From assembly GCA_002498125.1 (NCBI GenBank), contig DAGG01000030.1, positions 3 to 64,002 on the forward strand: DNA of 64,000 nucleotides. Reading direction: 5' to 3'. Positions 1-64,000 of the stretch are shown piece after piece. Numbering within the stretch: the stretch's first letter is position 1; every line of letters starts with the position of its first letter. Source of the stretch: Candidatus Woesearchaeota archaeon UBA525 (GTDB lineage Archaea; Nanobdellota; Nanobdellia; Woesearchaeales; UBA525). A model generated the notes under the pieces. That model was not told the DNA's origin, did not search any database, and saw nothing but the letters and a program-made list of their open reading frames with translations. A program made the translations under genes and the position numbers.

Positions 1-756
1 CTCTGTGCTCACGTTACCTATGACCAAACCGAGAGGTGGCAGCTGCCCCTGGCCTGCGGGGCAGTCATCGTTGGGGTCTGTGAAGTAATAGTATCTGGTC
101 TGCGACTGATTCTGCAGCATGGGCAGCAGCAACTGGTAGTTGATGACCTCTCCGTTGAACCCTTGCGTGAAATTCGTGAGCAAGGCTCCGAAGAACAACT
201 TGCCACTTGCATCCTTGAGCGCGACCATGGCAAATGTCTGCGGCTGCCCAGCCTCATCGAGCTTGTACGTGTACGTCCCTGGAGCAGTAAGGGTGAGGCC
301 GCCGAACTGCACCGTGATGTTGTTCGAGAATGTCGCCGTCGCTGATGTGAGACCTGAGCTGTTGAGCCCGTAGAACGCATCGATCTCCGCACGGGTCGCC
401 GGCGTCACTGAAGAGAACACGAGCGTGAGCGGATCATACACTGAAGCATATACCTCGTGAGCTATGTCGGGTTGGAGGCAGTCGAAGAGCAGGTTCTTGC
501 TCATGATCTCCCCGCCACTGAACATGTCGCTCTGCGGGAAGTCATACCCGTCAACACGCACACCGACACCGTACTGGCCTGACCATTCAGTCACAGGGAT
601 GTGATGCGCGATGATCATGGAGTAGATGTTCCCTGCCGAGCCAGAGAAAGATGCGTAGCCAACGTAATCGCCTACGACACGCAACCCTTGGACTGCGAAA
701 AAGACGAGCAGGATGATCATACAGGCATGGAGCGTTTTCTTCAGCGCGGGGTTCAT
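1..756 (-). CDS. Partial CDS (3' end outside the window): secreted or membrane-anchored hypothetical protein
   Basis: Absent from the ORF track because it has no stop in the window. Manual reverse-complement translation from the ATG at 756..754 gives 252 sense codons with no stop down to position 1 (MNPALKKTLHACMIILLVFFAVQG...YYYFTDPNDDCPAGQGQLPPLGLVIGNVSTE). It has a hydrophobic N-terminus and several NxS/T sequons. The ATG overlaps the TGA of the upstream gene (ATGA). Confidence 0.6.
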   Translation of the reverse strand, partial: MNPALKKTLHACMIILLVFFAVQGLRVVGDYVGYASFSGSAGNIYSMIIAHHIPVTEWSGQYGVGVRVDGYDFPQSDMFSGGEIMSKNLLFDCLQPDIAHEVYASVYDPLTLVFSSVTPATRAEIDAFYGLNSSGLTSATATFSNNITVQFGGLTLTAPGTYTYKLDEAGQPQTFAMVALKDASGKLFFGALLTNFTQGFNGEVINYQLLLPMLQNQSQTRYYYFTDPNDDCPAGQGQLPPLGLVIGNVSTE

Positions 757-3704
757 GCCATCGCCTCCATGCCCAGACGTCTCGCCATGCCTGTGACTGC
801 CTGGACCAGCTGCTGCTGCCGCTCAGGGTCGAGCCGCTCATAGATACGCGTGAGCTTCTCGTATGATGCGATGGCATTCTCCAAGTCATTGGTCTTGACG
901 TAACCATCAAGCTCTATCATGACCATGTTGAAGTAGAACCCATCCATCTCGTGCACAAGATCAATGACATCCTCGTACAACTCGTTCTTCGCAGGGATAG
1001 GGAGCGAGTCATAGGTCATCCTGATCTCCCTATACACGAGCTCCGCCTTGTCATAGTCATTAGCTGCGAGCTGGTCCTTGACGTCGCCGATGAGGACACG
1101 GACGTAGTGCGATTTCTCATTCCGGCCCAGACGGTAGATGAGATACTTCGCCTGCTTGAAGATGTCAAAGTAGTAGACCAGATAGGCTGTTAGTATGAAT
1201 GCGACCAGTCCGATGAGCCATAACGGCATCCCGGCGATATCATCACCTGAGAGTATGGCGAAGCCTGTTATGGAGTTCGTCTGTCCTGCATAGGTGCGTG
1301 CGAGCACGGTCTTGATATCCTCCATGCGCGTGAAATCAACACGTCTGGGGATAATGTACGTGATCGTCTCCTCCTGGCCGAAGCTGATGATGGGATCATC
1401 CACTACTATCTCCCCTTTCGTCTTCATATCGATGTCCTTGGCTGACGCGATGACTTCCTTAGGTATGACCTCGTATATCCTGTAGTCTGCCGGCAGGTCT
1501 GCCGCATAGGTGAATGACCTACTGATGATAGTGACGGTCTTCGCTGTCTGGTCAGGGAAGACAGTCTCCACCTGCATGAGCCTGGTGCTGATGGTGAACT
1601 TCTGTTGGTCGGGGGTGAGGAGCTTCGCCAGGCGTTTGCTGTCAGCCATGAACCCATCGATGCCTGCGAGCGCCGCTGCCGCCTCCTGCAGCGAAGGCTC
1701 ATCGAGGTACTTCACATAGGTCTTCGAGTCAGTCACCTTGATTGAAACAGGAGTGGTAGCGACAATTTTCTCGACGCTCTCAAGGATGCGCTCGCGCTCC
1801 GCCTTCCGCGCTGCGCTATCGAGATCGTTGCGGAACTGCAGGTCGCTGACGTCACGTATCGCCTGCTGGACCGATTTCTTCGTGTTGCGCAGCTGACGGT
1901 CAAACCCGAGCATTGCTATCGCGTCTTTCTCCTTCTGACCGTAGCCTGCGAGGTTGGTGATGATTGAATCATATGCATCGACGTACTCCTGCAGGCGCTC
2001 CTCGTCGGCACCTGTGTTCGCGACCTGTGCTTGAGGATCGCCTACTGTGAAGGAGATGATAGGAGAGCTGCCGGTACGCTTACCGTCGGTGCATTCAATC
2101 TTCATGCGGTGCTGTCCTGGTGAGAGTGACCTGACGAACTCACCGGCGCTTGTAGCCTGCGTCGTGCCGTTGGCGCTGAACCAGTCGCCATCAGCGCCGA
2201 GGAGCAATGTACAGGTGCTCGGCTTGTCGTGGACCACCTTGAACTGCATGGCGAGCGGCGATGATACTGTGCTGTCGGCTGCCGGAGCGGTGATCGTCAC
2301 CTGCGGGGCCTTGTCCTGGCTACGCGCAAGACCTACGGGGATGGTTCCTGATCCGTCGATGAGGTATTCCTCGATGAAGTACTCGTAATAAGGCGCTGTG
2401 ATGAAGACGCGGTATACCTCCTCTTCGAGGTCGACATACGCCAGGCCGCCGGTGAGGGTGCGGGTCTTCACGTGCTCATCGGTCTTGGAGTTGGTGATAT
2501 CTATCTCCACATCCTTGAGCCCCTCTCCTGTCTGGTTGTCGAAGACGCGGAAGATGACGCTGCGCACCGGCTTCACAATGTAGGTGATGTTGACTGTCCG
2601 CGTGTTGTTCATCACATCATATGCCGTCAGCCGTTGGGTGTAGTTGCCGGCAACTGCGTGCCTCATCCCGACAACAGTCCCTGTCTGTTGTGTGCCGTCG
2701 CTCAATTGCCACACGAACCTGTAGGGCGCTATGCCGCCGCCAACGGAGGCGGTCATGTTGAACGTCTTGTTGTGCTGGGGCGTCGTGCTGAGCTCGATAC
2801 TGAGGCTCATCGTGTTGATGATGCTGTAGCTGGTGCGGTTCACGCGCGTCTGTCCGCCGTAGCTCGCGGTGCCGTCCACCAGGTAAGGACCTGTCCTGTT
2901 GATGTAGGGAAGTGTAACTGTCTGCGGGAACTCCTGGCTCACTATGAGAGCGCTCGTGCACTGCACGAACCCTGCCTGGTCAGGGCAGATGTCCACACTC
3001 ACATTGGCGCCTGATATCGTATCTATAGTGAGCCGAGCTTGTTCACCGAGGCCGTACTCCGTCTTGTCCATAGTCAGGCGCAGGCTGAAGTCAGGTATGA
3101 TAGTGAGGCTCCGCTCCTGTAGGACGGTGTTGCCTGCGCCGTCGGCGCACTTCACCTGCAGCGTACCGTTGCCGGGTGGAACTGTGTAGTTCTTGGTGTA
3201 GTGCGTATTGCGTGCGACACTGATGGTTTCCAGGGACTGATTATTCCAGGAGACGTCGCATGCGAGCAGCACCGCAGTCTCATCTGCGGGGATGATATCG
3301 AGTGCGACCTGCTTGGCGGTGATGCCTGCCTGCGGGGCGACGATGACGAGCGTCGGGATAGTGGTATCGATGGTGAAGAGTCGTGTCTCGCTCGTCTCGA
3401 CGGTGCCGTTCGTACAGGTCACGTTCCAGGCGAAGGTGCCGGGCACGAGGTTCTGTACCTGCACACTATTCATCGCATTGCTCTGCGCATCGGCGTCTGG
3501 GAACTGCTGATTGTTGATGTTCACTACGCAGCCCTGGAGTTGCGGAAGGCTCACGTAGTAGTCGAAGGTGAGTGTTGTCGAGTTCGTGACTGTCGCGGGA
3601 GCGGGACTGAGGATGTCCACCATCGCATAGGATGGCACTGCCAGAGCGGCCGCGAGCAGGATGATGAGGAATGCCGCGAGGGAGGGAATGGATGCGCGGT
3701 TCAT
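753..3704 (-). CDS. Large surface protein (983 aa): signal peptide, Ig/PKD-like and carboxypeptidase-regulatory-like beta domains, one C-terminal TM helix, helical cytoplasmic tail
   Basis: Signal peptide MNRASIPSLAAFLIILLAAALAVPSYA. PKD-like segment GGGIAPYRFVWQLSDGTQQTG...NITYIV. TM helix WLIGLVAFILTAYLVYYF near the C-terminus. Many NxS/T sites. Its start overlaps the stop of the upstream RHH gene by 4 nt. Confidence 0.75.
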   Translation of the reverse strand: MNRASIPSLAAFLIILLAAALAVPSYAMVDILSPAPATVTNSTTLTFDYYVSLPQLQGCVVNINNQQFPDADAQSNAMNSVQVQNLVPGTFAWNVTCTNGTVETSETRLFTIDTTIPTLVIVAPQAGITAKQVALDIIPADETAVLLACDVSWNNQSLETISVARNTHYTKNYTVPPGNGTLQVKCADGAGNTVLQERSLTIIPDFSLRLTMDKTEYGLGEQARLTIDTISGANVSVDICPDQAGFVQCTSALIVSQEFPQTVTLPYINRTGPYLVDGTASYGGQTRVNRTSYSIINTMSLSIELSTTPQHNKTFNMTASVGGGIAPYRFVWQLSDGTQQTGTVVGMRHAVAGNYTQRLTAYDVMNNTRTVNITYIVKPVRSVIFRVFDNQTGEGLKDVEIDITNSKTDEHVKTRTLTGGLAYVDLEEEVYRVFITAPYYEYFIEEYLIDGSGTIPVGLARSQDKAPQVTITAPAADSTVSSPLAMQFKVVHDKPSTCTLLLGADGDWFSANGTTQATSAGEFVRSLSPGQHRMKIECTDGKRTGSSPIISFTVGDPQAQVANTGADEERLQEYVDAYDSIITNLAGYGQKEKDAIAMLGFDRQLRNTKKSVQQAIRDVSDLQFRNDLDSAARKAERERILESVEKIVATTPVSIKVTDSKTYVKYLDEPSLQEAAAALAGIDGFMADSKRLAKLLTPDQQKFTISTRLMQVETVFPDQTAKTVTIISRSFTYAADLPADYRIYEVIPKEVIASAKDIDMKTKGEIVVDDPIISFGQEETITYIIPRRVDFTRMEDIKTVLARTYAGQTNSITGFAILSGDDIAGMPLWLIGLVAFILTAYLVYYFDIFKQAKYLIYRLGRNEKSHYVRVLIGDVKDQLAANDYDKAELVYREIRMTYDSLPIPAKNELYEDVIDLVHEMDGFYFNMVMIELDGYVKTNDLENAIASYEKLTRIYERLDPERQQQLVQAVTGMARRLGMEAMA

Positions 3705-3955
3705 CGTTCTCCCTCCAGTAGTCGTTGCAGTTCGCGGAGGAGCTCCTCTTTGCGCTGCTGGTCTCCCTCTTTGATCCTGCGGCCGACCTCTTCGAGAACT
3801 GTCGATGATTCCTGCTGCGCGTACTTGAGCGCCTTCTGGCGCACGACGCTGCGGACCTGCTCGCTGAGGTCGATGTAGTGATGCTCGCGGGTGAAGCTGC
3901 GCAGCTCACTCACGAGACTGCTGGGCATCTTCACACTCACGACGCGCTCAGTCAC
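3701..3955 (-). CDS. Ribbon-helix-helix (CopG-like) DNA-binding protein with coiled-coil tail
   Basis: N-terminal beta-strand plus two-helix pattern (VSVKMPSSLVSELRSF...DLSEQVRSVVRQ). 4-nt overlaps with both neighbouring genes. Confidence 0.55.
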   Translation of the reverse strand: MTERVVSVKMPSSLVSELRSFTREHHYIDLSEQVRSVVRQKALKYAQQESSTVLEEVGRRIKEGDQQRKEELLRELQRLLEGER

Positions 3956-4140
3956 TTGCGTCCTCCTCTGGATTCGAGCGCGTACTCGCGGCAGAACTCA
4001 CGTATGGCTTCGGAGCGGTTTGCGAAAAGGCCGCGCTGCACGAGTTGATCGAGAACGTTCACCAGCTCATCTGGTAACCTGACATTCACTGTCTCCAAGC
4101 CGTCACTGTGGTCCAAACGTGGTTCTCCTGTATTACCCAC
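3952..4140 (-). CDS. Ribbon-helix-helix (CopG/NikR-like) transcriptional regulator
   Basis: VNVRLPDELVNVLDQLVQRGLFANRSEAIREFCREY is a typical RHH pattern. First gene of a four-gene overlapping operon. Confidence 0.65.
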   Translation of the reverse strand: MGNTGEPRLDHSDGLETVNVRLPDELVNVLDQLVQRGLFANRSEAIREFCREYALESRGGRK

Positions 4141-4148
4141 GTAGTTTT

Positions 4149-4267
4149 TACGTATTACGCAGGTATGTCGTTGCTATCTAGTCACTGAATTTGTAGTACC
4201 TACGTATTTTTTGATTTAAAAAGGTTGCGGGACACTGCACCAAGGAATTATTTTCCATATATACGTA
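4149..4267. promoter_or_regulatory. Three TACGTA palindromes in a divergent promoter region (candidate RHH operators)
   Basis: TACGTA at 4149-4154, 4201-4206 and 4262-4267, inside the AT-rich 188-nt spacer between the RHH operon (minus) and the 4329 gene (plus). TATA-like TTTAAAAA at 4215-4222 and TTTATAAG at 4300-4307. Confidence 0.3.
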
Positions 4268-4328
4268 CATGTTTTCTTACCGGAATTTCAAGGAAGTGCT
4301 TTATAAGAAACACCATCTTACCCCCTGA

Positions 4329-4802
4329 ATGGCCGCCAAGAACGATATCAAGACCACCTATGCCCAACTGGCGAAGAAACACCAGCTCCCGTCATTCGAC
4401 GATCTCAACAAGGACTTCGACATCGACGTCATCGAGGCCGGGACGAAGCACCTCGCCAAGGAGATCGCGAAGAAGGTGTTCGAACGCGTCGAGCTCTTCA
4501 AGAAGATACTAGAAACCGCACTGCAGCCCGACGTCAGCATCCTCAGCATGCAGGAATCGGAGTACCTCACAGAGAACGACCACGAAATCATCGCCGACGT
4601 GCTGCGTAGGCTCATGAAGCTCGACCGCACACTCCTCATCGCAGAGCTGGAGAACGACGACCGACTCTACGTCGGATTCATCAAGGACTCGTACGCAGAG
4701 TGGCCGAGAATAAAGAGAGAGCTCGGACCCATATTCAACCGCATGCTCGGTGGATGGAGCACGAAGCACAAGATCAAGCAGTTCCACCACTACGTGGGAT
4801 AG
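4329..4802 (+). CDS. Hypothetical protein (157 aa)
   Basis: Clean ORF with balanced composition. TTTATAAG sits 22-29 nt upstream of the ATG. No recognisable motif. Confidence 0.6.
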   Translation: MAAKNDIKTTYAQLAKKHQLPSFDDLNKDFDIDVIEAGTKHLAKEIAKKVFERVELFKKILETALQPDVSILSMQESEYLTENDHEIIADVLRRLMKLDRTLLIAELENDDRLYVGFIKDSYAEWPRIKRELGPIFNRMLGGWSTKHKIKQFHHYVG

Positions 4803-4864
4803 GCACAGGATTCTCTTTTACAGTTCTAGTCAGTCCCGTTTATAGTTAGTCCCGGTCTAGTTCT

Positions 4865-5074
4865 GTGCCGCCTTGGCATAACTCCGAAGCCTCCGCGCGG
4901 CGACCAGAGGGAGACAGCAAGGCGGAGGCTGAGACAAACCTGCATGCAGCACATGGCCGCGGCACGCAAAGTAATTCACCATCGCCTGAACAACAGCACA
5001 TTGGCCTTGCGCCGCAATGTCCGACTCTGGGAGAGACACCAAGGATCCTTTCCATAAGGAAGAGGCAGTTTTTT
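4865..5074 (+). ncRNA. Candidate structured small RNA of unknown class
   Basis: The 298-nt gap has no convincing ORF. TTTATAG at 4839-4845 lies about 22 nt upstream of GTGCCGCC. Long-range pairs: GTGCCGC 4865-4871 with GCGGCAC 4959-4965, and GCCTCCGC 4889-4896 with GCGGAGGC 4922-4929. CCGCCTTG 4868-4875 with CAAGGCGG 4918-4925 is mutually exclusive with the second pair. A terminal hairpin CCTTTCC/GGAAGAGG is followed by T6 at 5069-5074. Confidence 0.25.
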
Positions 5075-5080
5075 ATACAC
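5071..5080 (+). promoter_or_regulatory. TATA box of adk
   Basis: TTTTATACAC lies 21-30 nt upstream of ATG 5101. Confidence 0.45.
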
Positions 5081-5100
5081 TGCTTTGCGCAGAACGCAAC

Positions 5101-5712
5101 ATGAGAATCATCATCTTCGGACCGCAGGCATCTGGAAAAGGCACACAATCAGAGATGCTCGCGAAAGAGTCAGGCGTCATGCACATCAGCGTCGGCGAAC
5201 GGCTGCGCCAGGAAGCCGCCTCCGGCAGTGCGCTCGGCAAGAGGATGAAGGAGCGCATGGACAAGGGCGAGATGGTGTCCGACGATCTCGTCGAGAAAAT
5301 GATCAAACGCCTCATCGAGGAGTCAGAGGGAAAGTTCGTCCTCGACGGCTTCCCACGCACAGAGGCGCAGGCACGATGGCTTGACCTCATCACGCGGATA
5401 GACCGCATTCTCGTGCTCAGCATCTCAGACAAAACAGCGATTGAACGCATCGGGGGCCGCCGGGAGTGCGCCAAAGGCCACGACTTCCACCTCCTCTACA
5501 AGCCGCCGAAGAAAGAAAACACCTGCGATGAGTGCGGCTTGCCGCTGAAGAAACGTGCCGATGACACATCGGTCGCAATCATGAAACGCCTGCAGCTCTA
5601 CCACGAGCAGACAGAGCCCATGATCAAGCACTACCAAGACCGGATCATCACCATCGACGGCGAGAGATCTATCCCTGACGTGCACCACGCGATACTCAAG
5701 GCGCTGCGATAG
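5101..5712 (+). CDS. adk: Adenylate kinase (bacterial-type, with Cys/His LID)
   Basis: MRIIIFGPQASGKGTQ P-loop, DGFPRT motif, LID RRECAKGHDFH...CDECG. The ORF-track start at 5017 is rejected in favour of the ATG at 5101, which fits the family N-terminus and the TATA spacing. Confidence 0.9.
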   Translation: MRIIIFGPQASGKGTQSEMLAKESGVMHISVGERLRQEAASGSALGKRMKERMDKGEMVSDDLVEKMIKRLIEESEGKFVLDGFPRTEAQARWLDLITRIDRILVLSISDKTAIERIGGRRECAKGHDFHLLYKPPKKENTCDECGLPLKKRADDTSVAIMKRLQLYHEQTEPMIKHYQDRIITIDGERSIPDVHHAILKALR

Positions 5713-5745
5713 ACGGACTTTCAGCAGGAATCTCTCCAGGCCCCC

Positions 5746-6792
5746 TTACCTCTCCCCCTGCACCCTACCGACGCGATAGAGCACCTTCACGACCATTGTG
5801 GCATAGCAGCCTTTAGGCAGCGTGAACGTAAGCCGCTGCTTCTCCGAGCCCTGATGGATGTCGTCGGGCTCACGCAGCCCAATCTCGAGATCCTCGACAG
5901 GGAAGAACGCGTCGCGCTCGTCGCCCTCGACTGTCAGGAACGGCAGGCTGCGCACGACGAAGTCGCGCGGCACCAGTCCCTCGCGAGCGAGGATGGTTTC
6001 GTATAACGATGCAAACGCAGGATCTGACTGCGTGCCGAAACCGAAGAGCGGTATGCTCACGTCCGGCAAGTCGATGCTCGGAACGGCAATCGGCACAGGC
6101 CCATCGACATCGACGGCCGCGGGATCGCTGCGCTTGATATGCGCAGTGAGCACCTCGTTCCACAGGAGCGACTGGTATGAGTGCACATACATGAGGAGGA
6201 TGTTGCGCGGCACGTGCCGAAGCGCAGTAATAGCGTCGTTCGGCTTCAACGAGAGATGCTCCTGCATACGCGGCGCGACTTCACTATCAGTCTCGATGAT
6301 GCGACGCGCAGCTCCGGCGAAATCTCCCTTGATGAGGAGTTTCCCTATCTCAGCGTTCGCGACGCTGAATCGTTGCTCGTCGAAGTAGTTCGGGACCTTA
6401 TTGCGCTCAACAAGAGCCTCATCACCAAGCTTTCGCACAACTATCTCGAATCTGTTCCGCTCGAGCATCCCCAGACGCAACGGTTCATCGAGGAACCCGA
6501 CGAACCTGATCACAATGCCGTTGCGCTTGAAACGCTTGAGCCGCTCAAGGACATCGGAGCGCTCGATCTTCACTGTGATGTACTGCTTCGTGAGCGCACG
6601 CGCATCCTTCGCGCCGGCATAGCCGAGGAATCGCCGAGGAACGCCCAGAGAGTCCGCGATCTCGGAGAGCACCTTCTCAGTGGAGAGTCCGCGCTTGGTC
6701 AGCTCAATGAGAGCGTACGGCCCCTCTTCTTTCACATCATGCTTCGCAACCTCAACAACGATGAAATCCTCAGGGACGGTCTTGAGCTGCAT
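5746..6792 (-). CDS. truD: tRNA pseudouridine synthase TruD/Pus7 family
   Basis: N-terminal VPEDFIVVEV, catalytic YAGAKDARALTKQ (GxKD), VPNYFDEQRF. Confidence 0.85.
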   Translation of the reverse strand: MQLKTVPEDFIVVEVAKHDVKEEGPYALIELTKRGLSTEKVLSEIADSLGVPRRFLGYAGAKDARALTKQYITVKIERSDVLERLKRFKRNGIVIRFVGFLDEPLRLGMLERNRFEIVVRKLGDEALVERNKVPNYFDEQRFSVANAEIGKLLIKGDFAGAARRIIETDSEVAPRMQEHLSLKPNDAITALRHVPRNILLMYVHSYQSLLWNEVLTAHIKRSDPAAVDVDGPVPIAVPSIDLPDVSIPLFGFGTQSDPAFASLYETILAREGLVPRDFVVRSLPFLTVEGDERDAFFPVEDLEIGLREPDDIHQGSEKQRLTFTLPKGCYATMVVKVLYRVGRVQGER

Positions 6793-6870
6793 GTTCGACA
6801 GGAAAGAACGGGCGTTTAAGAGGTTTGCTAAGACAGAGGATTTTTATACTGCATCAGATGCAGATACCAC

Positions 6871-7305
6871 ATGGGGAAAATCGATGTACGGCCATGCGTC
6901 GTGCTCATCGAAAGAGGGTCGGTGCTCACCATAAGATGCAAGTACGACGAGGAATTCTACCTACTCCCGGGAGGCGGCGTTGAGCCTGGAGAGACACTTG
7001 TGGAATGCGCGATTAGGGAGATGGAGGAGGAGACAGGGCTACTTGTCGAGATTGAACGCATCGTGTACCTCAATGACTGGATCGCGAACAAAGAACGCAA
7101 TGAACGCGTGATCAACATCTTCTTCCTCGTGCGGCGTATAGGCGGGGAACTCCTGCGCGGAGAAAAAGATGGCGGCAAGGTCAAGGAGGTTGAATGGATA
7201 CCGCTCGAGAAATTCTCAGAAATCGACTTCCGTCCTCACTCCATAGGCGAGCGTCTGCGGCGGGATTATGAGGAAGGATTCCCTGGCGTACCATACTCCA
7301 ACTGA
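6871..7305 (+). CDS. NUDIX hydrolase
   Basis: Nudix box GGGVEPGETLVECAIREMEEETG. TTTTTATA at 6841-6848 upstream. Confidence 0.85.
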   Translation: MGKIDVRPCVVLIERGSVLTIRCKYDEEFYLLPGGGVEPGETLVECAIREMEEETGLLVEIERIVYLNDWIANKERNERVINIFFLVRRIGGELLRGEKDGGKVKEVEWIPLEKFSEIDFRPHSIGERLRRDYEEGFPGVPYSN

Positions 7306-8126
7306 CGCTGCACAAATGCCCCTATCTGCGCCATGGATCCCTGAATGTAGTAGCAGGGTACCTGTGCGGCGAATGACCTACACAGCGCAGTCCTTTTCTT
7401 CGTCAAGTCTTTCGTATCGAGGGAATCCAACTGGTGCGTGAACCCCTTCACGAGCCTCGTGACCCCGCGAATAGGGATGGAAATCTCCCGGTTGAGGTGC
7501 CAAAAGAGATCATCTACATTGAACCTGTACTGGATCGGCTCCGCGAGCCCGTTATCGATGTGCGGATACATGAGGAGCGCCGCATCGCATACAGACCTGT
7601 GCGAGAGCGCATAGAACTCCTCCTGCGTTCCAAGCAGGTCCTTGAGCACACGCTTGCGAGCAGCGACAGAGCGCGATCCACCGATGATACGGTACCGCTC
7701 CAGATCGAGGAGCGTCTTCTCATCGGAGAAGAACGAGAATCCTTCCCTGACCAGCTCCAACATGCAACTCGTCTTGCCGAGATTGGTCGCGCCGCCAAAG
7801 AACACGACACCTCTTCCATCCTTGACTGCGGTGGCGGAGCTGAGCGCATATATACCACGCTCCTGCCTGGCGCGCTCGAGGAGATACTCTGCGGTGGCGA
7901 CCACGTCACGCGCGCTCAGCCCGGGTCCGAAACGGCAGAAAGGGTATTCGAGCACGATGTCATCGCAACCCGATTCTATCACTGAGACATCAGCGGACCC
8001 TTGCACGAGAGAGCCATCCGGTATGAAGTGGAATGTGAACTCATCAGCGAGTATCTCATCGAGCATTTGCTGTCGCGCGACAATCTCCGCCACCGCACCA
8101 TGAGACCCTATGCGCAGCCTATCCAT
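7266..8126 (-). CDS. HPr-kinase-C-terminal-like P-loop protein
   Basis: GVVFFGGATNLGKTSCMLELVREGFSFFSDE resembles the HprK/P C-terminal Walker-A region (G..G.GKS..ALEL...GH.LV.DD). Last gene of the glycosyltransferase operon. Confidence 0.45.
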   Translation of the reverse strand: MDRLRIGSHGAVAEIVARQQMLDEILADEFTFHFIPDGSLVQGSADVSVIESGCDDIVLEYPFCRFGPGLSARDVVATAEYLLERARQERGIYALSSATAVKDGRGVVFFGGATNLGKTSCMLELVREGFSFFSDEKTLLDLERYRIIGGSRSVAARKRVLKDLLGTQEEFYALSHRSVCDAALLMYPHIDNGLAEPIQYRFNVDDLFWHLNREISIPIRGVTRLVKGFTHQLDSLDTKDLTKKRTALCRSFAAQVPCYYIQGSMAQIGAFVQRQLEYGTPGNPSS

Positions 8127-9198
8127 GCGTCACCTCATAAATCTCCCTAATCCTTTGCACACGCGACTCCAAGTTCCACGAACTCACATCAGACATCGCC
8201 TGCTCGCCGAGCGAACGTCTCAATGCCGCATCCTGTAACAGTATCCGTATGCACTCCGCCAGGCTATCAGGGTCCTCTGGTCTCGCAAGCAGCCCATTGC
8301 TTCCGTGGCGCACGAACTCAGGCATGCTGCAGGAATCAGTCGTCACTATAGCACATCCGCTCGCTGCCGCCTCAAGCATCGTGACCATCACCCCTTCCTT
8401 CGCATAGGAGGGGAATACCGCCACCTTTGCACGAGCGTACGCATCACGCAGTTCTCGATCAGGGACGAATCCACGGAACTCAGCATCTATCCCAAGCGCC
8501 AGGGCTTCGTGCCGCAACCTCGACTCCTCTGGACCAGTACCTATGATCACTGCACGGGCAGGGGTGCTGGAGAGCGCCCGGAGCAAATGATCGACACCCT
8601 TTATCCTGATGAGCCTGCCTGTGTAGAGCACATCTATGTCCCTTTCAGATGCGCCGGCGTACTTGGCGGCATCGACATGCGAGTACACCACCTCCATCTG
8701 CGCTGCAGCGAGATGCGAGTACATCCTCCGCCATGTGCTGCGCACGTACTCAGAGACGCATATGAATGCATCAGGCCTGCGTGTGCTCAGCTCGCCTATC
8801 TCCGAATGGGATGATGGCGTCCCATGCAAATGCAGGACATTCTTCACCCCGTGAGGGACATACAGCGAATCTGTCGCGAAATGCGTCGCTACGAGATTGA
8901 TATCCGATTGCGCATAGAAACCGCATGCCTCTGGCCCAAAGACGCTCCCTTCGAAGTGCCAGCGTAACGGGTCATTTGAGTCGAAGGGATTGGTCATCCC
9001 ACGTTCTTCTGTCCCGGGCAGCAGCACTGTCCGCACATTTTCCTGCACTTGCCGGAAGAGCGTTGAAGGCCGTTCTGTGGATGCGGTGACCAAGGTGACG
9101 TCGAAGTGGTGAGACAGTGCCGGGATGTAGTCTGCGATGAGCCGTTCAGTCCCGCCTACATGAGTGCTGAATATGGGGCTGTGGATAGCGAGCTTCAT
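8119..9198 (-). CDS. Glycosyltransferase, GT-B group 1 (GT4-like)
   Basis: Typical C-terminal GT1 region (LYTGRLIRIKGVDHLL...VFPSYAKEGVMVTMLEAAASGCAIVTTD). Start overlaps the GT2 stop. Confidence 0.85.
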   Translation of the reverse strand: MKLAIHSPIFSTHVGGTERLIADYIPALSHHFDVTLVTASTERPSTLFRQVQENVRTVLLPGTEERGMTNPFDSNDPLRWHFEGSVFGPEACGFYAQSDINLVATHFATDSLYVPHGVKNVLHLHGTPSSHSEIGELSTRRPDAFICVSEYVRSTWRRMYSHLAAAQMEVVYSHVDAAKYAGASERDIDVLYTGRLIRIKGVDHLLRALSSTPARAVIIGTGPEESRLRHEALALGIDAEFRGFVPDRELRDAYARAKVAVFPSYAKEGVMVTMLEAAASGCAIVTTDSCSMPEFVRHGSNGLLARPEDPDSLAECIRILLQDAALRRSLGEQAMSDVSSWNLESRVQRIREIYEVTHG

Positions 9199-10175
9199 CA
9201 GTCGGCCTCCTCCGGGTCCTGCGCGACCTGTTTCACGTCATAGGACCATACCGCGTCGATTATAGTGGAGTCCTTCTTCCACCAGTACACGATTCCCTCA
9301 TACCGCTTGAGGAGCCAGTATCCTATGGCGTAGCATCTGTGCTCCAGCGACATCTGGAGAACCCTTCTCCAATTCACCCGCATCATCGTGTGTTGACGCA
9401 GCGGGAGGAACTCAGGGTATTCGGAGTACAGCATCTCAAGATCCTTACGTATCCTGAACCATACTCGCAGATGCGAATGCACAGAGAACACAGGATAGCA
9501 ATACACTGGTGCGTCATAGAGGACCTTCACCGAACCGGACCCTTCGTGTGTGAGGAGATAATGGGAGAGAAAGGTATCGTCGCCGCGAACCGCGCTCGAT
9601 GCCGGCGGGAAAACGCACGATCGTTTGCCTTCGACTGCGAAACAGGTGCCATGAAAATAGATGCGGGACTGTCGCTCGAAATCAGATGTCGCGCCAGGAT
9701 GGAAACGCGAGACATCAGATACTGCCACCTCAACCTGTGGATCGATACGTTTGATGTTCAGCATCCCCTGCTTGAGCCTCGAGAGCAATGTGCCTGATGG
9801 TGGGCTCTCAAGGTACGGGTATGCGGACGCCACCTTTACCTGCCCGTCCAATGCGCCGAGCATATTGTGGAGCGTCTGCGCCGGGACGAGGAGATCCGCA
9901 TCCATGAACACGATGGGAAAGTCATCGTCGATTGCCTTGAGCATCGCGCGCTGGGCATTGAGCATTCCCCGTTCTGAGCAGAGCGTCGTGATCGGAAATG
10001 AGAGTTCTTCCTCGATATCACGGATCGCCTGGGCAGTGCGATCAGTGCATCCGTTGCAGCAAACCATGACCGAAGGCCTGAGCGCCGATTCCTGGAGTTC
10101 CTTGTCGAGGAAACGCAGTGTCCTCCTGATTGTCCGCTCCTCATTGTACGCCGGAATGCAGAGGTGGAACCTCAT
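9198..10175 (-). CDS. Glycosyltransferase family 2
   Basis: CIPAYNEERTI N-terminus and FMDADLLV (DxD). Start set at the ATG at 10175, which forms an ATGA overlap with the HAD stop. The track start at 10202 would overlap by 31 nt. Confidence 0.8.
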   Translation of the reverse strand: MRFHLCIPAYNEERTIRRTLRFLDKELQESALRPSVMVCCNGCTDRTAQAIRDIEEELSFPITTLCSERGMLNAQRAMLKAIDDDFPIVFMDADLLVPAQTLHNMLGALDGQVKVASAYPYLESPPSGTLLSRLKQGMLNIKRIDPQVEVAVSDVSRFHPGATSDFERQSRIYFHGTCFAVEGKRSCVFPPASSAVRGDDTFLSHYLLTHEGSGSVKVLYDAPVYCYPVFSVHSHLRVWFRIRKDLEMLYSEYPEFLPLRQHTMMRVNWRRVLQMSLEHRCYAIGYWLLKRYEGIVYWWKKDSTIIDAVWSYDVKQVAQDPEEAD

Positions 10176-10666
10176 AGCTCGCGCCCCGCCGCTCTCCACC
10201 ACGCATGGATATCGGCCATAATCCTGTGCGGCGCCAATCCCTCCTCCTCAAACTGTTTTCTCGTCGTATTGCCAGTAAGGACTGCATAGAACGGTATGCC
10301 TGCCTGAGTGGCAGCCAGCATATCGATGATATCGTCTCCTATATACATCACACAATCTGTGCTTTCAAAGCACCGGGGATCAGGCTTGAGGAACCGAAGC
10401 ACATCGCTGTGGTAGAATGGGTCTGGAGAGATACCGCAAATCGACAGGCGGGGGGCAGATTTAGCATACGAGTTATTAGTGAGTACGCCTATGCGCATCT
10501 TACGTGCGGCCTCTGCGAAGAGTCCTGCGATGTCACCAATCGGTTCGCCAGGCACGAGCTTCCTGGCGACGTCATACGGCACTGGGAGTCGCCGGCGAAT
10601 GACCGCAGCCCGGGAGGTATAGAACAGTGTATCATCCAAGTCGACTAACACCACACCCCTTCCCAT
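10172..10666 (-). CDS. HAD-superfamily hydrolase
   Basis: Motif I VVLVDLDDTLF, motif IV YIGDDIIDMLAA. ATTTAAAC TATA about 25 nt upstream on the minus strand. Confidence 0.75.
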   Translation of the reverse strand: MGRGVVLVDLDDTLFYTSRAAVIRRRLPVPYDVARKLVPGEPIGDIAGLFAEAARKMRIGVLTNNSYAKSAPRLSICGISPDPFYHSDVLRFLKPDPRCFESTDCVMYIGDDIIDMLAATQAGIPFYAVLTGNTTRKQFEEEGLAPHRIMADIHAWWRAAGREL

Positions 10667-10914
10667 GAAAGCGGCAATAGCGACCGCGTTTAAATGAATT
10701 TAGACAGTTTTCTCGAATAATATCCGGCCATGTCAAGATTGAGGAAAAGCATAAAGGAGAAGCCACACACGTCCCGGAGGGAATCATTTAAAAAGGACCT
10801 CGGGCTTCCTCAAGTCGCGAAGAACGTGTACTCAGGAAAGGACTGAGTAGCGGACGCAAGGGACGTGTACTTTCGGTCCATCAGGAGCGAAAGTAACGGA
10901 CCGAGTGAAACGAG

Positions 10915-11058
10915 GGACGTGTAGCTCAGCTTGGATAGAGCACAGCACTCCTACTCCTTATGACGATCATTTCGCTATACCGGCTCGACCGGTTAAACGA
11001 GAGTTAGCCGAAGGAGAGAGTAATGCTGGGGCCGGGGGTTCAAATCCTCCCACGTCCG
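10915..11058 (+). tRNA. tRNA-Arg(CCU) with a 69-nt intron (10954-11022) at canonical position 37/38
   Basis: Manual cloverleaf. Acceptor GGACGTG/CACGTCC is perfect. D arm TA-GCTC-AGCTTGGATA-GAGC. Anticodon stem CAGCA/TGCTG. Loop CT-CCT-A|intron|A. T arm GGGGG-TTCAAAT-CCTCC. Discriminator G. The intron has internal stems (ACCGG/CCGGT, CTCCTT/AAGGAG). Confidence 0.8.
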
Positions 11059-11091
11059 TTCAGTTTGAGCGCGCGTCAGGCCGGGGGGAAA

Positions 11092-11805
11092 ATGAGATAT
11101 CGCAGTGTCGCCATCATCGGGCCTTCTACTGTAGGCAAGACTTCTGTGGCTTTCGGACTCGCGAGGAAGATTGAAGGCGAGATTGTCAATCTCGACAAGA
11201 TATACACCTACAGGACCCTCCCAATCAGCTCCGGCCTCAGCGATGCGCTTGAGATGGAAGGTATCGAGAAGCACCTCTACGCATTCCTGGACCTTGAGGA
11301 GGAGCCTGTGCCCGCCCCTATCTACGCGGAGATGGTACGTGAGAAGTGCATGAGCATAGTGTCAAAGGGCCGGACGCCTATTGCGGAAGGAGGATCGACG
11401 ACTTATTTCCCGGCGTTCTACGCGTGCAATGAAGAGAGACCGTTCTGCAACCTCATCATAGGCCTCACGCCTCCCCCATACGATTCGCTGCGGCATAACA
11501 TCAAGAGCAGAATCAGTGACGCGATAGATAGAGGACTACTCACAGAAGTGAAGGCGAACGCGATGCGCAAGAGCAACCTCCTCTCCGACATGCATGTGAC
11601 CGCGCCGCTTATAGAGCATCTCGCCGGGAAAATAGGCATCGAGGAAGCAAAGGAGCGCATACTCGAGAGAGCGCTCGCGTACACGAATCTCCAGATGTCC
11701 ATCTTTGCAAAATATGATCGGATAACATGGCTGGAGTACAACCCTTCTCATCAGCAGACCATCGAGTGTATAATAGGCCTGATGCGTACAGGAGCCAAAT
11801 TTTAA
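11092..11805 (+). CDS. Isopentenyltransferase (IPT/MiaA family), short form lacking the tRNA-binding insertion domain
   Basis: IIGPSTVGKTSVAFGLARKIEGEIVNLDKIYTYRTL aligns with MiaA GPTASGKT...SVDSALIYKGMDIGTAK. GGSTTYFPAF aligns with GGTMLYFKAL. It is 237 aa against about 310 for MiaA. Start set at ATG 11092, because the track start at 11023 overlaps the tRNA. Confidence 0.7.
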   Translation: MRYRSVAIIGPSTVGKTSVAFGLARKIEGEIVNLDKIYTYRTLPISSGLSDALEMEGIEKHLYAFLDLEEEPVPAPIYAEMVREKCMSIVSKGRTPIAEGGSTTYFPAFYACNEERPFCNLIIGLTPPPYDSLRHNIKSRISDAIDRGLLTEVKANAMRKSNLLSDMHVTAPLIEHLAGKIGIEEAKERILERALAYTNLQMSIFAKYDRITWLEYNPSHQQTIECIIGLMRTGAKF

Positions 11806-11830
11806 ATAATCCCTGGTTCACTGCAGCTCT

Positions 11831-12874
11831 ATGGCACGGCTAAGATACATCGCCGCCGGCATGCTCCTCGTCGGCTCAATTATCGTCGGCCTGATGGTAT
11901 ACAGCATCGGAGCGGGCGAGATTGCAAGTGTCATCGCGAAAGCAAGCCTCGTCTTCCTCGGCGCGTACATCCTCGCATCCGTAGGGATCGCAGCTATAGC
12001 CACATACAAATGGCAACTCATCCTACGCTCCCAGCGCATAAGGATACCATACAACAGACTCTTCATGTACAGGATGATCGGCTACTCCGTCAGCTACCTC
12101 ACACCAACGGCCCACGTCGGCAGCGAACCCATCAGGGCATACTTGCTCAAGCGCGAAGGCATCCACACCAACAAAGCATTCTCCACGGTCATCATCGACA
12201 AGAGCCTCGAACTCATCGCAGACGTCCTGTTCTTCTTCTTCGGAGCGCTCCTCATCATCAACAGCGTCGCAGTGAACAGTAGGATGAAACTCATCGTGCT
12301 CATCATATCACTCATCCTCATCCTGCTCATGGGTATGTTCGTGGGAGGCGTGCTCGGTAAGAGGAGTATGTTCATCGCGATTTTCCGCTTTCTCCGTCTC
12401 CACAGGATGAGGAAACTGCGACCCATCCAGCGTAACCTCGGCGCGATTGAGAAGCAGATTGAGAGTTTCTACCGCAAAGAGAAACGGCTCTTCGTGATCA
12501 TCATGGGACTGATGGTGCTCCTGTGGGGACTCATGTTCCTCGAGTACAAGTTCCTGCTGCTCATGCTTGGCGTCGATGCGTCGCTCGTGCAGATATTCCT
12601 CATCCTCACCGGCGTCGGGCTGGCATACGCAGTCCCGGTTCCAGCTGCGATGGGAACACTCGAGCTCGGGCAGCTCTCAGCCGCGAAGGTCCTCGCACTT
12701 GGCAGCGCAACAGGCATTGCACTCGCGTTCATCGTACGCGCACGCGACCTCGTCTGGACAGCAATCGGTCTCGTGTTCCTCACAATATACCAATTCAGCT
12801 TCTCACGCCTCGCGAAGGAGACGAAGCGCATCGACAAGGAGTTCGAGAAGGGCGACATCGAGGAACGGATGTGA
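11831..12874 (+). CDS. Polytopic membrane protein, flippase-like / lysyl-PG-synthase TM-region (UPF0104) family
   Basis: About 8 predicted TM helices. The N-terminal pattern ...YKWQLILRSQRIRIPYNRLFMYRMIGYSVSYLTPTAHVGSEPIRAYLLKREG is typical of the family. Confidence 0.65.
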   Translation: MARLRYIAAGMLLVGSIIVGLMVYSIGAGEIASVIAKASLVFLGAYILASVGIAAIATYKWQLILRSQRIRIPYNRLFMYRMIGYSVSYLTPTAHVGSEPIRAYLLKREGIHTNKAFSTVIIDKSLELIADVLFFFFGALLIINSVAVNSRMKLIVLIISLILILLMGMFVGGVLGKRSMFIAIFRFLRLHRMRKLRPIQRNLGAIEKQIESFYRKEKRLFVIIMGLMVLLWGLMFLEYKFLLLMLGVDASLVQIFLILTGVGLAYAVPVPAAMGTLELGQLSAAKVLALGSATGIALAFIVRARDLVWTAIGLVFLTIYQFSFSRLAKETKRIDKEFEKGDIEERM

Positions 12875-12906
12875 CACTCTTCATTCAATTCAAGGAGGGA
12901 CTGCGC

Positions 12907-13992
12907 ATGCTCCGTCGTGCTCGTCGCGTGCGCAAGCACGGCTTCCGCAGGTACAAAGGAGATGCGGAGGAGATCTGCCGCCGCATCATCGAGGACTGCT
13001 ATGACCATGAGCACAAGTACCTCCGCGTAAGCGCGGGCCATTTCTGCGAATATTATGTCCGTGATTTTGCGTTCTGCTGCGAAGCATTGGTCAAGCTGGG
13101 TTTCAGCGCACAGGTGCGATCGACACTGGAATATGCGCTCAAGCGCTTCAGGCATGCCGGCATCACGACTGCGATAGACCCCGACGGGGTGCCGTTCGAC
13201 TACTACCTCCCTTCCGGCCCCGAATCAATCGGCCTCTTCCTCTACAGCATAAGGGTCACAGGCAACGAGGATCTCGCGCGCCATGAGCACGCGTTCCTGC
13301 AACGACAGGTCGACCGCGTGAAAGGCATGATGGACCACCACACGCTCCTGCCGAAGGGACAGTACTCCACTATCCGCGACCAGACGCGCAGGAGATCCTC
13401 ATGCTATGACATGGTGATGCTCGCAGTCGTCGCGCGCGAAGCAGGACTCCTCGGGCTGCGGTTCCCGCATAGTGAGGAGGATATCCGCAAGCGCCTGATC
13501 GAAGAGTACTGGAACGGGACCTACTTCTTCCAGGACATCACGAAGCAGCCAATCATCGTCGGCGACGCGAACGTGTTCCCGTTCTGGACAGGGGTAGTCG
13601 ATGACAAGGCCATGCTCGATGAGGCGATGACCGCTGTGCAGACGGCAGGCCTCGACACGCCGCTGCCGTTGCGGTACGTCAGCGCTACGGACAAGAAGCG
13701 CGAGCGCACAGGATTCCACTTCAGCGCACTACTCGCGCCCGATTACGAGACCGACAGCATCTGGGCCCACCTCGGCCTCGCGTATGTGCGAGTGCTGACG
13801 ATGCACGATCCTGCACGGGCACGCAAACATATCGAGAAGTACCGCAAGGAGATAGAACAGCACCGCAACTTCCTAGAGGTATATGACTCATTCGGCCAGC
13901 CGCTGCGCGGACAGCTCTATGTGACTGATGAGAGCATGCTCTGGTGCGCGAACTGGCTTGCGCTTAACAAGTTCAGCGGCCTCCCATCCTAA
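12907..13992 (+). CDS. Putative (alpha/alpha)6-barrel glycoside-hydrolase-like protein
   Basis: ATG at 12907 is preceded by AAGGAGGG. The 5' extension of the track ORF (12523-12906) overlaps the previous gene and is Arg-rich. Segments YWNGTYFFQD, ANVFPFWTG and FLEVYDSFGQP are reminiscent of six-hairpin glycosidases. The assignment is weak. Confidence 0.4.
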   Translation: MLRRARRVRKHGFRRYKGDAEEICRRIIEDCYDHEHKYLRVSAGHFCEYYVRDFAFCCEALVKLGFSAQVRSTLEYALKRFRHAGITTAIDPDGVPFDYYLPSGPESIGLFLYSIRVTGNEDLARHEHAFLQRQVDRVKGMMDHHTLLPKGQYSTIRDQTRRRSSCYDMVMLAVVAREAGLLGLRFPHSEEDIRKRLIEEYWNGTYFFQDITKQPIIVGDANVFPFWTGVVDDKAMLDEAMTAVQTAGLDTPLPLRYVSATDKKRERTGFHFSALLAPDYETDSIWAHLGLAYVRVLTMHDPARARKHIEKYRKEIEQHRNFLEVYDSFGQPLRGQLYVTDESMLWCANWLALNKFSGLPS

Positions 13993-14770
13993 GGTTCTTG
14001 AGGACGCGCGCTTTCTCGCGCAAGAGGTTCGTAGCATTCATCATCTGGTGGCGCAGGTTGCGCTCCTCGCCGATGACGGCGACACGTTTCTTCTTGACGT
14101 CATCGAGGAACTCCTCCCATGACTGCGACTTGGCAACGGTGAACGCCGTTCCGAGCGGCTTGATGTGGTGCCCGTCGCTGCCACCAACGATCGCCTTGTC
14201 GAACTGCATCGCCCAACCGAGCGCCGAGAGGTTCTGCTTGTGCAGCATCGTCTCATTGACGACCTCGAAGGCGTGGATGTGCCGCAGGAGGTGTCGGTTG
14301 CCATTGCTGAAGAAACGGTAGCTCCGTCGCGGCGGGACTGCGAACGGGTGCGGTAATGAGACGACGCAGTTGACGCGCCGCAACTCATCGAGAAGCTCCT
14401 CTGCAGAGATGCCTGACGCATTGCTCTGCAAACTGGTCTTGCGCTTCATGCGCGGCTTGAGCACTTTATTGTAGAACTCCTCGAGTTCTGCGACAGTGTA
14501 GAAGTAGGGAATGATATCTTTTCCTTCAGACGTGCACACCTCTATCCCCGGCCTGATGAGGCCCGGCACCATCTTGTCAGCGGCGAGCACACCTGCGATG
14601 CTGTTGTGGTCTGTAAGCGCGACACTCACGCCGAGTTCACGGCATCGCTTGACTATCGATTCGATCGGCGTTGAGGAGTCATGACTGTACTTGCTGTGGA
14701 AGTGCATGTCCACGAGCATGTAGTCCTTGCGCAGGGCCTCGACATCTGGTTTCGTGAAGTACACGCGCAT
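13973..14770 (-). CDS. PHP-domain metal-dependent phosphoesterase
   Basis: MLVDMHFHSKYSHDS, ALTDHNS and GGSDGHH motifs. Start overlaps the gatE stop. Confidence 0.8.
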   Translation of the reverse strand: MRVYFTKPDVEALRKDYMLVDMHFHSKYSHDSSTPIESIVKRCRELGVSVALTDHNSIAGVLAADKMVPGLIRPGIEVCTSEGKDIIPYFYTVAELEEFYNKVLKPRMKRKTSLQSNASGISAEELLDELRRVNCVVSLPHPFAVPPRRSYRFFSNGNRHLLRHIHAFEVVNETMLHKQNLSALGWAMQFDKAIVGGSDGHHIKPLGTAFTVAKSQSWEEFLDDVKKKRVAVIGEERNLRHQMMNATNLLREKARVLKNLRMGGR

Positions 14771-16602
14771 CAGATCATCGACCTCTCGCGTTCGATGAGC
14801 TCCATGACTCTCTTGCCTTCGGCCTTGCCGCGTGCTTTTGCCATGACTTTGCCCATGATCACGCTCGGTTTCGCATCTGGCAGTTCGGCCATGGCGGAAC
14901 GGATCGCCGCGCGTAATTCCTCGTCGGATATCGGCGCGTACCTTGAGTAATCCAGGTTGCCAATCGCGGCCTTACCCTCGGCTATCTCTACGAGTATCTC
15001 AAAAACAGCTGAACGTGGAATCTGGTTACGCATAACAGCGGCGAAGAGCGGCTCCAGGAGCGCGATATGGTCTATCTCCTTCTTGTACCTCGCCTGTATC
15101 TCCTTACCATAGGTCAGGACTGCTGTCGCGATAAATGACGGCTCCAAACTAGGGTACTTCTCAAGGTACTCGTCGAAGATGATGCCTTCGCGCACGAGTT
15201 GCTTCGCCTGGTCCTCGCTGATGCCAGATAGCTGCATGTCGCGCACCTGCTCACTGAAGAGCTTCGGTGCCTCAACGGCGCTGACGTCGATAGCGACAAT
15301 CGGAACGTCCGTTTCCGGATACATGCGTGCGGCCCCAGGCATCGGCCGCAGGAAAGAAGTTGTGCCGTCGGGGTTCGCCTTGCGAACCTCTTTTGGCACA
15401 CCGACAGCAAATTGGCGCAAGCGAGGCAGGATCGCGTCCTCAAGGAGCACCTGGATGCGCGCGGAATCACCGATAAGGAGAAGGAACGCGTCTTTTTCGC
15501 CTAACGAGAACGCATGCGATAGGTCTTCCTTGCCCACGCCGTATTTCTTCAAGTCCTCATCGCTGTGGATGAGACCGCCGAATCCTGCGCTGCGCGCAAG
15601 GTCAGCGAGCTCTGATCCGACGCGGTAGCCGCGCACGAGCTCTGTACCGAGCACGCCGGCAAAGCCGGACACCTTCACGCCGACGGCGCAATCGCCGCGC
15701 GCGAGCGCGGACTTGATGAAGCTTACTGTTGATAAGTGGAAGGCTTCGGTGACGTCGATGATGTCTCCTACCTCGACTTGCCTGAGCTTGCTCGCAAGGA
15801 CGATAAGCGACCGCTGACGCTCGGCTTCATTCTCGATGAGCGTCGCAATCATGCGGAGGTCCTGCGCACCCTTAATCTCGACACGAGTGCCGCCGGGCAC
15901 GCTGACATTCAAGTCCTGCCTGATGGTACCTAAGCCCCGCTTGACGCGCTTCGTGCTGCGCAGGAGCAGGCCGAGTGCCGCGGCGACCTCTTGGGCCTGG
16001 CTTGCGCTCGTGATATCGGGCTCTGTCGCTATCTCGATAAGCGGAATGCCGTTACGGCTGAGATTATAGATATCCTCTTCAGGTGTCCGCGCTACGATCT
16101 TGGCAGAATCCTCCTCGATGCATATCGTCTGCAGACGCACAGGGGGCGCGACCTCAGGAATGATGCCGCCGATGGCGAAGAGCCCTGTGCGCTGGAATCC
16201 CGAGACTGCGCTGCCGTCCACGATGGTCTTGCGCATGAACTGCATCATCGGGAGGACTGTGCTGCCACAGGCCTTGGCCACCATCGCCGCGGTCTTGATG
16301 ACCTCGGCATTGACAGGGCTTGGCGGCTCCTCATCGAGTTCGACGAGACAAGTACCATCATTGAACGCGTGGTAGGTGTACCGCTTCGCCTTGCGGGCCT
16401 CTGCCGCAGCAGCAGCATCGACCACGCCAGTTTCTCCTGCGCTCGCGCGCAAGCGACGCGTGACAGTGATATCAGGTTGGCGCTCGATAATGTCGGCAGG
16501 ACAGCGGCAGAAGAGCTTGGACTCTCCAGGACTGCCTGCCTGCTGGTGGATCTCGAGACCTACCTTCAGACTATCTTTTCCACCCTCAACTGCGCCTACC
16601 AT
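14770..16602 (-). CDS. gatE: Glutamyl-tRNA(Gln) amidotransferase subunit E
   Basis: KVGLEIHQQ N-terminal signature, an archaeal GatE-specific insertion and a GatB-like tail. Start set at ATG 16602, about 30 nt downstream of the minus-strand TATAAAAAT (16630s). Confidence 0.9.
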   Translation of the reverse strand: MVGAVEGGKDSLKVGLEIHQQAGSPGESKLFCRCPADIIERQPDITVTRRLRASAGETGVVDAAAAAEARKAKRYTYHAFNDGTCLVELDEEPPSPVNAEVIKTAAMVAKACGSTVLPMMQFMRKTIVDGSAVSGFQRTGLFAIGGIIPEVAPPVRLQTICIEEDSAKIVARTPEEDIYNLSRNGIPLIEIATEPDITSASQAQEVAAALGLLLRSTKRVKRGLGTIRQDLNVSVPGGTRVEIKGAQDLRMIATLIENEAERQRSLIVLASKLRQVEVGDIIDVTEAFHLSTVSFIKSALARGDCAVGVKVSGFAGVLGTELVRGYRVGSELADLARSAGFGGLIHSDEDLKKYGVGKEDLSHAFSLGEKDAFLLLIGDSARIQVLLEDAILPRLRQFAVGVPKEVRKANPDGTTSFLRPMPGAARMYPETDVPIVAIDVSAVEAPKLFSEQVRDMQLSGISEDQAKQLVREGIIFDEYLEKYPSLEPSFIATAVLTYGKEIQARYKKEIDHIALLEPLFAAVMRNQIPRSAVFEILVEIAEGKAAIGNLDYSRYAPISDEELRAAIRSAMAELPDAKPSVIMGKVMAKARGKAEGKRVMELIERERSMI

Positions 16603-16707
16603 CACAGTAGTGCCTTGACGGGCATTTTTATACTTTCCTTTGAAAAACAGGCCAATGGCGGTAATGGAGCCCTGCACGCCCCTAAATTGCATTTTCCTGC
16701 CATAACT

Positions 16708-16715
16708 CTTTTAAC
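16708..16715 (+). promoter_or_regulatory. TATA box of the sigma-like gene
   Basis: TCTTTTAA centred 26 nt upstream of ATG 16737. Confidence 0.4.
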
Positions 16716-16736
16716 ACCGCCCCGAGTCGCCTCAGC

Positions 16737-17441
16737 ATGGAGCACTGGGACCCTAGGACTAAAGAGGACTTCATCAGGGGAATGGAGGAGAAGGCGTATG
16801 ATGAGACTCTCCGTAACTGCCTCATGAGCAAAGGAGCCCATCACCAGGATCTGGACGACTTAACCCAGGACGCCTACATGCGTGCGTACAAGTACTTCGA
16901 CCTCTATGAGCCAGGCACGAACTTCAAGGCATGGCTATGCACCGTCGGCCAACGTAACATGATAAACCATCACCGCCGACGCCTCATCAAGCCGGAGGAC
17001 TTCAGCCTTGATGCGGAGAATGAGGACGGCTCTACGATGAAAGACGGGCTCTATGGGCACCACACCCCTGAGACAGACCTTGAAATGATGGAGGAGTTCA
17101 GCTACCGCCCGATCATCAGGAGAGCGATCTCTGACCTGCCGCACCAGTGGAAGATGATACTCCTCTCTACAGATATCGAAGGTCTCGGGCGTAAAGAGAC
17201 TGCGGAGCTGATGGGGTTGCCACAGGGGACTGTGCTGAGCAGCATCTACCGCGCAAAGAATCGCATACTGGATTGCCTCGTTGCCGCTTCAGAGGCGGTC
17301 GCTACGGCGGCGAGCGATGAGGAAGCTGCCAAGACATTGGCGGCGGAGTATGGGATACGCGGCGTGGCTTTGGAGAGGAGAGTCTATGACGCAGTGAAGA
17401 GAGCGCGCAGGGTCGAAGAGACAACTGAACAGGCTGCGTAG
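16737..17441 (+). CDS. Sigma-70 family (ECF-type) sigma-factor-like protein
   Basis: Region 2: DLTQDAYMRAYKYFDLYEPGTNFKAWLCTVGQRNMINHHRR. Region 4: LPHQWKMILLSTDIEGLGRKETAELMGLPQGTVLSSIYRAKNRILDCL. About 50-aa acidic/Ala-rich C-terminal extension. Confidence 0.75.
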   Translation: MEHWDPRTKEDFIRGMEEKAYDETLRNCLMSKGAHHQDLDDLTQDAYMRAYKYFDLYEPGTNFKAWLCTVGQRNMINHHRRRLIKPEDFSLDAENEDGSTMKDGLYGHHTPETDLEMMEEFSYRPIIRRAISDLPHQWKMILLSTDIEGLGRKETAELMGLPQGTVLSSIYRAKNRILDCLVAASEAVATAASDEEAAKTLAAEYGIRGVALERRVYDAVKRARRVEETTEQAA

Positions 17442-17509
17442 TTTCCACATGGAAAGCCGCTTCCCTTTCAAAGCCATCATGAGCAATTCTTTTAAACCGC
17501 ACCCGCATC

Positions 17510-19816
17510 ATGCGCACCATGGCTGAGAAAGAGATCCATCTCAAGGTAGCAGAGGCATTGCAGGACGACGTCAACAAGGGCATCGTCCGCTTCGACTCGT
17601 CATACATGAAGGAAATCGACGTCCGGCCAGGAAACATCGTCGAGATTATCGGCGAGCGCACGACTGTCGGTATTGTCGACCGCGCACTCCCCGGCGACAT
17701 CGGCCAGAACATCCTACGCATCGATGGGCTCACGCGCCGCAATGCGAAGACGACGATCAGCGAGATCGTGCGCGTACGCAAGGCGGAAGTGCAAGAGTGC
17801 AAGAAGATCACAATCGCCCCTGCGCGCAAGGGCATTATGATCCGTGCCAACCCTATCATCTTCAAGCGCGGCCTGCTCGGCCGTGCAGTGGTCAAGGGCG
17901 ACATCGTATCCCTGGGCGGCACTCGCCGTCGCAGGAACACGATGAGCGACAACCCGTTCTTCGACGAGATGTTCAGCATGCTCGGCGATGACAACATGCT
18001 CTCCTTCGGCCTGGGAGACCTCAAGTTCGTCGTGGTCGAATCACTGCCAGCGAAGAAGCCGGTGCTCATCACTGAGAACACGCAAGTAATCTTCAACCCC
18101 GAGGCTGTGGAGGTCAAGGAGGAGAAGGACATTGACGTCACGTACGAGGACATCGGTGGACTCGATGAGGAGTTGAAAAAAATCCGCGAGATGGTAGAAC
18201 TCCCGCTCAAGCACCCAGAGATCTTCGAACGCCTCGGCATCGAGCCGCCAAAAGGCGTCCTGCTGCACGGCCCTCCGGGCACAGGCAAGACGCTCCTGGC
18301 CAAGGCGGTCGCAAATGAGACGAACTCTAACTTCATCCTGATCAACGGACCTGAGATCATGTCAAAGTACTATGGTCAATCCGAGGAGAACCTGCGCAAG
18401 AAGTTCGAAGAGGCGGAGAAGAACGCGCCATCAATCATCTTCATCGATGAAATCGACGCTATCGCGTCAAAGCGCGAGGAGTCCAAAGGCGAGGTCGAAC
18501 GACGCGTGGTCGCGCAGCTCCTGACCATGATGGACGGCCTGAAGTCGCGCGGCAAAGTAGTCGTCATCGCCGCGACGAACATCCCGAACACGCTTGATCC
18601 TGCGCTACGCAGGCCTGGCCGTTTCGACCGCGAGATCGAGGTCGGCGTGCCGCAGGTCGCCGGCCGCTTAAACATCCTGAAGATCCACACGAGGAACATG
18701 CCGCTCGAGGAGAAGGGCAAGGAGAAGGTGGACCTGCAGAAAATGGCCGCGGTCACCCACGGTTTCGTCGGGGCGGACCTGAGCGCGCTCGCCAAGGAGG
18801 CAGCTATGATCGTCCTCCGCCGCGTGCTGCCGGACATCAACATGCAAGGCGATGAGGAGTTGCCCCAGGAGCTTCTGGAGAAACTTATCATCACACAATC
18901 AGACTTCCTCGAGGCGCTCAAGGTCGTACGCCCCAGCGCGCTGCGCGAGGTGCTCATCGAAATCCCGACCACGACCTATGAGGATATCGGCGGACTGCAG
19001 GATGTCAAGCAGGAGCTCATCGAGACAGTTGAGTGGCCGCTCAAGAACAAGGAGGCGTTCAAGCGCCTCGGCGTCAAGCCGCCAAAGGGCGTGCTCATGT
19101 ACGGACCTCCGGGAACTGGGAAGACACTCCTGGCCAAGGCTGTCGCGCATGAGGCAGAATCCAACTTCATCCTGGTCAAAGGACCGGAGCTGCTCTCCAA
19201 ATGGGTCGGCGAGTCTGAGAAGGCCGTTCGCAAGGTGTTCGAGAAGGCGCGCCAGACGGCTCCAACAATCATCTTCTTCGACGAGATCGATTCGATCGCT
19301 CCTCGCCGCGGAATGAACTCGGACTCGAACGTGACCGAACGTGTCGTGAACCAGCTCCTCACAGAGATGGACGGGCTGCAGGAGCTCAACGACATCGTGA
19401 TCATCGCGGCAACGAATAGGCCGGACATCTTAGATACCGCACTGCTCCGTCCGGGCCGCTTCGACCGCATCATCCTTGTACCTGTCCCTGAGAAGAAATC
19501 ACGCAAGCAAATCTTCGAAGTGCACACCGCGGACATGCCGCTCGCAAAGGACGTGATCATCAACGAGCTAGTGACAAAGACCGAAGGATATGTTGGTGCA
19601 GATATCGAGGCCGTCGCTCGCGAGGCAGCAATTCTCGCGCTCCGCGACGACATCAAGGCGACTGAGGTCAGCATGAAGTACTTTGAGCTGGCGCTTCTCA
19701 AGGTCAGACCATCGGTGACTAAGGATATCGAGCAGTCGTACAAGGAACTCGAAGGCACGTTCAAGCAGGCACGCGGACGACAGCTCGCGATGGACAAGCC
19801 GAGCTACTACGGCTGA
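17510..19816 (+). CDS. cdc48: Cdc48/VAT-type AAA+ ATPase (two AAA domains)
   Basis: N-domain KVAEA...VRPGNIVEI. Two [15 protein letters not shown] Walker A motifs, two IIF(I/F)DEID Walker B motifs, SRH regions. The ATG at 17519 fits the TATA (17488-17497) spacing slightly better. Confidence 0.95.
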
Positions 19817-19817
19817 G

Positions 19818-19838
19818 CTTTTGTTCATCCCTTTTTTC
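19818..19838 (+). terminator. T-rich terminator after cdc48
   Basis: CTTTTGTTCATCCCTTTTTT lies immediately after the stop, with T6 at 19832-19837. Confidence 0.35.
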
Positions 19839-19897
19839 ATACCTTCTAGACAATCCTAGTAAATCCTAAACTACTTCTCAGAATCCAAATGATCCAT

Positions 19898-20476
19898 CTA
19901 AGCGTGCTCAGACACAGTTTTCTGGAGCCTGTACGCATGGAGCAGCATGCCGACGTACACGATGATAAACGGAGCCACAAAGAAAAAATCATCCCGGGGG
20001 ATAAGGATTGACCAACCAGACATTCTCCAATCCACGATATTAAAGACAATGCCCAGCGCGTAAATCACCAAGGAGGTCACGAGTACCCACATCAGCCGCA
20101 GCCGGGCCATGACATACTCGTACGCATCGGGAAAGAACCTGATCCAACCCCAGGATACGAGCGTGCCTATCCCCCACCCAATGAGGAACACGGCTACGCT
20201 CAAGAGACCCAGCTCCATACCAGTCTCTAACCCCTCAGGGAAAAAAGCCGATGCGACAATCACTGCAGATGCGCCCATGATACCCAGCGTCTGGCGCTTG
20301 CCGAGCCTGAAGAGCCCTGCAGCAGCGCCACTGATAAGCGTAACCACGGGGATGATCAATGCACAGCCGAAGCATTCAGCGGACGGATGAGCATAGAGTG
20401 AATAGAGAAGAGAGATCAAGGGCAAGAAGATGAGGAACAAGAACCATGCTTGTGGGAGCCAACGAGGCACTACCAT
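19898..20476 (-). CDS. Integral membrane protein (about 6 TM), unknown function
   Basis: Hydrophobic helices throughout. CTTTTTATATTAG about 25 nt upstream on the minus strand. Confidence 0.55.
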   Translation of the reverse strand: MVVPRWLPQAWFLFLIFLPLISLLYSLYAHPSAECFGCALIIPVVTLISGAAAGLFRLGKRQTLGIMGASAVIVASAFFPEGLETGMELGLLSVAVFLIGWGIGTLVSWGWIRFFPDAYEYVMARLRLMWVLVTSLVIYALGIVFNIVDWRMSGWSILIPRDDFFFVAPFIIVYVGMLLHAYRLQKTVSEHA

Positions 20477-20547
20477 CTCTCTTCTCAGAAATCTCTAATA
20501 TAAAAAGCTGCTCGCGGCAGGCAGCTGGGCACAGAGAAGCCGCGCTA

Positions 20548-21099
20548 CTACGGCTGAGTCAACGCTTCGGCGACCGCCATCAGATCTGCGAGCCCTGCAT
20601 CATACCGTTCCACACGTATCCGCGGGTAGCGCTGCAGAGTCAGGTCTATGCGATGATCGAATCCAAAGAATGCCACGCCCACCTCTGTGCGACGCAGCGA
20701 CTTGTCAATCCTCTTGGCCACATGGATGTCGCGCATGTCACGCACCATGGCTGTGGCTGCATAGTCACCGATGAATCGTATCTGCATATCCAGGAGCTTC
20801 TCTGATTCTGTGTGCATCAACCTCGCTCCTCTATCTAGGAGCGATATCACGCAAGCGCAGTTCCTGCTCCCTTCGGCTGCCAACTCCTTGAAAGGCTGTG
20901 GCGAAGGCTTGACCACGGAGTCATGGTAGATTTTATCGAGATATTCATCCTGAAGGCGAGCGTCTATACCATCCCAGTAGCGGTCCAGGAGGCCGAGGTA
21001 CTCCGGAAGCAGGTCGGGTCTGGTGATAATTGAAGAATCGTAAATGTCTCCAAGCTCCACAGGGGCGTGGGCCGTCGGGATGTAGATGAGCCGCGCCAT
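20548..21099 (-). CDS. Hypothetical protein (183 aa)
   Basis: ORF with ordinary composition, separated by 3 nt from the upstream small gene. No motif recognised. Confidence 0.5.
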   Translation of the reverse strand: MARLIYIPTAHAPVELGDIYDSSIITRPDLLPEYLGLLDRYWDGIDARLQDEYLDKIYHDSVVKPSPQPFKELAAEGSRNCACVISLLDRGARLMHTESEKLLDMQIRFIGDYAATAMVRDMRDIHVAKRIDKSLRRTEVGVAFFGFDHRIDLTLQRYPRIRVERYDAGLADLMAVAEALTQP

Positions 21100-21102
21100 G
21101 CA

Positions 21103-21387
21103 TCACTCCCTGAACACTCTCGCGTGTTGCAGCATCAACCCTTCATCCCCCTCGAACTTCGCTGGGCAGTAGGCTGCGCTCACGACGCGAGGATGCTGGA
21201 GGAGCAGAGCGACATCGCACGCACGGCTCTGGCACATGTAGGAGTACCGACCGTCGCTGCGCACAGCCCAGGTCTCCGGCAGCATATCAAGAATGGTGAG
21301 AGCGTCTACGTTACAGATGACCTCCTCATCACCAAGGAACTCTAGCTCTGCTATGAACTCTTCCCTTGCACCCATCCCAGAACACAC
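21103..21387 (-). CDS. Hypothetical small protein (90-94 aa)
   Basis: ORF directly upstream of 20548..21099. The TATA-like CCTATAAAGG spacing favours the internal ATG at 21375. Confidence 0.4.
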   Translation of the reverse strand: MCSGMGAREEFIAELEFLGDEEVICNVDALTILDMLPETWAVRSDGRYSYMCQSRACDVALLLQHPRVVSAAYCPAKFEGDEGLMLQHARVFRE

Positions 21388-21497
21388 CTGCTCTCATCCC
21401 TTTATAGGTCTGCTGTTTTGCGTTCAAACTGCGGATTAGGCCAGGAACACCGCCGGGCCAGGAAATCTTTAAGAAGAGGCGAGGGAACGAGTAACCC

Positions 21498-22787
21498 ATG
21501 CAGGAAGGCGACAGGATCAGGTTCACATACCAGCACAAGGAGATGGAAGGAGTCCTCGTCCAGCTCAAAGACGACCATGCTACCGTCAAGCTTGACAGCG
21601 GCTACAATATTATCGTGCCTGTGGAAGAACTCACCGGCATAGAAACTGAACCACTCGAAAGAACCAAGACGCCCCCAGTCAAGGTGAAGCAGGACCCAAC
21701 ACTGCCCAAGGTTTCCATACTCCACACTGGTGGGACCATCGCGAGCAAGGTCGATTACAAGACCGGCGCTGTCGTCGCTCAGTTCAATCCAGAGGAACTG
21801 ATTGCACTCTTCCCAGAGCTATTGGAGCTCGCCAACATCGAGAGCAAGCTCCTCGCGAACATGCAGTCAGACGACATGCGTTTCGCGCACTACAACATCA
21901 TCGCGCGTGCTGTACTCGAGGAGATTAACCGCGGCGTAAAAGGAGTCATCGTCACCCAAGGTACTGACACGCTCCACTACACTGCCGCGGCGCTCAGCTT
22001 CGCGCTCGAGGGACTGAACGTCCCGGTCGTGGTCGTCGGCAGCCAGCGCAGTTCTGACCGGGGCAGCAGCGATGCCGCGACCAATCTCATGGGAGCACTC
22101 CGCTTCATCGGCGAGGGCATACCTGGTGTCTACATCGCCATGCACGAGACGAGCAGCGACGACCAAATCGCTATCATCGACGGCCTCCACGGGCGCAAGA
22201 GCCACTCGAGCCGCCGTGATGCGTTCGTGAGCGTGAACGCACCGCTGGTTGCGCGTATCCCGCCCGGCAAGGTCGAAATCATCGATGCCGCCCGCGTGGA
22301 GCAGCGGAAGAAGGCTGCTGAGCGCAAACCACGCGTCCTGCCATTCAAGGAGGACCTCAAGGTCGGCCTATGGAAGTCCCATCCGCAATCGTTCAGCGAT
22401 GAACTCGCGGTGTACGAGCACTATGATGGCCTCGTCATCGAGGGCACTGGCCTCGGCCACGCACCCATAACTCCTATTGACGAGCACACGCAGGAGCACG
22501 CGCTCATCAGAGAGCGCATCGCGAGCCTCGCCAAGCGCATCCCCGTTGCTATGACGACGCAAACCATCCACGGCAGGGTGAACATGAATGTCTACTCGCC
22601 AGGACGCAGGCTACTGGAGGAAGGCGTCCTCGGTCAAGGGTGCGATATGCCACCTGAGACTGCCTTCATCAAACTCGCGTGGCTGCTCTCCAACTTCAAG
22701 AGAGAGGAGATCGCAGTACTCTACCAGCAGAACCTTCGCGGTGAGATATCAGAACGGAGTCCCTTGGAAGACAGTCACTGCGAGTGA
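21498..22787 (+). CDS. gatD: Glutamyl-tRNA(Gln) amidotransferase subunit D
   Basis: N-terminal AD1-like beta domain followed by an asparaginase domain (ILHTGGTIASKVDYKTGAV, VIVTQGTDTLHYTAAALSF). Confidence 0.9.
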   Translation: MQEGDRIRFTYQHKEMEGVLVQLKDDHATVKLDSGYNIIVPVEELTGIETEPLERTKTPPVKVKQDPTLPKVSILHTGGTIASKVDYKTGAVVAQFNPEELIALFPELLELANIESKLLANMQSDDMRFAHYNIIARAVLEEINRGVKGVIVTQGTDTLHYTAAALSFALEGLNVPVVVVGSQRSSDRGSSDAATNLMGALRFIGEGIPGVYIAMHETSSDDQIAIIDGLHGRKSHSSRRDAFVSVNAPLVARIPPGKVEIIDAARVEQRKKAAERKPRVLPFKEDLKVGLWKSHPQSFSDELAVYEHYDGLVIEGTGLGHAPITPIDEHTQEHALIRERIASLAKRIPVAMTTQTIHGRVNMNVYSPGRRLLEEGVLGQGCDMPPETAFIKLAWLLSNFKREEIAVLYQQNLRGEISERSPLEDSHCE

Positions 22788-22804
22788 TTCGTCTCGCGAA
22801 GATT

Positions 22805-24175
22805 CTACTCGCAAGGTCGTGTCACAATCACTTGCACAGTCATGACTTTGCCGTCTTGTCCCATGATTGTGCCCAAAGACGCTATGTTATCGCTGCAGCC
22901 CACCATTGTCGCTGGAGCCTTTAGCTCACTCACGGAACGGATTGGTCCAGTGCAGCAGAGCGTGCTGTGCGTATCATTGAGGGTTTGCATCGAGCCGTTG
23001 CGCGCGAACTGGCACACTTGAGAGATGTTGGAGTTGCTGGGGAGCGTGCACCCACTCACACCAGCGCACTGATTGTAATCGCAGAACCCGCCGATGCTGC
23101 AATCGCTCTTGCACTCAGCAGGACGAAGCGTGATATTACGATACGTCTGCGTTGAGAAGAACCCTACCTGCGAGTCATACTTGGCATCATACCCTGTGGC
23201 GTTCCCTGTTAGGTTATGGTAGCCTGGTGTGATGGTGAAGTTGAAGATAGTTGTCACAGTCCTGTAGCTTTCGGTATCGATCCTCACGGAGGCCACCGGG
23301 AGCATGACGCGCGTATTCTCATCGATGACGCGCCCCTCCCAAGCAATCGTCGTAGACGTATTTAGGCACTTGCCAGTACCGCCATCTTCGCAGTAACCGC
23401 CAGTGCACGCGTCGCGTTCACCGAGCACGTAAACCGCAGACGCCGCAAGGTCCGGCGTGCTGTTGTAGGACTTAGTCTGGTTCACGATGCATGTGAAGGT
23501 CGCGTCGCCCTCAGTCATGCCTGCCGTAGGGCAGTTGAAGAACGCCTTGAGGCCAGACCAGCCAGTAATCGTGCAAAGGTTCTTCACGCCACCCTTAGAT
23601 AGAGTCGCGTTTGCGCTCTTGAGCGGCCCAGGGAAGCTACCTGCGGTGTAGGTGCAGTTCCCCTGCACTGTACCCTGCGGTCCGGCACAAGCGAAGCGAC
23701 CGCTCGCTTCAGCATTGCTGATCCCGACTTTGCAGTTCACATCGCCGCGCATCGCGGTCGTGCCACCATCATAATCCGCTTCGCCGTTACCATCATTGTC
23801 GAGGTTATCCATGCAGGAAGTCTCATCGCAGTAGCCGGTGACTGCGTTGATGGTCGTGCCGAGCGGGCACTCGCACGTCGCAGGAGCAGCGCCAGGATCA
23901 ACACAGACCCTGTTCGCGGTGCACGCGATACGGCTTGAGGTGTAATCGCAACGGTCAGTAGCCTCGTTGCACGTGCCCGCAGACGTCTGGTTCAAGCTCG
24001 TCGCGTCCCAGCAGGAATCAACAATCGTCGGGCACACCAATGGCGTCCCACCACCGCAAATGGTACCGCAAGCATTCTGCCAGACCTCATTCTCCATGCA
24101 GAATTTATTCAGCGGACTCGAATCACAAGACTGACCAGTCATGAACTTGCACACGCCACTGCAAGGAACCTCCGG
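22805..24175 (-). repeat. ~1.35-kb paralogous block shared with 27328-28670 (3' thirds of the two giant genes)
   Basis: The C-terminal ~450 aa align colinearly. 22832-22933 and 27355-27456 differ at 6 of about 102 positions by manual alignment. Confidence 0.8.
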
Positions 24176-27082
24176 GCTCGCACACGAAGGAGTGAACGTC
24201 CGGACCTGATTCGTACCCGACTGGTACGCGTAAACAGTATTCACCCAGCACGTAACCGTGTGCTGTTGGGGCAACGTCGTCGCAGGACACTGGAAACGAC
24301 CAGTATTCGCGTCGTCCCATTGCACCCACGGGCAATCAGCAGTCGCACCACCAGGATACGTAAGTGTCACACCCACATGCCATACTGGCGCAGGAGTATC
24401 ACACGTGACCTGGAACGGCTGCCCGGCCGTCACAGCAGGAACAAGCAGATTGCTCACCTGAATCGGACAACCACGATCGCCATGAGCACCAGTGCCACGA
24501 CCATCATAATCATACTCACTATCAGTCTGATCATCATCGCTGTTCAAGCACGCGTTGTTACCATCAGCGCCATTCTTCGCAGGATCCTCAAGGCACTTAC
24601 CATACGTCACACTCCACGTCGTGCCTGTGGGGCAGGAGCACACACCTTGGCCCTGGCAGGTCTTAAAACCATCAGCCTGGCAGTTTACATCAGTGTAAGG
24701 ATTAGAGCAGCCACTCGATGTGCAGGAAGACCCAGAATACTGGCGGGCCGTTGTCGTGGAGAGGCAGTAGCTCGTCGGGGTATTGCACGTCGTCTCAGTA
24801 TACGACGGAGAGCAAGCACTCTGGCCAGCAGGACAAGTACTACTCGTATAATCACGGAAGACATTACCAATACAAGTATCCGCAGGAGGATTACACGTGA
24901 GATCAGTATACGGATGCGAACAACCGCCTGCCGTGCAAGATGAACCGGTGTAATCGCGTAGTTTACCACCAACACACGTATCTGCCGGCGTGGTGCACGC
25001 GGTGTCAGTGTAAGCGGGGATGCAGGAACCACCACTGCATGACGAGCTTGTATAATCGCGGAAAGTGCTGCCGATGCAGTAATCAGCGGGCGGAGTGCAG
25101 GTCACATCAGTATACGGATGCGAGCAACCACCTGCGGTGCAGGATGAACCGCTATAGTCACGTAAGACACTGCTCGAGAGGCAGGCATCTGCCGGCGTGG
25201 TGCAAGCGGTGTCAGTGTAGTAGTTCGTACAAGAAGTCCCGCCAGCCAGGCAGGTAGCACTCGTGTAATCACGGAACGTACTACCGCTGCAGTAATCAGC
25301 CGGGAGGATGCAAGTGATGTCGGTGTAAGAAGGCACGCACGTATTCTGGCCCGCGGGACACGTCGAACTCGTGTAATCGCGAAGCTTGCCACCAACACAA
25401 GCATCAGCCGGAACGGTGCAAGTGTAGTCAGTGTACTCCGGATTGCAGGAGTCTATCCCCTCATTACACCAGCTGCTCGTGTAATCACGGAACTTCGTGC
25501 TCACACAGGTGTCTGCAGGGACACTGCAGTAGAGATCATCGCTAGTGCAGTAAGAAGTGGTCTGCCCAGGATTCACGCACTGTTCGTTCGTGGTGCAGTA
25601 GAGAGTGTCAGCACAGTCGGAGTTACTGTTGCACACAACACAATTCCCAGTGCCTGTGTTGCAGACCTGGCCGCCACCGCACTGTGAGCTGCTCGTGCAG
25701 CCAGGGCAGTCAGCGGGGCAGTTGGTCCTGGTCTCGCCAGGATTGCAGACACCATTACCACATTCCCAGCACTTATTGTCACCGCCTTCGGAGGCCCTGC
25801 GGAGGGTCACTCCTGCCTCACAGTGCAGGGCGTAATCGTTGTTACCGGTCGTATAACGGCCACCATAACCGTCAGCATAATAGGGAAACCCCGGGTCAGT
25901 GATCATGATATTGCATGCGATATCTGTGTTGGGAGGAATATTTTCAGGGCGGGGAAAAGGAGCCATGCCATCAGCACCGCAACTATTGTAGTTGCAACCG
26001 TGCCAACACCTCCCGTCATCGCAGGTGAGCCAGTACGCTGTAGGATTGCCACTCGTGTCCCATGCACGCGCATGGCAAGTGCCTCCTGCGAGTTGTGGAT
26101 AGCTCCAGGTACCGGGGCCGCTCAAGATTTTGCACTCATAAGGGGGAGTGATTGGGATGCCACCACCTATTTCGCGGCATATCTCCCCCGCGCCTGAGGA
26201 ACAGATATTACCGCAGCCTCCGCAATTGTAATCATTATTCTGCGCGACAGGGTTGCCGCCGCAACATATCTCATTGCCACCTATATTGTAATTGTTGCTC
26301 CGCGGAGTCCAGGACGTTGTGGACGTGGAGCTGTCGCACAGTTGGCAATCATTGTATGGGTTCGGGGCGCCGTCAGAGTAGCACTGTCCTCCGATAGTGC
26401 AGGTACCTGCACCGCCGCAAACGCAGGAACCGCTCTGGCAGATTGTCCCGGTGCCGCAAGAAGCGCCGTTCGCGACACAGGTGCCACCGACCATGCAACC
26501 GCTGCAGACGCAGGAACCGCTCTGACAAGTCATCCCGCTGCCGCAAGAAGCGCCGTTCGCGACACAGGTGCCGCCGACATTGCAGCTTCCGGAGGTGCAG
26601 CACAATCCTGTTCCTGCGCAGCTCGGGGGGTTGGGCGGTGTTGTTCCGCCGACATTGACGTAACCCGACTTGCACCCGCCACTGCAAGTGATACCGTTGT
26701 ACGTGTAGGAGCTACTCGGCGGCTGGTTATAGCTTCCGCACGAGTCGCCATTCCCCCAGCAGACGTCGCAGACATCCGGAGAACCGAAGGTGCAAGTACC
26801 GTCACAGGATAGCTGGCCCTGACCTCCGCAAGGAACGCATGGATATCTTGTCTGATAGCCGCAGCCCAGAGCAGTACAGCAGCTCAAGGCGTTCGCCGTG
26901 TCGCATCTTGTGCCTGCCGGGCAACTGCTACAGGCGAGAACTGCAGCGCCGCAAGCGGGATCATTGTCAACAGAATCACATACGGGCGGATCGCAAGCCG
27001 CCTCAGAAGATTGCATCGATATCAGGAAGAGAAGAGTGATGACTAGCGGACTGATGACCGGCGCCCACCCATATCTCCCCAT
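22805..27082 (-). CDS. Giant secreted cysteine-rich modular protein, paralog 1 (1425 aa)
   Basis: Signal peptide MGRYGWAPVISPLVITLLFLISMQSSEAA. Cys-knot-like modules, 8 tandem 34-36-aa units, Asp/Gly acidic loops and a carboxypeptidase-regulatory-like domain. No TM anchor. CTTTTTAAATATC about 25 nt upstream. Confidence 0.85.
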   Translation of the reverse strand: MGRYGWAPVISPLVITLLFLISMQSSEAACDPPVCDSVDNDPACGAAVLACSSCPAGTRCDTANALSCCTALGCGYQTRYPCVPCGGQGQLSCDGTCTFGSPDVCDVCWGNGDSCGSYNQPPSSSYTYNGITCSGGCKSGYVNVGGTTPPNPPSCAGTGLCCTSGSCNVGGTCVANGASCGSGMTCQSGSCVCSGCMVGGTCVANGASCGTGTICQSGSCVCGGAGTCTIGGQCYSDGAPNPYNDCQLCDSSTSTTSWTPRSNNYNIGGNEICCGGNPVAQNNDYNCGGCGNICSSGAGEICREIGGGIPITPPYECKILSGPGTWSYPQLAGGTCHARAWDTSGNPTAYWLTCDDGRCWHGCNYNSCGADGMAPFPRPENIPPNTDIACNIMITDPGFPYYADGYGGRYTTGNNDYALHCEAGVTLRRASEGGDNKCWECGNGVCNPGETRTNCPADCPGCTSSSQCGGGQVCNTGTGNCVVCNSNSDCADTLYCTTNEQCVNPGQTTSYCTSDDLYCSVPADTCVSTKFRDYTSSWCNEGIDSCNPEYTDYTCTVPADACVGGKLRDYTSSTCPAGQNTCVPSYTDITCILPADYCSGSTFRDYTSATCLAGGTSCTNYYTDTACTTPADACLSSSVLRDYSGSSCTAGGCSHPYTDVTCTPPADYCIGSTFRDYTSSSCSGGSCIPAYTDTACTTPADTCVGGKLRDYTGSSCTAGGCSHPYTDLTCNPPADTCIGNVFRDYTSSTCPAGQSACSPSYTETTCNTPTSYCLSTTTARQYSGSSCTSSGCSNPYTDVNCQADGFKTCQGQGVCSCPTGTTWSVTYGKCLEDPAKNGADGNNACLNSDDDQTDSEYDYDGRGTGAHGDRGCPIQVSNLLVPAVTAGQPFQVTCDTPAPVWHVGVTLTYPGGATADCPWVQWDDANTGRFQCPATTLPQQHTVTCWVNTVYAYQSGTNQVRTFTPSCASPEVPCSGVCKFMTGQSCDSSPLNKFCMENEVWQNACGTICGGGTPLVCPTIVDSCWDATSLNQTSAGTCNEATDRCDYTSSRIACTANRVCVDPGAAPATCECPLGTTINAVTGYCDETSCMDNLDNDGNGEADYDGGTTAMRGDVNCKVGISNAEASGRFACAGPQGTVQGNCTYTAGSFPGPLKSANATLSKGGVKNLCTITGWSGLKAFFNCPTAGMTEGDATFTCIVNQTKSYNSTPDLAASAVYVLGERDACTGGYCEDGGTGKCLNTSTTIAWEGRVIDENTRVMLPVASVRIDTESYRTVTTIFNFTITPGYHNLTGNATGYDAKYDSQVGFFSTQTYRNITLRPAECKSDCSIGGFCDYNQCAGVSGCTLPSNSNISQVCQFARNGSMQTLNDTHSTLCCTGPIRSVSELKAPATMVGCSDNIASLGTIMGQDGKVMTVQVIVTRPCE
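24680..25530 (-). repeat. Eight in-frame tandem units (102-108 bp, 34-36 aa, 4 Cys each) inside paralog 1
   Basis: Units follow C-x-x-P-A-D-x-C-x(4-5)-[FL]RDY[TS]-x-S-x-C-x(4-6)-C-x-x-x-YT[DE]-x-x. Examples are CTVPADACVGGKLRDYTSSTCPAGQNTCVPSYTDIT and CILPADYCSGSTFRDYTSATCLAGGTSCTNYYTDTA. They are visible on the plus strand as recurring GTRTAATCRCG. Confidence 0.85.
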
Positions 27083-27132
27083 ATACCTGTCAGCACCAAT
27101 GATATTTAAAAAGCTTCCGAGAACAGAATACT

Positions 27133-27145
27133 GAAACCTTTATAC
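27133..27145 (+). promoter_or_regulatory. Orphan GAAACCTTTATAC promoter-like motif between the two giant genes
   Basis: Same 12-13-mer as the promoters of both tRNA-Thr genes, smc and valS. No recognisable gene lies downstream on the plus strand. Confidence 0.25.
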
Positions 27146-27327
27146 TTCCGGGCTCCAGGAAGGAACACTGGGATTCGGCTTCCCGAGAGCCATACCCCGG
27201 CGCTCGGCGGTGATTTCGCAGTGTCTCCTGCAGTGATAGGGTTCATCGCTGCGCTCGTCAGCCACTCCTCGCGGGCATTCTCATCATTGTTTTCAAAATG
27301 TTCTCGGGGGAGAATCGTACGTAGCAC

Positions 27328-30300
27328 TCACTTGCAGGGTGCAGTCACGACTACCTGCACAGTCATCACTTTGCCGTCTTGACCCATGATTGTGCCCAAA
27401 GACGCGATGTTATCGCTGCAGCCCACCATTGTCGCTGGAGCCTTCAGCTCGCTCACTGAGCGAACTGGACCGGTGCAGCAGACAGCACTATGCGTATCAT
27501 TAATCGTCTGCATCGAACCATTGCGCGCGAACTGACAGACCGGCAAGATGTTCCCATCAGAAGGCAACGTGCAACCGTTCACGCCAGCGCACTGGTTGTA
27601 ATCACAGAACCCGCCAATGCTGCAATCACTCTTACACTCAGCAATACGTAATGTGATATTATAGTAGGTCTTGTTTGAGAAGAATGGCACCTGCGAATCG
27701 TACTTTACATCATACCCGGTAGCATTGCCAGTCAGGTTGTGGTAACCTGTAATCACGTTAATGCTGAATGCTGACGTGACAGTCTGGTATGCACCCTTAT
27801 CTACCCTGACCGAACCGACAGGGATGATTGTACGGGTGTTCTCATCGAGGAGCTGTCCTTCCCACGTGACATTATTGAGGCAGATACCTGTGAGAGGATC
27901 CTCGCAGTATCCGATACTGCATCGGTCGCGCGGGCCTCCCAAGTACACTGCTGACGCCGAGAGATCCGGCGTGCTGTTGTAGGAGTTTGTCTGGTTCACG
28001 ATGCACGTGAAGGTCGCATCGCCCTTGCTCATGCCTGCAGTGGGGCACCTGAACAATGCCGTAAGGCCAGACCAGCCAGCGATCGTGCAAGAGTTCTTCA
28101 CGCTGCCTTTAGCTAGAGTGGCGTTCGCACTCTTGAGCGGCCCAGGGAAGCTGCCTGCAGCGTAGGTGCAGTTGCCCTGGACAACTCCAGCAGGACCTGC
28201 GCAGCCGTCCGTGGCTCGTGCCTCGCTAATCCCGACTTTACAGTTCACATCGCCGCGCATCGCGGTCGTGCCACCATCATAATCCGCCTGGCCGTTACCA
28301 TCATTGTCGAGGTTATCCATGCAGGACGTCTCATCGCAATAGCCAGTAGCAAGATTGATGGTCGTGCCACTCGGGCACTCGCACGTCGCGGCACTAAGAC
28401 CGGGTTGCTCACAGACCTTATTCATCGGGCAAGCCACGCGGCTTGACGTGTAATCGCAACGGTCAGCAACCTCATTGCACGTACCAACAGAAGTACGATT
28501 CAAACCAGTAGCATCCCAGCAGGAGTCGACAATTGGAGGACAAGTGTACGCATTGCCACCACCACAAGTAGTACCGCACTCATCCTGCCAAACCTCATTA
28601 ACCATGCAGAACAAATCATCGCAAGGAAGACCGGTCTGTGGCTCTTTGCAGACACCGCTGCAAGAACTGTTCGGAGGGGCGCATGAAGGAGTGAACCCGC
28701 GGGTCTGTTCGCCCTGGCCCGTGAGGTTATAGGATCTGGCATAGTTGACATAGCACCGCGCAGTATAATCCTGCGGGAACGCAGGCGCGGGGCAGTTGAA
28801 CGACATGGTGTTACCAGACCACGTAGTATCGGCGCAAGTGTACTTCGTGCCAGGCGCCGAATTGAGATAGTACTCAGCACCGATGCTCCTGAGATTCCCT
28901 ACGTTCGTCGTGCAGGAGAGCGGGAATCCAGCCCCAACAGTCGGTGCAGGAGTGCTCATGGACGCGATGCCGACCTTGCACTGGAAGTCGCCGTGTGTTG
29001 TCCCACTGTTACCATCGTAATCCTTCTCATCCTCTGTTCCATCGAAGAGATTATCGTCATTGATCGTGTTGGCGCAGTAGCTCGGATGCTCAACGCAGCG
29101 GCTGACACCTAGCCTATCCACGCCGGCAGTGGTGTTTGTAGGACAGCTCGGCGTGAAAGTCGTTGACTGATCAGTTCCTGCTTTGTAGGATTTTGCTGTA
29201 TCGACGAAGCAGGTCGCAGTATAGAGCTGAGTGTACGTGGGCGCGGTACAGTCGAATGTGATGGTGTTACCGACCCAGCTCGCTCGCGGCTCACAAGATA
29301 CTGTGCTCGGACCAGTGACGCTCACCCCGATGCTTCGAACGCCAGCAGGACTGGCGGTGCAAGTGACTGTGAATGCATCTCCTGCTCTCGGCGGCGAAGG
29401 AGAGACGCTGATGGCAGTGACTGCGACCGGACATCCGGCATCGCCCTTGACCGTCCCAGAACCGGCATAGTCGTACTCGCCGTCGCCTTGGTCATCGAGA
29501 CCACCAGTGCAAGCGTTCAGGCCATTTGTACCAGTCTTCGCGGGGTCTTCCAAACACCTACTGTACGTCGCACTCCACGTCGTACCGGTAGGACACGCGC
29601 AGGATGCGCTAGTAGGTCCAGCAGAGCCGTCGGGATCAGAGCACACCTGGTAGCCGGTGCAGGAGATGATGTTGTACGCGCAGGTGCTTGATGCTGTGCA
29701 GGTCGATGTATAGTCCTTCACGGCCGTGCTGTTATGGCAGATGCTCGGCTTCGTGCTGCAATCGCCGCAAGTGTAGGTGCCGTCGCAGCCGTCGCTCACA
29801 GTGCCGCACTCCTTCGTGCCGCACGCCTCTGACTGAGTCTTCAGGTCAGGGCAGCTCGGGTCTGTGACGCAGGATCCTCCCAGGCAGGTATAGCCTGCTG
29901 AGCACTGCAGGCCTGTGCCACAGCTCACATCAGTGCAGTGTGAAAATGGACTGGAGCTGAAGTACTCGACACCACAAGCCTTGGTCGCTGCAGAATCGCA
30001 GAGGCAAGTCTTCGGCTTGCAGAGGACCCGGATGCTATCGCATATCATGCCATAGGAAGTTCCGCCTGTGGCATTGAGGTAGTTCCTCCTTGACCCTGAT
30101 ATCTCAGGGAACCTCGAAGTATTGTCCGGTGATCCGCAGCAGACATCGTCGGCGTATATCTCCTGCTTAACGCTTGGATGCATGTTCCAGTTCATGCAAC
30201 CATAGCTTGGGCCGCCACCCGTCTCCTGGCCTGAGTATTTAGAGACGTTCAATGTGTCGTCATAAGGTTGATGCATGCTAGGATAGTAGGTGCAACTGAT

Positions 30301-31647
30301 ATCAGGAACGTTCACGAAAGCGGGGCTGCCGGTGGATGTCGTGGTGAAGTTAATCTGCTTGATGGTACTGACACAAGGGTCCTGGTCCTGGAGACCGCAG
30401 TTACGTATGCAGACGCCCCCGACATTATCATAATGAGGGGGGCAGCTTGAACTGGACGTGCAGATAGGAACAGACATGGGGCTTACACAGCTGAACCCTT
30501 CATAATAAGGAGGCGTGGTCCGCGTCACGTCAGAAGCGCTGCCAGTATCCACCTGACAGAGCTTGCCCTGCGCAGTCTCACTGCCGATTGTGCGGAATCC
30601 AGGTAGGCAATTGAGATTGTTCGTGCCGGTCTTTATGCCTTGGCACTCATTGAGTCTAGGATCTGTATCACCCCATGCGCAACGATGACCACCCGAAATC
30701 TCCGGCCACATATCCGCTCCACCGCAAGTATAACGACAGTTTCCACTTGAGCAGGTGTTGGCGCTCTCACACGCTGTTCCGCAGATATTGCCGCAGGAAC
30801 CGCAGTTGAAGACGTCACTGCTCAAGTCCTTGAAATCAGTGCCGCAGCAGGTCTTGCCGTAGTCTGTGGAGCCGAACGGCGCGGTGCTGCCGCTACTCAC
30901 ACACAACCAGTTCCCATCCTTGACTGTGTTGCAGCCGGTGCAGGGACAAGCGGGCTGTCCTAGACTCTGCTTGCCACAAGTAGTCCAGCGAGAGTCGGAT
31001 CCACAGACATAGGTTTGTGTGCCTACTGTTTCAGTCTCGCCAGTTACGTCGCATTGACGGAAGATGCCGTCGTCACAGAGGAAGCTGTTAGACCAGCTGC
31101 TTCCGGGTGCGGTACATCCATCCCTCGATACGCAATAACTTGAACTCGGGCAGCAACCGGCGTAGTAGTTGCCTGAGCCGCCGAAATTCAAGGGTTGACT
31201 ACTCTCTAGCTTTGTCCATACCTGAGTGCTGCCGCCGGAACAGCCAGAGCAGGTCATGGAAGGAGTCAGGTCGGGACCGTAGTAGGAGCACTGGCAGAGG
31301 CTGCTCTGGCACACCGACGATTGAGCAGGGTCGGCATCGCAATCGTACCCACAGGAACCGCAGTTATCGGGATTATTGCGCGTGTCTGTTAAGACATTGT
31401 TACACTCGCACTGTGATCTCGTCTTGTCGCCCACGCCCTCTACGCAGCATGTGTACGTATCACAAGTACCGCCGGCGCAGTTGCTGGTACAAGTCGCCGC
31501 AGAGATATAGACACCAGTACCTACGCCTATGTCAGGGCAGAGATTGGCAGGATCGGTGCATTCTCCTGGTGCGGCAGTCACTGATCCCGGAAGCGCGAGA
31601 GCTAACGCCAGTAGAAGAAAACATAGCGCTAAACGTACCCCACCCAT
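27328..31647 (-). CDS. Giant secreted cysteine-rich modular protein, paralog 2 (1439 aa)
   Basis: Signal peptide MGGVRLALCFLLLALALALPGSVTAAP. NCGSCGxxC motifs, three acidic-loop plus beta modules ending in TFTPSC, and a conserved C-terminal third shared with paralog 1. Confidence 0.85.
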   Translation of the reverse strand: MGGVRLALCFLLLALALALPGSVTAAPGECTDPANLCPDIGVGTGVYISAATCTSNCAGGTCDTYTCCVEGVGDKTRSQCECNNVLTDTRNNPDNCGSCGYDCDADPAQSSVCQSSLCQCSYYGPDLTPSMTCSGCSGGSTQVWTKLESSQPLNFGGSGNYYAGCCPSSSYCVSRDGCTAPGSSWSNSFLCDDGIFRQCDVTGETETVGTQTYVCGSDSRWTTCGKQSLGQPACPCTGCNTVKDGNWLCVSSGSTAPFGSTDYGKTCCGTDFKDLSSDVFNCGSCGNICGTACESANTCSSGNCRYTCGGADMWPEISGGHRCAWGDTDPRLNECQGIKTGTNNLNCLPGFRTIGSETAQGKLCQVDTGSASDVTRTTPPYYEGFSCVSPMSVPICTSSSSCPPHYDNVGGVCIRNCGLQDQDPCVSTIKQINFTTTSTGSPAFVNVPDISCTYYPSMHQPYDDTLNVSKYSGQETGGGPSYGCMNWNMHPSVKQEIYADDVCCGSPDNTSRFPEISGSRRNYLNATGGTSYGMICDSIRVLCKPKTCLCDSAATKACGVEYFSSSPFSHCTDVSCGTGLQCSAGYTCLGGSCVTDPSCPDLKTQSEACGTKECGTVSDGCDGTYTCGDCSTKPSICHNSTAVKDYTSTCTASSTCAYNIISCTGYQVCSDPDGSAGPTSASCACPTGTTWSATYSRCLEDPAKTGTNGLNACTGGLDDQGDGEYDYAGSGTVKGDAGCPVAVTAISVSPSPPRAGDAFTVTCTASPAGVRSIGVSVTGPSTVSCEPRASWVGNTITFDCTAPTYTQLYTATCFVDTAKSYKAGTDQSTTFTPSCPTNTTAGVDRLGVSRCVEHPSYCANTINDDNLFDGTEDEKDYDGNSGTTHGDFQCKVGIASMSTPAPTVGAGFPLSCTTNVGNLRSIGAEYYLNSAPGTKYTCADTTWSGNTMSFNCPAPAFPQDYTARCYVNYARSYNLTGQGEQTRGFTPSCAPPNSSCSGVCKEPQTGLPCDDLFCMVNEVWQDECGTTCGGGNAYTCPPIVDSCWDATGLNRTSVGTCNEVADRCDYTSSRVACPMNKVCEQPGLSAATCECPSGTTINLATGYCDETSCMDNLDNDGNGQADYDGGTTAMRGDVNCKVGISEARATDGCAGPAGVVQGNCTYAAGSFPGPLKSANATLAKGSVKNSCTIAGWSGLTALFRCPTAGMSKGDATFTCIVNQTNSYNSTPDLSASAVYLGGPRDRCSIGYCEDPLTGICLNNVTWEGQLLDENTRTIIPVGSVRVDKGAYQTVTSAFSINVITGYHNLTGNATGYDVKYDSQVPFFSNKTYYNITLRIAECKSDCSIGGFCDYNQCAGVNGCTLPSDGNILPVCQFARNGSMQTINDTHSAVCCTGPVRSVSELKAPATMVGCSDNIASLGTIMGQDGKVMTVQVVVTAPCK

Positions 31648-31720
31648 ATCTATGCGCCAGAGAAGTTTATTTAAATAGTTTCTGAACAGAAGTCACATGC
31701 AGAATTTGTAGCTCCTCACT

Positions 31721-31734
31721 GAAACCTTTATAAG
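31721..31734 (+). promoter_or_regulatory. BRE/TATA promoter of tRNA-Thr(UGU)
   Basis: GAAACCTTTATAAG ends 25 nt upstream of the tRNA 5' end. Confidence 0.5.
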
Positions 31735-31758
31735 TCCCCGACGGTTCCAGAATACCAC

Positions 31759-31830
31759 GCCTCCGTAGCATAGCAGTGGTGCGTCTGACTTGTAATCAGA
31801 AGGTCGGGAGTGCAACTCTCCCCGGGGGCT
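31759..31830 (+). tRNA. tRNA-Thr(UGU), no intron, non-canonical T and D loops
   Basis: Acceptor GCCTCCG/CGGGGGC with one G-U. D stem GCAT/GTGC. Anticodon arm TCTGA-CTTGTAA-TCAGA. T arm GGGAG-TGCAACT-CTCCC. Discriminator T. Confidence 0.65.
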
Positions 31831-31831
31831 C

Positions 31832-32569
31832 TTGGAGACCATCATCATCGCGCTTGCAGTGCTCGCGACAGCAGCCGGCGGCATGCTGGCCTTGCGGTTC
31901 ACGAAGTACATGCACCACTTCAACGCCTTCGCCGCAGGCATACTGCTCGGGGCGGCCTTCTTCGAAATAATCCCTGAGGCAGTGGAACTCGGCGACGCGC
32001 ACACAGTCTCCGGAGCGGTCATCGTGGGTTTCCTGGCATTCTACGCGATGCAGCGCTTCACCATCATCCATAGCTGCCATGGCGAGCATGATCGCCACGC
32101 CCACGACCATGAGTGCAGCGGCACAGGCCACACCCATAATATCGGTATCATCGGAGCGGCAGGACTCGCGGCGCACCGATTCCTGGACGGCGCAGCGATA
32201 GGGTTCGGTTTCGCAGTCAACCCGCTCCTCGGCCTCGCCATTGGCATAGCGGTCATCGCCCACGGCTTTGGCGACGGCGTCAGCACCGTAGCCATCATGC
32301 TGCGGCACAAGAACAGCAAGAACAGGACCATGACCCTACTCGCCGTCAGCGCAGTCGCTCCACTCGTCGGCGCCCTCCTGACACTGAACATGTCCATCTC
32401 GCAGTCGCTCCTAGGCATGCTTCTCGGGTTCTTCGCAGGTGTGTTCATCTACCTGAGCACGTCAGATCTCCTGCCAGAAGCGCACCACAGCACGCACAGG
32501 TATAGCGTCTTCTTCACGACAATAGCTGGCGCGGCATTGATATTCATCGTGAGCAAGCTCATCCATTAA
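31832..32569 (+). CDS. zupT: ZIP-family divalent metal (zinc) transporter
   Basis: HRFLDGAAIGFGF and HGFGDGVSTVAIM motifs, a His-rich loop (HSCHGEHDRHAHDHECSGTGHTH) and 7-8 TM helices. The apparent TTG start lies 2 nt after the tRNA 3' end. The first ATG (31883) would remove TM1. Confidence 0.8.
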   Translation: METIIIALAVLATAAGGMLALRFTKYMHHFNAFAAGILLGAAFFEIIPEAVELGDAHTVSGAVIVGFLAFYAMQRFTIIHSCHGEHDRHAHDHECSGTGHTHNIGIIGAAGLAAHRFLDGAAIGFGFAVNPLLGLAIGIAVIAHGFGDGVSTVAIMLRHKNSKNRTMTLLAVSAVAPLVGALLTLNMSISQSLLGMLLGFFAGVFIYLSTSDLLPEAHHSTHRYSVFFTTIAGAALIFIVSKLIH

Positions 32570-32585
32570 GTTTTTCTAGGGGAAG

Positions 32586-32903
32586 ATGCGGGGAGATGGC
32601 ATGAACTTGCAGCAGAAGCATCCTCATCACGTCCATCTGGGACTGGTCATCGTGCTGCTCGCCCTCGAGTTCACAGTGTTCAAGGGTCACGGCATCCTCT
32701 ACATGCTTGGCACACTCGGATTCGGGTTCGCTGAGAGCTATGCCGCGGCGCTCGGTGGCGACTTCGCCGCCATGGAGAACCTGTTGCCCGCGGTGATTGC
32801 GTTCATCGCAGCACTTGTCATCTACTACATCCTCGCAGGAATCCTTATCATGATCTTCAGGATGTTCTGGCGGGAGGACAACTCCTACAGAAGCTTGCGC
32901 TGA
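32586..32903 (+). CDS. Small membrane protein (105 aa, about 3 TM)
   Basis: Hydrophobic ORF 16 nt after the ZIP gene. Confidence 0.45.
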   Translation: MRGDGMNLQQKHPHHVHLGLVIVLLALEFTVFKGHGILYMLGTLGFGFAESYAAALGGDFAAMENLLPAVIAFIAALVIYYILAGILIMIFRMFWREDNSYRSLR

Positions 32904-33395
32904 TTACTGCTTGTCGTACGACAGCATCATCAAGGACCTCGAGCGTGACGCTTGCGTCGGCCAGCATCTGCCGACTGTCGTGGTCAGCGTGGTACCTGCC
33001 TTCGGCCACAACACGCTTTATACCTGCGTTGATGAGGAGTTTCGCGCAGTCAATGCACAGCGTCATACGGCAGTATATGGTCCCGCTGTCGATAGGGACG
33101 CCGTACTTCGCCGCCTGGGCTATGGCGTTCGCCTCTGCGTGCGGATGCAGTGCTGCTTCTGCCCGCCGCGCTCATCATAGACCGTCTTGAAGAGGTGTCC
33201 GACTTCAACGCGGGTGCGAAGCTCCGCGGGCGCGCCGACATAGCCTGTGGAGATGACGCGCTTGTCCTTGACTACGATCGCGCCAGACCTTCCACGTCCG
33301 CAGTTGCTGCGCTTGCCCGTTGCGCGCATGATTTCAATAAAATACTCGTCCCAGGAGGGACGTTGGGAGATAGGAGTGTTCTGATCAGCCATCAT
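32857..33395 (-). pseudogene. dCMP deaminase (ComEB/Dcd family) interrupted by a frameshift
   Basis: The N-terminal part (33120-33395) reads WDEYFIEIMRATGKRSNC...VISTGYVGAP...QKQHCIRT. The zinc motif HAEANAIAQAAKYGVPIDSGTIYCRMTLCIDCAKLLINAGIKRVV continues in another frame down to 32857. The junction is at (CGCA)2, plus-strand TGCGTGCG at 33136-33143. Confidence 0.7.
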
Positions 33396-33530
33396 CCCTG
33401 ATCACAGACCATGATAAAGAAGATTTCGCAGAGCGGTCGGCAGCGACACCCACCCAAAACAACTATTTGTTGTTATTTTTTAGTAGTTACAAAAAGAAAT
33501 GTTTAAAAAAGATACTGCGCTCACCACGAC

Positions 33531-34754
33531 ATGAATCCTAGGACTCCAGACGATGATATGAGCTTGGAGAATATCGTCAGGCACACGCAGAAGCTGCTGC
33601 AGCGCAAAGATCTCCCTCCCGATGTAAGAGATGATATCTCGCTCATCCAGTTCACCGCCCAGCACAAACTCCCGACGGAAGAGCAGATATGGGGGTGGAT
33701 AGACCAGTACGACGAACCGTTGCTCGTCTACGACGCAACACTCAAGTTCATCCACGTCAACCCTGCAGCAGAGGCGCAATACGGCTACACACGGGAGGAT
33801 TTCACCCAGAAAAGCGTCTTCGACATCAGGCCCGTTGAGGACCATGAACGCATCAAAGAGCATCTCTCCCAGGAACGGCCCGAAATCTCAGGACCATCGC
33901 AATGGAGACACCTGAAGAAGAACGGCGAGGTCTTCGACGTCGAAATCGTCTCCCGCGCCTACCCCCACGCCGGACCAGGAGCACGGCTCGTGCTCGCACG
34001 CGACATCAGCAGACGCATAGAACACGATGAGCGCATGCGCGATATCGAAATCATGTCCAACATCGGTTTCTCGACAGCATACATCCTCCACGACGTGAGG
34101 AACGCCCTCCAGATAGCCGATACGTTCAACACCCTGCTCATAAAAAAGCTTGAAAAAGGAGATACCAACGTCATCCCTGAAGCGACGAAGGTCAAGGAGG
34201 CATACGGCATCATCAATGGCATCGTCTCGCAGCTCACAGAGATACAACACCGCGATGAGACTGCAGAGGATATCGACGTCAACAGCGCGCTATACAACTA
34301 CAAGATACTGGTGGATAGTCTCTTCAAACGCACCTACGAACTCGTCATGGACTGCACAGCGACCCACAAGGTGCTCTTCGAACCGGTGGAATTCGGCAGG
34401 ATAACCGCGAACCTTGCGCGTAACGCCAAGGAGGCCATGCATGAAGGGGGAGTGTTCACAATCAGAACACGTGACCTGAACACACTCACCTCGATCCCCC
34501 TGACGACGGGCGGCGAGGTGCCACCAGGGCAGTACGTACGCATCAGCTACACAGACACAGGCGTCGGCATTACACCAGAGCACGCCTGTCGCATCTTCGA
34601 GCCCCATTTCACGACGAAGAGAGAAGGCACGGGCCTCGGCCTCTCCATGGTCAAGCAATCCATCACTAAACACAACGGTTTCGTTGACCTAGAAAGCACA
34701 CCTGGCGAAGGCACGCGTTTTGACATCTACTTACCTAGATCTTCAAACCTGTGA
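33531..34754 (+). CDS. PAS-domain sensor histidine kinase (cytoplasmic)
   Basis: PAS (LLVYDATLKFIHVNPAAEAQYGYTREDF), H-box STAYILHDVRNALQ, HATPase N/G boxes (NLARNAKEAM, DTGVGI, GTGLGLSMV). No TM helix. Confidence 0.85.
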   Translation: MNPRTPDDDMSLENIVRHTQKLLQRKDLPPDVRDDISLIQFTAQHKLPTEEQIWGWIDQYDEPLLVYDATLKFIHVNPAAEAQYGYTREDFTQKSVFDIRPVEDHERIKEHLSQERPEISGPSQWRHLKKNGEVFDVEIVSRAYPHAGPGARLVLARDISRRIEHDERMRDIEIMSNIGFSTAYILHDVRNALQIADTFNTLLIKKLEKGDTNVIPEATKVKEAYGIINGIVSQLTEIQHRDETAEDIDVNSALYNYKILVDSLFKRTYELVMDCTATHKVLFEPVEFGRITANLARNAKEAMHEGGVFTIRTRDLNTLTSIPLTTGGEVPPGQYVRISYTDTGVGITPEHACRIFEPHFTTKREGTGLGLSMVKQSITKHNGFVDLESTPGEGTRFDIYLPRSSNL

Positions 34755-37700
34755 CCTTCGTGATGCCGTGCTCGTTCATGCTGACACCGTAGAGCGTATC
34801 TGCTTCCGATATGACTGAGTCGTTGTGCGAGATCACGATGTACTGCGCGCGCTTGCAGTAAGCGCGGACGAGCTTGGCGAGCTTCTCGCTGTTGTGCTTG
34901 TCCAGGGCCGCATCCACCTCGTCCATGATGTAGAATGACGCTGGCTCGTACTCCTGAACTGCGAAGAGGAACGCGAGAGCGGTCATGGTCTTCTCACCGC
35001 CTGAGAGCGACCTGATGTCCATGAACTTCTTACCTGTGAGCTTGACCTTGATGGACACGCCGCTGTCGAAGAGGTTCTTCTGATCCTCTATCTCCACATA
35101 CGCGTCCCCCTTGGCTGAGAGCGAGAGGAAGATGCGCTTGAAATTGTGGTTGAGAGTGTCGAAGGTCTTCATGAAGATGTCCTTCTTTTTCGAGTCGACC
35201 TCTGTGATGAGCATGAGCACGTCCTGCTTCTCCTCATCCAGGCGGGTCTTCTTCGAGACGAGCTCGCCATACTCGCGCTCAACGGCCTCGTAAACTTCGA
35301 GCGCCTTCATGTTCACAGCACCGATACCTGAGAGCATTCTCTCGAACTCCTTGATCTCCACCAGACAGTCCTCCTCCCTTTTGCCCTCGAAGGGCTCGAT
35401 CCCAGGGTACTGGCTGTCCTCCTCTTCAAGACCTGCAAGCTCCGCCTTGAGGCGTGCAAGTTCCAGCGCGAAGCCCGTGTTCTTGGCCTCAAGCTCCCGC
35501 GTCTTGCCCGAGTGCTTGTCGACATCACGCTCGAGTCTATTGATGTCGTCGGCGTGCTGCTGGCGCTTGGCGAAGAGCTCCTTGAACTGCTTCATGAACT
35601 TGGCCTCAGCAGCCTCCTTCTCTTTGAGATCGCTCTCGATGCGCACGAGATCCTTAGTGATGTCCGCCTGTTCGGAGCCGAACTGCTGTATCTCACGGTC
35701 CTGCTGCTTGAGGATGTTCTGGATGCGCTCAGTTTCAGGACCGAGGACTGATGCTATCTGCGCTTCGTTCGCGCGGATCTTGAGCTTGAGATCCTCGACA
35801 TGGTCCTTGACCTGGTCGCGCTTCTCCTCAAATGAGGTGAGCTGCGCAAGGACCTCTGGGCTGCGCATCGCAGTTATCTGGTCGCGCAGCTTCTGCTTTG
35901 CTATCTTAAGGTTCGCAAGCTCGCGGTTCGCGGCGCTCACGCGGACGATAACATCGTCAATTTTGGTCTCGAGTGTCTTGGCCTCTTGCGCGAGGCGCTT
36001 CTTCTCCTCCTTGTTCAGCTCCAGGTCCTTGCTGTCAAGGTGGAGCGTCTTCTCGAGCGTGATGATCTCACCCTCGATGTTCGCCTTGTGCTCGCGCAGG
36101 CGCTCGATGGCCTTCTCGTTGTCGCGGCGGCGCTGCTCGAAGCGCGCGACAAGATCCTCCTGGTCGGCAAGCTCCTTCTGGAGCTTCTCGATGCGCTCAG
36201 TGAGCTCCTTCTGCTGGAAGCCCATACCCACGCGGCCCTTTGCGCGGTAGCCGCCGCTCATGGCGCCTGACGTCTCGACCATGTCGCCTGCGAGCGTGAC
36301 CATGCGGACCTTGCCGACGCCGATGCGGCGCGCAGTCTCGAGCGTGTCGACGACGAGTGTGTTCGCGAAGATGTAGCGGAAGACCACGTCGTACTTGCGG
36401 TCGTACTCTATGAGATCTGTTGCGAGGCCGATGACGCCTTTCTCCTTCTTCGCCTTCTCCAGGCTCGGATCGGTATCAACCTTACGGAGCTTGTTGAGCG
36501 GAAGGAAAGTGGCGACGCCTATCTGGTTCTGCCTGATGAATCCGATGCACTCGCTCGCAGTCTTGTCATCCTCAACGACAATCGCGGTGATGCGGCCGCC
36601 CGCGGCTATCTCCAGCGCGAGCTGGTGCTGCTGTTGCACCGAGCCGAGCTCTGCGACAGTGCCGATGATCCCCTTGATCTTGTCCTTTTGCTCCAGGACC
36701 TTCTGAATGGCGATGCCGCCGGCACTCGCCTCGCGCACGCTCGCGTTCTGCGCCTGAAGCTTAGTGAGCTCATCAGTGAGCTTGCCGACGTTGCCGCGCG
36801 CTGTGCTCACGCTACCGGCGAGGTTCGCATCTTCCGCGAGCGCAGTCTGCAGCTCCTTCGTCGCCTGCTTGAACGCGTCCTGACGCGACTTGAGCTTGTC
36901 GAGCTGGCCCTTGTTGCTCTTCTCAGCCTCGAAGACCTTCGCGATCTTCTCGTCCGCCTGCTCAACGCGTACGTCGATGCGGTCCTTCTCGCGCAGAAGT
37001 CCCTGCTGCTCCTCGCGCAGCTTGCCCAGATCCTCCTGAAGCACGTCAGCCTTCTTGTCAATGGCCGCGACCTCGTCGTCGATCTTCGTGGCGTCCTCGA
37101 CATTGTGCTTCTTCTTGAATTCCTGTATGCGTAATTCCACCTGCGCGAGGTTCTGTTGCGCCTGCGCGATGCCCTTGCGGAACTCGTCGTTCTCTCCTTC
37201 GATGTACTTGATCTTGTCGAAGTGCTCCTTGTTCGCCTTGACGAGCTCGTCCTTACGCTGCTTGACCTTGTCGAGCTCGACTTTCAGTGTCTCCACGCGT
37301 TGCTTCTTAACCGCCGAGTCGACTTTCAGCGACTCGACCTGCTTGTGGAGCGCGACTTGGTCCTTGGCGCCCTTGGACTCTATCTCGTGGTTGATCTTGT
37401 CGATCTCCACCTTCTCATCCTCGATACGTTTCTTGAGCGCGGCTATCTCGATATTCGCCTTCGCGATCTCCTCCTGGTTGCGCTTGGCGCGAGTCTCATA
37501 GTCGGCGACATCCTTGCGGCGCTTGGTGATTTTTCCGCTCAACACCGTCTTCTTGTTGCGCTTGAGCTTGTCCTGGAGCTCCTTGAACTGTTGCGCCTGA
37601 TCCCTCTCTGCTTTGAGCTCCTTGAGGTAGGTCTTGCGTTCCGCGAGGATTATCTCGGTCTCGCCCAACTTCTGCTCAACACGTTGCAGCTCACTCAATG

Positions 37701-38253
37701 CTTTCTGCTTCTTGTCCTCGTAGATGCCGATGCCTGCAATCTCCTCTATCGTCTGGCGGCGCTCTATGCCACTCATCTCGATGAGATGGATGATGTCACC
37801 CTGCAGGATGATGTTGTGGCCGTCAGGATTGATGTGCGCCTTCTCAAGTATCTCCACGACCTCCTGTCGTGTCTTCTTGAGATTGTTGATCTTGTAGACG
37901 CTGCTGCCGTCGTCCTTGACAATGCGTGTGAGCTTGAGCTCGGGGAATCCCTTGCCGAATATCTCCTTGCGGTTCTCGAAGAACACTGAGACCTCGCCTT
38001 CCTTTGCCGGCTGCTTCGACTTGCCTCCGTTGTAGATGAGGTTTGCAGTCTTCTCCGCGCGCAGACCCTTGGCGCCCGACTTGCCCAGGACGAACACGAG
38101 AGCGTCGAGTACATTGGACTTGCCGGAGCCGTTCGGGCCGAGGATGCAGTTGAACTGGTGTCCGAACAGAAGCTCCGTCTTGTTAGCGAAGGACTTGAAG
38201 CCCTTCATCTCCAGACGCGTTATCCTTGTCAATGTTCCACCAGACCTGCTCAT
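34735..38253 (-). CDS. smc: Chromosome segregation protein SMC
   Basis: N-terminal LEMKGFKSF...ILGPNGSGKSN, long coiled coils, a hinge (GIIGTVAELG...), and C-terminal LSGGEKTMTALAFLFA and FYIMDEVDAALD. Start set at ATG 38253, 18-24 nt from the TATA. Confidence 0.9.
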   Translation of the reverse strand: MSRSGGTLTRITRLEMKGFKSFANKTELLFGHQFNCILGPNGSGKSNVLDALVFVLGKSGAKGLRAEKTANLIYNGGKSKQPAKEGEVSVFFENRKEIFGKGFPELKLTRIVKDDGSSVYKINNLKKTRQEVVEILEKAHINPDGHNIILQGDIIHLIEMSGIERRQTIEEIAGIGIYEDKKQKALSELQRVEQKLGETEIILAERKTYLKELKAERDQAQQFKELQDKLKRNKKTVLSGKITKRRKDVADYETRAKRNQEEIAKANIEIAALKKRIEDEKVEIDKINHEIESKGAKDQVALHKQVESLKVDSAVKKQRVETLKVELDKVKQRKDELVKANKEHFDKIKYIEGENDEFRKGIAQAQQNLAQVELRIQEFKKKHNVEDATKIDDEVAAIDKKADVLQEDLGKLREEQQGLLREKDRIDVRVEQADEKIAKVFEAEKSNKGQLDKLKSRQDAFKQATKELQTALAEDANLAGSVSTARGNVGKLTDELTKLQAQNASVREASAGGIAIQKVLEQKDKIKGIIGTVAELGSVQQQHQLALEIAAGGRITAIVVEDDKTASECIGFIRQNQIGVATFLPLNKLRKVDTDPSLEKAKKEKGVIGLATDLIEYDRKYDVVFRYIFANTLVVDTLETARRIGVGKVRMVTLAGDMVETSGAMSGGYRAKGRVGMGFQQKELTERIEKLQKELADQEDLVARFEQRRRDNEKAIERLREHKANIEGEIITLEKTLHLDSKDLELNKEEKKRLAQEAKTLETKIDDVIVRVSAANRELANLKIAKQKLRDQITAMRSPEVLAQLTSFEEKRDQVKDHVEDLKLKIRANEAQIASVLGPETERIQNILKQQDREIQQFGSEQADITKDLVRIESDLKEKEAAEAKFMKQFKELFAKRQQHADDINRLERDVDKHSGKTRELEAKNTGFALELARLKAELAGLEEEDSQYPGIEPFEGKREEDCLVEIKEFERMLSGIGAVNMKALEVYEAVEREYGELVSKKTRLDEEKQDVLMLITEVDSKKKDIFMKTFDTLNHNFKRIFLSLSAKGDAYVEIEDQKNLFDSGVSIKVKLTGKKFMDIRSLSGGEKTMTALAFLFAVQEYEPASFYIMDEVDAALDKHNSEKLAKLVRAYCKRAQYIVISHNDSVISEADTLYGVSMNEHGITKVTGLKI

Positions 38254-38270
38254 TTCGGCATGGGGCTGAT

Positions 38271-38283
38271 ATTTAAAGGTTTC
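38271..38283 (-). promoter_or_regulatory. BRE/TATA promoter of smc
   Basis: Minus-strand GAAACCTTTAAAT lies about 20 nt upstream of ATG 38253. Confidence 0.45.
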
Positions 38284-38390
38284 GTGCAAGTCTCGACGAG
38301 GGAAAGGCCTCTGAATACTGGGAAGAGACCCTTCGGAGACAGTCGCGCCAGACGGGAGCATTTATAAAAGAAAACCGGCGGTACACAATC

Positions 38391-38975
38391 ATGCCTGAAG
38401 CAGACACGAGGCCGCTCACCCACGCGAACTGGACGCCGGATATCGTGGCGTTCATCCTGGCGTTCGTTGCAGGAATCCTGCTCGGAGGCGGTCTTGGCGT
38501 CCTCGAATCGTTCAGCGACTCCGTCGGCATCCGCATCTTCTCCCTCATGGTCGCCTTCGGCGTGGCATACGCCTTCGCAGTCGTATGCGCGCACCTCGAG
38601 CTCGAAGGGTACCGCTACTTTCAGCAGGCCTACTTCCTTCTAATCGCCGCCGGCTCGACCTACTTCACGATATCGCTCCTGCAGAAGACATGGAATGACG
38701 TGATGGTCGCGAAGTTCACCGTGCTCAACGATATCGGAGCGATGGCTGGGCAGGGAGAGATGATTTCAGTGTTCGGCACGAGCACGAGCTACGCGACGAT
38801 CATCATGCTCACCATGCTGCTCGGGTTTGTCATCCTGCTGCCGTTCATCATCGAGTCAGGGAAGCGCAGGATGCTGCATTGGCTGCACTTCCTGCCGCTT
38901 GTAATCATCATCGCGATGTTCTCACTGCTCTTCATCGTGATGCCCGCGGTGTTTATGCGGTTCGTAGGAAACTAG
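38391..38975 (+). CDS. Integral membrane protein (about 6 TM), unknown function
   Basis: Hydrophobic ORF divergent from smc. Confidence 0.55.
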   Translation: MPEADTRPLTHANWTPDIVAFILAFVAGILLGGGLGVLESFSDSVGIRIFSLMVAFGVAYAFAVVCAHLELEGYRYFQQAYFLLIAAGSTYFTISLLQKTWNDVMVAKFTVLNDIGAMAGQGEMISVFGTSTSYATIIMLTMLLGFVILLPFIIESGKRRMLHWLHFLPLVIIIAMFSLLFIVMPAVFMRFVGN

Positions 38976-38996
38976 AGATACTAGAGACTGTCTATA

Positions 38997-39106
38997 TGCG
39001 CCGGCTGGGAATCGAACCCAGATCAGCAGCTCTCTTCGGACACGAAGAGCCACGAGGACTCCCGCGTACGTGGAAGGCTGCGGTCCTACCACTAAACGAC
39101 CGGCGC
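38997..39106 (-). tRNA. tRNA-Gly(UCC) with a 39-nt intron (39032-39070) at 37/38
   Basis: Acceptor GCGCCGG/CCGGCGC. D arm GTTT-AGTGGTA-GGAC. Anticodon stem GCAGC/GCTGC. Loop CT-TCC-A|intron|A. T arm CTGGG-TTCGATT-CCCAG. Discriminator A. Confidence 0.85.
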
Positions 39107-39138
39107 GTCGACATGAGAACATCCTGATTGCTTTTAAA

Positions 39139-40086
39139 CTATGCGGATTTCGGCCTGCCGCGTGGACGCGATACAGTGCCGAGGCCGAGCGACGTGACCA
39201 CCACTTCCGCCTCTTGACGTGCCGGCTCAGGTCCCTGGATAAGGACCTTGCCCGTGCTGTACTTGATGACTGAGACGCCGGTCGCGCTCTTCATGCGGAT
39301 GACTTCATACTGACTGGTCGGGGCGACGAATTCAAAGTTGTGCTCGCGAAGCGCCTCGAACGCCTCGATCTCGCGCTTGCGGCGTTCGTCATCGACTCCG
39401 AAATCCACGAGCGAGCTCTGTTGCCGTGATTGCGCCAAACGCTGGTAGCTCTCCCAGGACTTGCGGAAGAAGTCATGGGGCTCCTTCCATTGCTGCGCGA
39501 GGAACGACTGTGTCAACGGGTCTGACGGATAGCCGCTGCCGATAGGGCCGTGGATAGCGGATATCTCCTCGATGGCCTCGTCGCGCGCGGTCTTTGCGAG
39601 TATACTCGCCGCGCCGACGACTGGATGGTTGTAGTCCGCCTTGATCTCTGCGCGCAGCAAGATACTGCGCGTAACGCCTTCGTGATCGAGCTTGTCCAGT
39701 GCCGCGCGCACTTCGCGCTCGTAGTTCGCGACAGTCCTAGTCGGAGAATCGATGATGACTGTTGAGATAGGGACGCGCTTGGCCAGACGGTATATGAGAA
39801 GCGCGGTCGTACGCGCTTCGAGATGGTTGAGGTTGTCGCCCATGCCTTTGCCAAGCACAGCGGCGTCAATCTCTGAAGGCATGAGCGCGATGATCTCGTA
39901 CTTCACATCGGCGCTTTCGCGCAACGCACCCGCGAGCTTCCTGCGCTGTTCCGGCAACAGGAGCTTGCTGTCCTTCATGCCGCGCTTGCGCAGCGACTCC
40001 TCATCGGCGCACGCGACAATAGCCATAACCATCGGACCGATCACCGGTCCTCGTCCTGCCTCGTCGATGCCTGCGATGAGAGTCAT
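39139..40086 (-). CDS. rnhB: Ribonuclease HII with a C-terminal RNase-HIII-type TBP-like domain and AT-hook-like tail
   Basis: IAGIDEAGRGPVIGPMV catalytic start, DSK and ASILAK motifs. C-terminal EVIRMKSATGVSVIKYSTGKVLIQGPEPARQEAE resembles the RNase HIII N-domain (...YRSGKVLFQGKAAEQEA). Tail is SRPRGRPKSA. Confidence 0.85.
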   Translation of the reverse strand: MTLIAGIDEAGRGPVIGPMVMAIVACADEESLRKRGMKDSKLLLPEQRRKLAGALRESADVKYEIIALMPSEIDAAVLGKGMGDNLNHLEARTTALLIYRLAKRVPISTVIIDSPTRTVANYEREVRAALDKLDHEGVTRSILLRAEIKADYNHPVVGAASILAKTARDEAIEEISAIHGPIGSGYPSDPLTQSFLAQQWKEPHDFFRKSWESYQRLAQSRQQSSLVDFGVDDERRKREIEAFEALREHNFEFVAPTSQYEVIRMKSATGVSVIKYSTGKVLIQGPEPARQEAEVVVTSLGLGTVSRPRGRPKSA

Positions 40087-40088
40087 GC

Positions 40089-40883
40089 TTACTCTGTTCT
40101 TGTGATATCGTCAACCCTGATGTTGAAAACGAGAATGTTACCTGCGAGCGGATGGTTGAAATCCAAGTATATGTTGTCTTCAGTTATCCGCGATACCCTA
40201 CCTGTCCTGCCGCTTGATTGGTACTCCTGGCCCAGCTCAATCGTTGATGTGAGCAGGATTGTCTGTCCATCTATACTTGCGCGGTACGGTCCTTCGGCCG
40301 ACAGGTATATTCCACCGACTGCAGGCAGATGCCTGTACGTCACCGAGGTCGCATTGGTCTTGACAAGCGTGCTGTTCCAAGGCATGCCCTCGAGCATGAC
40401 AGGATCCTTCGTAGCATTCATGAGGAAGAGGGAGAGGTGTGTGGAGTTCATGCCTGTGACGTTATATGTGAAGTGGGTCGTCTCAAGGACTGTGCCGACT
40501 TCAGGGACTTCGGGCAGCTGCGAGAGTGCCACGTCGACATCGCGTCTGATATCCACAACGAGCGGCAACGTCTTCTCCTTAGGCAGCTGGAGCACAAGCG
40601 AAGAATCATACGTCCCGTATGCATCTTTGGCAGGGATGGTCACTGTCTTCGTCTCGCCTTCCTCCATGCCGAGCAGAGCCTGGTCGAAGCCAGGGATGAC
40701 CTGGGCACGCCCTGCAGTGACGATGAACGGAAGAGTACGTCCACCCTGCGCAGGATCATTCGAATCGAAGATGGTCCCGTTAGTGAAGCTACCGGTGTAC
40801 GTCACGGTGACGACGTCCCCACGCTCCACCACCATCGGCGAACAGCCGACAATGAGGAGAAGTGCTATCCAAGCCAATCGCAT
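40089..40883 (-). CDS. Secreted/lipoprotein FKBP-type peptidyl-prolyl cis-trans isomerase
   Basis: Lipobox-like LLLIVGC. FKBP core GDVVTVTYTGSFTNGTIFDSN...VIPGFDQALLGMEEGETKTVTIPAKDAYG, plus an extra C-terminal beta domain. The ATG at 40883 fits the TATA spacing. The ATG at 40895 is the alternative. Confidence 0.8.
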   Translation of the reverse strand: MRLAWIALLLIVGCSPMVVERGDVVTVTYTGSFTNGTIFDSNDPAQGGRTLPFIVTAGRAQVIPGFDQALLGMEEGETKTVTIPAKDAYGTYDSSLVLQLPKEKTLPLVVDIRRDVDVALSQLPEVPEVGTVLETTHFTYNVTGMNSTHLSLFLMNATKDPVMLEGMPWNSTLVKTNATSVTYRHLPAVGGIYLSAEGPYRASIDGQTILLTSTIELGQEYQSSGRTGRVSRITEDNIYLDFNHPLAGNILVFNIRVDDITRTE

Positions 40884-40903
40884 AGCAGAGTGCATCTCCT
40901 GGC

Positions 40904-40918
40904 GTTATATAAGGTTTC
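40904..40918 (-). promoter_or_regulatory. BRE/TATA promoter of the FKBP gene
   Basis: Minus-strand GAAACCTTATATAAC lies 22-29 nt upstream of ATG 40883. It is back to back with the tRNA promoter 12 nt away. Confidence 0.45.
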
Positions 40919-40930
40919 GCCCGCATCCAG

Positions 40931-40944
40931 GAAACCTTTAAAAA
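40931..40944 (+). promoter_or_regulatory. BRE/TATA promoter of tRNA-Thr(CGU)
   Basis: GAAACCTTTAAAAA ends 25 nt upstream of the tRNA 5' end. Confidence 0.5.
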
Positions 40945-40968
40945 TGCCCTCCGGTCCCTCATCCCTGC

Positions 40969-41040
40969 GCCTCCATAGCTCAGCGGTAGAGCGACGGTTT
41001 CGTAAACCGTAGGCCGCCGGTTCAAATCCGGCTGGAGGCT
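40969..41040 (+). tRNA. tRNA-Thr(CGU)
   Basis: Canonical cloverleaf: GCCTCCA-TA-GCTC-AGCGGTA-GAGC-G-ACGGT-TTCGTAA-ACCGT-AGGCC-GCCGG-TTCAAAT-CCGGC-TGGAGGC-T. Confidence 0.9.
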
Positions 41041-41137
41041 TTTCTAGCAGTCATTCACTCAACATATCTAGTCGATGATTGGTCATCACTGGCCACCTAC
41101 CCCTCTTTTATATAAGAGGCAGGCGCCCGTCATCGTC

Positions 41138-43192
41138 ATGGATGAGCCCGATCACTTGAAGATCCTCGCGTGCCTCAAGGAGCTCCCCTATAGTGTGGGC
41201 AAGGGTACGCTCGCGGAGATCCTCAGCGGAGCGGTCACGAAAAAGATGCTCATGAACAGCATCTACATGGAACTCAAGTCCTACAGCTCTTTGAGCGAGC
41301 ATCCGCAGGCGCACATCGAGCAGTCCATCGACCGCCTACTGATGAACGGCCTTCTCGCCGCCACGAGCCTATCTGGTCAGCCGCACGTGCGCGTGCTCAA
41401 GATTACGCCCAAGGGTCTGCAGGAACTCCGCAGACCGAGCATGATGCAGCACAGGTTCACCACGAAGTTCAAGGCAGACATCATAGACGCGCAGTCGAAG
41501 ATGCTCATGGAGCAATTCTCGTTCTTCCTCACTGCGTATAACAACGAGCAGCAGCACGCCATAGTCAGTCCGGCAAAGCGCATCCTCTGCGTCGCTGGAG
41601 CGGGCACAGGCAAGACGACAGTGCTCACGAAACGCATCGAGTTCCTCGTGCGCTACCGCGGAGTTGATCCAAAAGATATCCTTGCCATCACGTTCACGCG
41701 TAAAGCGCGCGCGGAGATGCAGTCACGCCTCGCGGGGATCGGCGCGCATGTGACGACGTTCAACGGCTTCTGCGAGCAGCTCTTACGCGCACACAAGCAG
41801 ACGAAGCCCATCATCAACTATGGCCAGAAGATACGGCTCTTCCATGACGCCCTCGCAGCTGAAAGCCTGCACATCGGCGGTCTCGTGCTCGATTACTTCA
41901 CCGATGGCCAGCGCAAGGGCGCGACACGCGATGAGCTCGAGAAGAGGCTTATGGGCGACGTGTACAGCATCATCGAGCACTACTCCAACGAGGATGAGAT
42001 CATGCCGGCGAAAGGCAAATCGACGCTCGCTAGCACGCTCCTCGGGATTGCTCGACGGATAGATGAGAGCATAGAGGCGCAAGGCTTGCGCGACTACCCA
42101 GGACAGCTCCGTGATGCGCTCGCGCTACTGCGTTCGAGTCCAGGAACACGACCGCACTACACGCACATCCTTGTTGACGAATACCAGGATGTCAATATCG
42201 CGCAGCAACGCCTCATAGAACTGCTCAACGCGGAACATCTCTTCGTCGTAGGTGACCCGCGCCAAAGCGTCTTCGGCTGGAGAGGCTCGCAGATCAGGTT
42301 CATCTCGGAATTCGCCGCAGAGACGACCATCCAGCTGCGGACCAACTACCGATCGCGGACTGAGATAGTCGCGCTCATGAACAGGCTCATCGCCCGCATG
42401 GGGCTGCCCGACCTCGAAGGCCAGGGGACTGGTGGCGTGGTGCAGACGCTCAAGTACGCGAACGAGGATGAAGAAGTTGCAGCCATAGCGCTCCTGCTCG
42501 CACACATGAAAGAGAAGGACGTGTGCGGAAGTGCATCTCCAGGCATGCTGGGAACTGCGTTCCCTAGCATCTTCGTGCTCGCACGCACGAACAGACAGCT
42601 GCAAGACCTATCAATCCTGCTCAAGCAGAGAGGAATTGCGCACAACATACGGCGCGAAGAGGACGAAAGCGAACCTACAGGTATCGTGCTCGCGACAGTC
42701 CATGCAATCAAGGGGTTGGAAGCCAGTACCGTCATCGTGCTGGGCGCGACATCGCGCTACTTCCCCTGCAAGGTGTCCGACCACCCGGTCGTGGACCTCA
42801 TCAAGGACTCGTACCTCGACCGAGAAGAGGAGGAGCGCAGGCTGCTCTACGTCGCAGTGTCCAGGGCCAAGGAACGCCTCATCATCACCTACACATCCAT
42901 ACCGACATACTTCCTCGATGGTGCTTTGGAGAGTCCCGGATCTGCGCAGAAAAGTACTGCGAGCCACAAACGCACACCATCTGGCGACGCTGCCTTCGAA
43001 CGGCTGCAGAACTGGCGCGCACAGCTGGCGAAGCAGCGCGGAGTCCCTGCGTACGTCATCTGCACAGACCGCACTCTGCAGGAGCTCACCGAGACGCGCC
43101 CGCAGTCCCTGCGTGAGCTGAAAGGAATCCACGGCCTCGGAGAGATGAGGATAAAGCAGTTCGGAGAGGAGATACTCAGGCTCCTCCAGTAG
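41138..43192 (+). CDS. UvrD/Rep-family SF1 helicase with N-terminal winged-helix and C-terminal HRDC domains
   Basis: Motif I AGAGTGKTTVL, motif II ILVDEYQDVN, VGDPRQSVFGWRG, TNYRS, TVHAIKGLEA, LLYVAVSRAKERL. HRDC region LQNWRAQLAKQRGVPAYVICTDRTLQEL...GLGEMRIKQFGEEIL. A TATA (TTTTATATAAG, about 41106-41116) supports the ATG at 41138. Confidence 0.85.
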   Translation: MDEPDHLKILACLKELPYSVGKGTLAEILSGAVTKKMLMNSIYMELKSYSSLSEHPQAHIEQSIDRLLMNGLLAATSLSGQPHVRVLKITPKGLQELRRPSMMQHRFTTKFKADIIDAQSKMLMEQFSFFLTAYNNEQQHAIVSPAKRILCVAGAGTGKTTVLTKRIEFLVRYRGVDPKDILAITFTRKARAEMQSRLAGIGAHVTTFNGFCEQLLRAHKQTKPIINYGQKIRLFHDALAAESLHIGGLVLDYFTDGQRKGATRDELEKRLMGDVYSIIEHYSNEDEIMPAKGKSTLASTLLGIARRIDESIEAQGLRDYPGQLRDALALLRSSPGTRPHYTHILVDEYQDVNIAQQRLIELLNAEHLFVVGDPRQSVFGWRGSQIRFISEFAAETTIQLRTNYRSRTEIVALMNRLIARMGLPDLEGQGTGGVVQTLKYANEDEEVAAIALLLAHMKEKDVCGSASPGMLGTAFPSIFVLARTNRQLQDLSILLKQRGIAHNIRREEDESEPTGIVLATVHAIKGLEASTVIVLGATSRYFPCKVSDHPVVDLIKDSYLDREEEERRLLYVAVSRAKERLIITYTSIPTYFLDGALESPGSAQKSTASHKRTPSGDAAFERLQNWRAQLAKQRGVPAYVICTDRTLQELTETRPQSLRELKGIHGLGEMRIKQFGEEILRLLQ

Positions 43193-43233
43193 TTCTACGT
43201 CAGGTTTAAAAGCAGAATCGAGTTCCCGAAACC

Positions 43234-44160
43234 ATGCCTCAGTACAAGAACATCGTCACGCTCATCGAGCAGGAGAAGGTCTCCGTGCCCCAAGTCCTAG
43301 GTGGCAGATTCCACCTCGATCAGGATGAAGAGTACCCGCTCCAGCTGATCCTGGATAGCGTCGATCCGAAGGTCGGGGAGTTCATGGAGCAGCAGTACCG
43401 TTTCGAAAAGGAGAAAGAGGCGCACTGCGGACTCCCATCACATCTGCGGAGCATGAAGAGCCGTAATGGAGTGGAGATTATCACAGGCGAGAAGGTTGCC
43501 GATCTGCTCCCCGCGGAGTACATAGCAAGGCCTATCGACATGATGCAGGTGTATGCTGCGGCGACGCAGGAACGCAAGCAGCCGAAAACAAACGAGTCTC
43601 TTCCTTCGTCACAAAGTGTCTCGGCACCGATACCTGCCATCCAGCTGCAAACATCTACCGACGAGTACGGGATCGAAGCAGATCCAGAACCAGAACCGAT
43701 CAATGGGAAGATGACTCTGTATGAGGGAGTCGAGTACACCCCGCGCCAGATCATCGAAGGGCTCGAAGAGCTCATCCAAACTCCAGTAGCATTCAGGGAC
43801 GTCGTGGACAAGCTCCATCACAACATGAAAATCCTCACCGGAAGTAACGAATACGTATCGCCTTACACGCCAGGAATCAGCATCGTTGCTGAGCGATGGA
43901 ACGAATTCCTCCAGCGCGAGCTGCCCGGCATGTACAAGAGAGGCGTCGAGTACGAGCGCCGCAACGGCTTTATCAGCATGGAACAGGCACGGGACGTCTT
44001 CATGAAGTACGAGAGCGGAGAGGTCGGATTCGATATCTTCAGAGAGACGCTTGATGAGAGCGACTCGTTCCTTGTCGGTAAGAAGATGATGAGGAAGGGA
44101 GAGGTCATCCGCGACGGCAAGGTGCTCCTCGACCTTGTAGAGGAAAACGCGAAGATCTGA
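43234..44160 (+). CDS. Hypothetical protein (308 aa)
   Basis: ORF with GGTTTAAAAGC about 25 nt upstream. Acidic central linker. No motif recognised. Confidence 0.55.
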   Translation: MPQYKNIVTLIEQEKVSVPQVLGGRFHLDQDEEYPLQLILDSVDPKVGEFMEQQYRFEKEKEAHCGLPSHLRSMKSRNGVEIITGEKVADLLPAEYIARPIDMMQVYAAATQERKQPKTNESLPSSQSVSAPIPAIQLQTSTDEYGIEADPEPEPINGKMTLYEGVEYTPRQIIEGLEELIQTPVAFRDVVDKLHHNMKILTGSNEYVSPYTPGISIVAERWNEFLQRELPGMYKRGVEYERRNGFISMEQARDVFMKYESGEVGFDIFRETLDESDSFLVGKKMMRKGEVIRDGKVLLDLVEENAKI

Positions 44161-44233
44161 ATTTTTCGAGCTTTTCTCAATGAATGTTTATATCATCCCC
44201 TGTGACAGGCAGGTCACACCAGGGGGTGAAAGA

Positions 44234-45073
44234 ATGAGAGCACTAGGATTATTGCTGGCCGCAATCCTTCTCGTCGCTTGCTCAGAGACCACTGTGATTG
44301 AGCGCGAGACTGTGAGTGACGAGCCTAGAGGAAGGGTCATCATGACCATCACCGACGATCTCGTCGACCTGCGAGGCATCAGCAGCCTCAGGATCACAAT
44401 AGATAATGTGCAGGTCTACAGTGAAGAGGATGGCTGGATAACGGTCGGCGGAGATGAGGAGACGTACGATCTCCTCCAGCTGCGCGATGTCGAGGCAGTC
44501 ATCGCCGACCAGGCATTGGAGGCGGAAACCTATACTGCCATGCGTATGGACCTGTCTAGCGTGGAGGTCGTGGACTCGCGCGGCACGCATAATGCTGAGC
44601 TACCTGCCGAGAAGTACACCATCAATGCGCAGCTCATCATCGAGCCGGAGGGATTATCCGCGGTGACGTTCGACTTCATCCCTGAGCGCTCGCTCCACAT
44701 CGCTGAGGACGGCACTTACGTCTTCGCACCAGTGGTGCGCGTCACGAGCAGGACCGACGCGGTCGTTCAGCCGGTGCGCGGCGATACCGTCATCGTCACC
44801 GGCGGCAACATCGTCGCTGATGTCACCTACGGCATGACACTGCAGGGAGCAGTGGACGTGAACGTCATCGTACCTGACAGGCCGATAATCATCGACAACG
44901 GCGTCATCCGCGTGGAACGCACAATCCAGGACACGACGACCTACAACACCACAGTCTACAACACGACGACAGTGGTCAACCGCAGGAACGTCATCAACGA
45001 GGACGTGACCCAGAACAACACCTATGACAACAGGACGTTGAGAAGCAGGGTGAACGTAACGAACGAGACCTGA
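44234..45073 (+). CDS. Putative lipoprotein, DUF4382-like beta domain with Asn/Thr-rich tail
   Basis: MRALGLLLAAILLVACS lipobox. SD-like GGGGGTGA 5-8 nt upstream. ITDD...W......YDLLQLRDVEAVIADQALEAETYTAMRMDL resembles DUF4382. The tail carries many NxT sequons. Confidence 0.55.
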   Translation: MRALGLLLAAILLVACSETTVIERETVSDEPRGRVIMTITDDLVDLRGISSLRITIDNVQVYSEEDGWITVGGDEETYDLLQLRDVEAVIADQALEAETYTAMRMDLSSVEVVDSRGTHNAELPAEKYTINAQLIIEPEGLSAVTFDFIPERSLHIAEDGTYVFAPVVRVTSRTDAVVQPVRGDTVIVTGGNIVADVTYGMTLQGAVDVNVIVPDRPIIIDNGVIRVERTIQDTTTYNTTVYNTTTVVNRRNVINEDVTQNNTYDNRTLRSRVNVTNET

Positions 45074-45102
45074 TTATTTTTCTGATTTTATTTTTTGATT
45101 CC

Positions 45103-45693
45103 TTATCTCATGCGTTCCCAGAGTATCTGCTCACCTTTGACGAGCGATTCAAGGATGCCCTTATCCTCGGCGCAGAGTCTCCCTTCTACCTTGCCTTCTG
45201 TGGCAAACTCGTCCATGAGGCATTCTCTCGCAGGATCAAAGCTGGTATCCGCTTCCTCACCGTGATGACCGTAGCCGAATATACCGTGACCGACGCCGTG
45301 CGCGAGCGCATACTTGCGCCGTCCATTCGTCTTCCTGTCCAGCATGAGAGGACTGACGCTAATGATGCCTTTGCCATGGTAGCGCTCGAGGACGTTACGC
45401 GGCATCAGCCTGACGATCGCCTGGATGCCGTCGAATTCCCACGGTAGGCGCGAAGCTACACCGAGCCCGCACAGCGAGAAATTCATCCCGTGCTGTCCGA
45501 AGCAGGTGTTGAGCGACTCCACAGCATCTTTGCATTGCGTGACCGCATCAGGAGGGATGAAACTATAGTAGAACGATATAGGAATCGGCTTGCCTAAAGC
45601 CGCGATCTTCTGCAACGGCGCGTAAATATCGCCGACAGACCAGTGCCTGTCGTACGTATCGTGGTACCACTCCTCATCACCAGGGTATGCCAT
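45103..45693 (-). CDS. Hypothetical protein (196 aa) with a degenerate metzincin-like His cluster
   Basis: The ATG at 45693 overlaps the TGA of the upstream gene (ATGA). Contains ALAHGVGHGIFGYGHHG. The track's longer 5' extension overlaps the upstream gene and is Arg-rich. Confidence 0.5.
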   Translation of the reverse strand: MAYPGDEEWYHDTYDRHWSVGDIYAPLQKIAALGKPIPISFYYSFIPPDAVTQCKDAVESLNTCFGQHGMNFSLCGLGVASRLPWEFDGIQAIVRLMPRNVLERYHGKGIISVSPLMLDRKTNGRRKYALAHGVGHGIFGYGHHGEEADTSFDPARECLMDEFATEGKVEGRLCAEDKGILESLVKGEQILWERMR

Positions 45694-47486
45694 CAGTACA
45701 GCCCCGCGCGGCCCATGCGGCGGCGCCATCCGTAATCTGCGGCACGTCTTCCCACACCATACGCCGCGCCGCCTGCCATCGCGCCGATAGCGAGGTACGC
45801 AAGGAGCTCGAGCGCTATACGCTGGCCGTAGGTCGGATGCCATTCCGATCCCTTCATGTTCGCATTGCCGAGCTCATAGGCGAGATTGCCGATGTCACGC
45901 AGCGCCGAGTTCGTCTTGCCGCCGTAGGACCTGACCTCGCGGAGGACGTCCATGTCGCGTTCGATACGCGGCACGACCGTGTCGAACTTGTTGAATGAGT
46001 CTGAGATGCGTGAGAACCCGCTGACGACGGACCCGGCCTGCGTCTGCAGGCGCTTATTCTCATGCCATCCAAAAGGATACTCTGTGGGGCCGCCGCAGAG
46101 AGGATTGATGTTATGGAAGCTCTCAGGCAGCGCGCGTTCATTCTCGAAGAAGAACTCTGGCAGCCCCGAAGATCTCAGGGAGCCAGCGTCCCCGAGGAGC
46201 TGATTATAGCCCCTGATCATGATTGAGCTTGCCCACTTGTTGTAGTGCGTGACCTTCTCGTGCACTTCATCGATGTTGTTGCCTGTGAGGAGCAAGCCGA
46301 GCGTGTTCGGTGTCTCAAGCAGGCCGTTCAATCTCGCGGCTTCCAGTTGCGGGAACTGGCGACGGCCGTTATGTATAGCAGAAACGCCGTTCAGGTAGCG
46401 TCCCGTGTCGAGCGTCCACTTGTGGTGTGTCCTGTCGCAGACCGTGGTGCAACTCTCGTTACCTTCTGAGTCCGTAGTGCAGTCCTCGTGTGTGTCATCC
46501 CATGTCCTGTAGGTCCATGAGTTGCCCATCTCGTTAGTACCGTGCGCGATTGCCCGCACTGGTTTCACTGTGGGTGCCATGTGTTTCTGGGCGATGTCTT
46601 TGGCATCGAGGAAGATGTGCGCGTATGGACGCGTGTAATCATTGCCTGCCCAGTTGTGGAGCTTCTTGAGCACAGAGGGGTTGGCGTCTGGCTTGATGAA
46701 ATCATCCCACTCCTGCGCTTCAACACTGGCGGCGCTCAGGTTGTGTGAGCGGTTCCACGTGTCGTGGAGGTACATCTCGAGGTTGTGCGCACTAATCGCC
46801 ATACGCGTCATCGGATGGAGACGGAAGCTCTCGTCGCCAGTGCTATTGAGAGCGCCATACAGGTCATCCTTGTACTTCTTGTAGGAGACAGGACGGTTGT
46901 GGTCCTTGCGCTCCCAGTAGGAGTGTGATGGTATCCCGACCGCGAGGAACGCGACAAGCCCTGCTGTCACCGCGGTGATGCCGTGCCTGTTGTAGCGCGC
47001 CCATTCCAGAAGGCCGTGAGCGCCGCGTTGGACGTTCGATTCGAGTTCTGAGAGCTCCTGTTTGTTGAGCTCGTGCTTGATCTTCTTGAATGCGCGACGC
47101 GTGTCGCGGTAGGTCTTGGTATCCGGGCTTTCGCGGATTCCGTGATAGAGCGTGCGCGTGCCGGTCTCGCGCCCATTAATCTCCTCGTAGGCTTCGACGA
47201 TCTCGCGATCGTGATCAATGAGACGTTGCTGCTTGCGCACATAGCTCTCGTACTGCCCCGTTGCCTTGAGCGACAATTTCTGGAACGCTCCAGTCAACGC
47301 CCTATCAAGCCCCTGGTCCATGCGCGTCCGCGAGAATGGTGCCGTGACCTGATCAAGCTCGAACTTGCGCAGCTTCGCATCGATGTAGCGCTTGCGCGCC
47401 TCTATGCGGTGAAGGCGTTCTGCACGTCCGTCCCCTCCAGCATGCGCAGCGTAGCCGACGCTCGCTGGCGGTATGAATTTTCCCAT
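45693..47486 (-). CDS. Hypothetical membrane protein (597 aa, about 2 TM with a large loop)
   Basis: TM helices at ITAVTAGLVAFLAVGI and ALELLAYLAIGAMAGGAAYGV. Cys/His-containing loop HEDCTTDSEGNESCTTVCDRTHH. No family recognised. Confidence 0.6.
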   Translation of the reverse strand: MGKFIPPASVGYAAHAGGDGRAERLHRIEARKRYIDAKLRKFELDQVTAPFSRTRMDQGLDRALTGAFQKLSLKATGQYESYVRKQQRLIDHDREIVEAYEEINGRETGTRTLYHGIRESPDTKTYRDTRRAFKKIKHELNKQELSELESNVQRGAHGLLEWARYNRHGITAVTAGLVAFLAVGIPSHSYWERKDHNRPVSYKKYKDDLYGALNSTGDESFRLHPMTRMAISAHNLEMYLHDTWNRSHNLSAASVEAQEWDDFIKPDANPSVLKKLHNWAGNDYTRPYAHIFLDAKDIAQKHMAPTVKPVRAIAHGTNEMGNSWTYRTWDDTHEDCTTDSEGNESCTTVCDRTHHKWTLDTGRYLNGVSAIHNGRRQFPQLEAARLNGLLETPNTLGLLLTGNNIDEVHEKVTHYNKWASSIMIRGYNQLLGDAGSLRSSGLPEFFFENERALPESFHNINPLCGGPTEYPFGWHENKRLQTQAGSVVSGFSRISDSFNKFDTVVPRIERDMDVLREVRSYGGKTNSALRDIGNLAYELGNANMKGSEWHPTYGQRIALELLAYLAIGAMAGGAAYGVGRRAADYGWRRRMGRAGLY

Positions 47487-47488
47487 CT

Positions 47489-47689
47489 TCAGTAGTCCAG
47501 GAAGAACTCGTCCATCTCCTGCTTGGAGAGCTTTCGCTTGTTAAGGAGGTTCATCTTCTTCTGCTTTCGACCAGTGATAGGATCTATGGCGGCATCGTCA
47601 TCGAGGCCCTTACGGATCCTCTTGAGGACGTTCTGGTCCTCTTCGCTGACGCCTTCATCGTCGTATATGAATCCGTCGTCGTTCTTCAT
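47489..47689 (-). CDS. Small highly charged protein (66 aa)
   Basis: Overlaps the upstream gene by 4 nt and sits 2 nt from the downstream gene. Acidic N-terminus and basic centre. Confidence 0.4.
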   Translation of the reverse strand: MKNDDGFIYDDEGVSEEDQNVLKRIRKGLDDDAAIDPITGRKQKKMNLLNKRKLSKQEMDEFFLDY

Positions 47690-48195
47690 GCACTCACCTG
47701 GTTGGACTTATTGCTAGAGCGTAATTTGCGGTCTTCGGGAATGGCTGGAGTTGTCGAGTTGCCCAGAGGCATGCCGTAGAAATCGTCGCCGTCAAGTGTG
47801 GGCACGACTAGGTGCGCGTTGTCCTGCCCCCAGACGTAGCCAGGATTCGCTTTCTCGATGTGCTTTCGCACGATATCGATGCCGCGTTGCCCGAGCCTAT
47901 CGGTGTCAAACCCCGCACTCTCCAGCTCAAAATGCGTCAGGGCTTTCAACACAGCAATGTTGCCGCGCACGTCAGTTTCTCTGCCCAGCGACTCGGAAAC
48001 ATAGAAGCCAACTGCGATCATAGGTGCGTCAGCGAGGCGGTGCTCGAGACGCCGGCCCTCAATCATATTCTGCACATAGTTGACAGTAGAGTAGCCGAGC
48101 GCTGAGCCGAGGAGCGTCCCCGCAGCAATCGCGGCTACAAACCAAGGCGCCGGCTTTCCCGGCCTCTCTGTTGAGTTATTGTAAGTATCAGTCAT
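47686..48195 (-). CDS. Hypothetical N-terminally anchored protein (169 aa)
   Basis: TM helix PWFVAAIAAGTLLGSALGY. 4-nt overlaps on both sides. Confidence 0.5.
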   Translation of the reverse strand: MTDTYNNSTERPGKPAPWFVAAIAAGTLLGSALGYSTVNYVQNMIEGRRLEHRLADAPMIAVGFYVSESLGRETDVRGNIAVLKALTHFELESAGFDTDRLGQRGIDIVRKHIEKANPGYVWGQDNAHLVVPTLDGDDFYGMPLGNSTTPAIPEDRKLRSSNKSNQVSA

Positions 48196-48587
48196 GGTCT
48201 CACCTTCACATCCGGCAGAGCTATCTTGCCTGCGCCAAAGATTGGGGTGCCGTCATTGCCGACCTCCATATTAGCGAGGCGCTCAAGACGCGAAGCATTG
48301 ATGCGCAGCACAGTGTCCTCAATGGCGTGCGCAGCGATAGAGCCGTCCTTCGCACCGTAGATATCCTCCGCTATCTCCTCAGCAGTCATCGGTCGAGGCA
48401 GTTGTAATTCTACGACCGGTGCGCTGCGTGCAGTCTCGAAAGCCGCGTCATAGGCACGGCCTCTCATGAATTGGTGACCGCCGATAGCAATTGATGTTGT
48501 GAGGACTGCGGTAGCGCCAAGTATCCCGAGGACCGGGATGTGGTACGTACGTCCGTTACTGTTTCCCGAGTATGATTTCGTGTACAT
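48192..48587 (-). CDS. Hypothetical N-terminally anchored protein (131 aa)
   Basis: TM helix IPVLGILGATAVLTTSIAIG. First gene of the operon. ATTTATAAGG about 30 nt upstream on the minus strand. Confidence 0.5.
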   Translation of the reverse strand: MYTKSYSGNSNGRTYHIPVLGILGATAVLTTSIAIGGHQFMRGRAYDAAFETARSAPVVELQLPRPMTAEEIAEDIYGAKDGSIAAHAIEDTVLRINASRLERLANMEVGNDGTPIFGAGKIALPDVKVRP

Positions 48588-48731
48588 GCAGCTATTGGAT
48601 GAAAATATCCTTATAAATCTTCCGTTTTGTAACTACTAACGAGAAGTAACAAGTATGAAAACTATTTATTTTCTATATAGAATAACTCTGGCAGGAGAAC
48701 GTTTTTATACCGTCGAGAAGCCCACACAGGC

Positions 48732-50081
48732 ATGGCGCTCAAGGTCTACAATACGCTGACGAAGCAAACAGAACCATTTACCCCTATGAAGCCGGGCAAG
48801 GTGAAACTCTTCGTCTGCGGGCCGACAGTCTACGATATGCCGCACCTCGGCCATGCGAAGACCTACACGCAGTTCGATTTCATCGTCCGCTACCTACGAA
48901 AGCAATACGACGTCTTCTACCTGCAGAACATCACGGACATCGATGATAAGATCATCAACCGCGCCAAGGAACAGGACAAGAGCGCGGAGGAGATTGCGCG
49001 CCATTTCGAGAGCATCTACAAAGAGGACATGGCGAGCCTGCACAACACATCGGTAAGCGAATACGCCCGGGCGACAGAGCACATCCCGCAGATAGTGCAG
49101 CAGGTGCAGACACTCGTAGAGAAAGGATACGCCTACCACATCAGCGACGGCTACTACTTCAACCTCAAGAAGTTCTCTGACTACGGCAAGCTCTCAGGCA
49201 GGATTACACTACAGGAGAACGACGCAGTGTCACGCATCGACGAGAACGAGGAGAAGCAGAACAAGGGAGACTTCTGCCTCTGGAAATCCGCGAAGCCAGG
49301 AGAGCCGTCATGGGACACGCCGCTTGGCGCAGGAAGGCCTGGCTGGCACATCGAGGACACGGCAATCACCGAGCAGCTGCTCGGCCCGCAGTACGACGTG
49401 CATGGCGGCGCTGTCGACCTGATATTCCCGCACCACGAGGCAGAGATAGCGCAGATGGAGTCGGCATCAGGCAAGAAGCCGCTCGTCCGCTACTGGCTGC
49501 ACACCGCATTCCTTAATATCAACAGCGAGAAAATGTCAAAGAGCAAGGACAACTTCAAGACCATCCGCGACGCGCTCAAGGAGTATAACTACAAGGTACT
49601 GCGCTACTTCTTCCTCAGCCAGCACTACCGCACACAGATGGATTTCAGCGCCGATAGCCTGGAGAACGCGAAGAACGGACTGCAGCGCATCAACGACTTC
49701 CTCCTCACACTAGAGGACCGAGATGACAGCGAGCACCTTCCCGCAATCGAGGATTGCAGGACGAAATTCTATGAGATGCTCGATGACGATTTCGACACGC
49801 CAAAAGCCCTCGCCACGCTCTTCGATTTCATCAAGCTCATGAACACGAAAGGCGGCGCGGGCAGGAACGTGCGCGCGCTCTTCGTCGAGATCGACACATT
49901 CTTTGATTACATGACGCTGGAGCTCGACATCCCGCAAGAAGTGCGGGAGCTCGCGGCGAAGCGTCAAGAGGCGAGAACGGCAAAAGACTGGGCTGCATCA
50001 GACACGCTGCGCGATGAGATCAAGGCAAAAGGCTATCTTGTCGACGACAAGAAGGACGGGTATGTGATAAGGAAAGCATAA
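48732..50081 (+). CDS. cysS: Cysteine--tRNA ligase
   Basis: CGPTVYDMPHLGHAKTY (HIGH), GWHIED, KMSKSKDN. Confidence 0.95.
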   Translation: MALKVYNTLTKQTEPFTPMKPGKVKLFVCGPTVYDMPHLGHAKTYTQFDFIVRYLRKQYDVFYLQNITDIDDKIINRAKEQDKSAEEIARHFESIYKEDMASLHNTSVSEYARATEHIPQIVQQVQTLVEKGYAYHISDGYYFNLKKFSDYGKLSGRITLQENDAVSRIDENEEKQNKGDFCLWKSAKPGEPSWDTPLGAGRPGWHIEDTAITEQLLGPQYDVHGGAVDLIFPHHEAEIAQMESASGKKPLVRYWLHTAFLNINSEKMSKSKDNFKTIRDALKEYNYKVLRYFFLSQHYRTQMDFSADSLENAKNGLQRINDFLLTLEDRDDSEHLPAIEDCRTKFYEMLDDDFDTPKALATLFDFIKLMNTKGGAGRNVRALFVEIDTFFDYMTLELDIPQEVRELAAKRQEARTAKDWAASDTLRDEIKAKGYLVDDKKDGYVIRKA

Positions 50082-50118
50082 AAGTCATGCCAGACTCCTG
50101 AACATTGGAGGCGATACC

Positions 50119-50430
50119 ATGATAGCAGTCAGAACGACAGAATCAACACTGGAGAAAATGCAACGCGAAGGGTTCGAACGCGGCAGCAGGATTGAGCTCA
50201 TACTGAAGAAAGGAGCAGAGTACGACAGTTGGGCACCGGCAGGAGCATGCGACCTAGCAGGTTACGAACCCGGCGATGGGATGACAAATGAGCCAGGACT
50301 CAAAATCCTGGGGTACGTCATGGCCATCAAGGATTCTCGTGTAGAGATAGCGCACGGATGGGAAGGGGAGAGGCCTGCTCGTCTCGGCGGCATATACGCG
50401 TGCGAAGAAACTATCTACGACTTCAAATAA
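50119..50430 (+). CDS. Hypothetical protein (103 aa)
   Basis: ORF with SD-like TGGAGG 8 nt upstream, co-directional with cysS. Confidence 0.45.
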   Translation: MIAVRTTESTLEKMQREGFERGSRIELILKKGAEYDSWAPAGACDLAGYEPGDGMTNEPGLKILGYVMAIKDSRVEIAHGWEGERPARLGGIYACEETIYDFK

Positions 50431-50452
50431 TTTTTTCACTTTTTTCTTTATC

Positions 50453-52852
50453 CTACTCGACCTTCACGTCGAACCCACCCTTCTGGTGCGTGAAGCCCTG
50501 CGCCTTGGTCGTGCTCAGGAGGTCGTTCTCCGCTAGCGTCAGGTCAACATCTGTCGTGACCGACAGTTTGACGAGCGGCGCGTTCATCGCGAGCTTGTTC
50601 GCGGTCTTGTGCCTGCGAACAGTCTCGATGACCTTCACGACCTCAGCGCCGACAATCTCCGCCTGCTGGTCAGACCAATCCTCGCGGAACTGGGACAGCA
50701 ACGCGAGATGCACGCTGCTCTTACCGTCAATCTTCGCGAAGCGGAGCTGGTAGATCTCCTCAGTGACGAACGGCATGAATGGAGCGAACATCTTAACCAT
50801 GGCCGATAGGACGTGCTGGAGCGCGAACTGCGCGCTGCGCTTTTGCATCTCGTCCTTCGGCTCGTAGATACGTCCCTTGGATATCTCGAGGTAGTTGTCG
50901 CAGAAATCGCTCCAGAAGAACTGTTCAAGGACCATCTTCGCCCGAGCATGCTCGTAGGCGGCGAACGCGTCGTGGTACTCCTTTGAAACACGGTTCATCC
51001 TGCTGAGAATCCAACGATCCATTATCTCGAGCTCATCGAAACGGCCAGTCCATTCATCGTGGTAGTCAGAGAGGTTGAGGAGCGCGAAACGGCTCGCGTT
51101 CCAGAGCTTCGTCATGGTGCGATTGCCCTCTTTGAGCTCGTTCTCGTTGAACGGGACGTCCTCGCCGAGTTTCGTGCCGGCGGCCCAGTAACGGACCACG
51201 TCTGCGCAGTACTTATCTATGATGGCGCGCGGGTCGATGACATTGCCCTTGCTCTTGCTCATCTTCTCGCCCTTGGGATCGGTGACATAGCCTGAGATTA
51301 CGATGTTCTTCCACGGGACCACGCCGTTGTTGAGGTGCGCCTTGACTATTGTATAGAACGCCCAGGTCCTGATGATGTCCTGCGCCTGCGGGCGCATGCT
51401 GGTCGGCATGAGCCGCTGCGCCTTTGCGGAGTCCTCATTCCAGCCCAGGATTATCTGCGGCGTGACGCTGCTCGTCGCCCATGTGTCCATCACATCAGTC
51501 TCGGGCGTGAGCTCAAGGTTGGCAGGAGCGGATTTCGGTCTGTCAGTGAACGGGTCGACGGGCAGCTGGTCTTCATCCGCCACGTACACTTGACCGTCTT
51601 TGCCGTACCATACAGGGAACGGTACGCCGAAGTGGCGCTGGCGGCTGATGCACCAGTCCCAGTTCAGGTTTTCCACCCAGTGCTTGTAGCGCACCTGCAT
51701 GAATTCGGGGTGCCATTCGATCTCTTCGCCGCGCTTGACGAGCGTGTCCTTAATGTCGAGTACCTTGACGTACCACTGCCAGGTCTTGAGGAATTCGATG
51801 CCTGTGCCGCAGCGTTCGTGGACGTTCACTGCGTGCGTTATCTGTTTCTGCCCGAGCAGCCTGCCTTCAGCCTGGAGATCATCTAAGATCTGCTTACGCG
51901 CGTCCTTCATGCTGAGACCTGCGTATTTACCTGCGAGTTCGTTCAGCTTGCCGTATGGCGTGAATATGACGCGCGTGTCCAGCTTGTGGCGGAACCACTT
52001 ATCCACGTCGTCCTTGTCGCCGAACGTGCAGACCATCATGAGACCTGTGCCTTTCTCCAGCTCGACCTTATCGTCGAGGATAAGCGGCACCTCATAATTG
52101 AGGAGCGGGACCATGACTTTCTTGCCATGGTATTTCGCGTAACGCTTGTCCTCTGGGTGCGCCGCCAGAGCGACACATGCCGGGATGAGCTCAGGGCGCG
52201 TGGTCGCTATGGTGACGTGCTCGTCGCCGATGCTGAAATTGATGTCGTTGAAGCTGCTCTGCTGGTCGACGTTGTCGAATTCTGCCTGCGCTATCGCGGT
52301 CTGGCACTGCACGCACCACGCGACAGGGCTCTCGAGGCGGTAGACCCTGTCCTTGCGGAAGAGGTCGATGAAGCTGCGCTGGCTTGTCGCTTGGCAGCGG
52401 GGATCGATGGTCGAGTAGGTGGTGTTGAAGTCGCAGCTCATGCCGAGGCGCTTCCAGTCGCTGATGAAGTCAGGTTTGATCTCCTGGATAGTGTCGAAGC
52501 AGAGTTTGCGGAACTCTGCACGGTCCATCCGCGTGGACTTCACGCCCTTGAGCTTCTCCACGAGGCGTTCTGTCGGCAGGCCGTTATCATCCGTTCCGAA
52601 CGGGAAGAAGACCATGCCGCCGGTCCGCATGCGGTTGTAGCGCGCGTAGAAATCCTGCTGCGCGTAGCTGTAGGCGTGGCCGATGTGCATCTTGCCGCTG
52701 ACCGTGGGCGGCGGCGTGTCTATGGTGAAGCTCTCCTCACTCGGCTCGTGCACATACGTGCCGTCCTGCTCCCAACGTTGCTGCCACTTAGGCTCGCTCG
52801 CTTTCGAGTCGTACCTCGCCGGGAGGTCTGCTTCTGCCACAGGGTTGGTCAT
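50453..52852 (-). CDS. valS: Valine--tRNA ligase (compact, 799 aa)
   Basis: TPPPTVSGKMHIGHAYSY (HIGH), WCISRQRHFGVPFPVWY, DTWATSS, KMSKSKGN. Confidence 0.85.
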   Translation of the reverse strand: MTNPVAEADLPARYDSKASEPKWQQRWEQDGTYVHEPSEESFTIDTPPPTVSGKMHIGHAYSYAQQDFYARYNRMRTGGMVFFPFGTDDNGLPTERLVEKLKGVKSTRMDRAEFRKLCFDTIQEIKPDFISDWKRLGMSCDFNTTYSTIDPRCQATSQRSFIDLFRKDRVYRLESPVAWCVQCQTAIAQAEFDNVDQQSSFNDINFSIGDEHVTIATTRPELIPACVALAAHPEDKRYAKYHGKKVMVPLLNYEVPLILDDKVELEKGTGLMMVCTFGDKDDVDKWFRHKLDTRVIFTPYGKLNELAGKYAGLSMKDARKQILDDLQAEGRLLGQKQITHAVNVHERCGTGIEFLKTWQWYVKVLDIKDTLVKRGEEIEWHPEFMQVRYKHWVENLNWDWCISRQRHFGVPFPVWYGKDGQVYVADEDQLPVDPFTDRPKSAPANLELTPETDVMDTWATSSVTPQIILGWNEDSAKAQRLMPTSMRPQAQDIIRTWAFYTIVKAHLNNGVVPWKNIVISGYVTDPKGEKMSKSKGNVIDPRAIIDKYCADVVRYWAAGTKLGEDVPFNENELKEGNRTMTKLWNASRFALLNLSDYHDEWTGRFDELEIMDRWILSRMNRVSKEYHDAFAAYEHARAKMVLEQFFWSDFCDNYLEISKGRIYEPKDEMQKRSAQFALQHVLSAMVKMFAPFMPFVTEEIYQLRFAKIDGKSSVHLALLSQFREDWSDQQAEIVGAEVVKVIETVRRHKTANKLAMNAPLVKLSVTTDVDLTLAENDLLSTTKAQGFTHQKGGFDVKVE

Positions 52853-52876
52853 ATGGCATACGGGCTACAGGGACGC

Positions 52877-52890
52877 TTTTAAAGGTTTTG
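52877..52890 (-). promoter_or_regulatory. BRE/TATA promoter of valS
   Basis: Minus-strand AAAACCTTTAAAAG lies 25 nt upstream of ATG 52852. Confidence 0.45.
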
Positions 52891-53100
52891 TGGCGGCGCC
52901 TTCACGGCGCTTCCTACGACCCATTCTCGCTGCGGGCAAGACGTTCTCATCCTTCGAACACTGTTTCGGTGCTCACCTCGTTTCTTCGCTACCGCTCGAA
53001 ACACGGAGGAAAGCATCACTTTCCTCGTGCTGGGATTCTCCGAATCCACGGCATTCGCACCTCAGAACTATTCCAAGGCAGCCATTCTGGCAATAGAGAA
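52891..53100. ncRNA. GC-rich hairpin-dense intergenic segment (possible ncRNA, strand unknown)
   Basis: The 327-nt gap has no credible ORF. Hairpins: GGCGCC-TTCAC-GGCGC (about 52894-52910), GAGGAAAG-CATCA-CTTTCCTC (53006-53026, extendable by CAC/GTG), GGATTC-TCC-GAATCC (53033-53047). Confidence 0.2.
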
Positions 53101-53122
53101 TGTAAAATAGGATAAGTCACAG

Positions 53123-53175
53123 AAAACGGAAAAATTAGAGAACAAATAGAAGATGTAAGAGAATAAGTTAGAAAA
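53123..53175 (-). terminator. T-rich terminator region after the ACT-domain gene
   Basis: The minus strand reads TTATTTTCT...AATTTTTCCGTTTTCTG directly after the stop at 53180. Confidence 0.3.
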
Positions 53176-53179
53176 TAAC

Positions 53180-53827
53180 TTACTTCGCGCTAATTCTAAG
53201 CAATGCCTCATGCGCCCGCAGCAGGTCCTTCTCGTCCATGAAGATGGAGATAGTCGGGTAGACGCTAAAGATGAGCACGATGTTGATACCCTGCGTCGCG
53301 AGCTCATTCGATATGCGTGAGAGCACTCCCTTGGTGTCCCAGCCCTTCTGCGTAAGCGTGATGCTAAGCTCGACAAGTCCTTTCTGGATCTCCTCCACAG
53401 CAGACTCCGGGAAGAAGCTCTTCGCCTTGGCCTGGCTGTCACGGTCGACGACTATCTGCACCTCGTGGCGCGTCTTGATGAGGCGGAACACGTCGTTCTT
53501 GAGGAAGTCCTCATGCGCCATGAGCTGGCCGATGTACTTGTACGTGTTGCTCGTGTTGCGGAGCGTGATGAGGCTGATGTTCGTCTTCGTGCTGATGACT
53601 GCCTCCTGCAGACCCTTCGTGATCCTGGCATAGTCGTCCTGGATGGTCTCGTCGGCCTTGTAACGACGGATAGCGCTGATGACAGAATCGAGACTACCCT
53701 TGATCTGGTAGGTATCGAGGATGTACTGGCTAAGCGCCGAGACATTGATGATGCCGCGCTCAAGGTCCTTCTTAATGGTGATGTCGTTATCCAGAATCTC
53801 CCAAACCTGCTTCGTGATACTGGTCAT
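53180..53827 (-). CDS. ACT-domain protein with an N-terminal HTH-like domain (putative amino-acid-responsive regulator)
   Basis: C-terminal ACT pattern LVELSITLTQKGWDTKGVLSRISNELATQGINIVLIFSVYPTISIFMDEKDLLRAHEAL. ATTATAAAGGG about 25 nt upstream. Confidence 0.55.
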   Translation of the reverse strand: MTSITKQVWEILDNDITIKKDLERGIINVSALSQYILDTYQIKGSLDSVISAIRRYKADETIQDDYARITKGLQEAVISTKTNISLITLRNTSNTYKYIGQLMAHEDFLKNDVFRLIKTRHEVQIVVDRDSQAKAKSFFPESAVEEIQKGLVELSITLTQKGWDTKGVLSRISNELATQGINIVLIFSVYPTISIFMDEKDLLRAHEALLRISAK

Positions 53828-53968
53828 AGGTTAAAAGGAGTTGACAACCCTTTATAATCCTTATGCTACAACGGTCAGGCCTCGTCGGAGAGAAAATGTT
53901 AAGCACATTCACTCCCTGGGAGGCGCCCCTCATCAACTTTAAAAAGAGCCGATACCAAGGAAGCGTCC

Positions 53969-54256
53969 ATGGGACTGTTCTCCTCCAATCCGAAGAGCGA
54001 CGCGAGCGTAGCGAAGAACGCAGCGCGCGAAGCAGCGAGCAACTACTACGCGATACATGCCGAGCTTTCCAAGATAGCGCAGGAGCTTGACACACTGGAA
54101 GGCCTCCTCACATCGAAGGACTCAGGCCACACGATGAGCAGCGTCAAGCGCATGATGAAAGCGCACAGGCACAACTCCGCCAAAATCGCCTACAGCCTGG
54201 GAACCGTCAGGAAGCAGCTCAAGCAGGCAGCAGAGACACTAAAGGCAAGGCGCTGA
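53969..54256 (+). CDS. Hypothetical helical protein (95 aa)
   Basis: CTTTAAAAAG about 27 nt upstream of the ATG. Confidence 0.45.
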   Translation: MGLFSSNPKSDASVAKNAAREAASNYYAIHAELSKIAQELDTLEGLLTSKDSGHTMSSVKRMMKAHRHNSAKIAYSLGTVRKQLKQAAETLKARR

Positions 54257-54294
54257 GCGGAGAATTTTATAAACCGCCCGCGATTCCCCTGAGC

Positions 54295-54546
54295 ATGAAT
54301 GTCGTCAACCTGGCAGAGTACCGTCGAGCACGGGAACTCAAGCGATTGAACCGTCTTTACGAAATCGTCACGCTCGAGCTAGCGCTCGGAAACGAAGCAA
54401 TTCTCGGAACAGACTTCCTGGCTTCCGGCAGGGAGTACGCTGCGCACACATACAGACGCGCCGAAGAGATGTACCTGCAACTGGGAGAACCGGATTGCGA
54501 AGCGCGGGAAGAATGTCAACGACTCGCGCAGGGAACGCTCTACTAA
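54295..54546 (+). CDS. Hypothetical protein (83 aa)
   Basis: ATTTTATAAACC about 25 nt upstream of the ATG. Confidence 0.4.
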   Translation: MNVVNLAEYRRARELKRLNRLYEIVTLELALGNEAILGTDFLASGREYAAHTYRRAEEMYLQLGEPDCEAREECQRLAQGTLY

Positions 54547-54827
54547 CGCACACCGGCCCGCTTGTTCACGACCTGCAACTGCTCTACTGCTTTGATCGTC
54601 GCATTCACCTGGTTGATGCGCAGAGATATCCTCTCAAGCTCCTTATTATCGTACTCCGCCGCACGTTCCTCGTTGATGATGAAGTAGAGCTTGTTAAGGC
54701 CCTTGAGCACTCCATCGAGTTCCTTCTGCGATATCTCGATGACTGGGTCATGCTTGTTCCACGCGAGCACCTTACTGATAATCTCGCGTTGTGTCTTGTC
54801 AATCGTGTCGTGATGGAACCAGCTCAT
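54543..54827 (-). CDS. Hypothetical protein (94 aa)
   Basis: The minus-strand TATA (CTTAAATATCC, 54850-54860) overlaps the track start at 54860. The ATG at 54827 lies 25-30 nt downstream of it. Confidence 0.4.
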   Translation of the reverse strand: MSWFHHDTIDKTQREIISKVLAWNKHDPVIEISQKELDGVLKGLNKLYFIINEERAAEYDNKELERISLRINQVNATIKAVEQLQVVNKRAGVR

Positions 54828-54904
54828 GCAGATAACCCTGTGCAACGGATATTTAAGCATTATCCAAACGTACGCTTAATAAAGGAAACGCGCCACCTCA
54901 TAGC

Positions 54905-56110
54905 ATGAGGTTCACACACACTGCCGACTGCCACGTCGGCGGACATCGCGACCCGAGGCTACGCCAGCTCACTGAAGCCGCCTTCGAACGTTTCATCAGC
55001 GAGAGCATCGCCGAGCATGTTGACTTCATCATCATCGCGGGCGACCTTTTCAACACCGCCATCCCAGGGATAGACACGCTGAAGTTCACAGTGACGCAGC
55101 TTGGCCGGGCGAAAGAGAAGGGCATCCCGATTTACGCCATTCCGGGCAGCCACGACTACAGCCCGAGCGGTAAGACCATGCTCGACGTGCTGGAGGAGGC
55201 AGGTCTCCTGCGCAACGTCTGCCGCGGCGTCATAACCGATGACGGCAAGCTCAGGCTCGGATTTACAGTGGACCAAAAGACCGACGCGAAGCTGACCGGC
55301 GTGATCGGCAAGCGCGGCATGCTCGACCGCCACATCTACGACGATCTCGATCATAGCATAGCCGACGAGCCTGGCGAGAAGGTATTCCTCTTCCACACAG
55401 CACTCACAGAGCTCAAGCCCAAGCATCTGCAGGAGATGGAGTCATACCCGATAAGCTTCCTGCCCAAGGGCTTCACGTACTACGCTGGCGGTCACGTGCA
55501 CATCGTGGAGCGCTACGCAGAGAAAGGCTATGACAACGTCATCTATCCAGGGCCGCTCTTCCCGAACAGCTTCAGCGAACTGGAGAAGCTCCAGCACGGC
55601 GGCTACTTCCTCTACGACGACGGTAAAGTGGTCCGCAAAGAGCTGCCGCTACGCGAAGTCATCGCTGTCCGCTTTGATGCTGAGGGTATGGATGCGCAGG
55701 ACGCGAATAGAGCCCTGCATGAGCAAGCAGAAGCTATCAAGGCCAAGGGCGCCATCGTCCTCCTGCGGCTTGAAGGTACGCTCTCAAGCGGCAGCCCGAA
55801 TGACATCGACCTGCGCGATATCGTGCACATCATCGAACGCAATGGTGCACACATCGTGCTGCGTAACACTTCTCGCCTCACGAGTCCCGAGTTCATGGCG
55901 TTGCAGCTGAAAGTCGAGGAGCCGCACCAGATAGAAGAGCAGCTGCTGACAGACCACGCAGACCAGCTCAGCTTGCCCGACGCAGACGGTCCGCGCCTCG
56001 CGCGCGATCTCCTCAAGCTCCTCAGCCGCGAGCAGCACGAAGGCGAGAAAGTCTACGAGTACCAGGAGCGTCTCGTGAATGAAGCACTGGACCTGCTAGA
56101 CAGGAAATGA
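54905..56110 (+). CDS. mre11: Mre11/SbcD-family DNA repair nuclease
   Basis: Phosphoesterase motifs HTADCHVG, IIAGDLFN, GSHD, LFHTAL, GGHVH. GCTTAATAAAGG about 25 nt upstream. Confidence 0.8.
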   Translation: MRFTHTADCHVGGHRDPRLRQLTEAAFERFISESIAEHVDFIIIAGDLFNTAIPGIDTLKFTVTQLGRAKEKGIPIYAIPGSHDYSPSGKTMLDVLEEAGLLRNVCRGVITDDGKLRLGFTVDQKTDAKLTGVIGKRGMLDRHIYDDLDHSIADEPGEKVFLFHTALTELKPKHLQEMESYPISFLPKGFTYYAGGHVHIVERYAEKGYDNVIYPGPLFPNSFSELEKLQHGGYFLYDDGKVVRKELPLREVIAVRFDAEGMDAQDANRALHEQAEAIKAKGAIVLLRLEGTLSSGSPNDIDLRDIVHIIERNGAHIVLRNTSRLTSPEFMALQLKVEEPHQIEEQLLTDHADQLSLPDADGPRLARDLLKLLSREQHEGEKVYEYQERLVNEALDLLDRK

Positions 56111-56686
56111 TTACTGGTGCGTTTTCCTGACTATGGCCTGGCGCAGGAATAGCGCATTGGGGATGAAGAAGATATCGCCGTTCTTGCGCTTGAGCCGCAC
56201 ATCAGTGAGCGTCAAGTCGAGTACTCTGCCCTGGATGACGCCCGTTGAGTGCATGACCACAATCTCATCACCCACACGGATGCCTTTTCGCGTGAGCGCG
56301 CCGCGCGCGAGGAAATTCGGCACGACCTCTATGCCTGCAAGGACCCATGAGACGAGCACTACAAACACGATGAGTAAGAGGAGCAGCGTGAAGACCTCGG
56401 AGAGGACTGAGAGCGTACCGAGCGCGATAATTACTGTCACGACGTAGATAATCCTCACAATAGATCTCCTGATGGCGCGTGCGTAGTTCCGGCGAGCGCC
56501 GAACACCTTAGTGAGCCGCTCATCGAGCTCGATGCGCGAGAAGAGTCTGCGAAGCATGCCTTCAAGTATCTTGCCGATGACAAGGCCGAAGAGGATGATT
56601 ACGAGCGCAATGGTCACCTTGTTCAGGTAGAACGACATATCCTGGAAGAGCGACTCAGCGTCGAGGAGCAAATCGGCAATCGCCAT
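56111..56686 (-). CDS. Small MscS-family mechanosensitive channel
   Basis: Three TM helices followed by the beta domain IRVGDEIVVMHSTGVIQGRVLDLTLTDVRLKRKNGDIFFIPNALF. The ATG at 56686 avoids overlap with the debranching-enzyme gene. Confidence 0.65.
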   Translation of the reverse strand: MAIADLLLDAESLFQDMSFYLNKVTIALVIILFGLVIGKILEGMLRRLFSRIELDERLTKVFGARRNYARAIRRSIVRIIYVVTVIIALGTLSVLSEVFTLLLLLIVFVVLVSWVLAGIEVVPNFLARGALTRKGIRVGDEIVVMHSTGVIQGRVLDLTLTDVRLKRKNGDIFFIPNALFLRQAIVRKTHQ

Positions 56687-56721
56687 GGCATCAACGCATG
56701 CGAGACAGGTTAAAAAGCTTG

Positions 56722-58548
56722 CTATGCCCCGACGGGAGAGATGGCCTGATCCATAGTCTTCTCCACCTCTATGCGCAGGAGCGCCTCGAGCAGCGTGCTC
56801 GCGCTCCAAGCCTGCGAATGGCATCCGTCAGCCTCCTGCTGCCGCGCAGCCGATACCTCGCTCACGTGGCCGCAGAATCCCATACCAAGCAGGTCACGCA
56901 TACTGGCGCCGACAATGGCGCGCGTCTTTTCACCGTAGCGCACGGGATCTATCGCGTGCATCGCCATCGCGGCGATGTTGTTGATGAAATACCACGAATC
57001 GCCGCGATGGTAGCTTGCGACATCTTCACCCGAGTAATCAGCGTGGAAGTTGTGGTCTGATGCGCCGATGCTCGAGAGGCCACCCCAGGAAAGCCAGAGC
57101 GATGGCAACGCCGTGGCGAAGAAGCGAGACCACATATCATCAGTGAAGAGCTTCGGAGCGACGTACCATGCTAGGAACAGGTTCGGACGCACACGGCGGT
57201 CAGGTGTGCCGTCGGAGAATAAGCCGTCGAGGAGCGTATCACCTTCGACAAGGCGTTCGTGCACAGCGCGGAGCATAGCCTGTGCGGCATCACTGCGCTC
57301 CTTCGCGACAGGCGTGCGTGTGAGAGCGCAGAGGTGCGCGTGAGCGTCATAGAGCGCGAGGTGCAACGCCTGTATCTCGATGCGCGCGCCCGCCCTGCCA
57401 TCATCATTGCTGCGCGTGTCCATCCATGTGGTGCACGACTCGCTCCAGATAAGCCCGTCGCGCATGCGCGATCGCGCCTGGTCGAGCAGCATGCCGGTCT
57501 TGTCCCGCCATGCAGCGATGCGCTGTGCAGGGAGCTGATGCAGGATGCCCTCATCGCTGAGACGCACGAGCAGGTCGCGCGTGCGTTTACCTAGCCAACC
57601 CGGAGCGTCGCTGCTCGTCAGCCCCTGATCAGGGTATATTGCTGGCAGCGTACCGTCAGCGCGAACAGCACCGTACCATTTGTCAAGTATTGCGATGGTC
57701 TTGCTGTAGCTCTTGGCGGCGAGCAGACCGCCAAGTGATGTGAGCTCGTCACGGCTCCATTCCTGGAAGAACCACGGTAGTCCTGCGAGAATCCCAGTAT
57801 CGGTCTCAAGCGAGTGCAGCGAGCGCCATGCAAGGAGCGGCAACGCTGGGAGCGCAGGGTCATCGGCCGGAGGGATCTTCGCATCGAGCAGCCATGCCGC
57901 CTTGCGGCGCGCGTCATCGGCTGATGCGCCTAACGCCACGGAGACTGCCCCTTCACCTTCGATCGAGAGGAGATCGAACACCCACGGTGTGCTGTGCGTG
58001 CCTCGACGGACATCGTACCCGTAGCTGACCTCGCGCCATCGTTGCAGCAGCTGTGCGCGCATCGTCGTCGCGACAGCGACGTGCAGAACATACTCAATAG
58101 ACGATAGAGATGCATCGTGGTACTTCGTATAACTGATAGAGAACAGATGCCTACCGTCGACTTCTGAGTGTTCGACGGAGTACATCCTTCCCTGCTCCGA
58201 TTCATCGTAGAACCGCTTGCAGTCAAGTGTGACCACGGACGCGCCGCTTGCACGCATCAGCATCCCGTCATGCAGTAGCGAGAACTCCTGCCTGCCTTGT
58301 GCAGTCTCGCGCACTGCGGACCTACCATCGAGCACGAGCCCTGAGACCTTGTCTTGCGGCGCGATGTCCCAAAGGATCTTCGCATACGTCCCGAGTGCAT
58401 CGACATGACGGCAGTAACCGAAATAATTAGATGCGTTAGGCGAACTGAGCGCAAGGTATCCGCGATTCCCATCAGTGATGAGGAATGCAGAATCAGCAGA
58501 CTGCGCATTGATCTCCCCTCCGTTGCAGCGGTGAGTGACCCGTGTCAT
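56722..58548 (-). CDS. Glycogen debranching enzyme (amylo-alpha-1,6-glucosidase, GDE_C type)
   Basis: GLPWFFQEWSRDELTSLGGLL, PNLFLAWYV and SEVSAARQQEADGCHSQAWSASTLLEALL are typical of the archaeal/bacterial GDE family. Confidence 0.85.
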   Translation of the reverse strand: MTRVTHRCNGGEINAQSADSAFLITDGNRGYLALSSPNASNYFGYCRHVDALGTYAKILWDIAPQDKVSGLVLDGRSAVRETAQGRQEFSLLHDGMLMRASGASVVTLDCKRFYDESEQGRMYSVEHSEVDGRHLFSISYTKYHDASLSSIEYVLHVAVATTMRAQLLQRWREVSYGYDVRRGTHSTPWVFDLLSIEGEGAVSVALGASADDARRKAAWLLDAKIPPADDPALPALPLLAWRSLHSLETDTGILAGLPWFFQEWSRDELTSLGGLLAAKSYSKTIAILDKWYGAVRADGTLPAIYPDQGLTSSDAPGWLGKRTRDLLVRLSDEGILHQLPAQRIAAWRDKTGMLLDQARSRMRDGLIWSESCTTWMDTRSNDDGRAGARIEIQALHLALYDAHAHLCALTRTPVAKERSDAAQAMLRAVHERLVEGDTLLDGLFSDGTPDRRVRPNLFLAWYVAPKLFTDDMWSRFFATALPSLWLSWGGLSSIGASDHNFHADYSGEDVASYHRGDSWYFINNIAAMAMHAIDPVRYGEKTRAIVGASMRDLLGMGFCGHVSEVSAARQQEADGCHSQAWSASTLLEALLRIEVEKTMDQAISPVGA

Positions 58549-60299
58549 TTCGCCCTCTCGAGGGCCATGTTGTGCGCAGTCAAGTAGTATTGCGCGAAGT
58601 TCTTCCAGTCGCAGAGGCTCGCGAGCGTTTTCGCGGAGTACCCGCGCTGCACACGCTCCGCGTGGTCGAATGACGTGAACTTATGCAGCTCATCGACCAG
58701 CGCACGCACAGTCTCATTGTACGGGACCCCCATGCGCTTGAGCACGTACACACCATTCTCCGACGGAAGGTTCCGGCCCTTGATGTACCGTCCAAAACCG
58801 GCAAGATCGGTCGTGATGGCAGGGACGCCGAGCACTGCGGATTCCAGCGGCGTGTACCCCCACGGCTCGTACAGGCTCGGGAAGATGCCGAGATGCGCGC
58901 CGACAGTGGCATCGTAGTACTGCAGATTGAGCACACCATCGGATCCATCAAGGTATCCGGGATAGATAATGACCTTGACGCGATCCTCCTCCTGGTTGTC
59001 CAGACCGACTGCCTTGCACCTCGCGATGATAGGGTCGCTTTCACCAGGGCCATCGTGCGTCACGAGAGGCGCGTCGCCGGGGCGGCGGAAATGCTTGATA
59101 TCCTCATGCAACTCCCTTATGAAACTGCTCGTGAAGAGATCATCCTCGCCAGGCTTGTGCCCGCTGAGGAAATCGAGGATGAGCTTCTGCTGGAGCGACT
59201 TGCTCTGCCACTCGATAGCGGACTTAATGTGCTCGTAGAAGTTCTTCCTCTCCAACACCTCATGGCGTACGCCTGCACGACCCATGATGACCCAGAAGAT
59301 CATCACCACAGTGACGTCGCTGCGCTCCTCCTTGAGACGGCGATTGAGTTCAGCGAGCGCATCGACTATCATATCGAGACCCTTGTTCTGGTACTCGTAA
59401 CGGCCTGACGTGAAGAAGAAGAGCGTCTTCTCCAGGTCGAAGACGTAGTGCGGGAAGAACATGTAAGCGGTGAACTCGCGCAGGAGCTCCTTGCTATGGT
59501 AATGGCGCAGGCTTGTCTCCTCGAATGTCGGAAACTTGTCGATGAAGAAGCCGTTGTAGAGCAGAACGTCTGGCTTTCGTCCGAGCAGCTTCTCCGCCTC
59601 AAGGCCTGTGATCTCACTCACCGTCGTGAAGACATGCGCAGTCTTCGCGCACGCGACCTCGGTGAGATGCTTGTCCTGCACCCCGAGCCTGTACGCCCAC
59701 TCGGCAGGATTGATGTTGCTGAGCATGTCATAGAGGGGATGGCCGTTGCCTGCTATGGTGCGGCCGAGCATCGTCGCGTGCGTAGTGAAGACCGTCCCCA
59801 CTTTCGCTCCGACGGCATTGAGGTGCAGGAGCGCGAAGCCACTTATCCATTCGTGGCATTGCGCGATGATGCGGTCATCATGCTCCTTCGCGTACTCCTC
59901 GATGACCATGCCTGCGGCTGTAGCGAAGCACATCGGCTCATCAAATTCCCATGCAGACTTGAGCGAGTCGATGCCATACCGCTCCCAGAGACCTGCCTTG
60001 ATTGCGTTGCGCTGTTCAAAGAGCGCGTGGAAATCCACGAGAATCGTCGTCGGTTCGCCAGGGACCATCCATGTGCCGTAACGGCATCTGACGCCACGGC
60101 CCTCGAGTGTCTTAAGGACGTTGCGCCACCGTTCGGGGACGGGGCGTTCGTCGAACTCCGGGCTCTGCTCGAATGCAGGGCCGATGAGCACGTACTCCGA
60201 GTAGTGTTCCTTGATGAAAGGCACTTTGCTGCGGACGACGGTGTAGATGCCGCCGACCTTGTTGCACACCTCCCAGGAGACCTCGAAGAGCGTTGCCAT
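58545..60299 (-). CDS. Glycogen synthase, eukaryote-like GT3 family
   Basis: N-terminal LFEVSWEVCNKVGGIYTVVRSK resembles the GT3 signature FE.AWEVANKVGGIYTV. Further matches at GIFPSLYEPWGYTPLE. Confidence 0.8.
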   Translation of the reverse strand: MATLFEVSWEVCNKVGGIYTVVRSKVPFIKEHYSEYVLIGPAFEQSPEFDERPVPERWRNVLKTLEGRGVRCRYGTWMVPGEPTTILVDFHALFEQRNAIKAGLWERYGIDSLKSAWEFDEPMCFATAAGMVIEEYAKEHDDRIIAQCHEWISGFALLHLNAVGAKVGTVFTTHATMLGRTIAGNGHPLYDMLSNINPAEWAYRLGVQDKHLTEVACAKTAHVFTTVSEITGLEAEKLLGRKPDVLLYNGFFIDKFPTFEETSLRHYHSKELLREFTAYMFFPHYVFDLEKTLFFFTSGRYEYQNKGLDMIVDALAELNRRLKEERSDVTVVMIFWVIMGRAGVRHEVLERKNFYEHIKSAIEWQSKSLQQKLILDFLSGHKPGEDDLFTSSFIRELHEDIKHFRRPGDAPLVTHDGPGESDPIIARCKAVGLDNQEEDRVKVIIYPGYLDGSDGVLNLQYYDATVGAHLGIFPSLYEPWGYTPLESAVLGVPAITTDLAGFGRYIKGRNLPSENGVYVLKRMGVPYNETVRALVDELHKFTSFDHAERVQRGYSAKTLASLCDWKNFAQYYLTAHNMALERAK

Positions 60300-60901
60300 T
60301 AGAATGAGAGGATGCGTCCCAGGATGAGGCCGACGATGAGGCCGAAGACCAGTCCGTACATGAAATCGCGCACGATCATGCGGCTCGCATCATGGTCTTC
60401 CAGCGCGGGCTGCGCGGCCGACGTCTGCGTACCGAACAGCTCTTCGCGCACCTTGCCTTCTATCTTCGGTTCGCTGGCGTTCTCCTCGATGATGGTGAAA
60501 TCAGCGGTCTCAGCCGTCCTCACGCCTTGCGCAGGCTCTATGCTCGGCACCTCCTCCACAGCGAGTCCTTCTCCGGCCTCGGCGCCGAGAGGTGACGCGT
60601 AGAGGTCCTGCTCAATCCGCGACTGCATGTCGGAGCGCGCAGCGGTGATCGGTCTCGGATGGAGGTGGTCGTTGATGATCTCGACCGTCTCGACGATGCT
60701 CGTGACCTTCTGCAGGTCATCGGCGAGCCGCTCATCCTTGTGCACATGACGTATCCATGCCGCAAAGTCATTCTTCTGCGCGTTCACGTGATGATAGAAT
60801 TCCTGATAGCTGACACGCTCGATCTTCTCCTTGAGCTGCTCGACCGTGGCTACAGATTCTCCATCGCGGAAGTGGAACTGTTTCTCATACGGAATGTCCA
60901 T
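60299..60901 (-). CDS. Hypothetical protein: conserved ~60-aa N-domain, acidic linker, C-terminal TM helix
   Basis: N-domain ...VATVEQLKEKIERVSYQEFYHHVNAQKNDFAAWIRHVHKDERLADDL is paralogous to the C-domain of the next gene. TM helix FMYGLVFGLIVGLILGRI. Confidence 0.5.
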   Translation of the reverse strand: MDIPYEKQFHFRDGESVATVEQLKEKIERVSYQEFYHHVNAQKNDFAAWIRHVHKDERLADDLQKVTSIVETVEIINDHLHPRPITAARSDMQSRIEQDLYASPLGAEAGEGLAVEEVPSIEPAQGVRTAETADFTIIEENASEPKIEGKVREELFGTQTSAAQPALEDHDASRMIVRDFMYGLVFGLIVGLILGRILSF

Positions 60902-60936
60902 AGGTATTCCCCCAGCCCTCCGCTGGGAAACCCGCT

Positions 60937-61320
60937 TCAGTCATGCCCCGCCATGTGGCGGTAGATGACGAGCTGCAGGTGCTTCTTGTCGCCGGTGCCG
61001 AGCACTTTACGTGCGAGCTCTACGTCCTCGAACACGTCACGGATCCAGTTGTGGAAGTCATTCCTGTCCGCAGTGACGTGGTGGTGGAATACGTGGTCCT
61101 CGAGTTGATCGAGGATGCTCGCGAGCTCAGCGACGTTCTTGACCGGTTGGCCGTTGGCCAGTACGAAGTACTGCCCTTCTGGTATATCACGCGTCAAGTT
61201 GTATATGCGTACACGTGATGCGACCGGTTGTGTCGCTGGTCTCGACGCCGCCTTGCCGCCTGCCTTCTTGGCCGGTGCCTTCTTGGCCGGTGCCTTCTTC
61301 TTAGATGCCAATTTCCTCAC
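60937..61320 (-). CDS. Hypothetical protein: Lys/Ala/Pro-rich basic tail plus the same conserved ~60-aa domain
   Basis: MRKLASKKKAPAKKAPAKKAGGKAASRP is encoded by a 15-nt direct repeat at 61262-61291. It is followed by ...VKNVAELASILDQLEDHVFHHHVTADRNDFHNWIRDVFEDVELARKV. Confidence 0.5.
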   Translation of the reverse strand: MRKLASKKKAPAKKAPAKKAGGKAASRPATQPVASRVRIYNLTRDIPEGQYFVLANGQPVKNVAELASILDQLEDHVFHHHVTADRNDFHNWIRDVFEDVELARKVLGTGDKKHLQLVIYRHMAGHD

Positions 61321-61374
61321 CCCTCCTCTTATCCGATGCTCTTGGATTTATAAGGATTTTGATTATTTCCGTCG

Positions 61375-62619
61375 TCATACAATATGCATGACCTGCTCGC
61401 TTGGACGCTGTGTTATGTGCGCGACCGGCTGGAGCGTCTTCACTTTCGCACGCAGCGCCACGTCGTTGAGCACATTCATGAATGCGATATAGCCTTCGTA
61501 CGGACTCTCGTACGGGCTGAAGTACTTGTGGACGTCGCCGTCGCTGAACCACTTCGTACACATGTAGTAGAAGTGGTCGCTCGTAGTGAGCTTGCGCCAG
61601 TCCTCCATGAGGTGTTCATCTCCTGCTACGCGCACCGCCTTGCTCAGCCTGTAGAGCTCGTCGATCGCGCTCTGCTGCATCTTGTTACCGAGCCATGCGG
61701 TGAGATCTCGTTCGAGATCTGCCCAGCTGATGAAGTTGTGCACGTCAACCTCATCCATCATCGGGTAGCTCGCAGTCACCTCGCTCACGGTCTTGAAGTC
61801 GTTGTGCGGATGCTTGAGGAACTCCTCAGGAAGCGCACGCATGAAATCGAAGATCCCTGTATCCTCCCACTGGTGCTCGCCGAAGGTCTCGTAGTCCATG
61901 AAGAGATTAACAGTCTGACCTGCGCCGTTGACGTTGTTGAGCCAGTTCACGTACTTGTCCACTGTGAGCGGCCATTCGTTCCAACCACGGTTGCTGAAGC
62001 GGAACGCGACGTCATCAGAGAGGCGGTAGTTCTTCATGAGCAACGACATGTTCTCCGTGCTCTTGCTCTTGTAAACGAAGTTGCTGCTGCGCCACCCTAG
62101 GACGGGATCCCATCCTTCTGCGAGTATCGTGTTAAAGCCGAGCTTCTCCACGTGGTGCGCGAGCTCGTTGTTGTAGATGAGCTCTGTGTTGCGGAACGCC
62201 TTGGGCTCCTGGCCGAAAAGCTCCTTGATGATCTCGCGCTGCTTGTTCACCTGCGAGCAGAACTCCTCCTTATCGTAGAGGAATGAGAGGCTGTGGTAGT
62301 ATGTCTCTGCGAGGAACTCGACCTGGCCCGTTGCCGCGAGCTGCTGGAATGAGTGCAGGACCTCTGGCGCGTAGAGCTTCATCTGCTCGAGCGCGACGCC
62401 GCTGACGCTGAAGGAGACCTTGAACTTGCCCTGATGCTTGTTGATGAGCTCTAGGAGAAGGTTGTTCGTTGGCAGGTAGCACTTGCGCGCGACTTTGCGC
62501 ATGACCTCGGCGTTTTTCTGCTCATCGAAGTAGTCATGGTTGCGGCCAATGTCGAAGACAGAGTAGCGCCGCAGGCGGAAGGGCTGGTGTACCTGGAAGT
62601 AGAAGCAGATGCTGACCAC
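61375..62619 (-). CDS. Glycoside hydrolase family 57 (alpha-amylase/alpha-glucan-processing enzyme)
   Basis: ICFYFQVHQPFRLRRY N-terminus, ...FLAETYYH..., DYETFGEHQW. Confidence 0.85.
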   Translation of the reverse strand: MVSICFYFQVHQPFRLRRYSVFDIGRNHDYFDEQKNAEVMRKVARKCYLPTNNLLLELINKHQGKFKVSFSVSGVALEQMKLYAPEVLHSFQQLAATGQVEFLAETYYHSLSFLYDKEEFCSQVNKQREIIKELFGQEPKAFRNTELIYNNELAHHVEKLGFNTILAEGWDPVLGWRSSNFVYKSKSTENMSLLMKNYRLSDDVAFRFSNRGWNEWPLTVDKYVNWLNNVNGAGQTVNLFMDYETFGEHQWEDTGIFDFMRALPEEFLKHPHNDFKTVSEVTASYPMMDEVDVHNFISWADLERDLTAWLGNKMQQSAIDELYRLSKAVRVAGDEHLMEDWRKLTTSDHFYYMCTKWFSDGDVHKYFSPYESPYEGYIAFMNVLNDVALRAKVKTLQPVAHITQRPSEQVMHIV

Positions 62620-63872
62620 TAACGAACCTCCAAGAGAACTGGGCGGCTTGCCGCCTCCTCGTAGATGCGGATGCAGGCGTCCGCGGGCGCTTCCCAGGTG
62701 AATGTACTAATCTCTATCGCGCCGTGGTGCGTAAGCGTGGCGTGCAGCGAATCATAAGTGAGTGCAGCGATCATCTTGTTCGCAAGATCCTCTACATCCC
62801 AGAAATCCACCTTGAGCGCGTGGTTCAGGACCTCGCTGACACCGCTCTGGCGGCTAACAATTGCTGGCGTGCCGTTCTTCATAGCCTCGAGCGGCACGAT
62901 CCCGAAGGGTTCGCTCACGCTCGGCATAACGAAGAGGTCAGCCATGCGGTAGAGTTTGTCACCCTCCTCTCGCGTCACGAAGCCGGGAAATATGACCTTA
63001 TTGCCCAGGCCGAGCTCTGCAGCGCGCTCGATCATGCGCGGGAGCATGTCACCGGTGCCGGCGATGACGAACTTCACATTGGGCATGAGCGGCACGACCT
63101 TTGCCGCCGCCTCGAGGAAGTAGTCGGGCCCTTTTTGGAGCGTGACTCGGCCAAGGAACAGCACGAGCTTGTCGTTCGCCGAGAGGCGTTCGCGCGTCAC
63201 TGTGATGCCGTCATCAGATTCGACGCTATTGTAGACAACCTGGATTCGGTCGGGATTGACGTAGTACTGGTTGATGAGGCGCTGCTTGACCATCTTGCTG
63301 ACTGCGATAATCGTGTCTGCTTGATGGAAACCGTCGTGCTCTATCTTGTAGACTGTCGGGTCGGCGTGCTCGCCGCCGGTCTTGTCGAACTCTGTGATGT
63401 GCACGTGCAGTACGAGTGGTTTGCCGGTCTTGCGCTTGAGCGCGAGCGCCGCCGGGATTGTGGTCCAGTCGTGCGCGTGGATGACATCGAACTCTTCGTC
63501 CTCCGCTATCTCGCAGACTGCCTGAGCGAAGCGATCCATCTCCTCCAGAAGGTTCGCGCTGTAGAGCTTACCGAACTGCTTGTCGCGCTGGCCAATGCTC
63601 ATCTTCTGGTAGTTCCAGCTGTACTCCTGCACCGAGGCGTAGGGTGTGATGAGTGACTTGACACTCTTGGTCTTGATGCCTAGCTTGCGCATCTCGTGGC
63701 TCGCGACTAGGAGCTTGACATGAGAACTTGAGACGTGCTCAGGGCCGTTCGGCATGATGTACGTGACCTGGATTCCCTTCTTGGCGAGCGCCTTCGTGAG
63801 CTCATAGGTCACTGTGCCGACACCGCCAGCGAAGTATGGCGGGAATTCCCATCCGAGCATCAGTACGCGCAT
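62619..63872 (-). CDS. Glycosyltransferase group 1 (GT4/GT5-like, archaeal glycogen-synthase-like)
   Basis: MRVLMLGWEFPPYFAGGVGTVTYELTKALAKKG, HAHDW, FVMPSVSEPFGIVPLEAMKNGTPAIVS. The ATG at 63872 is preferred over the TTG at 63893. Confidence 0.8.
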   Translation of the reverse strand: MRVLMLGWEFPPYFAGGVGTVTYELTKALAKKGIQVTYIMPNGPEHVSSSHVKLLVASHEMRKLGIKTKSVKSLITPYASVQEYSWNYQKMSIGQRDKQFGKLYSANLLEEMDRFAQAVCEIAEDEEFDVIHAHDWTTIPAALALKRKTGKPLVLHVHITEFDKTGGEHADPTVYKIEHDGFHQADTIIAVSKMVKQRLINQYYVNPDRIQVVYNSVESDDGITVTRERLSANDKLVLFLGRVTLQKGPDYFLEAAAKVVPLMPNVKFVIAGTGDMLPRMIERAAELGLGNKVIFPGFVTREEGDKLYRMADLFVMPSVSEPFGIVPLEAMKNGTPAIVSRQSGVSEVLNHALKVDFWDVEDLANKMIAALTYDSLHATLTHHGAIEISTFTWEAPADACIRIYEEAASRPVLLEVR

Positions 63873-64000
63873 TTCCCTGTCTAGGGCTAGCAAGAAGACT
63901 TGCTACAACCCCACTCCACCTATTTTTACCAACATTTACGTGCACGTCTTTATAAATCTTTAGTAGGTTTGATATCGTCAAGGTTACCATTTCCCGACGA

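Follow-up and report, generated by a model that had tools for sequence, protein, structure and literature searches.

We report that a 64-kb stretch of archaeal DNA (hereafter the window, by which we mean the whole of the stretch analysed) carries, between gatE and cdc48, what profile matches and the predicted fold identify as an intact gene of the ECF-type (group 4) sigma-70 family. It may be that its product is a domesticated accessory transcription regulator of bacterial ECF origin, a reading to which we would give a little under an even chance. Textbooks separate bacterial from archaeal/eukaryotic transcription initiation by the use of sigma factors on one side and TBP/TFB on the other, and the combination of an intact sigma gene with an archaeal promoter raises the question of what use is made of the sigma fold in a cell without the polymerase to which it belongs.

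The coordinates of the locus are collected in Table 1. We found the open reading frame that contains the peptides quoted in the original prediction, and the claim that its product has sigma-70 regions 2 and 4 was borne out by the HMMER check against Pfam, in which both models scored above their curated cut-offs (Sigma70_r2, PF04542, 40.5 bits against 24; Sigma70_r4_2, PF08281, 34.6 bits against 25.7). Over the whole protein the NCBIfam model TIGR02937 (sigma70-ECF) reached 69 bits, with a cut-off of 42.9, while none of the NCBIfam equivalog or subfamily models attained its own cut-off. Only the r2 and r4 models match, there being no Pfam match to region 3 (Sigma70_r3), and the architecture is that of an ECF sigma, in which a short linker joins sigma2 to sigma4 and both region 1.1 and region 3 are missing. 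The sigma2 domain contains the motifs DLTQDAYMRAY (region 2.2) and TNFKAWL (region 2.3), and the recognition helix of sigma4 reads GTVLSSIYRAKNR.

The structural model agrees with these assignments. AF2 returned a mean pLDDT of 82.8 for the protein and about 95 for the two domains, and when this model was compared with the PDB by Foldseek all of the top 25 matches were ECF sigmas. Sequence search of the PDB gave Mycobacterium tuberculosis SigH (5zx2_F) at 1.6e-16 and Escherichia coli sigmaE at 3.5e-13. The predicted fold is accordingly that of a two-domain ECF sigma, nearest to M. tuberculosis SigH, and the modelled sigma4 superimposes on region 4 of E. coli sigmaE bound to -35 DNA (2h27) with an rmsd of ~1 A. 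One detail of the original prediction has to be corrected, namely that the C-terminal extension of some 50 residues is acidic. The extension is of mixed charge, with 10 acidic and 8 basic residues (net -2), and that of the orthologue described below is net basic; it is the segment between sigma2 and sigma4 that is acidic, residues 85-122 having a net charge of -10. In the AF2 model a helix continuing to residue 193 is followed by helices at 195-205 and 210-233 (pLDDT 61-86). Pfam gave no match in the C-terminal extensions, nor did PADLOC for the sigma protein and its unannotated neighbours.

Table 1 Features of the sigma locus, with positions counted from the first nucleotide of the window
Feature	Position	Strand	Remarks
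gatE (Glu-tRNA(Gln) amidotransferase subunit E)	14770..16602 (longer ORF to 16692)	-	Pfam GatB_N, GatB_Yqey
gatE TATA box TATAAAAA	16625-16632		In the spacer common to gatE and the sigma gene
Sigma TATA-like box TCTTTTAA	16707..16714	+	Centre 26.5 nt upstream of the ATG
ECF-type sigma-70-family gene	16737..17441	+	ATG start, 234 aa and stop codon; assigned from ORF, Pfam and TIGR02937
sigma2 domain, residues 9-84	16761..16988	+	Pfam match at residues 24-82; four predicted helices, pLDDT ~88-96
sigma2-sigma4 linker, residues 85-110	16989..17066	+	Acidic, predicted disordered; pLDDT 46-70, no secondary structure
sigma4 domain with HTH, residues 111-181	17067..17279	+	Pfam match at residues 126-176; pLDDT ~93-97
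C-terminal helical extension, residues 182-234	17280..17438	+	Mixed charge; common to the window protein and its orthologue
cdc48 TATA box TCTTTTAAA	17488-17496		cdc48's own promoter
cdc48 (AAA+ ATPase)	17519..19816 (longer ORF from 17510)	+	Pfam CDC48_N and two AAA domains
gatD	21498..22787		

The archaeal genome context that had been proposed for the gene is well founded. The contig carries GatD, GatE, Cdc48 and intron-bearing tRNAs, the best named matches of its GatE all belong to Candidatus Woesearchaeota (61%, 55%, 51% identity and below), and the gene order LPG-synthase / unknown / PHP / GatE / Cdc48 is common to the window and the Woesearchaeota MAG GCA_013331575.1. On the evidence of one marker (GatE) and of gene order, the contig is placed near the Woesearchaeota (DPANN). 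An artefact of assembly or binning, in which a bacterial fragment has been fused to an archaeal contig, has one point in its favour, namely that the protein belongs to a family of bacterial affinity, and we consider the probability of such an event to be negligible. The sigma gene lies 44-134 nt from gatE, depending on the start chosen for the latter, and 77 nt from cdc48, on a single contig that is identical in the ENA and JGI assemblies, which come from independent pipelines. Its GC content (56.3%, against 56.6% for the window) and its codon-adaptation index (0.633, against 0.656 +/- 0.063 in other genes) are those of the host, that is, the gene has been ameliorated in both base composition and codon usage. 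An archaeal TATA promoter lies ahead of it, and a syntenic orthologue from a different organism is present on three further, independently assembled contigs. With the identical ENA and JGI contigs and this orthologue, chimerism, which the original prediction had itself named as the possibility to be checked, is excluded.

Pfam likewise confirmed gatE and cdc48 as the genes between which the sigma gene had been placed, with gatD further downstream. Translation of gatE probably starts at M31 (position 16602), and the alignment to the GatE of locus L004 (67% identity), the locus that carries the orthologue, begins at residue 12 of the protein thus shortened. With this start the spacer between gatE and the sigma gene is 134 nt long and holds two divergent TATA promoters. 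A TATA-like box had been predicted 26 nt upstream of the sigma ATG; the box is there, and its geometry is common in the window, where 15 of the 41 genes, the sigma gene among them, have a TATA-like hexamer centred at -28 to -24 (~0.9% expected), far more than chance would give. The position of the box implies that the sigma mRNA would be leaderless or nearly so, and the gene is apparently expressed from this archaeal promoter of its own. Phylogenetic footprinting of the window against L004 revealed no conserved block or palindrome in the gatE-sigma spacer. We also considered whether the sigma promoter is a duplicate of that of cdc48 and rejected the idea: the two made the top promoter pair, but with a score of 8 when others scored 7.

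Signals of bacterial type were not in clear excess. The SigR/SigH-type motif occurs three times in the window (3.26 expected), never upstream of the sigma gene, and a scan of positions 14000-21000 for sigma-70-type promoters gave 4 matches against 2.3 +/- 1.9 in shuffled sequence. It had further been noted that no anti-sigma gene adjoins the sigma gene. This holds for the whole 64 kb: no zf-HC2 motif was found in any real gene, and phmmer gave no match to an anti-sigma domain in any window ORF.

The orthologue, P0029, belongs to another, diverged archaeon. It is 240 codons long, is 32% identical to the window protein, adjoins gatE on a 56.7-kb contig, where its neighbours are gatE and gatD, and was also recovered from two other assemblies of different samples. 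Its own TATAAA stands 24.5 nt upstream of the M18 ATG. The alignment of the two proteins extends into the C-terminal extension, to residue 225, and the extension of P0029 is likewise modelled as helical (189-207 and 210-239). The residues conserved between the two are concentrated in the sigma motifs and in the C-terminal helices. In a neighbour-joining tree of sigma and 73 representatives the two archaeal proteins were sisters, but in only 96 of 200 bootstraps, and orthology therefore rests mainly on synteny and shared termini.

The locus is differently arranged in five related lineages. In four of them (L007, L008, L011 and P0294) cdc48 and gatE are immediate, divergently oriented neighbours, and in the fifth (L009) a different gene lies upstream; tblastn with both sigmas gave no match at any of these five loci. 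On the GatE tree, lineages that have no sigma at the locus fall between the two that bear it. Taken together, these arrangements indicate that the sigma gene was inserted in the spacer between divergent gatE and cdc48, and that at least two lineages have since passed it on vertically, while others have no copy at this locus.

The archaeal family thus delimited is very small, two members having been found among about 15 billion proteins. A profile search with the two orthologues brought up no third member, scores dropping from 444-502 bits to 123 bits, and in a word-indexed search of 5.8 billion clusters no match exceeded 33% identity. Scanning of the GTDB genomes with the sigma protein returned as sole match a Rhizorhabdus ECF of 28% identity, and scanning of metagenome contigs with the two-sequence alignment returned 67 loci, all of them ordinary bacterial ECFs and none with GatE or Cdc48 as neighbours. 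L012 and L017 match at the N-terminus, but both are bacterial, and L017 adjoins a zinc-finger anti-sigma. In viral contigs we found no relative of the sigma gene, and no sign of a virus-borne origin.

Judged by identity between the window and L004, sigma evolves at about double the rate of any gene around it: 32% of its residues are identical, against 90% in Cdc48 (765 aa), 67% in GatE, 65% in GatD and in PHP, and 56% in the unknown protein. Over the 62 columns conserved in the family the window protein matches 48%, the lowest value among 115 sequences, with a bacterial mean of 82%. It has kept D41, L42, Q44, W66, G164, T165, S168 and R172, the first four of which are residues that at least 98% of bacterial sequences share. 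Changed residues are A39L, N73R, R139K, L144S, Y152R, R169S and R174K; four of them, R169S, R174K, Y152R and L144S, fall in columns where at least 97% of bacterial sequences agree on the residue replaced, and the lost near-invariant residues include an arginine in the helix that recognises the -35 element. Both orthologues retain the motif D-L-x-Q-[DE] in region 2.2, along with the invariant region-2.3 Trp.

The gene could on these grounds be a decaying, non-functional relic of horizontal transfer, transcribed or not, that is disappearing from the clade. It evolves faster than the rest of its syntenic block and its product is the poorest match to the family-conserved columns; the gene is absent beside gatE in the five related lineages, its family is confined to two known members, and it has neither an anti-sigma partner nor a cognate polymerase. 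Yet both copies are open over their full 234 and 240 codons, although the GatE proteins beside them are just 67% identical, and neutral sequence would by then be expected to gain stop codons and frameshifts, so that the open frames count against decay. So do the TATA box at the correct spacing in both copies, the clustering of shared residues in the sigma motifs and C-terminal helices, the confident folding of both proteins in the models and the full amelioration of codon usage. We therefore regard a relic as unlikely, though worth serious consideration.

Our preferred reading is the domesticated accessory regulator. The gene was acquired from bacteria by the forebear of a small clade of DPANN archaea related to Woesearchaeota; now ameliorated, it stands behind an archaeal TATA box at the standard spacing of its host, and its archaeal copies have no ZAS partner. 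The protein would be a dispensable, lineage-specific transcription regulator that binds DNA through the helix-turn-helix of sigma4, as Tfx and Bat do, and its conserved two-helix C-terminal extension may provide oligomerisation or regulation. Most likely it has ceased to serve as a specificity subunit of polymerase, a role made improbable by the expected lack of a bacterial core, the loss of the control module and the drift of the DNA-recognition residues. We assume here that the bacterial RNAP core is absent from the cell, 64 kb of whose genome was seen.

Some observations sit less easily with a regulator. In the absence of core polymerase, binding of promoter DNA by free ECF sigmas is generally poor. 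The residues D41, L42, Q44 and D/E45, which serve core binding in bacteria, are kept together with the region-2.3 Trp in both orthologues, and a plain helix-turn-helix regulator would not obviously need them, although they may just hold the fold. The patchy distribution and fast evolution of the gene fit decay too.

The same residues bear on a more radical proposal, that the archaeal RNAP uses the protein as a true sigma-like factor for initiation or specificity, alongside or instead of TFB/TFE. The clamp coiled-coil of Rpo1N (A') would be the docking site of its sigma2 domain, and a subset of promoters would be recognised or melted. That coiled-coil is structurally homologous to the one in bacterial beta', and TFE and Spt5 bind there. 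Survival of D-L-x-Q-[DE] and of the region-2.3 Trp in both orthologues, despite 32% identity, is consistent with such a role, as is the retention at high model confidence of the sigma2 and sigma4 folds, which goes beyond a helix-turn-helix alone. DPANN archaea lack TFE-beta (review PMC7289017), and the missing subunit could make space for an accessory factor that binds the clamp. However, five close relatives do without the gene at this locus, so it is no core factor, residues of the -35 helix and of region 2.4 are drifting, and the promoters of the window have ordinary TATA geometry without a bipartite -35/-10 signal. We hold this proposal to be improbable, and slightly less probable again a version in which the region-2.2 surface docks on the archaeal clamp while the sigma4 helix and the extension have been retuned to new targets.

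The retained core-binding motif would also suit an effector, a sigma that the DPANN cell would deliver to an associated bacterium, where it would engage the bacterial core RNAP and reprogramme transcription, and fast evolution is what might be expected of a gene involved in conflict or host interaction. The sigma protein, however, has no signal peptide and no transmembrane segment, there are no secretion genes near its gene, which is lodged among housekeeping genes, and residues near-invariant in working bacterial ECF sigmas have been lost. Nor was a relative found on viral contigs, and the partners in the DPANN episymbioses described in PMC8204110 are other archaea. An effector thus seems very unlikely.

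The locus offers a tractable case, with two diverged orthologues, a defined insertion site, SigH/SigR ancestry, a lost anti-sigma and an inventory of contact residues kept and lost, which together point to the clamp coiled-coil, sigma4-DNA contacts and C-terminal self-association as the interactions of interest. To our knowledge, no mechanism has been put forward for the sigma genes of Woesearchaeota since they were reported in 2021. Should the protein bind the archaeal RNAP, the interface between sigma and the beta' coiled-coil would be transplantable across domains, and if it were truly sigma-like, a DPANN cell would contain a working bacterial-archaeal initiation hybrid. If it is a plain helix-turn-helix regulator, or decaying, it would be an unremarkable instance of the heavy influx of bacterial genes into DPANN genomes.

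Among known systems, the best matches in both sequence and structure are the SigH/SigR-type ECFs that work with ZAS anti-sigmas (SigH-RshA of M. tuberculosis and SigR-RsrA of S. coelicolor; PDB 5zx2/5zx3), and sequence comparison identifies these thiol-stress sigmas as the closest bacterial relatives, the nearest bacterial proteins being about 33-37% identical to the window protein. Against TIGR02947, the SigH/SigR model, the window protein scores 79 bits, far from the equivalog cut-off of 251.55. The arrangement of sigma2, short linker and sigma4 and an N-terminal W-D motif are common to both, and a C-terminal '..YG(I/Y)..' tail is shared with the nearest bacterial representatives (P0026-P0028). 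Unlike the SigH/SigR type, the window gene has no adjacent gene for a ZAS anti-sigma or for a thioredoxin or peroxiredoxin, whereas the nearest bacterial relative, P0028, adjoins both an 80-aa zf-HC2 anti-sigma and a peroxiredoxin. SigH/SigR promoters are autoregulated through GGAAT-N18-GTT, whereas that of the window gene is an archaeal TATA promoter; the window protein differs further in N73R, Y152R, R169S, L144S and R174K and in its longer helical C-terminal extension, and its host is not known to have a bacterial core polymerase.

Extra C-terminal segments on sigma4 are known from ECF41, ECF42 and the CorE-type ECF44, where they regulate in cis, with no adjacent anti-sigma, and consist of SnoaL-like, TPR or Cys-rich domains. 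The extension of the window protein differs in having 53 residues, two or three helices and no Pfam match, and a regulatory role for it is conjecture. The archaeal regulators Tfx and Bat (HTH_10) have a helix-turn-helix of the sigma-region-4 type (domain lists in PMC5413776). They are a precedent for such a motif serving as an ordinary DNA-binding regulator alongside the archaeal basal machinery, but they have no sigma2, whereas that of the window protein is complete and confidently modelled.

The nearest parallel has been described in the same archaea. Castelle et al. (2021, Front Microbiol, PMC8204110) reported that sigma-70 genes (fam00359) are 'particularly prevalent in Woesearchaeota', ruled out mis-binning and did not find anti-sigmas for them. 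Like the window gene, these are genes of the bacterial-type sigma-70 family on contigs of Woesearchaeota type, with no anti-sigma and with archaeal basal factors assumed. The likeness is one of description, drawn from the published account, and the window protein may belong to the fam00359 cluster or stem from a separate acquisition; in our searches it had one relative only above the generic ECF background. The phenomenon itself has thus been in print since 2021, and the present analysis adds to it an insertion site, a syntenic orthologue, a promoter geometry, an evolutionary rate and a set of residue losses.

The 234-aa product between gatE and cdc48 is a genuine two-domain ECF-type sigma homologue, and the original prediction had thus read a real feature correctly. 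The peptides quoted as region 2 and region 4 signatures are present in the ORF, and both Pfam scores exceed their cut-offs (Sigma70_r2, residues 24-82, 40.5 bits vs a curated 24; Sigma70_r4_2, residues 126-176, 34.6 vs 25.7), as does NCBIfam TIGR02937, sigma70-ECF (69 bits vs 42.9). No equivalog or subfamily NCBIfam model was reached, the top one being that of SigH (TIGR02947, 79 bits vs 251). M. tuberculosis SigH also headed the PDB sequence search (5zx2_F, 1.6e-16), with E. coli sigmaE next. In an AlphaFold2 model built from a 115-sequence alignment (mean pLDDT 82.8), sigma4 superposes to ~1 Å on E. coli sigmaE region 4 with -35 DNA (Foldseek), and all 25 Foldseek matches in the PDB at E < 1e-3 were ECF sigma factors. 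Together, sequence profiles, PDB matches and the model therefore establish the homology. The C-terminal extension, described as acidic in the original prediction, is nearly balanced (10 acidic vs 8 basic residues, net -2) and is net basic in the orthologue P0029; the acidic segment is instead the linker (net charge -10).

Features of the window (nucleotide positions) and of the sigma protein (residues)
Feature	Position	Strand	Remarks
Sigma gene	16737-17441	+	ATG start, 234 aa
TATA-like box of sigma gene, TCTTTTAA	16707-16714	+	centre 26.5 nt 5' of ATG
gatE TATA box, TATAAAAA	16625-16632	-	supports M31 start
cdc48 TATA box, TCTTTTAAA	17488-17496		supports 17519 start
tRNA gene	10915-11058	+	144 nt, full match to 71-position Rfam tRNA model
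tRNA gene	38997-39106	-	110 nt, full match to 71-position Rfam tRNA model
Giant ORF	22805-27082	-	1425 aa
Giant ORF	27328-31647	-	1439 aa
PAS-histidine kinase	33531-34754	+	response regulator not adjacent
UvrD-family helicase	41075-43192	+	RQC domain N-terminal, HRDC domain C-terminal
Glycogen/alpha-glucan cluster	56722-63893	-	
Sigma2, four helices	residues 9-84		pLDDT ~95 (AlphaFold2)
Disordered linker	residues 85-110		AlphaFold2
Sigma4	residues 111-181		pLDDT ~95 (AlphaFold2)
C-terminal helices	up to residue 233		pLDDT 61-86 (AlphaFold2)

The gene resides in a DPANN archaeal chromosome. Its neighbours encode GatE, Cdc48 and GatD, and SMC, RNase HII, CysRS, ValRS, TruD and the glycogen cluster lie elsewhere in the window; neither bacterial RNAP genes nor a second sigma gene was found within these 64 kb. 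The top named relatives of GatE are all 'Candidatus Woesearchaeota archaeon' (61%, 55%, 51% identity and lower), and the order LPG-synthase, unknown, PHP, GatE, Cdc48 is common to the window and the Woesearchaeota MAG GCA_013331575.1 (NCBI). This one marker and the synteny point to a Woesearchaeota-related DPANN archaeon (Nanobdellati) as host. The ~76-kb contig is the same in independent ENA and JGI assemblies, and the chance that the locus is an assembly artefact is negligible. The sigma gene is ameliorated, in GC content (56.3% vs 56.6% for the window) as in codon adaptation (0.633 vs 0.656 +/- 0.063 for other genes). Because both tRNA genes match the tRNA model end to end at their respective lengths, they presumably bear introns; ARAGORN overlooked both.

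The promoter is of host type, as had been proposed: the TCTTTTAA box fits the spacing seen in 15 of 41 window genes, which carry a TATA-like hexamer centred -28 to -24 from the start codon (chance rate ~0.9% per nine-position window). Such stereotyped spacing implies that mRNAs in this host are mostly leaderless and made from TATA promoters, a pattern to which the sigma gene conforms. On homologue alignments and a TATA box ~26 nt upstream, the likely start codon of gatE is M31 (minus-strand ATG at 16602) and that of cdc48 is the ATG at 17519, the mechanical ORFs then beginning too early (by 16603-16692 and 17510-17518). The sigma and cdc48 promoters form the most similar pair in the window (16701-16736 vs 17483-17518; TCTTTTAA..CCGC..CCCG), yet they score only marginally above other pairs, and promoter duplication upon insertion is unsupported. 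Matches to the SigR/SigH promoter motif GGAAT-N17-19-GTT were at expectation (3 vs 3.26), with none upstream of the sigma gene, and a sigma-70-type promoter scan of 14000-21000 gave no clear excess (4 matches vs 2.3 +/- 1.9 in shuffles).

Searching 1.8 billion representatives exhaustively with phmmer returned 19,370 relatives, among which only P0029 aligns nearly full-length (residues 4-225), its alignment taking in both the W-[DN]-P-x-T motif at the N-terminus and the C-terminal extension. It is encoded on L004, a 56.7-kb contig of a second, diverged archaeon from a different sample, and in two further assemblies. Its gene is likewise divergent from gatE, with PHP, GatD and Cdc48 close by, and a TATAAA lies 24.5 nt 5' of its probable start, M18; its structure model has the same architecture, two C-terminal helices included. 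The cdc48-gatD block is inverted (window 17519-22787 vs L004 10739-14999), and sigma stands beside gatE in both. On L004 sigma and gatD are convergent, with a 36-nt overlap, and comparison of both gatE-sigma spacers gave no common conserved element. Sister grouping in an NJ tree is weak (96/200 bootstraps), so that position and shared termini are the chief grounds on which we regard the two as probable orthologues. A profile of both sigmas yielded no third family member (scores drop from 444-502 to 123 bits), a metagenome contig scan only bacterial ECFs, and a viral contig scan no relatives.

Other parts of the two contigs also deserve mention. The tandem giant ORFs have no Pfam or PADLOC match; their C-termini are 27-31% identical to that of an 859-aa L004 ORF (15113-17692), and they may be lineage-specific surface proteins. 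The glycogen cluster comprises amylo-alpha-1,6-glucosidase (GDE_C), DUF5752, GH57, a GT4/GT5 glycosyltransferase and a glycogen synthase of eukaryote type (PF05693, 453 bits), which for a DPANN genome is a notable capacity for storage polymers. The helicase combines a UvrD core with RecQ-like accessory domains, an unusual arrangement. Bacterial-type genes for signalling and metabolism occur in the clade of both archaea: the PAS-histidine kinase gene in the window and, on L004 (322-5472), those for acetate kinase, XFP phosphoketolase and an MCP-like/HAMP protein.

The sigma gene has been inherited vertically in two lineages and lost from the gatE locus in others. In four relatives (GatE identity to the window: P0294 71%, L007 65%, L008 63%, L011 61%) no sigma gene is present and cdc48 diverges from gatE either directly or with a phosphatase gene alone in between, and L009 (72%) has a different gene upstream; tblastn of both sigmas against these five loci was negative. 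Since the sigma-bearing lineages bracket L009, P0294 and L007 in the GatE tree, it is simplest to suppose a single entry into the gatE-cdc48 spacer and later losses; the gene is therefore accessory.

Its ancestry lies among bacterial ECF factors of the SigH/SigR type. Two features of the archaeal sigmas, a W-D motif at the N-terminal end and a 'YA..YG(Y/I)' tail at the C-terminal end, recur in the closest bacterial representatives, P0026-P0028 (96-104 bits), and named matches lower in the list are from Armatimonadota, Acidobacteriota and Planctomycetota; at 30-37% identity the donor does not appear nameable. Behind the gene of P0028, the nearest bacterial relative, come those of an 80-aa zf-HC2 anti-sigma and of a peroxiredoxin (AhpC/thioredoxin-fold); this locus (L079 2444-3904) is a classic SigH/SigR-RshA/RsrA thiol-stress module, which the archaeal copies lack. 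We confirmed that neither adjoins an anti-sigma gene, and no real gene of the window has a zinc-binding anti-sigma (ZAS) motif or anti-sigma-domain match.

The protein has evolved rapidly and has partly lost family-invariant residues. Between the two genomes sigma is 32% identical, as against 90% for Cdc48, 67% for GatE, 65% for GatD and PHP, and 56% for a protein of unknown function. At 62 columns with at least 60% agreement among 113 bacterial relatives, the window protein matches 48%, the lowest of 115 sequences, compared with 60% for P0029 and a bacterial mean of 82% that is somewhat inflated, the consensus being drawn from the same sequences. A39L, N73R, R139K, L144S, Y152R, R169S and R174K are changed; P0029 retains most of these residues, making the window copy the more derived. 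Such losses, the high rate and the patchy distribution would suit a decaying relic, but two long frames are still open, TATA spacing is maintained and conservation is focused on motifs, so we consider decay unlikely. Residues kept include T61, N62, F63, A65 and W66 in region 2.3, L134 and P135, G164, T165, S168 and R172 in the recognition helix, and D41, L42 and Q44 in region 2.2, the beta' coiled-coil contact in bacterial sigmas. The retained region 2.2 and a complete sigma2 would favour a true sigma-like factor docked on the archaeal clamp coiled-coil, but dispensability and ordinary TATA promoters speak against it, and we find it improbable. An effector directed at a bacterial partner seems very remote.

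The central surprise, a sigma gene in an archaeon, has already been published: DPANN genes classified as sigma-70 (fam00359) are 'particularly prevalent in Woesearchaeota', mis-binning was ruled out, anti-sigma factors were not found and the controlling mechanism was termed unclear (Castelle et al. 2021, PMC8204110). Our analysis adds the insertion site, the syntenic orthologue pair, promoter geometry, SigH/SigR-ZAS ancestry, the relative evolutionary rate and a residue-level account of kept and lost contacts. Tentatively, and with slightly less than even confidence, we favour co-option: the protein would no longer serve as a polymerase specificity subunit and may have become a transcription regulator, lineage-specific and dispensable, that uses sigma4 to bind DNA, with oligomerisation or control possibly provided by the conserved helical C-terminal extension. 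Precedent exists in archaeal Tfx and Bat, which have sigma4-like HTH domains (PMC5413776).

Follow-up and report, generated by a model that had tools for sequence, protein, structure and literature searches.

To our knowledge, the attachment of DPANN archaea such as Woesearchaeota to cells and surfaces is little understood, and we know of no surface protein of this lineage that has been characterised. DPANN and CPR genomes commonly encode large hypothetical proteins that are secreted and rich in Cys, and the DNA described here comes from one uncultured source organism, Candidatus Woesearchaeota archaeon UBA525. Among nano-archaea, the nanohaloarchaeal SPEARE proteins have been described as membrane-anchored proteins of 8,900-9,400 aa with Ig-like modules and a VirB4/TraG-like ATPase, and host binding has been proposed for them (PMC10266531). 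The window analysed here, a stretch of 64,000 nucleotides, carries a tandem pair of smaller and far more Cys-rich proteins, here called A and B, at the following positions:

22805..27082, minus strand: paralog A, 1425 aa with 144 Cys (from the ORF list and composition)
27328..31647, minus strand: paralog B, 1439 aa with 127 Cys, 126 without the signal peptide
31759-31831, divergent from B: tRNA-Thr gene adjoining the pair
31832-32569, divergent: ZIP metal-transporter gene adjoining B

The coordinates exactly match those originally predicted for two adjacent same-strand ORFs of 1425 and 1439 aa, and the extreme Cys richness was reproduced, down to the same count of 13 Cys within residues 1-100 of A. 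Cys makes up 10.1% of A and 8.8% of B, against 1.07% for the window's remaining long ORFs. At the stop frequency of the window, the chance of 1425 codons without a stop is about 10 to the power of -19 (log10 P ~ -19), an ORF length so far above chance expectation that the genes must be real. In public gene calls, either gene is represented by no more than its last 330-335 aa, which is partly why this family has been overlooked.

Several features of the neighbourhood would suit viral or mobile-element cargo, such as a receptor-binding protein, or the target of a diversity-generating retroelement. The tRNA-Thr gene lies right beside the pair, A and B have an atypical codon usage (their GC at 4-fold sites is 0.55-0.57 versus 0.705 +/- 0.047 in other ORFs), carboxypeptidase-regulatory-type domains are found in viral tail and structural proteins, and differing secreted Cys-rich genes occupy the 3' flank of gatD in relatives. 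However, the overall GC of the pair is that of its surroundings, its neighbours in the window are housekeeping genes, and no integrase, reverse transcriptase or capsid gene was found among the scanned window ORFs. Family members whose genomic context was looked up likewise sit among archaeal housekeeping genes, no relative was found in IMG/VR, and the sole PHROG match was to a low-complexity repeat. As for a retroelement target, the rest of the window has no copy resembling a template repeat, the C-terminus is conserved rather than hypervariable, and the C-type-lectin fold is not among the Foldseek matches listed. Taken together, this makes a mobile or retroelement-driven origin highly improbable.

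Upstream of the two start codons, the same two elements recur:

27103..27110, minus strand: TTTAAATA, similar to an archaeal TATA box, with its end 20 nt ahead of the A ATG
31668..31675, minus strand: TTTAAATA, with its end 20 nt ahead of the B ATG, the same spacing as for A
27130..27144, minus strand: 15-mer TATAAAGGTTTCAGT upstream of A, common to both genes
31718..31732, minus strand: 15-mer TATAAAGGTTTCAGT upstream of B, just before the divergent tRNA-Thr gene

In the window, TTTAAATA has five matches where 0.14 are expected, and TATAAAGGTTTCAGT has two where 0.03 are expected.

Both proteins begin with a signal-peptide-like segment (the slash marks the cleavage-site pattern):

26999..27082, minus strand: A residues 1-28, MGRYGWAPVISPLVITLLFLISMQSSEA/A, Sec-type, read by eye
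31573..31647, minus strand: B residues 1-25, MGGVRLALCFLLLALALALPGSVTA/A, read by eye

These are the sole hydrophobic segments of the two proteins (KD19 of 1.9 in A and 2.3 in B), with an Arg-containing n-region and a c-region reading SEA/A in A and VTA/A in B. Past residue 40, KD19 peaks at 1.22 in A and 0.99 in B, and thus no transmembrane (TM) helix is predicted in either protein. The predicted signal-peptide-like start and absence of a TM helix fit both this hydropathy and the cleavage-site pattern judged by eye, and A and B look secreted. Signal-like N-termini are also present in P0023, P0025 and P0031, the fetched relatives with complete N-termini. The original prediction recognised no C-terminal sorting signal, and indeed no anchoring signal of any known type was found in A or B, whether a TM helix at the C-terminus, a PGF-CTERM or a lipobox.

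An uncleaved N-terminal signal anchor would account for the missing C-terminal anchor. The variable half would then form the stalk, for which the eight-copy repeat array of A (below) has a fitting form, and the sandwich and Cys domain at the C-terminus would form a distal ligand-binding tip, best conserved as a binding site with a conserved ligand might be. However, at about 14-17 residues the h-regions are short, and Pro/Gly and small-x-small sites (SEA/A, VTA/A) come after them, as is typical of cleaved signal peptides; relatives have the same N-terminal pattern, which leaves this reverse topology very unlikely.

The NxS/T sequons described in the original prediction as abundant are so in the C-terminal third, but observed/expected counts show no enrichment overall. 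A has none in its first 1000 aa (11.8 expected) and 13 in its last 425 aa (5.4 expected, P~0.001), while B has 12 in its last 439 aa (5.0 expected), so that over their last ~430 aa both proteins have some 2.4 times the expected number. One sequon is kept in 21 of 30 family members.

The N-terminal halves are made up of three regions:

25529..26998, minus strand: A residues 29-518, unique Cys-rich N-terminal region
24668..25528, minus strand: A residues 519-805, eight tandem ~35-aa repeats, from fragment self-BLAST and in-register listing
29620..31572, minus strand: B residues 26-676, unique Cys-rich N-terminal region, not homologous to the A N-terminus

The duplicated GGTCVANGASCG... unit of the original prediction corresponds to a tandem repeat in A at 26411-26584, with a period of 87 bp, 88% matches and 1.9 copies. 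The same protein has one bacterial-type repeat, C.I.G.CY..G..NP.N.CQ.C, at residues ~225-258 and one STIG1-like knot, CC...NCGGCGNIC, at ~272-294, and B has two STIG1-like NCGSCG knots, at residues 95 and 281; the claimed NCGxCG knots are therefore present, but just once in A and twice in B. The eight-copy array, which the first reading missed, has the consensus C.xPADxCxGxxFRDYTSSxCxxGxxCxPxYTDxx with 4 Cys per copy, and single copies of this repeat occur in B (~640-665) and in the relative P0031. The N-terminal ~800 aa of A and of B are unrelated to each other, and phmmer found no match, even at E<=10, between the N-terminal regions of ten members (A, B and eight others).

Downstream of these regions lie the M modules, in which an acidic Asp/Gly loop of MopE type leads into a beta module of ~100 aa whose 6 Cys are conserved:

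24158..24667, minus strand: A M module 1, residues 806-975, with CPxGTTW lead-in, acidic loop and beta module, ending TFTPSC
23894..24157, minus strand: A linker, residues 976-1063, conserved and Cys-rich, with a degenerate RDYTSS-type unit
23399..23893, minus strand: A M module 2, residues 1064-1228, loop CMDNLDNDGNGEADYDG...GDVNC and beta module
27913..29619, minus strand: B M modules region, residues 677-1245

In B, M module 1 (677-836) and M module 2 (837-999) are followed by a linker (1000-1082) and M module 3 (1083-1245), so the two copies in A and three in B that had been claimed are all accounted for, whereas the claimed TFTPSC ending is seen in three of the five modules (as [TG]FTPSC) and not in the other two. 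A low-confidence model of A M module 1 has 7 predicted strands. Across 29 copies of the module, D42, D50, D52 and D61 are nearly invariant. The loop, which had been likened to calcium-binding repeats, corresponds in relatives to the putative metal-binding motif PF11617, with matches at the homologous loop of P0016 (3e-19), P0011 (8e-10) and P0031 (1e-8); in A and B, where the central Cys of DNDCDG in the pattern C.DG.DNDCDG..D is replaced, PF11617 gave no Pfam match even at E<=10. In other proteins, parts of an extracellular toolkit accompany the M module, namely TIG, beta-helix, cohesin/dockerin, LamG and an archaeal pilin N-terminus, and it is also found in a TM-anchored 4898-aa protein.

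The remainder of each protein is a C-terminal unit composed of a beta sandwich and a Cys domain:

23120..23350, minus strand: A transthyretin-like/carboxypeptidase-regulatory beta sandwich, residues 1245-1321
22808..23119, minus strand: A C-terminal Cys-rich domain, residues 1322-1425, ~105 aa
27331..27912, minus strand: B C-terminal unit, residues 1246-1439, with sandwich 1259-1335 and Cys domain 1336-1439

A full-length Pfam scan of A and B did not find the carboxypeptidase-regulatory domain (PF13620, PF13715), and A 1226-1325 matched CarbopepD_reg_2 at E=0.007 with 16.8 bits, under the Pfam gathering cut-off of 32.2. In the AF2 model, which has a pLDDT of 90 and of 95-97 within the A sandwich, the Foldseek comparison that the original prediction had proposed matched this sandwich to 5aq0 (E=3e-5, TMt 0.80, rmsd 1.7 A). 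In addition, the family profile matched carboxypeptidase D in the PDB at E=7e-8, and 13 of 30 family members matched PF13620 at E<=0.01 (best 3e-12). Model, fold match and profile thus bear out the sandwich predicted near the C-terminus, of the seven-stranded, prealbumin-like kind. In the Cys domain, modelled mostly at pLDDT >90, alignment of 30 members shows invariant Cys at A positions 1324, 1328, 1334, 1339, 1345, 1357, 1376 and 1377 and a conserved sequon, N1369-D-T, and the Cys1396/Cys1424 pair is either present as a whole (23 sequences) or absent as a whole (7), with no discordant case. No sequence match of this domain to known families was found, and none of the top-50 Foldseek PDB or BFVD matches listed had a fitting length or rmsd.

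Mature Cys counts are even in all five full-length members (144, 126, 84, 80 and 64), which together with the co-varying terminal pair points to structural disulfides rather than metal thiolates. This bears on whether A and B might instead be released, unanchored and soluble Cys/Asp-rich proteins acting in metal binding or scavenging or against competitors. The lack of an anchoring signal, the Cys content of 9-10%, the 'Cu-binding_MopE' motif PF11617 in relatives and the ZIP gene beside B would all be in keeping with such a role, which nevertheless appears improbable given the disulfide signature, a motif that in A and B is without one defining Cys and escapes Pfam, a ZIP neighbour that is not conserved at other family loci, and the cell-bound architectures in which the M module occurs elsewhere (TM-anchored or with a pilin-like N-terminus).

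The original prediction had placed A and B in no recognisable family. No curated family covers their full length, since Pfam, NCBIfam and PDB sequence searches of A and B found nothing, but most of their modules can be recognised through relatives (MopE motif, STIG1-like knot, carboxypeptidase-regulatory domain), and they are not orphans, as 1.84 billion representatives, searched exhaustively with HMMER, yielded 38 homologous ones. A and B align over the whole C-terminal unit with 28 other members and have each of the 8 invariant Cys as well as the co-varying pair, and matches to this unit stop at the C-terminus of the matched protein. Upstream of the unit, an M module is present in nearly all members that have it (2 copies in A, 3 in B, 1-3 elsewhere), giving a cassette of M module(s), sandwich and then Cys domain at the extreme C-terminus, after which we name the Woesearchaeota 'M-CPR-CysCT' family. 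The one labelled genome among the relatives is a Woesearchaeota MAG. Eight loci were examined, and no gene next to a family member was conserved among them.

A and B themselves are homologous just over the C-terminal ~620 aa (64% identity); identity reaches ~80-90% where the last 450 aa are best conserved and stands at 78% across the C-terminal unit. This unit is the best-conserved part, with dN of 0.06-0.16 in the last ~150 aa; over the shared region, dS ranges from 0.55 to saturated and dN from 0.06 to 0.34, indicating an old duplication under purifying selection. At the six other family loci examined, the gene is single-copy. The supposed undescribed system is a lineage-specific tandem duplicate of this gene and no multi-gene system. 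Alignments, substitution rates, ORF length and the TTTAAATA box ahead of each gene thus show A and B as two apparently functional paralogs of a rare, uncharacterised archaeal family, so far seen in Woesearchaeota-type genomes.

The rarity of this family also bears on whether A and B could be S-layer or other lattice-forming envelope glycoproteins with the C-terminal cassette as lattice or anchor region. We know of no identified S-layer protein of Woesearchaeota, and a length of ~1430 aa, a predicted signal peptide, beta-rich modules, end-clustered sequons and strong TATA-like boxes would all fit. The weaker Foldseek matches of carboxypeptidase-regulatory type include the Sulfolobus SlaB beta sandwich (8qox_B, E=1.7e-3), although this match is limited to the generic sandwich. 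However, a core envelope protein would be expected lineage-wide, and this family comprises 38 clusters in 1.84e9 representatives and is missing at the loci of the closest relatives. Furthermore, A and B have no S-layer match in Pfam or NCBIfam and no hydrophobic C-terminus to serve as membrane anchor, and the unrelated N-terminal halves of paralogs and members fit a lattice unit poorly. We consider this assignment unlikely.

A and B are most likely cell-surface fibres or adhesins, judging from their sequences, and we infer their anchoring and host contact. More specifically, they may be secreted surface fibres locked by disulfides, with a conserved C-terminal unit that serves in docking or assembly and variable N-termini that bind targets, a model to which we give an even chance. 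Sec would export both proteins, and the Cys would pair into disulfides to give a rigid, protease-resistant extracellular rod. Extracellular disulfides are assumed here; the organism may live in anoxic settings, and no thiol oxidoreductase was seen within the window. The acidic loops could be binding sites for a metal, Ca2+ or another, and could stiffen the junctions between modules, and the C-terminal third would be N-glycosylated. The invariant C-terminal unit would be the common functional end, docking to the envelope or driving assembly, and the variable N-terminal half would be the exposed, lineage-specific binding end in contact with other cells or particles, such that the tandem pair would present two different heads upon one shared base. 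As no neighbour gene is conserved at the eight loci, the docking partner is hypothetical. The stronger proposal, that the unit, a sandwich fused to a 10-Cys domain with no relative found, is a new archaeal surface docking or assembly domain with which a subset of Woesearchaeota displays interchangeable disulfide-knotted heads with no membrane or lipid anchor, and that the pair offers two heads for two targets, for example host cells, is rather unlikely.

Comparison with known systems places the parts more readily than the whole. The A sandwich shares the fold of the transthyretin-like/carboxypeptidase regulatory domain (PF13620; 5aq0, human carboxypeptidase D), but A has no peptidase domain and the sandwich is one ~80-aa spacer domain of 1425 aa, so that this match says nothing on whole-protein function. 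The PF11617 motif is common in myxobacterial and archaeal surface proteins; A and B keep its Asp/Gly pattern, DNLDNDGNGEADYDG...GD..C, and flanking Cys, whereas the ~100-aa beta module that follows lies outside PF11617 and has no Pfam model. With the STIG1-like domain PF04885, which P0031 matches at E=2e-10 and for which A, B and their N-terminal segments gave no Pfam match, they share the CC...(D/N)xxNCGxCGxxC knot, once in A and twice in B, as a minor part of the N-terminal regions. T9SS CTD, dockerin and SLH are bacterial systems with dedicated machinery that, by analogy only, resemble A and B in placing a conserved, compact, beta-rich unit at the extreme C-terminus below diverse N-termini; the C-terminal unit of A and B gave no sequence or fold match to any of the three, and no machinery or partner was identified. 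The SPEARE proteins, to which no sequence relationship was found, are likewise large extracellular proteins, of host-associated nano-archaea, but are not Cys-rich (PMC10266531).

With a family signature now defined (M module, sandwich and new Cys domain) and a high-confidence model of the C-terminal unit obtained, two "hypothetical" giants become testable, under the hypothesis of variable heads on a shared base. The closest counterparts are the uncharacterised metagenomic Woesearchaeota/DPANN relatives P0011-P0034, which as in A and B have M module(s), the sandwich and a Cys domain ending '...Y..C[EDKS]' (P0023 971 aa, P0025 1029 aa, P0031 710 aa, P0014 1200 aa). The full-length ones have signal peptides, predicted by pattern, and 7-9% Cys; unlike A and B, these relatives are single genes with unrelated N-termini, and their C-terminal unit is 25-34% identical to that of A.

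The two genes under study, A and B, are expressed-looking, selectively maintained paralogs belonging to a rare archaeal family, in which a fixed C-terminal cassette follows variable N-termini, and both products have a predicted export signal at the N-terminus and lack a membrane segment. The cassette consists of one or more M modules (an acidic MopE-type Asp/Gly loop plus a beta module) and a C-terminal unit, made up of a carboxypeptidase-regulatory/transthyretin-like (CPR) sandwich and a Cys domain of ~105 residues. Both open reading frames were found exactly where the original prediction had placed them, in the following setting.

21498-22787, convergent: gatD, bounding the pair
22805..27082 (-): A, 1425 aa, 144 Cys (10.1%)
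27328..31647 (-): B, 1439 aa, 127 Cys (8.8%)
31759-31831, divergent: tRNA-Thr, bounding the pair on its other side, then a ZIP transporter gene

The other long open reading frames in the window have a mean Cys content of 1.07%, and, at the stop-codon frequency of 0.030 over all frames, 1425 codons would stay open by chance with a probability of about 1e-19. A recount of the first 100 aa of A gave the same 13 Cys as had been reported. The sole strongly hydrophobic stretch in either protein is the N-terminus (KD19 of 1.9 in A and 2.3 in B), which has Arg in its n-region and ends SEA↓A in A and VTA↓A in B. As the maximum KD19 past residue 40 is 1.22 in A and 0.99 in B, neither protein has a transmembrane helix, in agreement with the prediction, or a hydrophobic C-terminal signal by hydropathy from residue 40 onward. 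Elsewhere in the window, a 983-aa open reading frame (753-3704, (-)) with a signal-like N-terminus, a PKD domain and only 8 Cys probably encodes another secreted or surface protein, unlike A and B in type.

Fragment self-comparison and module alignments yielded the following layout.

A, residues 1-28: predicted signal peptide
A, residues 29-518: unique Cys-rich region, holding a single CTIGGQCYSDGAPNPYNDCQLCDSSTSTTSW unit and a single CC...NCGGCGNIC knot
A, window 26411-26584, inside the 29-518 region: tandem duplication of an 87-bp unit, encoding GGTCVANGASCG.G..CQSGSCVC
A, residues 519-805: array of eight tandem ~35-aa repeats, four Cys each
A, residues 806-975: M module 1
A, residues 976-1063: conserved Cys-rich linker
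A, residues 1064-1228: M module 2
A, residues 1245-1321: beta sandwich
A, residues 1322-1425: Cys-rich C-terminal domain
B, N-terminal 650 aa: different from A, with two NCGSCG knots
B, residues 677-836, 837-999 and 1083-1245: M modules, then the C-terminal unit as in A

By BLASTP, homology between A and B is confined to the C-terminal ~620 residues (64% identity, rising to roughly 80-90% where the last 450 residues are best conserved), and the N-terminal ~800 residues do not align. The duplicated unit that had been noticed is the 87-bp tandem duplication of A, and the eight-repeat array is an addition to the modules originally listed. The TFTPSC ending that had been assigned to the M modules applies, as [TG]FTPSC, to three of the five copies and not to the other two.

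The original prediction also held that the proteins belong to no recognisable family. This stands for curated resources, as searches of Pfam (E<=1), NCBIfam and PDB sequences with full-length A and B returned nothing except a sub-threshold Myxo_Cys_RPT match, and a module-wise Pfam scan at E<=10 gave a weak CPR match alone. It does not stand for an exhaustive HMMER search of 1.84 billion cluster representatives with the A/B core alignment, which yielded 38 proteins at E<=1e-3, 24 of them at E<=1e-10. The closest true relatives of A and B are unnamed metagenomic proteins, and no description of the family was found in the literature on cysteine-rich, extracellular, surface or giant proteins of Woesearchaeota and DPANN archaea. 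A word-indexed homolog search gave zero matches for B and, for A, bacterial proteins only, with one Cys repeat in common (A residues ~168-260). This unannotated repeat of ~45 aa, C.I.G..Y..G..NP.N.CQ.C.P..S...W...dG..CG.G.vC..G.C, forms long arrays in the bacterial proteins P0001-P0009, some of which end in an FGE-sulfatase domain (PF03781), and isolated copies occur in A (window ~26303-26581) and in family members P0014 and P0015. Gene calls in the public protein collection span only the C-termini of A (335 aa, P0048) and B (330 aa, P0010).

About 30 proteins have the C-terminal unit, which forms their extreme C-terminus with few exceptions and usually ends ...Y..C[EDKS], and an M module lies upstream of it in nearly every member. 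The three fetched members with complete N-termini (P0023, P0025 and P0031) have signal-like starts and 8-9% Cys, and the N-terminal regions of other members found no counterpart in A or B with phmmer, even with the cut-off relaxed to E<=10. M modules also occur in a 4898-aa protein with at least seven copies, TIG and beta-helix domains and a C-terminal transmembrane anchor, in a protein with an archaeal type IV pilin N-terminus, in a cohesin/dockerin protein and in a LamG protein. The family loci that were looked up (GC 44% to 67%) have archaeal housekeeping neighbours, including RNase P p30, TBP, primase and ribosomal proteins, and hold one family member each, so that the "undescribed system" originally proposed is not a multi-gene system. 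Contig L076, otherwise archaeal-looking (TBP, RNase P p30), has at 2064-4754 a gene whose 896-aa product matches the Pfam Plug and TonB-dependent-receptor barrel domains; the protein may simply be odd, or the contig may be chimeric.

Scans with back-translated patterns gave a single match in GTDB species representatives, labelled Woesearchaeota (pattern of A4, genome contigs), and no relatives in genome contigs with the patterns of B and P0012, in metagenome contigs with those of A1 and A4, or in IMG/VR viral contigs with that of A4; PHROGs gave one negligible match, inside the repeat array of A. Carriage of the pair as mobile-element or DGR cargo is highly improbable and was rejected, as no reverse transcriptase or integrase was found among the scanned open reading frames, no template repeat or other repeat partner in the window, and no viral relative in IMG/VR.

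An AF2 model of the 620-aa shared core from an alignment of A and B only reached pLDDT 32 and was kept out of the fold search. With a 30-sequence family alignment, the model of A 1236-1425 reached pLDDT 90.2 and pTM 0.67. In a Foldseek search of the PDB, the segment ~1245-1321 matched human carboxypeptidase D at its transthyretin-like domain (5aq0, rmsd 1.7 Å, target TM 0.80, E=3e-5), and other domains of that type also match; the family profile hit a carboxypeptidase D domain among PDB sequences at E=7e-8, and PF13620 matches 13 of the 30 members. Together these confirm the carboxypeptidase-regulatory-like sandwich that had been predicted, although A itself scores below the Pfam CPR threshold (16.8 against 32.2 bits). 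The Cys domain that follows was modelled at pLDDT 91-97 to residue ~1385 and 69-83 in the final beta hairpin. No structure of the expected length and rmsd was among the best 50 PDB or BFVD Foldseek matches, and no sequence match was obtained in PDB sequences or Pfam. As the query was a two-domain model and only top matches were listed, we put forward a new fold as a hypothesis.

Eight Cys of the C-terminal domain are invariant or nearly so. Cys1396 and Cys1424 (A numbering) occur together in 23 sequences, are jointly missing from 7 and are discordant in none, the covariation expected of a disulfide that would tie the C-terminal strand to the domain. Without their predicted signal peptides, the five full-length members each have an even number of Cys (144, 126, 84, 80 and 64), for which the chance is about 3%. 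Both proteins had been described as rich in NxS/T sequons; this is true of the last 425 aa of A (13 vs 5.4 expected, P~0.001) and the last 439 aa of B (12 vs 5.0 expected), but not of the proteins overall, as the first 1000 aa of A contain 0 against 11.8 +/- 2.9 expected from shuffling. The sequon N1369-D-T of A is kept in 21 of the 30 members. Cys parity, covariation and the kept sequon support, short of proof, an extracellular, disulfide-bonded protein glycosylated in its C-terminal part.

The acidic loop of relatives matches PF11617, the MopE-type "putative metal-binding motif" (P0016 3e-19, P0011 8e-10, P0031 1e-8); in A and B the Asp/Gly pattern is retained, the central Cys is lost and Pfam does not detect PF11617. 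Across 29 aligned M-module copies, G60, C64, C86 and C137 are invariant, and C37, C109, C124, D42, D50, D52, D61, W114, G117 and Y145 nearly so. We take the D-x-D-x-[DN]-G-x-x-D-x-D spacing to resemble that of calcium-binding loops such as those in thrombospondin type 3 repeats or dockerins. The beta part has seven predicted strands in a low-confidence AF2 model, and the module profile gave only marginal matches to antibody VH (immunoglobulin V) domains in the PDB (E>=0.006), which we read as an Ig-like beta pattern and no more. The NCGxCGxxC knot is STIG1-like, with PF04885 matching P0031 at 2e-10 and neither A nor B. CPR/transthyretin-like domains, MopE motifs and STIG1-like knots are generic extracellular building blocks and reveal little about what the proteins do. 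Released metal-binding or antagonistic proteins, to which the missing anchor, the MopE motif of relatives and the adjoining ZIP gene would be suited, are an unlikely reading, since parity and covariation of the Cys favour disulfides and the ZIP gene is not a conserved neighbour.

The window is archaeal, with its nearest kin among DPANN genomes of Woesearchaeota type. GatD and GatE are both encoded in it, and the remaining scanned neighbours of the pair are all housekeeping genes. The closest GatD matches are one MAG at 64% identity and then MAGs at 46-53%, mostly labelled Woesearchaeota or Nanoarchaeota. Between gatE and cdc48, in an otherwise archaeal neighbourhood, a 234-aa open reading frame (16737-17441, (+)) is bacterial-type sigma-factor-like (Sigma70_r2 2e-10, Sigma70_r4_2 1.5e-8). 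Rfam reports tRNA matches of 110 nt (38997-39106, (-)) and 144 nt (10915-11058, (+)) that ARAGORN does not; these are probably intron-bearing archaeal tRNAs, for which such a miss is the expected pattern. A glycogen-metabolism cluster (56722-63893; GDE_C amylo-1,6-glucosidase, glycogen synthase, GH57, GT4) is an unusual metabolic capacity for a "reduced" archaeon. In related genomes, other secreted Cys-rich proteins, non-homologous, are encoded next to gatD (L001 13117-14283; L005 11306-14587 and 6056-7987; L006 4127-5281), one of those in L005 interrupting gatD-gatE, a gene pair that most relatives keep side by side. Surface-protein genes seem to settle repeatedly in the 3' flank of gatD; homology of these proteins to A and B was rejected on a null phmmer result.

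Both genes have their own TTTAAATA box, ending 20 nt upstream of the ATG (the window has 5 matches, with 0.14 expected), and farther upstream an identical 15-mer, TATAAAGGTTTCAGT (27130-27144 and 31718-31732, (-)), which may be an additional promoter or a site for a regulator, kept since the duplication. With these elements A and B look like separately promoted transcription units, probably leaderless. In the shared region dN lies between 0.06 and 0.34 and dS between 0.55 and saturation; the duplication is therefore old, with both copies under purifying selection, and recent duplication or gene conversion was rejected because synonymous sites are near saturation. Bulk GC of the pair equals that of its surroundings, and four-fold-site GC (A 0.57, B 0.55) is the lowest in the window (36 other open reading frames, 0.705 +/- 0.047, minimum 0.61). 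The promoter, the size and the predicted glycosylation pattern would fit an S-layer or other envelope lattice protein, a role made improbable by three things: the family is rare, the loci of the nearest relatives lack it, and the N-termini are not homologous.

The mechanism that we propose, and consider about evenly poised between right and wrong, is that A and B would be exported via Sec and then fold into disulfide-locked rods, in which metal-binding loops may make the M modules more rigid. Reasoning from the sorting and docking domains that other secreted proteins have at their C-termini, we take it that the invariant C-terminal unit would be the functional end shared by all, serving for docking to the envelope or for assembly; the variable N-terminal half would be the exposed binding end, and the tandem duplicate would provide two heads on one base. 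The reverse topology, in which an uncleaved signal anchor holds the protein and the conserved unit forms the distal tip, is unlikely. Proteins of this sort are frequent in these genomes, the source organism is uncultured and function is inferred; the family offers a well-defined handle on Woesearchaeota surface biology.

Giant surface proteins of DPANN archaea have been proposed as host-interaction devices in the case of nanohaloarchaeal SPEARE (PMC10266531). Unlike A and B, to which no sequence relationship was found, SPEARE proteins are membrane-anchored, ATPase-bearing and not Cys-rich (PMC10266531). Secreted modular Cys-rich surface proteins of ultrasmall archaea are, in our rating, a kind already known, and what is undescribed in A and B is the cassette that defines the family, one domain of which is without any detectable relative.
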